A DNA stretch of 20,413 nucleotides from an uncultured delta proteobacterium (GCA_963847445.1 CAWJZV010000047.1:1-20413); one strand, 5' to 3'. Counted from the stretch's first letter, positions 1-20,413 are shown. Made by a program: numbers and translations. Notes: generated from the sequence alone by a model not told the origin.

Positions 1-773
1 ATTTGCGAGGCGCCGGTTTCGAGACAAATGATTTTCAGATTGGGATGCTTCTCCATGACGCCGCCGCACAGATAGACCATCAAACAGACCATGCTCTCGA
101 TGGTGCGACCGACCATGTGGGAAAAGAAAAAATTGTCGGCGAAGCGTTCGTGGCCCATGGAGCCGGTTTTGGTATCGTGAAAGATGATCGGCGTATTGGT
201 CTTCTCCAGCTCGTCGAAGATCGGATCGAAGTGCGGGTCAGTCCATTCTTTGCCAGGGATCGGCGTCGCTTTGACGTTGAGCGCCTTGCTGCCCAACTCG
301 CGCGAGCGGTGCAGCTCTTTAATCGCTTCCTTGGAATCTTGCAGTGGGATCACCCCGGCCCACATGAGTCGGCCTTTTTGCTGCGACGCGTACCAATTCA
401 TGTAATTGTTCTGCGCCCTGGCGTAGGCCGCCGCAAGCTCGGGATCGTCGGCGAACCAAAGAATGTCGAGTGCCGGCGAGTTGGGCGACAGCACGGCAAC
501 ATCGATGCCGTCCAAGTCCATGTTGCGCACGCGCCCATGCGGCGTCAGATCGGCGGGTGTCACCCATTCTTTCTTTTCGGCTTTTTGCCGGCCAAGCTCG
601 GAGCCGACCATGATTTGATTGCCGACCAGAGTCTTGCGCCGCTCGTTGTCCTTGGTCGGCAGCTTGCGCGGCAGGTATTCTTTATACCTCGCTTCGATGG
701 TTTGGTCCCAGCTCTCCAAGTCGCCGACTAAGTGGCTGTCAAGATCGATCACCTTCATGCCGTCGATTGCCAT
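1..773 (-). CDS. Amidohydrolase family protein (Amidohydro_2-like), 3' end outside the window
   Basis: Missing from the ORF track because it has no stop in the window. Manual translation from ATG 773 (SD AGGAGG upstream): MAIDGMKVIDLDSHLVGD...RVRNMDLDGIDVAVLSP...GRLMWAGVIPLQD...DPHFDPIFDELEKTNTPIIFH...GGVMEKHPNLKIICLETGASQ. These match the typical IDxDxH, D.DGID.AVL and GGV.E.HP.LK...LE.G motifs. Confidence 0.88.
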   Translation of the reverse strand, partial: MAIDGMKVIDLDSHLVGDLESWDQTIEARYKEYLPRKLPTKDNERRKTLVGNQIMVGSELGRQKAEKKEWVTPADLTPHGRVRNMDLDGIDVAVLSPNSPALDILWFADDPELAAAYARAQNNYMNWYASQQKGRLMWAGVIPLQDSKEAIKELHRSRELGSKALNVKATPIPGKEWTDPHFDPIFDELEKTNTPIIFHDTKTGSMGHERFADNFFFSHMVGRTIESMVCLMVYLCGGVMEKHPNLKIICLETGASQ

Positions 774-802
774 GATCTCCTCCTGTTTTTACGTTCCGTC
801 GA

Positions 803-1828
803 TTATTTGACTACGGACTTTACGCCGAATTGCTGATCGAGGAAACCGCTTTTCTCAAACTCGCGCATGAAACTCTCGTCGATCAATTTTTCGAGATTGA
901 GTTCAGCGATCTTGGGATTGCGCAGCTTCATGAAACGTTGAATGTTTTTCAAACCGTCGAGGCCGACGTAAGGCTTGCGCACGACACCGCTGACGTAATC
1001 TTCGTAGCCGTCGGCGGCGGCGCTTTGGTCTTTTATCCCAAGCCGTTTGGACAGAATCTCCATGGAGCTGCTCTTATTGGCCGGATTCAATACGTAGGCG
1101 TGGCCTTCGACCAAACTGCGCAGGACACTTCTCGCGATCGGCGCGTGATTCTGAAGATAATCGGCCTTGAGCACCAATCCCGTGCCTGTGAGTGCAATCT
1201 TGGCCGGCTCGCCGGGAATCCAGTAACCTTTCCTGGCTAGCGTCCGACTAAATATACCCGCCAACGCCCCGCCCTGGATCGTTCCGGTTTCGAGGGCGTT
1301 GCTGATCACTCGTTGGTCGCCAAAGGATGAAAGCTGCATCTTGTCGCGCTCAACGTTGATGCCGATCTGTTCGAGGACCAAGAGCGCCGACATCCAGCCG
1401 GTGCCGCCGATACTGGTGACACCGATGCGCTTGCCCTTCAGATCCGCGGCGGTCTTAATCTCTGGCCGGGTCACCAGTTCACTCTGCACCCGGTCGGCGA
1501 AGGCGGCGATCACTCTGACATCGAGTCCCGCCACCGCCGCACCCAAAGTCGCGGTGCCTCCGGTAAAGCCAAAATGGACATCGCCGGTGTTGAGCGACGC
1601 GATCAAGGTCGGCGAACCTGGGATAAAAACCATCTGGGCATCGATTCCGTTCTTGGCAAAGAACCCTCTGTCCTGGGCAGCCCACAGGGTTAGCACGACG
1701 GAACTCATCGAGGCGTGGCCGATGACGACGCGCGGCCGGCTTTGAGCGTTGACCTCACCCGGCGCCTGCGCGGAAGCGATCAACAATGAGACCAAGAGCA
1801 GTAGTTTGGCTAGGTTAATCATTCTCAT
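803..1828 (-). CDS. ABC-type substrate-binding protein, NMT1/THI5/SsuA-like
   Basis: Signal peptide; AQDRGFFAKNGID and IKTAADLKGKRIGVTSIG motifs; C-terminal IDESF. The start may be ATG 1822. Confidence 0.85.
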   Translation of the reverse strand: MRMINLAKLLLLVSLLIASAQAPGEVNAQSRPRVVIGHASMSSVVLTLWAAQDRGFFAKNGIDAQMVFIPGSPTLIASLNTGDVHFGFTGGTATLGAAVAGLDVRVIAAFADRVQSELVTRPEIKTAADLKGKRIGVTSIGGTGWMSALLVLEQIGINVERDKMQLSSFGDQRVISNALETGTIQGGALAGIFSRTLARKGYWIPGEPAKIALTGTGLVLKADYLQNHAPIARSVLRSLVEGHAYVLNPANKSSSMEILSKRLGIKDQSAAADGYEDYVSGVVRKPYVGLDGLKNIQRFMKLRNPKIAELNLEKLIDESFMREFEKSGFLDQQFGVKSVVK

Positions 1829-1899
1829 CGGATAACAAATCGCTCATGGGGCGTCAAACGTCACGGCGTTTTGCGACAGTTAACGCAGGCGTAAGCCTT

Positions 1900-2877
1900 T
1901 CACAGGCCCAGTTCTTTCTGCGCCTGGCGCACATAGCTGTGGTCCGCGTAGCGATCGGGCGTCGGCAGCGGTTCTTTGAGGATGCCGTCTTTGAACTGGA
2001 TATCGATATTGGCTTTCAATCCTTCAATTGTCACCGAGCCGTCGATGGGAAACACTTTGTTCTTAGTAAAATAATCGACGCCACGCCGGGCATAGGGCGG
2101 CTTGATGCCCATCTCGGCGGTGAATAAGTCGGCGGCTTGGTCCGGGTGTTCGTGGATCCAGCGCAGCGAGCGGATATGCGCCTTCAAGAAGCGCACGACG
2201 TTGGCGCGATTTTTCTCCGCCCAGGATGGGTTCACCGTGAGGCCGTTGAATTGATAGGTCGAGATGACGTCCATGGTGTCGCCCAAGCGCGTGAATCCCT
2301 GGTCGACGGCGATGTCTGAATAGGGAAAACCCAACACCGCGCCGGCGATGACGCCGGTTTCCAACGCGGTCAATCGGCTCACCGTGCCACCGGAGATCAC
2401 GGTCAAGATAAAATCCCGTGGGAAGAACAGCCCCTTGCTCTTCAAAAACTCAAGCAAGATCGAGGTCGCGCCGCCGCGCAAGCTCGACACGCCAAGGCGC
2501 GCGCCTTTGAGGTCTTCGACCCGTTTATAGTTCTTGCCGCCGATGAGAAAGTATGGCGCGGCGTTGTCGACACCGGCGACGACCTTGAGAATCGCCCCTT
2601 TTTCGGCGACGGCGATAACGCTGTCGGCATTGAGGGTGCCGAAATTGATTTCGCCGCTGAGCAGCGCTTGCAGATGAACATCGGTGCGGCCGATGAGAAT
2701 CAGTTCAACCTTGACGTTCTCTTGATTGTAAAAGCCGCGTTTTTGGCCGACGTAAAACGGCAAATAGAAAAGCGTCTTCGAAGTCATGCCGACTTTCAGA
2801 GTTTGGGCGTCGGCAGAAGCATGTAATAAGCCGATGGCGAAAGATATCGCCAAGACGGCGGTTAGGATTCGTTTCAT
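1900..2877 (-). CDS. ABC-type substrate-binding protein, NMT1/THI5/SsuA-like
   Basis: Signal peptide; LPFYVGQKRGFYNQENVKVEL and VEDLKGARLGVSS motifs; SD AGGAGG upstream. Confidence 0.87.
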   Translation of the reverse strand: MKRILTAVLAISFAIGLLHASADAQTLKVGMTSKTLFYLPFYVGQKRGFYNQENVKVELILIGRTDVHLQALLSGEINFGTLNADSVIAVAEKGAILKVVAGVDNAAPYFLIGGKNYKRVEDLKGARLGVSSLRGGATSILLEFLKSKGLFFPRDFILTVISGGTVSRLTALETGVIAGAVLGFPYSDIAVDQGFTRLGDTMDVISTYQFNGLTVNPSWAEKNRANVVRFLKAHIRSLRWIHEHPDQAADLFTAEMGIKPPYARRGVDYFTKNKVFPIDGSVTIEGLKANIDIQFKDGILKEPLPTPDRYADHSYVRQAQKELGL

Positions 2878-2918
2878 CGAGAAATGATCCTCCTGCTTTG
2901 ATCATTGACCGCTGGACG

Positions 2919-2948
2919 ATACTACCCGGCGCCCTAGCGTGATTACAA
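2919..2948 (-). promoter_or_regulatory. Possible sigma70 promoter for the 2877 SBP gene
   Basis: TTGTAA-N18-TAGTAT on the minus strand in the divergent intergenic region. Confidence 0.3.
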
Positions 2949-3015
2949 CTGGAATAAGTTAGCTTGACTTTAAGTGACCAGTGGATGTATGCGCAACTTC
3001 GAAGGGAAACGAATC

Positions 3016-3981
3016 ATGAAAAATTATCTCGCCGCCGCGACCTTACTCGGGTTCGCATGCATCGGGGCAGCCAACTCGCACGCTCAAGGCTATCCCAAGC
3101 AGCCGATCAACCTGATCATTCCCCTCGCCCCTGGTGACGCCACCGATGTCGCCGGGCGAACTATCGGCGAAGGTTTGTCGAAACTGCTCAAAGTCCCGGT
3201 CGTGGCGGTCAACCGTCCTGGTGCCGGCGGCACCATTGGCACCGACAGCGCAGTGAAGGCCGCTAAAGACGGCTACACCATTCTCATCACCAACAATGCC
3301 TCGATGGTCTTCAACCGCGTACTCACGCCGGAGGCGGTGCCCTATGATCCCTATAAAGATCTGACACCGCTGGGCATGGCCGCGCGCACGCCGATTGTTT
3401 TAGCGGTGCATAAAGACACGCCATTCAAAAATTTCGCTGAGATGATCGAGTATGGCAAAAAGAACCCTGGCGGGATTCGTATCGGCACCGTCGGTCCCGG
3501 CTCGGTCGGCCATTTCACGGTCGAGATTGTCAATTCGATCAGCCCCGCCGACATGACGATGATCCCATTCAAAGGCGCCGGCCCCGGCGTAACTGCTGCG
3601 CTCGGCGGCCATATCGAGGGTGCCGCCGTGGCCCAGGGCGTTGTTGCCGAGCATCTCAAGGCCGGCACCATGCGCGGCATCGTCGCGTCGAGCAAGATGC
3701 CCGAGTTTCCGCAGATCCCGACGCTCGCACAGCTCGGTTACAAACAAAATCTCTTGGGGGTCTGGTCGGCGTTCTTCGCCCCTGCCGGAGTGTCAGCGGA
3801 TGTGTCGAAAATACTGATCGCCGCCCTGGAGAAGGTCATCAAAGATCCCAACGTGGCAACGCGCCTAGGCAACCTCGGCATGGTCGCGGATTATGAATCG
3901 CCCGACAAACTAATAGCTGAAATACGCGAAGAACATCGCGCCGTGGAACAGATTGCCAAGAAAGCTGGGTTGATTAAATAG
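3016..3981 (+). CDS. Tripartite tricarboxylate transporter substrate-binding protein (TctC/Bug family)
   Basis: YPKQPINLIIPLAPGDATDVAGR, VVAVNRPGAGGTIG, AAKDGYTIL, IPFKGAGP and PEFPQIPTLAQLGY motifs. ATG 3016 (after GAAGGG) is preferred over the GTG at 2974. Confidence 0.92.
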   Translation: MKNYLAAATLLGFACIGAANSHAQGYPKQPINLIIPLAPGDATDVAGRTIGEGLSKLLKVPVVAVNRPGAGGTIGTDSAVKAAKDGYTILITNNASMVFNRVLTPEAVPYDPYKDLTPLGMAARTPIVLAVHKDTPFKNFAEMIEYGKKNPGGIRIGTVGPGSVGHFTVEIVNSISPADMTMIPFKGAGPGVTAALGGHIEGAAVAQGVVAEHLKAGTMRGIVASSKMPEFPQIPTLAQLGYKQNLLGVWSAFFAPAGVSADVSKILIAALEKVIKDPNVATRLGNLGMVADYESPDKLIAEIREEHRAVEQIAKKAGLIK

Positions 3982-4010
3982 CCCTAACTGCACCGACAGG
4001 TTCACGATTC

Positions 4011-4039
4011 AAAAAAAGACCATCGCCTAACAGCGATTC
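4011..4039 (-). terminator. Possible intrinsic terminator for minus-strand transcripts
   Basis: Minus strand GAATCGC-TGTTAG-GCGATGGTC followed by T7. The stem is short. Confidence 0.45.
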
Positions 4040-4079
4040 AACCTGCATAGGCGCGTTGAATTCTAATTCGTGACGACCG

Positions 4080-4150
4080 TCACAGACTCAGCCGCTTCAC
4101 GGCATTCTCGACGAGGATGTTCTTCTTCTGTTTGGCGGTCAAATTAGACT
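4080..4150 (-). pseudogene. 3'-terminal relic of an amidohydrolase gene
   Basis: Reads SNLTAKQKKNILVENAVKRLSL*. This fits the Amidohydro_2 C-terminal helix pattern (L...QK..IL..NA..L) and aligns with the relic at 19039-19110 (LAAKQKDNILGDDAAKR). Confidence 0.6.
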
Positions 4151-4204
4151 TCGTGGTTGTTCGGGTTAATGTTTGGAAAACAAACACCATGGCAAATGCC
4201 AGCC

Positions 4205-4265
4205 GTCTAACGGTTTGGGTGAGAGGCCGCAGGCCGCCACGGCCTTCTCCACCCGGTGGTTAGCT
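4205..4265 (-). mobile_element. Integron attC site (61 bp)
   Basis: Minus strand: R'' AGCTAAC, 5-nt spacer, L'' GGTGGAGA, central GGCCG...CGGCC stem, L' TCTCACC, 6-nt spacer, R' GTTAGAC. L'' has one extra base and a second unpaired base follows it. The stop codon of the upstream ORF lies inside R''. Confidence 0.85.
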
Positions 4266-4433
4266 TCCGGTAGGTTTTAGCCGCAGTTTGGGTGGACGAG
4301 ATACGACCGGGTGATCGGAATCTTTTTCCTTCTTCTTCAGGTCGGTACAGATCGCCGATAAGTCATAGTTGAATTTTGCCGCATGGGCTTCTCTTATCTT
4401 GCGAACTTCATCCACTATGGGATCTGATTTCAT
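4260..4433 (-). CDS. Small hypothetical protein (57 aa), putative antitoxin partner of the PIN protein
   Basis: Absent from the ORF track. MKSDPIVDEVRKIREAHAAKFNYDLSAICTDLKKKEKDSDHPVVSRPPKLRLKPTGS*. ATGA overlap with the PIN stop; SD GGAGGTG upstream; TAA inside the attC R'' box. Confidence 0.8.
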   Translation of the reverse strand: MKSDPIVDEVRKIREAHAAKFNYDLSAICTDLKKKEKDSDHPVVSRPPKLRLKPTGS

Positions 4434-4909
4434 GGCTCACCACCTCCTAACTCTTCGGGTGAACAAATCACAGGGCTCTCAAACCCTGCCGCTTCAATGA
4501 TAGTCCCGATTCGTGCTTTCATCTCGGCGTTGTTGATATGGCGGAAGTTCCAAGTCAAGAGAAAATCCATCCCGTGCACGGTTGCCAGTGAAATATGCAG
4601 CGCGTCTTCGGGACTCGATAGAGGTATCGCTCCTTCCTCCAACAGGCGTTTGCCTAATTGTTCGGCAGCGTCGTTAATCTCCAAAATGGGAAGCCCGGAT
4701 ATGGCTGCCAAGCGCCTTTGAGCTGCTTCAGTACTGCCGCTCTTCGCCTCCTCCACCACGAGTACCGAGACGTAAAGATCAAACCTGTCTCGAGCGTCCT
4801 GCCACCATTCTTGCGTGAGGGTCTGGCGGGCAGCAGTTACGATATCTCGACTCGACCGAGCTGTGTAATAGCTAATGACCGAGGTTTCAACGTAGACGGA
4901 AGACGGCAT
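4430..4909 (-). CDS. PIN-domain protein (VapC-like type II toxin)
   Basis: N-terminal VYVETSVISY, central SVLVVEE, and EDALHISLA...DFLLTWNFRH acidic PIN motifs. Confidence 0.87.
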   Translation of the reverse strand: MPSSVYVETSVISYYTARSSRDIVTAARQTLTQEWWQDARDRFDLYVSVLVVEEAKSGSTEAAQRRLAAISGLPILEINDAAEQLGKRLLEEGAIPLSSPEDALHISLATVHGMDFLLTWNFRHINNAEMKARIGTIIEAAGFESPVICSPEELGGGEP

Positions 4910-4919
4910 GACTAGACGT

Positions 4920-4928
4920 AGTGTATCA
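4920..4928 (-). promoter_or_regulatory. Possible extended -10 promoter inside the cassette
   Basis: TGA-TACACT (TGn-TAnnnT) ending 10 nt upstream of the PIN ATG. No clear -35 box or SD. Confidence 0.35.
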
Positions 4929-4943
4929 ACAACGATTCTCCGA

Positions 4944-5026
4944 AGCTAACGCGAAGGCTGAGCGGACGAGGCCAGCGAGCAATGCGAACGGGCCGCAGAT
5001 CATCCGTTTCAAGCCGTTGGTTAGGC
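4944..5026 (-). mobile_element. Integron attC site (83 bp)
   Basis: Minus strand: R'' GCCTAAC, spacer CAACG, L'' GCTTGAAA, CGGATGA...TCGTCCG stem, L' GCTCAGC, spacer CTTCGC, R' GTTAGCT. This R' is the exact reverse complement of the R'' of the next attC (AGCTAAC). Confidence 0.82.
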
Positions 5027-5161
5027 CACTCTGCATGAAGTTACCATACTTCAATGTCACCACGGCCTCTAAAGCCAACTAATAGCGAAGACGGAGGAGG
5101 GTTGGTGGACCGTCGGCCTTTGGTGCGCTCGGCGCTGCCGCATTGCACAGGAATTTATCCG

Positions 5162-5776
5162 TCAGCCTGTCGCCAGCCCCTGCTTTTCCAAAAACGCGAT
5201 CACGCCGGCAACCCCTTCGCCGGTTTTCAGATTGGTAAACAGAAACGGTTTGTCGCCGCGCATCTTTTTCGCGTCGCGATCCATCACTTCGAGCGAGGCG
5301 CCGACCAGTGGTGCGAGGTCGACTTTGTTGATGATCAATAGATCGCTCTTGGTGATGCCGGGGCCGCCCTTACGGGGAATCTTGTCGCCGGCGGCGACAT
5401 CGATGACGTAGATCGTCACATCAGCCAGTTCGGGACTGAAGCTCGCCGCTAAGTTATCGCCGCCCGACTCGATAAAAATCACATCCAGATTGGCGAATCG
5501 GCGGCACAGCCGGTCCACCGCTTCGAGGTTGATCGAGGCGTCTTCGCGAATTGCGGTATGAGGGCAGCCGCCGGTTTCAACCCCAAGGATGCGCTCGGCC
5601 GGTAGCGCCTGGTGTCGTACCAGGAACTGGGCGTCCTCTTCGGTGTAAATATCGTTGGTGACCACCGCGAGATCGTAGCGCTCGCGCAGGGCGCGGCAGA
5701 GCTCGAGGATCAGCGCGGTCTTGCCCGAGCCGACCGGCCCGCCAATGCCGACGGAGAGAGGTTGCGATAATTTCAT
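5162..5776 (-). CDS. ureG: Urease accessory GTPase UreG
   Basis: [10 protein letters not shown]-loop, [22 protein letters not shown] and NKVD motifs. Confidence 0.98.
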
Positions 5777-5784
5777 ATGAGTTG

Positions 5785-6474
5785 TTAGGAACGAAACAAC
5801 CGCGAATATTGCGTCTCGTGCCGGCTCGACAGTAGCGCCAAGCGCGGTGTGAACGTGCCGATGTCGTCGTCGCTAACTGTCGACGCCTGGGCAACGACGG
5901 CGGCGAGACGGTCGCCGATGGCGAGCAGCATCCGTTGTCCGTCGGTTTGTCCCAGGGGCACAATCTTGAGCGCAGCCATAACCTGATTCTCCGCCCATGA
6001 CCAGAGATAGGCCGAAAGCGCCGCCGCCGGCGGTAGGTTCCACGAGCCCACGGCTAATGCGAAAGCGCTGGGAAAGGAAACCTCACCCAACTCGTTTACG
6101 AACGTAAGCGCATCTGCATCGATGCCGTCCAATTGGTTCAACAGCCGCGCCAGTGAGAATCCCATCTGCACCGTCTCGGCGCGCAGCTCGGCAGTCTCGC
6201 GGCTGGCGAGAATTAAATCGTTCCAATGTTGCACCGCGGCGAAATTTTCCGACCGCCACGCGTCGATCAAACGCAACAATACTGGCGCTTCCATGGACGC
6301 CATAGAATAGCTAAGCAGATCGATGATCCAAGCCTGCGCCGACTTTTGATCGTGCACGACACCGGCTTCCACTGCGGCTTCCAGGCCATGGGAATAGCTG
6401 AATGCGCCGACCGGCAAAACGGGACTGCTCAGTTGCAGCAAACGCACCAGTTCGCGACCGTTATCAAGATTCAT
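5785..6474 (-). CDS. ureF: Urease accessory protein UreF
   Basis: [34 protein letters not shown] and C-terminal [11 protein letters not shown]. Confidence 0.97.
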
Positions 6475-6977
6475 TTGCTGCTCGCAACCGGCTCCGGGCC
6501 ATATTCATGGATGCGGCCGGGTCGGCCTGTCTCTTCGCCGTGACGATGGCCATGGGCGTAGGCGCCCGCCTCGGGTTCGAACGGGGCAATCACGCGGCGT
6601 ACCGTCGCGCCGAGACCGAGCAGCATTTTTTCGAGCACCGGGTCCTCGGCGATGCGGAGGAAACCATCGCCCACTTGGGCAGCGACATGGCGATTGCCCA
6701 AATGATACGCCAGCCTTGGCAACTCGCTCGGATGGCTCGACTCGATCTGTAAAAGACTCTCCGGCGCGGCGATGACTTCGATCAACGCACCGTCGCTGGC
6801 ACGCAGCACTTCGCCGCCGCGCAAGATCGGCCCGCGCGGCAAGCGCACCAATGCTTCCTCACCGGATCGCAGCCTGCTGCTGAATTGGCGTTTTTGGCGC
6901 GCCGCGAAACTCAGTTCAAGCTGCCCCGCCAGCGGCGCGCCGCGGTTCGATTCACTTCTTTCGCTGATCTCGATCAT
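6471..6977 (-). CDS. ureE: Urease accessory nickel metallochaperone UreE
   Basis: LAYHLGNRH and PFEPEAGAY motifs, short His-rich tail; TGATG coupling to ureC. Confidence 0.96.
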
Positions 6978-8675
6978 CAGAATAGAAAATAACGTTGCGC
7001 CAGCGGCAACTCCCGCGCCGCTTCGCAGACTAGCAGCTCGCCGTCGGCGCGCACCTGATAAGTCTCCGGGTCGACGTCGATCTTGGGCTGATAGTCATTG
7101 TGGATCATATCTTTCTTGCGCAGTTTGCGGGTGCCCTTCACCGCCACCAGCGGTTTGGATAATTGCAGTTTTTGCAGTGCCGGATTTTTGCGACCCGCTT
7201 GCGAGACGAAAATCACCGAACTATTGAGCCCCTTGCCGAAGGCGCCGAACATGGGCCGGTAGTGCACCGGCTGAGGCGTCGGAATTGACGCATTGGGATC
7301 ACCCATGGCCGCCGCGGCGATCATGCCGCCTTTGAGTATCAGCGCCGGCTTGACGCCAAAAAATGCCGGCTTCCACAGCACCAGATCGGCGAGCTTGCCT
7401 GCTTCCACCGAGCCGACCAGATGCGCCATGCCGTGGGTGAGCGCAGGATTGATCGTGTACTTGGCAGATGTAGCGTTTGACCCGCTGGTTGTCGTTTCTA
7501 TCGGAATCGCCTTTGAGCGCACCGCGCTGCACTTTCATTTTGTGCGCGGTTTGCCAGGTGCGGATGATCACCTCGCCGACCCGCCCCATCGCCTGGGAGT
7601 CCGACGACATCATCGAAAACGCGCCGAGATCGTGCAGGATATCCTCGGCGGCGATGGTTTCCTTGCGGATGCGCGACTCGGCGAACGCCATATCCTCGGC
7701 GATGCTCGAATCGAGATGGTGGCACACCATCAGCATGTCAAGATGTTCGGCGATGGTGTTGACCGTGTATGGCCGGGTCGGATTGGTCGAAGACGGCAAG
7801 ACGTTGGGCTCGCCGCAGACTTTTATGATGTCCGGCGCGTGGCCGCCGCCGGCGCCCTCGGTGTGAAAGGTGTGAATCGTCCGGCCTTTAAACGCTTTGA
7901 TGGTCGCCTCGACGAAGCCCGATTCGTTCAATGTGTCGGTGTGAATCGCCACTTGGACGTCGAGCTTATCGGCCACCGTCAGACAATTATCGATGGCCGC
8001 CGGCGTCGTGCCCCAATCTTCGTGCAGCTTCAAACCGATGGCGCCGGCTTTGACTTGCTCGATGAGCGGCTGCGGCAAGCTCGCGTTGCCCTTGCCGAAG
8101 AAGCCGAGATTCATCGGAAACGCCTCGGCCGCACCGATCATCGATTGGATATGCCAGGGACCCGGCGTGCATGTGGTGGCGTAAGTCCCGGTCGCCGGAC
8201 CGGTGCCGCCGCCGAGCATGGTGGTGACCCCCGACATCAAGGCGTCGTCGATCTGCTGCGGGCAGATGAAATGAATATGCGAATCGATGGCGCCGGCGGT
8301 GACGATCTTGCCCTCGCCGGCGATTACCTCAGTTGCCGCGCCGATGGGGATCGTCACGCCGGGCTGAATGTCGGGGTTGCCGGCCTTGCCGATTTTCCAA
8401 ATGCGGCCGTTCTTGATGCCGATATCGGCTTTGACAATTCCCCAGTGGTCGATAATCAGCGCATTGGTGATGACGGTATCGGCCACCTTTGCCGAGCCCA
8501 GCTGGCTTTGCCCCATGCCGTCGCGAATGACTTTGCCGCCGCCAAACTTCACTTCCTCGCCGTAGGTGGTGAAATCCTTCTCGACTTCGATCCACAGCTC
8601 GGTATCGGCAAGGCGCACCCGGTCGCCCACCGTCGGACCGAACATTTCCGCGTAGGCATGGCGGTCGATCTTCAT
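6977..8675 (-). CDS. ureC: Urease alpha subunit UreC (565 aa once one extra base at ~7466 is removed)
   Basis: [45 protein letters not shown] motifs and C-terminal [21 protein letters not shown] is split between two frames (ATC T GCC). Confidence 0.96.
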
Positions 8676-8983
8676 TTAAGCGCTCCCATGACCCTGGCGT
8701 TGAAGCCATAAATCTTTCGCTCCCCTGCCACCGCGACCAGCTCCACCGTGCGGCTCTGGCCGGGTTCGAAGCGCACCGCCGTGCCGGCGGCGATATTCAA
8801 GCGAAAGCCGCGGCTTTTCTTGCGATCGAACTTGAGCGCTTCATTGGTCTCAAAAAAATGATAGTGCGAGCCGACCTGAATCGGCCGGTCGCCGCTGTTG
8901 GTGACTTCCAAGGTCAGCGTCCGTCTGCCTTTGTTGATCTCGATCTCACCTTCGGCCACTTTCATTTCACCTGGTATCATCAT
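8672..8983 (-). CDS. ureB: Urease beta subunit UreB
   Basis: [22 protein letters not shown] and [15 protein letters not shown] motifs. Confidence 0.98.
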
Positions 8984-8992
8984 CTCTCCTCA

Positions 8993-9037
8993 AACGATTT
9001 GAACGACTTGAACGGATGGAACGATTGGAACGGAGCC
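8993..9037. repeat. Degenerate 9-bp tandem repeat, 5 units
   Basis: aacgatttg aacgacttg aacggatgg aacgattgg aacggagcc. Confidence 0.75.
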
Positions 9038-9047
9038 GATCTTTATT

Positions 9048-9350
9048 TTAAACAATCGGATTATGCACGGTCACCAACTTGGTGCCGTCGGGAAACGTCG
9101 CTTCAATCTGAATATCCGGAATCATCTCAGCGATTCCTTCCATCACATCGTCGCGGGTCAACAGCGTTGCGCCCCAGCCCATTAATTCCGCAACGCTGCG
9201 GCCATCGCGCGCGCCCTCCATGATCGCCGCGCTAATGAACGCGACGGCTTCGGGATAGTTGAGCTTCAAACCGCGGGCTTTGCGCCGCTCGGCCAACAAT
9301 CCGGCGGTGAAGATGAGCAGTTTATCTTTTTCTCTCGGGGTCAATTCCAT
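9048..9350 (-). CDS. ureA: Urease gamma subunit UreA (100 aa)
   Basis: [12 protein letters not shown]...[10 protein letters not shown]...[17 protein letters not shown]; SD AAGGAG. The true start is 9350, not 9734. Confidence 0.98.
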
Positions 9351-9426
9351 TGCAATCTCCTTATTGGGCCGTGGGTTGACTAGGCGTACCACAGACAAAA
9401 TGACCGCTGGAAGTCGACTCTTATTT

Positions 9427-9512
9427 CCGTCCTTCCCGTGAAAACGGGAATCCAGGTTCTTTCGACTCCATGCCGGAATAAACCTGGATTCCCGCATCCG
9501 CGGGAATGACGG
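9427..9512. repeat. REP-like inverted pair of palindromic units (CGTC-tagged type)
   Basis: CCGTCCTTCCCGTGAAAACGGGAATCCAGG ... CCTGGATTCCCGCATCCGCGGGAATGACGG. Confidence 0.85.
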
Positions 9513-9532
9513 GGTAGGACACGGAACCGGAG

Positions 9533-9560
9533 AGATTTCTCGCTTCGCTCGAAATGACGG
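9533..9560. repeat. Solitary REP-like palindromic unit
   Basis: AGATTTCTCGCTTCGCTCGAAATGACGG, with the same ATGACG end as the neighbouring elements. Confidence 0.7.
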
Positions 9561-9644
9561 CGTGCTGCCGTCGTGCCTGTCATCCGCTCTTTCCATGTCA
9601 AGACTTCCATCTTGGTAGCAAGCTTCCCGTCGCACTTCCCAGTC

Positions 9645-9727
9645 TGTCATTCCGGCGCAAGCCGGAATCCACAAATTTGCCGGCAAACTAAAGACAAAGA
9701 TGGATACCGGCATTCGCCGGTATGACG
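9645..9727. repeat. REP-like inverted pair of palindromic units
   Basis: TGTCATTCCGGCGCAAGCCGGAATCCA ... TGGATACCGGCATTCGCCGGTATGACG. Confidence 0.85.
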
Positions 9728-9746
9728 GATTCATGATTCGACCGAC

Positions 9747-10586
9747 TTACGTCCTCCAGATTCTCGGTTCAACCGCCGTGCGCCCAATCACCGCCGGCCG
9801 GATCGCCTGCCAAATTTTTGTAAAATAAATCTTCGCCGCTGCGCTCGACCCGCCGAGATACCGTCCGACTAGGAGTCCAGGCAAAAGAGTTATGGCACCT
9901 TGGCCGCGCAGCGGTGCGATTTCACGGCAAGCTGCCAATAACGGCGGAGTCAATTTATCCGAGGCCGCCAGCATGGTGGCGACAACCGGCTCCCCAGCCA
10001 AGACTGCCGGTGCTTCGAGAGCGCGGTCATTACCGGCCAGGCACGCGCGCTCGAACCATAATGGTTTGCCGTCGCGTTTGAGGGTCGTGCGCGAACGCCA
10101 TTCGCCGCTGCTGAAGCGCTCAGCCGAACCGGTGCGGCCGAGGCAGAGAATTTCCCAACCGATAAATGCTCCATTGCCACTGAGTTCGACGTCAAGACGG
10201 GAGTCGGCGCGGGCCCCGTCGAAGACAATGGTTTCCTGCGGCAACCATTCGAGACTGGCCGCGCCGGCCACGTCGAAAATGACTCGCTGGCGCGCCCAGT
10301 CTCCCGCTGAGCGATACCATTTTGCCGCACCCGGCGTAGTCAGCAATGCGCTGGCCTCGGCACCAAGGTCGGTGCGCAACTCAAGCTCGTCGCCGCCGGC
10401 GATGCCGCCCGGTGGATGAACGATGATCGCGTGGCAAACCTCGTCGCCTTCAGGATAGAGCGGCTTTTGAATTACCAGAGGACCATCGTGACGCCGCGCC
10501 GACAAGACCGTGCGCGCGGCGCGCCGTTCAAACTCGAGGGCGAGTCGAGCATGCCATGCATGGGATTGGACCGCCTCGGTATTCAA
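9747..10586 (-). CDS. ureD: Urease accessory protein UreD (start uncertain; TTG 10586 gives 279 aa)
   Basis: WHARLALEF, GPLVIQKPLYPEG, HPPGGIAGGD, LTTPGAAKWYRS, LEWLPQETI and PRIWRT motifs. Confidence 0.95.
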   Translation of the reverse strand: MNTEAVQSHAWHARLALEFERRAARTVLSARRHDGPLVIQKPLYPEGDEVCHAIIVHPPGGIAGGDELELRTDLGAEASALLTTPGAAKWYRSAGDWARQRVIFDVAGAASLEWLPQETIVFDGARADSRLDVELSGNGAFIGWEILCLGRTGSAERFSSGEWRSRTTLKRDGKPLWFERACLAGNDRALEAPAVLAGEPVVATMLAASDKLTPPLLAACREIAPLRGQGAITLLPGLLVGRYLGGSSAAAKIYFTKIWQAIRPAVIGRTAVEPRIWRT

Positions 10587-10722
10587 TATCAGTCCCGGCA
10601 ATGAACCAACCTGTTTTGTGAAAATCACGGAGTTATTGAAATCCCCCATGGGACAGCCGTTGTCGAGGTTTGCATCGTTCATTGGCCAAACCAACGGTCC
10701 TATCCAATAAGCGGCCGGAAAC

Positions 10723-11196
10723 TTATTCGTTTGGCAAATCACTGCGGCGCGATAGCCGGGCAATCGAATCGATCAGCACGCGTTCTTTCTCGACCAGGGT
10801 GCGCAGCGATTCCTTGAATATCCGCTCCGATAGCAAAGGATATCGCAATAGTAAATTGCGAAAAACCTCAGCACTCCATTGCAGCACCGTCGCCGATTCC
10901 CGCGCGCGCACGGACGCCGCCCGAGGGATGCCGCAGAGCACAGCCAATTCGCCGAGGATCGTGCCCTGGCCGACGTCGGTGAGAATCATATCGCCGCCGT
11001 CGCGTTCGACGAAAACCTGTATTGTTCCGCCGAGCACGAGCACCGCAAACGCCGGTGGATCGCCCTCCTTGAATAGAAGTTCTCCCCCCGAGCAGGCGCG
11101 GATGTCGCCGCGCTCCAGCAGCCTTTGGGCGCCCTGGGCAGTAAAACCCTGCAACAATGGAAATGTCGTCATGGTCTCGGCGAATCGATCGTGCAT
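10723..11196 (-). CDS. Stand-alone cyclic nucleotide-binding domain protein (Crp-like sensor domain, no HTH)
   Basis: LFKEGD...VLVLGGTIQV...LGELAVLCGIPRAASVRA phosphate-binding cassette. Ends after a C-helix. ATG 11196 is preferred over GTG 11256. Confidence 0.85.
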   Translation of the reverse strand: MHDRFAETMTTFPLLQGFTAQGAQRLLERGDIRACSGGELLFKEGDPPAFAVLVLGGTIQVFVERDGGDMILTDVGQGTILGELAVLCGIPRAASVRARESATVLQWSAEVFRNLLLRYPLLSERIFKESLRTLVEKERVLIDSIARLSRRSDLPNE

Positions 11197-11301
11197 AACC
11201 ACCCTCGCCTCCCTTGCTGCTGCCGGCGACAGTATCGGCAACTTGGTTCGAGACACCTCGAAGCGAAACTTTTTTCTTGCGGTGCAGAGTATGACGAGCG
11301 C

Positions 11302-12051
11302 TTACACGCTCAACCAGCGCTTCACGTCGTCACCAAGAAGCCGCTCGCGGTCTCCTTCCATGATGATGGCACCGCGGTCGAGCACGCAATAGTAGTCACA
11401 AATCTCGCGGGCGAAGTCTAAGTATTGCTCGACCAGCAGGATGGCGATGCGGCCTTCCTCTTTGATGCGCCGCACCGCGGCTTTGATCGCTTCGAGCTCC
11501 GGCGACTCCCGTCTTGCGCCCTTGACCCGATGCAGCACTTTCTGGATCTGCTGAATGATCGATGGCTGAATTCCCTCCGTCGGCTCGTCCAGAATCAGCA
11601 GCTTGGGTTTCGTGAGCAGCGCCCGTCCAATCGCCAGCTGTTGCTGCTGGCCGCCCGAGAGATCGCCGCCGCGCCGTTGGCGCATTTCCTTGAGCACGGG
11701 AAACATTTCGTAAATCTCCGGATCGATTTCCCGGGTTTTTTGCCCGGCCAATCCGGTTAACAGGTTTTCTTCCACCGTGAGCCGGGGAAATATCTCCCGT
11801 CCCTGCGGCACGTAGCCGAGACCGAGGCGCGCCCGCGCGTGCGGTGAGGCGTGGGTAATATCTTGGCCGTCGAGCGTGATCGTGCCGGAGCGCACGCGCT
11901 CGACGCCCATCAGCGATTTGAGCAGCGTGCTTTTGCCGACGCCGTTACGGCCGAGCACCGCGGTACAGGTCCCGGCGGCGACTTCGAAGGAGATGTCGCT
12001 CAACGTGTGGCTGCCGCCATAGTAGTGATTTAATCCTTCAACTTGCAGCAT
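11302..12051 (-). CDS. urtE: Urea ABC transporter ATPase UrtE
   Basis: YYGGSHTL, GRNGVGKS, YVPQGREIFPRLTVEEN, LSGGQQQQLAI, LDEPTEGIQPSII and LLVEQY motifs. Confidence 0.95.
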   Translation of the reverse strand: MLQVEGLNHYYGGSHTLSDISFEVAAGTCTAVLGRNGVGKSTLLKSLMGVERVRSGTITLDGQDITHASPHARARLGLGYVPQGREIFPRLTVEENLLTGLAGQKTREIDPEIYEMFPVLKEMRQRRGGDLSGGQQQQLAIGRALLTKPKLLILDEPTEGIQPSIIQQIQKVLHRVKGARRESPELEAIKAAVRRIKEEGRIAILLVEQYLDFAREICDYYCVLDRGAIIMEGDRERLLGDDVKRWLSV

Positions 12052-12053
12052 GA

Positions 12054-12879
12054 TCAGCGCCCGAGATAAACTTCGATGACCCGCTCGTCGTTCTGCACGG
12101 TATCCATCGTTCCTTCCACCAGTACGCTGCCCTCGTGGAGCACCGTCACCTTGCGTGCCAGCGACGCGACGAATGCCATGTCGTGCTCGACAACGACTAA
12201 AGAATGCTTTCCCTCCAACGACAGGAACAGTTCCGCCGTGCGCTCGGTCTCTTCGTCGCTCATGCCCGCGGCGGGCTCGTCGAGCAGCAGCACTTGCGGC
12301 TCCTGGATCAGCAACATACCGATTTCAAGCCACTGCTTTTGCCCATGCGACAAAAGCCCCGCTTGATCGCGCATGCGGTTCTTGAGATTTATTTGCTTGA
12401 GCATTGCGTCGATGCGATCCTCTTCCGCCGAATCGCGCCGGTGAAATAGGGTATCCCACACGCCTTTCGGGCTTTTGATCGCGAGCTCGAGATTTTCGTA
12501 CACGGTGTGGTTTTCAAACACGGACGGTTTTTGAAACTTGCGGCCGACACCGAGGCGCGCGATCTCGTACTCGGGCAACTTGGTGAGATCGAGGGTCTGG
12601 CCGAGGAAAACCGTGCCGGTGTCCGGCCGCGTTTTGCCGGTGATGACGTCCATCATGGTCGTCTTGCCGGCGCCGTTGGGACCGATCACACAGCGCAGTT
12701 CGCCGACATCGATGGAAAAAGACAAATCGTTGAGGGCGCGAAAGCCGTCGAAACTGACCGTCACGCCTTCGAGATAAAGAATCGCCTTATGGGAGACATC
12801 GATCGCTTCGGCCTGGACCACGTGGCTGATACCGGTGCTTTCGATACCGCCGTCGAAGTCCCAATGTCTCGCTCGTCAT
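12054..12879 (-). CDS. urtD: Urea ABC transporter ATPase UrtD (probable +1 indel at 12860-12862)
   Basis: VSFDGFRALN, GPNGAGKT, GRKFQKP, LSHGQKQWLEIGM and VVVEHDM motifs. The ATGA-coupled start at 12879 is in frame if TTGGGAC is read as TTG GAC. Confidence 0.93.
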
Positions 12880-13968
12880 TTGTCGCCCCGCCGCGCCAAG
12901 CCCATCACGCCTTTGGGCAAATAGACGGTGACCACGACGAATAGCGCGCCGAGAAAATACAACCAGAACTCCGGCCAGGCGACGGTGAAATAACTCTTGG
13001 CGCCGTTGACGATGGCGGCGCCGAGAATCGCTCCAGCGAGAGTGCCGCGGCCGCCCACGGCCACCCAGATGGCGATTTCGATGGAGTTCGCCGGCGACAT
13101 CTCGCTCGGGTTGATGATGCCCACCTGGGGCACGTAGAGCGCGCCGGCAATACCGCACAACAGCGCCGACAGTGTCCAGACAAAAAGTTTGTAGTCGCGG
13201 GTGTTGTAGCCGGAAAACATCGTGCGCGACTCGGCGTCGCGAATCGCCGCGAGCACCCGGCCAAACTTGGAAGTGACGATGTAGCGGCACAGCAGCAGGG
13301 TCAGGATCAGAACCAACCCGGTAACCGCAAACAGGGTCACGCGAGTGCCGGGATGAGCCAGGGAGAATCCCATGATCCGTTTGAAGTCGGTGAAGCCGTT
13401 GTTGCCGCCAAATCCCGTGTCGTTACGAAAAAACAGCAGCATGAACGCAAAGGTCAGCGCCTGGGTGATGATCGAGAAATAGACGCCCTTGATGCGCGAG
13501 CGAAAGGCAAACCAGCCGAAAACAAACGCCAGCAAACCGGGCACGAGCAGGATTTTCAATAGCGCCAATGAGAAATACTCGCTGCCGGCCCAATACCAGG
13601 GAAACTCTTTCCAGTCGAGAAAGACCATGAAGTCGGGCAAGATGCTGCGATACTGCCCTTCGGCGCCGATCTCGCGCATGAGATACATGCCCATCGAGTA
13701 ACCGCCCAGGGCGAAGAACAAACCATGGCCGAGGGAGAGGATGCCGGCATAGCCCCAAATCAAATCCATCGCCAAGGCGACAATGGCGTAGCACATGATC
13801 TTGCCGATCATGAGCAGGTAGTAATCGGAGAGGTGCAGCGGGTTTTCCGCCGGCAGCAGCAAACGCAGCAAAGGTATGACGAGCAACACGACGGCTGAAA
13901 AAACCCCAAGGCCGAACCAGGCCGGGCGGCTGTAAAACGAATTCGCTAGCGTTACCTTGCGAATCCAT
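12876..13968 (-). CDS. urtC: Urea ABC transporter permease UrtC (probable +1 indel in the first codons)
   Basis: DLIWGYAGILSLGHG, RSRIKGVYFSIITQAL, GFGGNNGFTDF and WVAVGGRGTL motifs. ATG 13968, just after the urtB stop, is one base out of frame with the gene body. Confidence 0.93.
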
Positions 13969-13969
13969 C

Positions 13970-15583
13970 TCAGCTCTCCGCCATGCGTCCCTTCAAGGCG
14001 AACAATCCTTGGGGCCGTTTCTGGATGAACAGGATGATGATGATCAGGACAAAAATCTTCCCCAGCACGGCGCCGGTGAACGGTTCTAAAAATTTATTGA
14101 TTTCGCCCAAGACCGATGGCGGCGATGATGGTGCCGGCCAATTGGCCGACGCCGCCCAGAACCACGACCATGAACGAATCGACGATATAGCTTTGGCCCA
14201 GGTCGGGGCCGACGTTGCCGATCTGGGATAACGCCACGCCGCCCAGACCGGCGATGCCGGAGCCAAGACCGAAGGTGAGCCAGTCGACGCGCGGCGTCGG
14301 GATGCCCATGCAGTCGGCCATGGTGCGGTTTTGCGTCACGGCGCGGACGTAAAGACCGAGTCTTGTGCGGGTGAGAAAAAGCCAGACTAGAAATACCACG
14401 AACGCAGCGAACAAAATGATCACGACGCGGTTATAAGGCAGCACGACATCGGCGCCGAGATTGAAACCGCCCGACATCCAGGCCGGATTGGCGACCTCGA
14501 CATTTTGCGCGCCGAATAGCGAGCGCACCGACTGAGTCAGCATCAAGCTGATGCCCCAGGTGGTGAGCAAGGTTTCCAGCGGCCGGCCGTAGAGAAAACG
14601 AATGACGGTGCGCTCCAGCACGATGCCGACCAACGCCGCCACCGCGAACGCCATCGGCACCGCCGCGGCGATATACCAGTCCAGCCAGTTGGGCAAATAT
14701 GCTCGGAACAAACTCTGGGCGACATAGGTGGTGTAGGCGCCGAGCATGAGCATTTCGCCATGGGCCATATTGATGATGCCCATCAACCCGAAGGTGATCG
14801 CTAGACCGAGGGCGGCCAGCAATAGCACGCTGCCGAGGCTCAGACCGCTAAACAGCGTGGCGGCGATCTGGGGCAAGAGCGAGCGGCGCTCGATGGCGCG
14901 CAGCGCCGCGGTCGCCGCGGCCCGGACGCCGGCATCGGTCTCGATAAAACTGCCATCCGAGTTTTTTTCCAGCAGCTTGCCGATAATCTGTTTCGCCTGG
15001 GGATTGTCGCTGCTGCCCAGTAAATTCACGGCGTCGCGGCGCAGTGCGGCATCGCCGCTTTTGATTTCCACGAGTGAGCGTGCCTGGTTGAGCAAGCGCT
15101 TCACTTCGTCGTCGCTTTCTTTGCTGAGAGCGGTTTTGATCAGCGGCAGCATTTCGTCGCTGGGATCGCCGGCCACTGCCCGCGCCGCCGCCAGGCGCTC
15201 GTCCGATTGGATGAAACCAGCTTGAGCGCAGCGATGGCGCCGTCGAGGGCGGCGCGAATCCGGTTATTGATCATGATCGCTTCGCGTTTGTCCGCCGGCG
15301 CGACAATCGGCTCGCCGCTAAGCGCGTCCTTGGCCCCGCTGCCCTCGACGATCGCCAGACGGCCATTCACCAGCACAAGGATATCGTCTTGGAGCGCTTT
15401 CAATATCGGGATCGCGGCGGCATCACCGGTGGCAACCAGCTTCTGGATCGCGGCAAGTTTAGCGTCGCCATCTTCGGCGCCGAGCTGCTTGGCTGTCGCG
15501 CCATCGATGGCATAGGCCCAGGCGGCGCTGGTGAACAGCATGACGGTAAGTGCCGCGGCTCGACACCAGCACGGTGTGATCAT
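13970..15583 (-). CDS. urtB: Urea ABC transporter permease UrtB with N-terminal periplasmic extension (-1 indel at ~15203, +1 indel at ~14107)
   Basis: Three ORF pieces join into one protein: INNRIR..., LGLAITFGLMGIINMAHGE, YGRPLETLL.TWG, DSFMVVVLGGVG and FIQKRPQGLFALKGR. Confidence 0.92.
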
Positions 15584-15706
15584 TGGGTGAGCTGCTCTCG
15601 CATAATGATGAAATAAACTGAACGTGCTTCGACCCTTCGAGGGGCCCCGAGAGAATTTTACCGCAACTTGCCAGACCTTTGTGGGAATCTCAACGACCGC
15701 GGATTG

Positions 15707-15744
15707 AGCAGCGCCGGAAACTGCATCGAGTTCCCGGCGCTGCT
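15707..15744 (-). terminator. Strong stem-loop just after urtA (mRNA stabiliser or partial terminator)
   Basis: AGCAGCGCCGGGAACT-CGATGC-AGTTTCCGGCGCTGCT, a 16-bp stem with one G-U pair and no U tract. Confidence 0.55.
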
Positions 15745-15751
15745 GTCGGTT

Positions 15752-17080
15752 CTATTTCTTTTTCGCGATGATTTCCGGTTCGTCTTTTTTCTTGTCGTTG
15801 CCGGCGATGTAGGGGCTCCAGGGTTTGGCTTTCACCGGGCCCGGCGTCTTCCACACGATATTGAACTGTCCGTCCGCCTTCACTTCGCCGACGAACACCG
15901 GCTTGTGCAGGTGATGATTTTTCTCGTCCATCTTAATCGTAAATCCCGAAGGCGCCTTGAAGCTCTGACCGCCCACGGCGGCGATCACTGGGTCGACATC
16001 GGTGGTTTTCGCTTTTTCCACCGCTTGCTTCCACATGTATATGCCAATGTAGGCGGCTTCCATCGGGTCGTTGGTCAACGGTTTATCCTTGTGGCCGGCA
16101 AGATTTTTCGCTTTGGCGTAGGCCGCCCACTTCTTGGTGAACTCATCGTTGGTCGGATTTTTCAGCGACATGAAATAATTCCACGCCGCCAGATGTCCCA
16201 CCAGCGGTTTGGTATCGACGCCGCGCAGCTCCTCCTCGCCGACTGAGAACGCCACCACTGGAACATCCTTGGCTTTTAGGCCCTGATTGCCCAGTTCCTT
16301 GTAAAAAGGCACGTTGGAGTCGCCGTTGATGGTCGAAATCACCGCGGTCTTTTTGCCTTCACCGGCGAATTTTTTGATTTTGCCAATGATCGTCTGATAG
16401 TCGGTGTGGCTGAACGGCGTGTACTCTTCCAGGATATCCGCGTCGGGAATATTCTTAGATTTCAGGAAGGCGCGCAGAATTTTATTGGTCGTGCGCGGGT
16501 AGACATAGTCCGTGCCGAGCAACACGAAGCGCTTCGCGCCGCCGCCGTCCTTCGACATCAAATACTCGACGGCCGGAATCGCCTGCTGATTTGGCGCGGC
16601 GCCGGTATAAAAAACATTTTTCGAAAGCTCCTCGCCTTCATATTGCACCGGATAGAAAAGCAAGCCGTTCAATTCCTCGAAAACCGGCAAGACGCTCTTG
16701 CGCGACACCGAGGTCCAGCAGCCGAACACCACGGCGACTTTGTCCTGGGTAATCAACTGGCGCGCCTTCTCCGCGAACAGCGGCCAGTTCGACGCCGGAT
16801 CGACAACCACGGCCTCGAGTTTCCTCCCTAACACGCCGCCCTTGGCATTGATCTCTTCGATGGCCATCAGGGTCACGTCCTTGAACACGGTTTCACTGAT
16901 CGCCATGGTTCCGCTCAACGAATGGAGCACGCCAATTTTGATGGTATCTTTACTCTGCGCTCTGACCGGCAGCGGCATCGCCAGCAATGCCGCAATTCCC
17001 GTGAGCGCGCTCAGGCGCTTGAAAAAATTGCACCGGCCTTGTCGAATCGCGACATTGATTCTCTTAAATACGGTAGCCAT
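15752..17080 (-). CDS. urtA: Urea ABC transporter substrate-binding protein UrtA
   Basis: IKIGVLHSLSGTMAISE, FGCWTSVSRKSVLP, YPVQYEG, GAAPNQQ, GTDYVYPRTTN and TNDPMEA motifs; SD GGAGG. Confidence 0.96.
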   Translation of the reverse strand: MATVFKRINVAIRQGRCNFFKRLSALTGIAALLAMPLPVRAQSKDTIKIGVLHSLSGTMAISETVFKDVTLMAIEEINAKGGVLGRKLEAVVVDPASNWPLFAEKARQLITQDKVAVVFGCWTSVSRKSVLPVFEELNGLLFYPVQYEGEELSKNVFYTGAAPNQQAIPAVEYLMSKDGGGAKRFVLLGTDYVYPRTTNKILRAFLKSKNIPDADILEEYTPFSHTDYQTIIGKIKKFAGEGKKTAVISTINGDSNVPFYKELGNQGLKAKDVPVVAFSVGEEELRGVDTKPLVGHLAAWNYFMSLKNPTNDEFTKKWAAYAKAKNLAGHKDKPLTNDPMEAAYIGIYMWKQAVEKAKTTDVDPVIAAVGGQSFKAPSGFTIKMDEKNHHLHKPVFVGEVKADGQFNIVWKTPGPVKAKPWSPYIAGNDKKKDEPEIIAKKK

Positions 17081-17146
17081 GAACTCCCTCCATGTAGCAA
17101 ACGGTTAATAATGAATTCCCCTAAATTCCCCCGTCACGAATCTTTG

Positions 17147-18439
17147 CTAGAATAAAAACTGCGCTTGGAACCTAAAGCGATGCGCATCGCGCGCCTTGGG
17201 TTGGCCGCGAAAGTTGTCGTTGTCGAGAAAGCTATAGTCGGTCTGAAGCTTCAGGTTGTGGCCATGGATGTAGTAGTTCAAGCCGCCGGTGTACGCGGTG
17301 GTCTTGCGATTCACTCCGGCAACATTCAGCTTGTCGAATTCAACCCCCGAGATCCGCCCGGCCAATTCCAACTTGCCGGGCACAAGATAATAGCCAAGCT
17401 GAGAGTAGTATCCCCAGTCATTGCCATCGGACAGTCCAGGCGTGGTATAACTGTCGCGGCGATAATAACCGGCACCCTGAATAGTCAGCTGCTCCCAACG
17501 AAAACCGAGATCTAACGTGACGTTGGTCGTGCTATCTTTGCTTAGCAAATTTTGAAACGACGAAGCACCGTCGATGGGATTGTAAGCCACCGCGACGCCG
17601 ACGGAGAGTTGCGGTTCGGTCACGGGCTTGGGCGAACTCTCGTAGTAGCCATAGGGTTTAAGAATGTCCAATTCCAAGCGTCCGAGCGCGCCGATGTTAC
17701 TGCCGATATTCTGCTGCCCAGGCGCATCCAGGGCGCGGACACTGTTAAGCGTTGCCGCGTGATAGGAAAGCGGGCCGAGTTTGCCGGAAACATGAGCGCC
17801 GATGCCGCGCGGCAGATTGAACGCATAGTCAGCTTCCGACAAATCGGAGAACAGGAGATTTCCCGGATGGGTGTAGAATTGCCGGCTGTACGGCAGCACA
17901 AAGCGCCCACCCTGCAGGCCAAATTCGGGAGCGAAACTATATTTCATCCACCAATCCAGCATCGTAATATCGTTATTGTTGCCGAAAGTACTGCCCTGAA
18001 GCTGCATGAAATAATTTAGTTTAGGGTCAAACATCGTCCCTGACAGCGCTAACCGAGCCAGCCCGACATCGAAATTCTGGTTGGTGTGTCCATTCTCGGG
18101 CGCGTCGAACGTGTAACGGAACTGGGCGAAGCCGTTCGCCACCAGCGAGAACGGCTTGTCCTTACTGCGGATATAAAATCCGTCGTCGTAACCGGCCTCG
18201 ACGGCCGGCAATTTTGCAATTGCTTCCGCCTGGGCTTTGGCTCTCGCCTCGTTTTTCGCCTCCTGCGACTCGACGCGCTTCTCAAGCTGTTCGATATAAG
18301 CGCGTTGCTTCGCCAACTCTTGGCGCAGCAGTTTTAAATCCTCCGCGGATTCCGCCGCTATCGACCAGCCCGAAGTGAAACCCAAACTAACTGCCCCCGC
18401 CACCATTGCGATGGCCACACGATCCCATGCTCCCCTCAT
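17147..18439 (-). CDS. Outer-membrane porin (OprO/OprP-like beta-barrel), probable urea/short-amide channel
   Basis: Signal peptide, coiled-coil stalk, YDDGFYIRS...GFAQFRY, GLNYYIHGHNLKLQTDY and terminal RFQAQFLF (C-terminal Phe); first gene of the urt cluster. Confidence 0.82.
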   Translation of the reverse strand: MRGAWDRVAIAMVAGAVSLGFTSGWSIAAESAEDLKLLRQELAKQRAYIEQLEKRVESQEAKNEARAKAQAEAIAKLPAVEAGYDDGFYIRSKDKPFSLVANGFAQFRYTFDAPENGHTNQNFDVGLARLALSGTMFDPKLNYFMQLQGSTFGNNNDITMLDWWMKYSFAPEFGLQGGRFVLPYSRQFYTHPGNLLFSDLSEADYAFNLPRGIGAHVSGKLGPLSYHAATLNSVRALDAPGQQNIGSNIGALGRLELDILKPYGYYESSPKPVTEPQLSVGVAVAYNPIDGASSFQNLLSKDSTTNVTLDLGFRWEQLTIQGAGYYRRDSYTTPGLSDGNDWGYYSQLGYYLVPGKLELAGRISGVEFDKLNVAGVNRKTTAYTGGLNYYIHGHNLKLQTDYSFLDNDNFRGQPKARDAHRFRFQAQFLF

Positions 18440-18446
18440 AAATGAT

Positions 18447-18519
18447 CCTCCTCTGATGTTTTGCTACTCGTTGCATTGTCGATCCGCCGTTGGATCAAGA
18501 GGAGACCACGTTGTCTTCC
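18447..18519 (-). promoter_or_regulatory. ANTAR-type dual-hairpin RNA element overlapping an anti-SD sequence
   Basis: AGAC-AACGTG-GTCT, linker CCTCTT, GATCC-AACGGC-GGATC. Both hexaloops have A1 and G4 and a closing C-G pair. CTCCTCTTGAT can pair instead with ATCAGAGGAG, which includes the SD. Confidence 0.72.
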
Positions 18520-18539
18520 AAACCTGGTTATGCGAGTTG

Positions 18540-18556
18540 AGCAACTCCTATGCCGG
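18540..18556 (-). promoter_or_regulatory. Sigma54 (-24/-12) promoter
   Basis: CCGGCATAGGAGTTGCT = GG-N10-GC, close to the consensus YTGGCAC-N5-TTGCW, about 100 nt upstream of the porin ATG. Confidence 0.8.
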
Positions 18557-18628
18557 AAAAGAAGCAGCTCGTGAAATAACTTAAGGTACTTGAAACAATG
18601 GGATTTCAGCACCCGCCGAAGTATTTCA

Positions 18629-18667
18629 TGCCCATTTATTTTGCAGCAGCTGGCTAATCCCTAGGCA
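18629..18667. promoter_or_regulatory. Tandem NtrC-like enhancer boxes
   Basis: TGCCCATTTATTTTGCA (18629-18645) and TGGCTAATCCCTAGGCA (18651-18667): 17-bp TGC/TGG-N11-GCA dyads 22 bp apart, upstream of the sigma54 site. Confidence 0.6.
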
Positions 18668-18822
18668 CACGCCTATTTTGCGATCAAAGGAGATATGACC
18701 GGCGGGTAGTCGTAATTCGCTGAATTGGGTGTAGTGAGGTGAGTCAGTTTCAATCGCCGGTTTAAAACCGTGACTAACAAACTTTCTCGCAAACCAGCTT
18801 TATCGCGCGAGGAAGACCGCCA

Positions 18823-18927
18823 TCAACTTGCTAACGCTTTCATGAAGCATCGCTCGATCATCACGTCGACACTGATGCCCCGCTTGAGCCGGCGGTTTTC
18901 GAAATCTTGGTCGATGACTGTGGCTAT
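18823..18927 (-). pseudogene. 3'-terminal relic of an NMT1/SsuA-like SBP gene
   Basis: IATVIDQDFENRRLKRGISVDVMIERCFMKALAS* aligns without gaps to the C-terminus of the 19394 gene, IPAVIEEEFQTGRIKKKVTLEDMIDRSFMKALGK*. Confidence 0.75.
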
Positions 18928-19038
18928 GGGTCTGGGTCTTTTGTAACCTTTTGTCGTCTCGCAAAAAAATGCGCCGTTTGAGACATCACCATGCCTCAAA
19001 CGGCGCCCGTCCTTATCGTCGGATACTCTGTAGGAAGT

Positions 19039-19360
19039 TTATGAATTGCAGATTTGCCGCTTCGCCGCGTCGTCGCCGAGAATATTATCTTTTTGCTTTG
19101 CCGCCAGAGCCGTTCGCGCGCGGATTCTGGCTACGGTGTGCGGTAACTCCGAATCGAAGCGCGGACAGTCGGAGGCCATCAAGATATATATGATCCTCGC
19201 CGATTTCCTTGAGCGACGGGCTTATATCGCTTTCGTCCGCTTCGCAGGTCACGTAACAATTGTGCTTGACGTAGCCCGCCGGCGTCATTTTGAGCTCGCC
19301 GGAAACCTGCGGGTAAATTCTTGGCCCGCTCCCAGTCGGATCGAAAGTTGTCGCTCCAGC
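19039..19360 (-). pseudogene. Decayed C-terminal part of an amidohydrolase gene
   Basis: DWERAKN / ELKMTPAGYVKHNCYVTCEADE...IGEDH / ILMASDCPRFDSELPHTV...KQKDNILGDDAAKR, broken by two frameshifts (one in an AT run at 19184-19191). The usual SDYPH motif has decayed to SDCPR. Confidence 0.78.
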
Positions 19361-19393
19361 TTAAGTTGATATCATCGCGTTGGCGCACTCTTT

Positions 19394-20341
19394 CTATTTA
19401 CCCAACGCTTTCATAAATGAGCGGTCGATCATGTCCTCCAGAGTCACTTTCTTTTTTATTCTACCGGTCTGGAATTCCTCTTCGATCACGGCCGGAATAA
19501 TTTTTTCGGCGATCTTGCCGTCCAGCGGGAACGAATCACGATATTCGTCGTATCCCGCCGGCGCGTAGGCCGGGTCTAGCTTGACGTATTTGAGCATGGT
19601 CTTCACCGCATCGTCTTTGTTCTCATGCGTATACTTTACGCCCTTTTGATAGGCGCGAAGAAATTTCGTGACTTGATCCCTTTCTTTGCTGAGGTAGGTC
19701 TCCTTAGCGGCAAAAGTTTCATAGGGCCATTCCGGAAAGACTTCTTTGAGGTCGAGAAGCTTATTATAGCCTTGCGCTTTGGCGATCTCGGTCACCGGGA
19801 ACCATACCAGGGAAGCGTCCACACCCTTCGCCGATAGGGCCGCGAATCGCGCCGGCGTGCTGCCGATCTGGAGTATGGTCACATCCTTGGTGTCCACGCC
19901 GAAGTGGCGCAGGCTCGAGCGCGTCAGAAAGTCGGTGAGCGAGCCGAAGCGGCTGATCGCAAACCGCTTACCCTTGGCCTGCTTCATCGACTTGAAGTCC
20001 GGCTGAGAGTAAAGCTGGAACGGCATAATATTGGAGACGCCCCAAAAGTTTTTGACGTCGATTCCGGCGGCGCGGCCGCCGATGGTTTCGACGAATGCGC
20101 TGCCCATGATCTGCACGTCGCCGCCGATAAGCGCCTGAAGATTGGTGGCGCCGGCGTTAAATAATACCAGCAGAACGTCTAGCCCTTCGTCTTTGAAAAA
20201 GCCCTTTGCCTCGCTGACATAGACGGGCAAGAAAGCCACGTTCACGGACGACAGGCCGACGACAATTTTCGCCGAAACCGGTTGCCAGAGCAGTCCCACT
20301 AACAATAACGTCGAAATGATCAATACACTCATTCGTTTCAT
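19394..20341 (-). CDS. ABC-type substrate-binding protein, NMT1/THI5/SsuA-like
   Basis: Signal peptide; FLPVYVSEAKGFFKDEGLDV, KGKRFAISRFGS and MIDRSF motifs. Confidence 0.88.
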   Translation of the reverse strand: MKRMSVLIISTLLLVGLLWQPVSAKIVVGLSSVNVAFLPVYVSEAKGFFKDEGLDVLLVLFNAGATNLQALIGGDVQIMGSAFVETIGGRAAGIDVKNFWGVSNIMPFQLYSQPDFKSMKQAKGKRFAISRFGSLTDFLTRSSLRHFGVDTKDVTILQIGSTPARFAALSAKGVDASLVWFPVTEIAKAQGYNKLLDLKEVFPEWPYETFAAKETYLSKERDQVTKFLRAYQKGVKYTHENKDDAVKTMLKYVKLDPAYAPAGYDEYRDSFPLDGKIAEKIIPAVIEEEFQTGRIKKKVTLEDMIDRSFMKALGK

Positions 20342-20413
20342 CGGCTCGTACCTTTCTTTTTGCGCAGCACAGTTATGGTTTAGGTGTCTTGGTTAGTTCG
20401 GCATTACTCAGAG

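Follow-up and report, generated by a model that had tools for sequence, protein, structure and literature searches.

The window analyzed here is a 20,413-nucleotide stretch of DNA from an uncultured delta proteobacterium (GCA_963847445.1, CAWJZV010000047.1:1-20413). It contains a minus-strand operon, the first gene of which encodes a 430-aa porin of the OprO/P family (17147..18439, Pfam PF07396, E 3.1e-11; AUG at 18439-18437). The homologs of this porin (n=243) carry names mostly of Binatia or Deltaproteobacteria. Next in the operon is urtA (15752-17080, minus strand), which scores 591 bits with TIGR03407 against a cutoff of 492.75. The downstream genes assigned by Pfam, that is, urtA, urtB, urtC, urtD, and urtE followed by ureD, A, B, C, E, F, and G, occupy 5162..17080 on the same strand, with the ure end of the operon at about 5162. 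Relative to the orthologs, urtB has frameshifts near 15200 and 14105 and ureC has one near 7463, which stem either from indels in the assembly or from an operon that is decaying in this genome. An alignment of 20 porin homologs was used to collect 60 loci for comparison from genome contigs, mostly of Candidatus Binatia MAGs; two of these, L009 and L025, whose porins are 81% and 57% identical to that of the window, respectively, recur throughout the analysis.

The porin promoter is insulated from an SsuA-like gene upstream by a strong intrinsic terminator with a 16-bp stem and a T run, detected by the terminator scan at about 18961..19006 (stem 19006-18971, minus strand); L009 has an analogous terminator at 5679-5705. 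The NMT1-family gene at 19394-20341 was ruled out as a NasS-like sensor by two features of its product, an N-terminal signal peptide and matches to the SsuA family. In L009, the gene upstream of the NMT1-family gene encodes a molybdopterin oxidoreductase and is not NasT-like.

The porin gene is preceded by a sigma54-type -24/-12 promoter, GGCATAGGAGTTGCT (18554..18540, minus strand), with the GG (18554-18553) and GC (18542-18541) elements at the consensus spacing (TGGCAC-N5-TTGC). This element is conserved between the window and L009. The leader set used for comparison comprises the 170 nt upstream of the predicted start in 56 loci and the window, 57 leaders in all, and leaves out L003 for want of upstream DNA, L059 and L060 as partial matches, and L058. 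From its presence in 36/57 leaders by a loose pattern (32/57 by a strict one), we conclude that the predicted sigma54-type promoter is a trait of the porin family. With the usual sigma54 promoter geometry, transcription would start near 18529, 10-13 nt before the first leader hairpin, in agreement with the initial annotation, which had placed the start about 10 nt ahead of this hairpin. Approximately 120 nt upstream of the promoter, the palindrome TAGGC-N4-GCCTA (18662..18675, minus strand), which matches its L009 counterpart at 15/17 positions, is a candidate site for an enhancer-binding protein.

The leader, read on the minus strand, contains a small 5' hairpin CCA-GGUU-UGG between the predicted start and P1, and then two hairpins with hexaloops. 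P1, AGAC-AACGUG-GUCU (18516-18503), was identified from the sequence, by the motif descriptor, and by RNAalifold on an alignment of three leaders, and can be extended to GGAAGAC/GUCUCCU (18519-18500) with one A.C mismatch. P2, identified from the sequence, by the descriptor, and by folding, has a 7-bp stem, UUGAUCC-AACGGC-GGAUCGA (18498-18479), with the core GAUCC-AACGGC-GGAUC. A1, G4, and a C-G closing pair are common to both hexaloops, and the hairpins are joined by the linker CCUC. Tandem hairpins of this kind, with A1 and G4 in their hexaloops and a short linker between them, define the RNA targets of ANTAR proteins (PMC3369931). The sequence CUCCUCU (18498..18504), referred to below as the anti-SD, runs from the last two bases of the P1 3' arm through the linker into the first base of P2, and is paired with AGAGGAG in the minimum free energy (MFE) fold. 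The Shine-Dalgarno (SD) region of the porin gene, AGAGGAGG (18454-18447), is separated from P2 by a 24-nt spacer, so that the SD and the AUG (18439) lie 25-40 nt downstream of P2, outside the dual hairpin. All strings and positions of the initial annotation, including CUCCUCUUGAU (18504-18494) and AUCAGAGGAG (18457-18448), were recovered on the minus strand. The short upstream AUG at 18476 was rejected: it is not in frame, lacks an SD, and has no counterpart in L009. The claim that the leader has no U-tailed terminator was borne out as well, since none of the seven terminator-like sites within 16900-19400 is located between 18440 and 18530; nor is such a site present in any of the three leaders scanned, those of the window, L009, and L025.

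Recurrence of the dual hairpin in orthologous leaders

The dual-hairpin motif taken alone is within chance expectation. A descriptor of two A..G.. hexaloop hairpins with stems of at least 4 bp and a linker of at most 12 nt has one match on both strands of the window, and dinucleotide shuffles of the window yield a mean of 0.975 sites, with at least one site in 62% of 200 shuffles. Chance does not account for where in the leader the motif sits, nor for its recurrence among orthologous leaders. With stems of at least 3 and at least 5 bp, the motif is found in 3/57 leaders (the window, L009, and L025), where 0.2 are expected and 0/300 shuffles reach three; with stems of at least 4 and at least 6 bp, two leaders are observed and 0.027 expected. 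The 7-bp and 6-bp stems of L025 have an expectation of 0.003 over all 57 leaders.

A looser descriptor (stems of at least 3 bp, linker of at most 15 nt, positions -500 to +150) detects dual hairpins in 12 of the 60 loci. The ten loci other than L009 and L025 have pairs of 3-5 bp at unrelated positions, which we counted as chance. For instance, the dual hairpin located at the SD and start of L026 was rejected, as on inspection by eye it is broken in the relatives L029 and L024. No motif was found in L058 in either the loose-descriptor scan or the scan of 697 kb. The latter, a strict scan of both strands, yielded 12 sites, with long stems confined to the three in the leaders; the nine others are weak, and we credit no further regulon members in these 697 kb.

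A quick maximum-likelihood analysis of 55 porins with IQ-TREE groups L003 with the window, L009, and L025 in one clade (SH-aLRT 100). The motif is present in all three visible leaders of this clade and in none of the 54 leaders outside it (3/3 versus 0/54), which suggests a single origin of the predicted dual hairpin followed by its retention. Since there are only three motif leaders, and the window and L009 are close relatives, this comparison rests on about two independent sequences with one likely origin. The distance from the promoter to the AUG is 115-121 nt in the motif leaders (n=3) versus 50-89 nt in the other 33 promoter-bearing leaders, a difference that roughly equals the length of the dual-hairpin module.

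The pattern of changes within the motif is uneven. The loops of P1 and P2 are AACGUG and AACGGC in the window, AACGUC and AACGGC in L009, and AAAGCA and AAUGUA in L025, all of them closed by a C-G pair. Positions 1, 2, and 4 (A1, A2, and G4) are unchanged in 6/6 loops. Between the window and L025, each loop has changed at positions 3, 5, and 6, so that six loop positions differ and the remaining six, 1, 2, and 4 of each loop, are the same. On the three leaders RNAalifold predicts exactly P1 and P2, with compensatory changes in 3/11 stem pairs and no pair broken save at one alignment gap, and covariation among orthologous leaders, proposed in the initial annotation as a check, is thereby observed. 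Two compensatory pairs relative to L025 are in P2; in P1, the window and L025 have the same top four pairs (AGAC/GUCU). The linker has 4 nt in the window if P2 is counted with 7 bp or 6 nt if it is counted with 5 bp, 8 nt in L009, and 5 nt in L025. These lengths fall inside the 5-12 nt range of Enterococcus faecalis or at its margin; in that species, linkers of 3 or 14 nt impaired eutP (PMC3369931).

Pairing of the anti-SD with the porin SD

The P1 3' arm and the linker are complementary to the SD in 3/3 motif leaders. In the window, CUCCUCU pairs with AGAGGAG; the same pairing is extended in L009, and in L025 there are 12 contiguous pairs between GUCUUUCUCAAA and UUUGAGGAGGAU. The duplex energies are -12.2 kcal/mol in the window, -17.2 in L009, and -14.0 in L025, and all of them beat 2000 composition-matched shuffles (p=0.038, 0.009, and 0.0025, respectively).

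The MFE folds, computed from the predicted start to +25, have the same arrangement in 3/3 leaders: P1 is broken, P2 is kept, and the SD is paired. Their energies, compared with those of folds in which the dual hairpin is enforced, are -30.0 versus -22.7 kcal/mol in the window, -29.5 versus -23.1 in L009, and -49.1 versus -35.4 in L025. The sequestered state is therefore favored by 6-14 kcal/mol, and so a protein acting on this equilibrium would have to act kinetically. When L009 and L025 are folded length by length, P1 together with P2 is the MFE structure until the SD is made, and then P1 is displaced. A kinetic switch open to trapping by an RNA-binding protein would be expected to fold in this way during transcription. 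The leaders of the window and L009 are not unusually structured (z of -1.49 and -0.76, respectively), and that of L025 has a z of -5.1, which is reached by 0/200 shuffles.

In the window, the MFE fold contains the 7-bp helix CUCCUCU:AGAGGAG stacked on P2 (-30.0 kcal/mol). The initial annotation had instead paired CUCCUCUUGAU with AUCAGAGGAG in a 10-bp helix that contains one bulge and would disrupt P2; at -28.4 kcal/mol this helix loses to the P2-keeping fold and was rejected. The two folds are thus mutually exclusive, as the annotation had it, for P1 and the SD trap, and not for P2, which survives. The core of P1 shares only 2 nt with the anti-SD helix, or 5 nt if P1 is extended. Taken in isolation, core P1 has an energy of -2.2 kcal/mol, extended P1 of -5.8, and P2 of -7.5; in RNAfold, extended P1 loses to a 5' hairpin specific to the window, ACCA..UGGU (-7.4 kcal/mol). 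Enforcing core P1 leaves the linker CCUC able to pair with GAGG, so that the SD is freed only in part. When the dual hairpin is enforced, the SD is unpaired with a probability of 0.56 instead of 0.29 in the window, 0.18 instead of 0.04 in L009, and 0.24 instead of 0.001 in L025. Constrained folding of both states, which had been suggested as a check, thus agrees with the expected opening of the SD as to its direction; the opening is partial and P2 is present in both folds.

Proposed mechanism and rival explanations

Our interpretation builds on observations obtained in silico: the motif, its conservation and covariation, the lack of a terminator, and the alternative pairing. Judged by these features, the leader element is probably of the ANTAR type. 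The ANTAR domain (PF03861) was found by Pfam in none of the 25 ORFs of the window, in none of the 13 ORFs of L009 and L025, and in none of the 145 representatives of 168 clusters, which derive from 643 ORF calls in the window and 60 loci. The ORFs were called greedily at a length of at least 100 aa, and the last of these scans left out the clusters with window proteins and the L009 singletons, which had already been scanned; all the scans covered the window and the flanks of the loci. No Rfam family was detected at the window leader in the gathering scan or in the E-value scan, which gave only weak matches to the narK RNA RF03032 (E of 4.9 and 8.1), and the L025 leader has 0 matches.

A plausible mechanism, outlined here as a model, is the activation of porin translation. 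P1 and P2 would form first during transcription. The emerging SD would then displace the P1 5' arm and pair with the P1 3' arm and the linker, and the resulting helix would stack on the still-folded P2, keeping porin translation low. An activated dimer of an ANTAR-domain protein, encoded elsewhere, may bind the two A1/G4 hexaloops; holding P1, it would keep the anti-SD strand off the SD, and translation would be turned on. The predicted control is activation because P2 is present in both states, P1 in the open state only, and the protein would need both hexaloops. The operon genes past the porin could possibly be affected as well, through a reduction in Rho polarity or in decay. Two signals would be read, nitrogen limitation by way of the sigma54 activator and another one by way of the ANTAR protein. 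This full reading of the leader, an ANTAR-type dual hairpin with an anti-SD platform that turns on translation in the porin-urtABCDE-ure operon, we offer tentatively, as one that falls slightly short of being probable. It preserves the proposal of the initial annotation insofar as the motif is found in 3/3 versus 0/54 leaders, A1, A2, and G4 are invariant, and the anti-SD recurs, and departs from it in that the switch involves P1 only.

Three other explanations were weighed. The dual hairpin could be a chance pair of small hairpins without function, as might be thought from the 0.975 motifs per shuffled window, the 3-bp pairs given by loose scans in ten other loci, and the nine weak sites in 697 kb. 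We disfavor this explanation as very improbable: the position, conservation, covariation, and anti-SD complementarity all recur in L009 and L025, and stems like those of L025 are hardly expected by chance (0.003 over 57 leaders). A more serious alternative, though in our view an unlikely one, is an SD-sequestering leader specific to this clade that has nothing to do with ANTAR proteins and serves as a constitutive damper, a thermosensor, or a target of another factor or small RNA; A1 and G4 would then be kept by shared ancestry, not selection. It would account for the lack of an ANTAR gene among the ORFs scanned from the window and flanks, and the identical AGAC/GUCU of P1 in the window and L025 may be due to common descent. 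The low number of independent sequences (about two) and the chance expectation of one motif per window also speak for it. However, shared ancestry does not readily explain why the unchanged loop positions are exactly 1, 2, and 4 of both loops when six others changed, or why the stem changes are compensatory, and a simple SD trap requires neither P1 nor a P2 with a hexaloop. Moreover, the loop and closing pair resemble the site of the Geobacter regulator GnfR (PMC2995071), and ANTAR regulons center on nitrogen genes including urea transporters (PMC3369931).

It is also conceivable, if rather improbable, that the leader is a true ANTAR target with a different output, namely Rho-termination or RNase protection, or repression through a stabilized P2. 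As P2 occurs in both folds, a protein that binds P2 only would not shift the equilibrium, and the SD of the window is only partly freed when P1 forms; besides, the known natural cases of translational ANTAR control are repressors (PMC8164766, PMC12591593). Against these points, the SD and start codon are outside the dual hairpin, unlike in the actinobacterial repressors, and in 3/3 leaders binding to P1 is coupled thermodynamically to the freeing of the anti-SD strand. Activation of translation by trapping of P1 is the reading with which we proceed. Put in its most general form, it would describe a natural translation-activating ANTAR riboregulator in an uncultured Binatia-like lineage, in which the protein traps P1 and frees the porin RBS, as a third natural output mode with the roles of P1 and P2 reversed; this generalization we regard as possible and slightly more doubtful than the reading of the leader itself.

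Comparison with known ANTAR systems

ANTAR regulators are widespread, and two natural outputs are documented in the literature searched, antitermination and translational repression in actinobacteria. In the first, represented by EutV and eutP of E. faecalis (PMC3369931, PMC8934654), the tandem A1/G4 hexaloops, the short linker, and an exclusive alternative fold are shared with the window leader. G4 flips out to contact the protein, and it is P2 that switches: the terminator swallows P2 and P1 stays folded (PMC8934654). In the window, by contrast, the alternative structure is the anti-SD:SD helix, which swallows the P1 3' arm and keeps P2. With no intrinsic terminator overlapping P2, the window leader falls outside the classical antiterminator class, which does not exclude ANTAR binding as such.

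Neither the urea-related targets nor the layering with sigma54 is new. Nitrogen genes, urea transporters included, are at the center of ANTAR regulons (PMC3369931), and Table S2 of that paper lists ANTAR RNA matches in Desulfotomaculum carboxydivorans before "Urea transporter genes; urease subunits". These sites share with the window the dual hairpin and the urea transport and urease targets; they belong to a Firmicute and were picked for a terminator overlapping P2, with no porin gene or sigma54 promoter reported, and the legend of Figure S3 in the same source only raises the possibility of translational control. In Geobacter sulfurreducens, a related, delta-proteobacteria-like lineage, RpoN promoters are layered with an ANTAR regulator in the Gnf system, a cascade of GnfL/GnfM (RpoN activator) and GnfK/GnfR (REC-ANTAR) (PMC2995071). 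The order of an RpoN -24/-12 promoter on nitrogen genes followed by a leader hairpin, to which in Geobacter an ANTAR response regulator binds, is common to both, and the P2 loop of the window with its closing pair, C-AACGGC-G, matches the core C-AANGGC-G of the GnfR site CAGGCAANGGCGCC. GnfR relieves premature termination at the nif, glnK, and amtB leaders, and PMC2995071 contains the word "urea" 0 times and describes no SD trap. A similar layering, in which initiation is controlled by Ntr/sigma54 and a later step by an ANTAR protein, is known for NasR of Klebsiella, and the NasR/nasF and NasT-NasS systems share it with the window (PMC5424462). They act by antitermination in response to nitrate, and the neighbor in the window is an SsuA-like binding protein with a signal peptide, not a NasS-like cytoplasmic sensor. 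The initial annotation had named the leader its best candidate for an undescribed system, which goes too far: the urea and urease targets and the sigma54 layering are already published, and what looks new is confined to the expression platform.

Control at the level of translation initiation has been described for the ANTAR RNAs of mycobacteria and other actinobacteria (10.1101/660928, PMC8164766), and this is what they have in common with our reading of the window. There the dual hairpin contains the RBS or the start codon and binding represses, and the natural translation-level cases known are all repressors (PMC8164766, PMC12591593). In the window the RBS is located about 25 nt downstream of P2 and activation is predicted; as both the SD and the AUG are outside the dual hairpin, the leader does not belong with the actinobacterial repressors. 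A natural ANTAR switch acting through an anti-SD or by translational activation was not found in the literature searched, which left most subscription journals outside its scope.

A further parallel to the proposed output is synthetic. In the riboptoregulators, the ANTAR photoreceptor NmPAL relieves a cis-repressing RNA looped onto the SD and so permits translation (PMC11381354). That design is engineered and uses a selected aptamer, whereas the window has a dual hexaloop in a natural operon leader; if our reading is correct, the leader would mirror what synthetic biology arrived at independently. A conserved natural leader joining the dual-hexaloop module to an anti-SD/SD platform would demonstrate that this module can be moved from one expression platform to another. 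For abundant soil and sediment lineages without cultured members, it would mean a second checkpoint on urea scavenging after sigma54 activation.

Intergenic DNA upstream of the porin promoter

The intergenic DNA separating the SsuA/NMT1-like gene from the porin promoter is approximately 600 nt longer in the window than in L009, the locus whose porin is 81% identical. Much of this excess is explained by a second, orphan copy of the 3'-terminal part of the SsuA/NMT1-like gene (~18830-18921, minus strand). This copy, flanked by the terminator (19006-18971) on one side and the porin promoter on the other, has 77% identity to the end of the L009 gene. A palindrome TAGGC-N4-GCCTA preceded by AAA (18662-18675, minus strand), located some 120 nt ahead of the sigma54 promoter, is conserved in both the window and L009 (~5760-5776). 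This palindrome is a candidate site of the enhancer-binding activator.

Porin genes and leaders in the comparison loci

The porin gene of L025 (2732-4000), one of the two other loci with the dual hairpin, is broken into two ORFs, 2732-3172 and 3245-4000. The split probably results from indels in a long-read metagenome-assembled genome (MAG), and single-base details of this locus should therefore be treated with caution. In the porin tree, the porins from seven MAG records titled Klebsiella pneumoniae or Enterobacteriaceae (L007, L019, L023, L024, L027, L040, and L055) fall among Binatia-type sequences, and the taxonomy given for these records looks unreliable.

Two porin paralogs situated about 9.5 kb apart were found on several Binatia chromosomes (pairs L015/L035, L018/L036, L033/L038, L032/L041, L043/L044, L031/L058, and L039/L054). 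Among the leaders available for comparison, from 11 of these 14 loci, one copy has the sigma54 promoter and the other has none. Inspection by eye of another porin leader, that of L001 (~5930-5985), revealed two alternative hairpins that overlap, GGAC...GUCC and GUCCC-AAAAAU-GGGAC, with GUCC common to both; they are located downstream of a sigma54-like promoter and directly upstream of the SD. This leader may represent a different kind of switch.

Reading frames and additional features of the urease operon

Two genes of the operon are split into separate ORFs: ureC by one frame shift at ~7463, relative to the UreC protein of L060 from the retrieved set, and urtB by two, at ~15200 and ~14105, relative to the L009 UrtB protein. 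These frame shifts are either assembly indel errors or marks of pseudogenes within the regulated operon. Directly downstream of ureG, Pfam identifies a gene encoding a PIN-domain protein (4430-4909, minus strand; PF01850, E = 2.2e-6), which may be a toxin-antitoxin remnant. Finally, the Rfam scan of the window yielded a match to 5_ureB_sRNA (RF02514) at 8243-8529 on the plus strand, covering the full model with 111.9 bits and running antisense to the 5' portion of the urease alpha gene. This match may stem only from the conserved coding sequence of urease, rather than from an antisense RNA in this organism.
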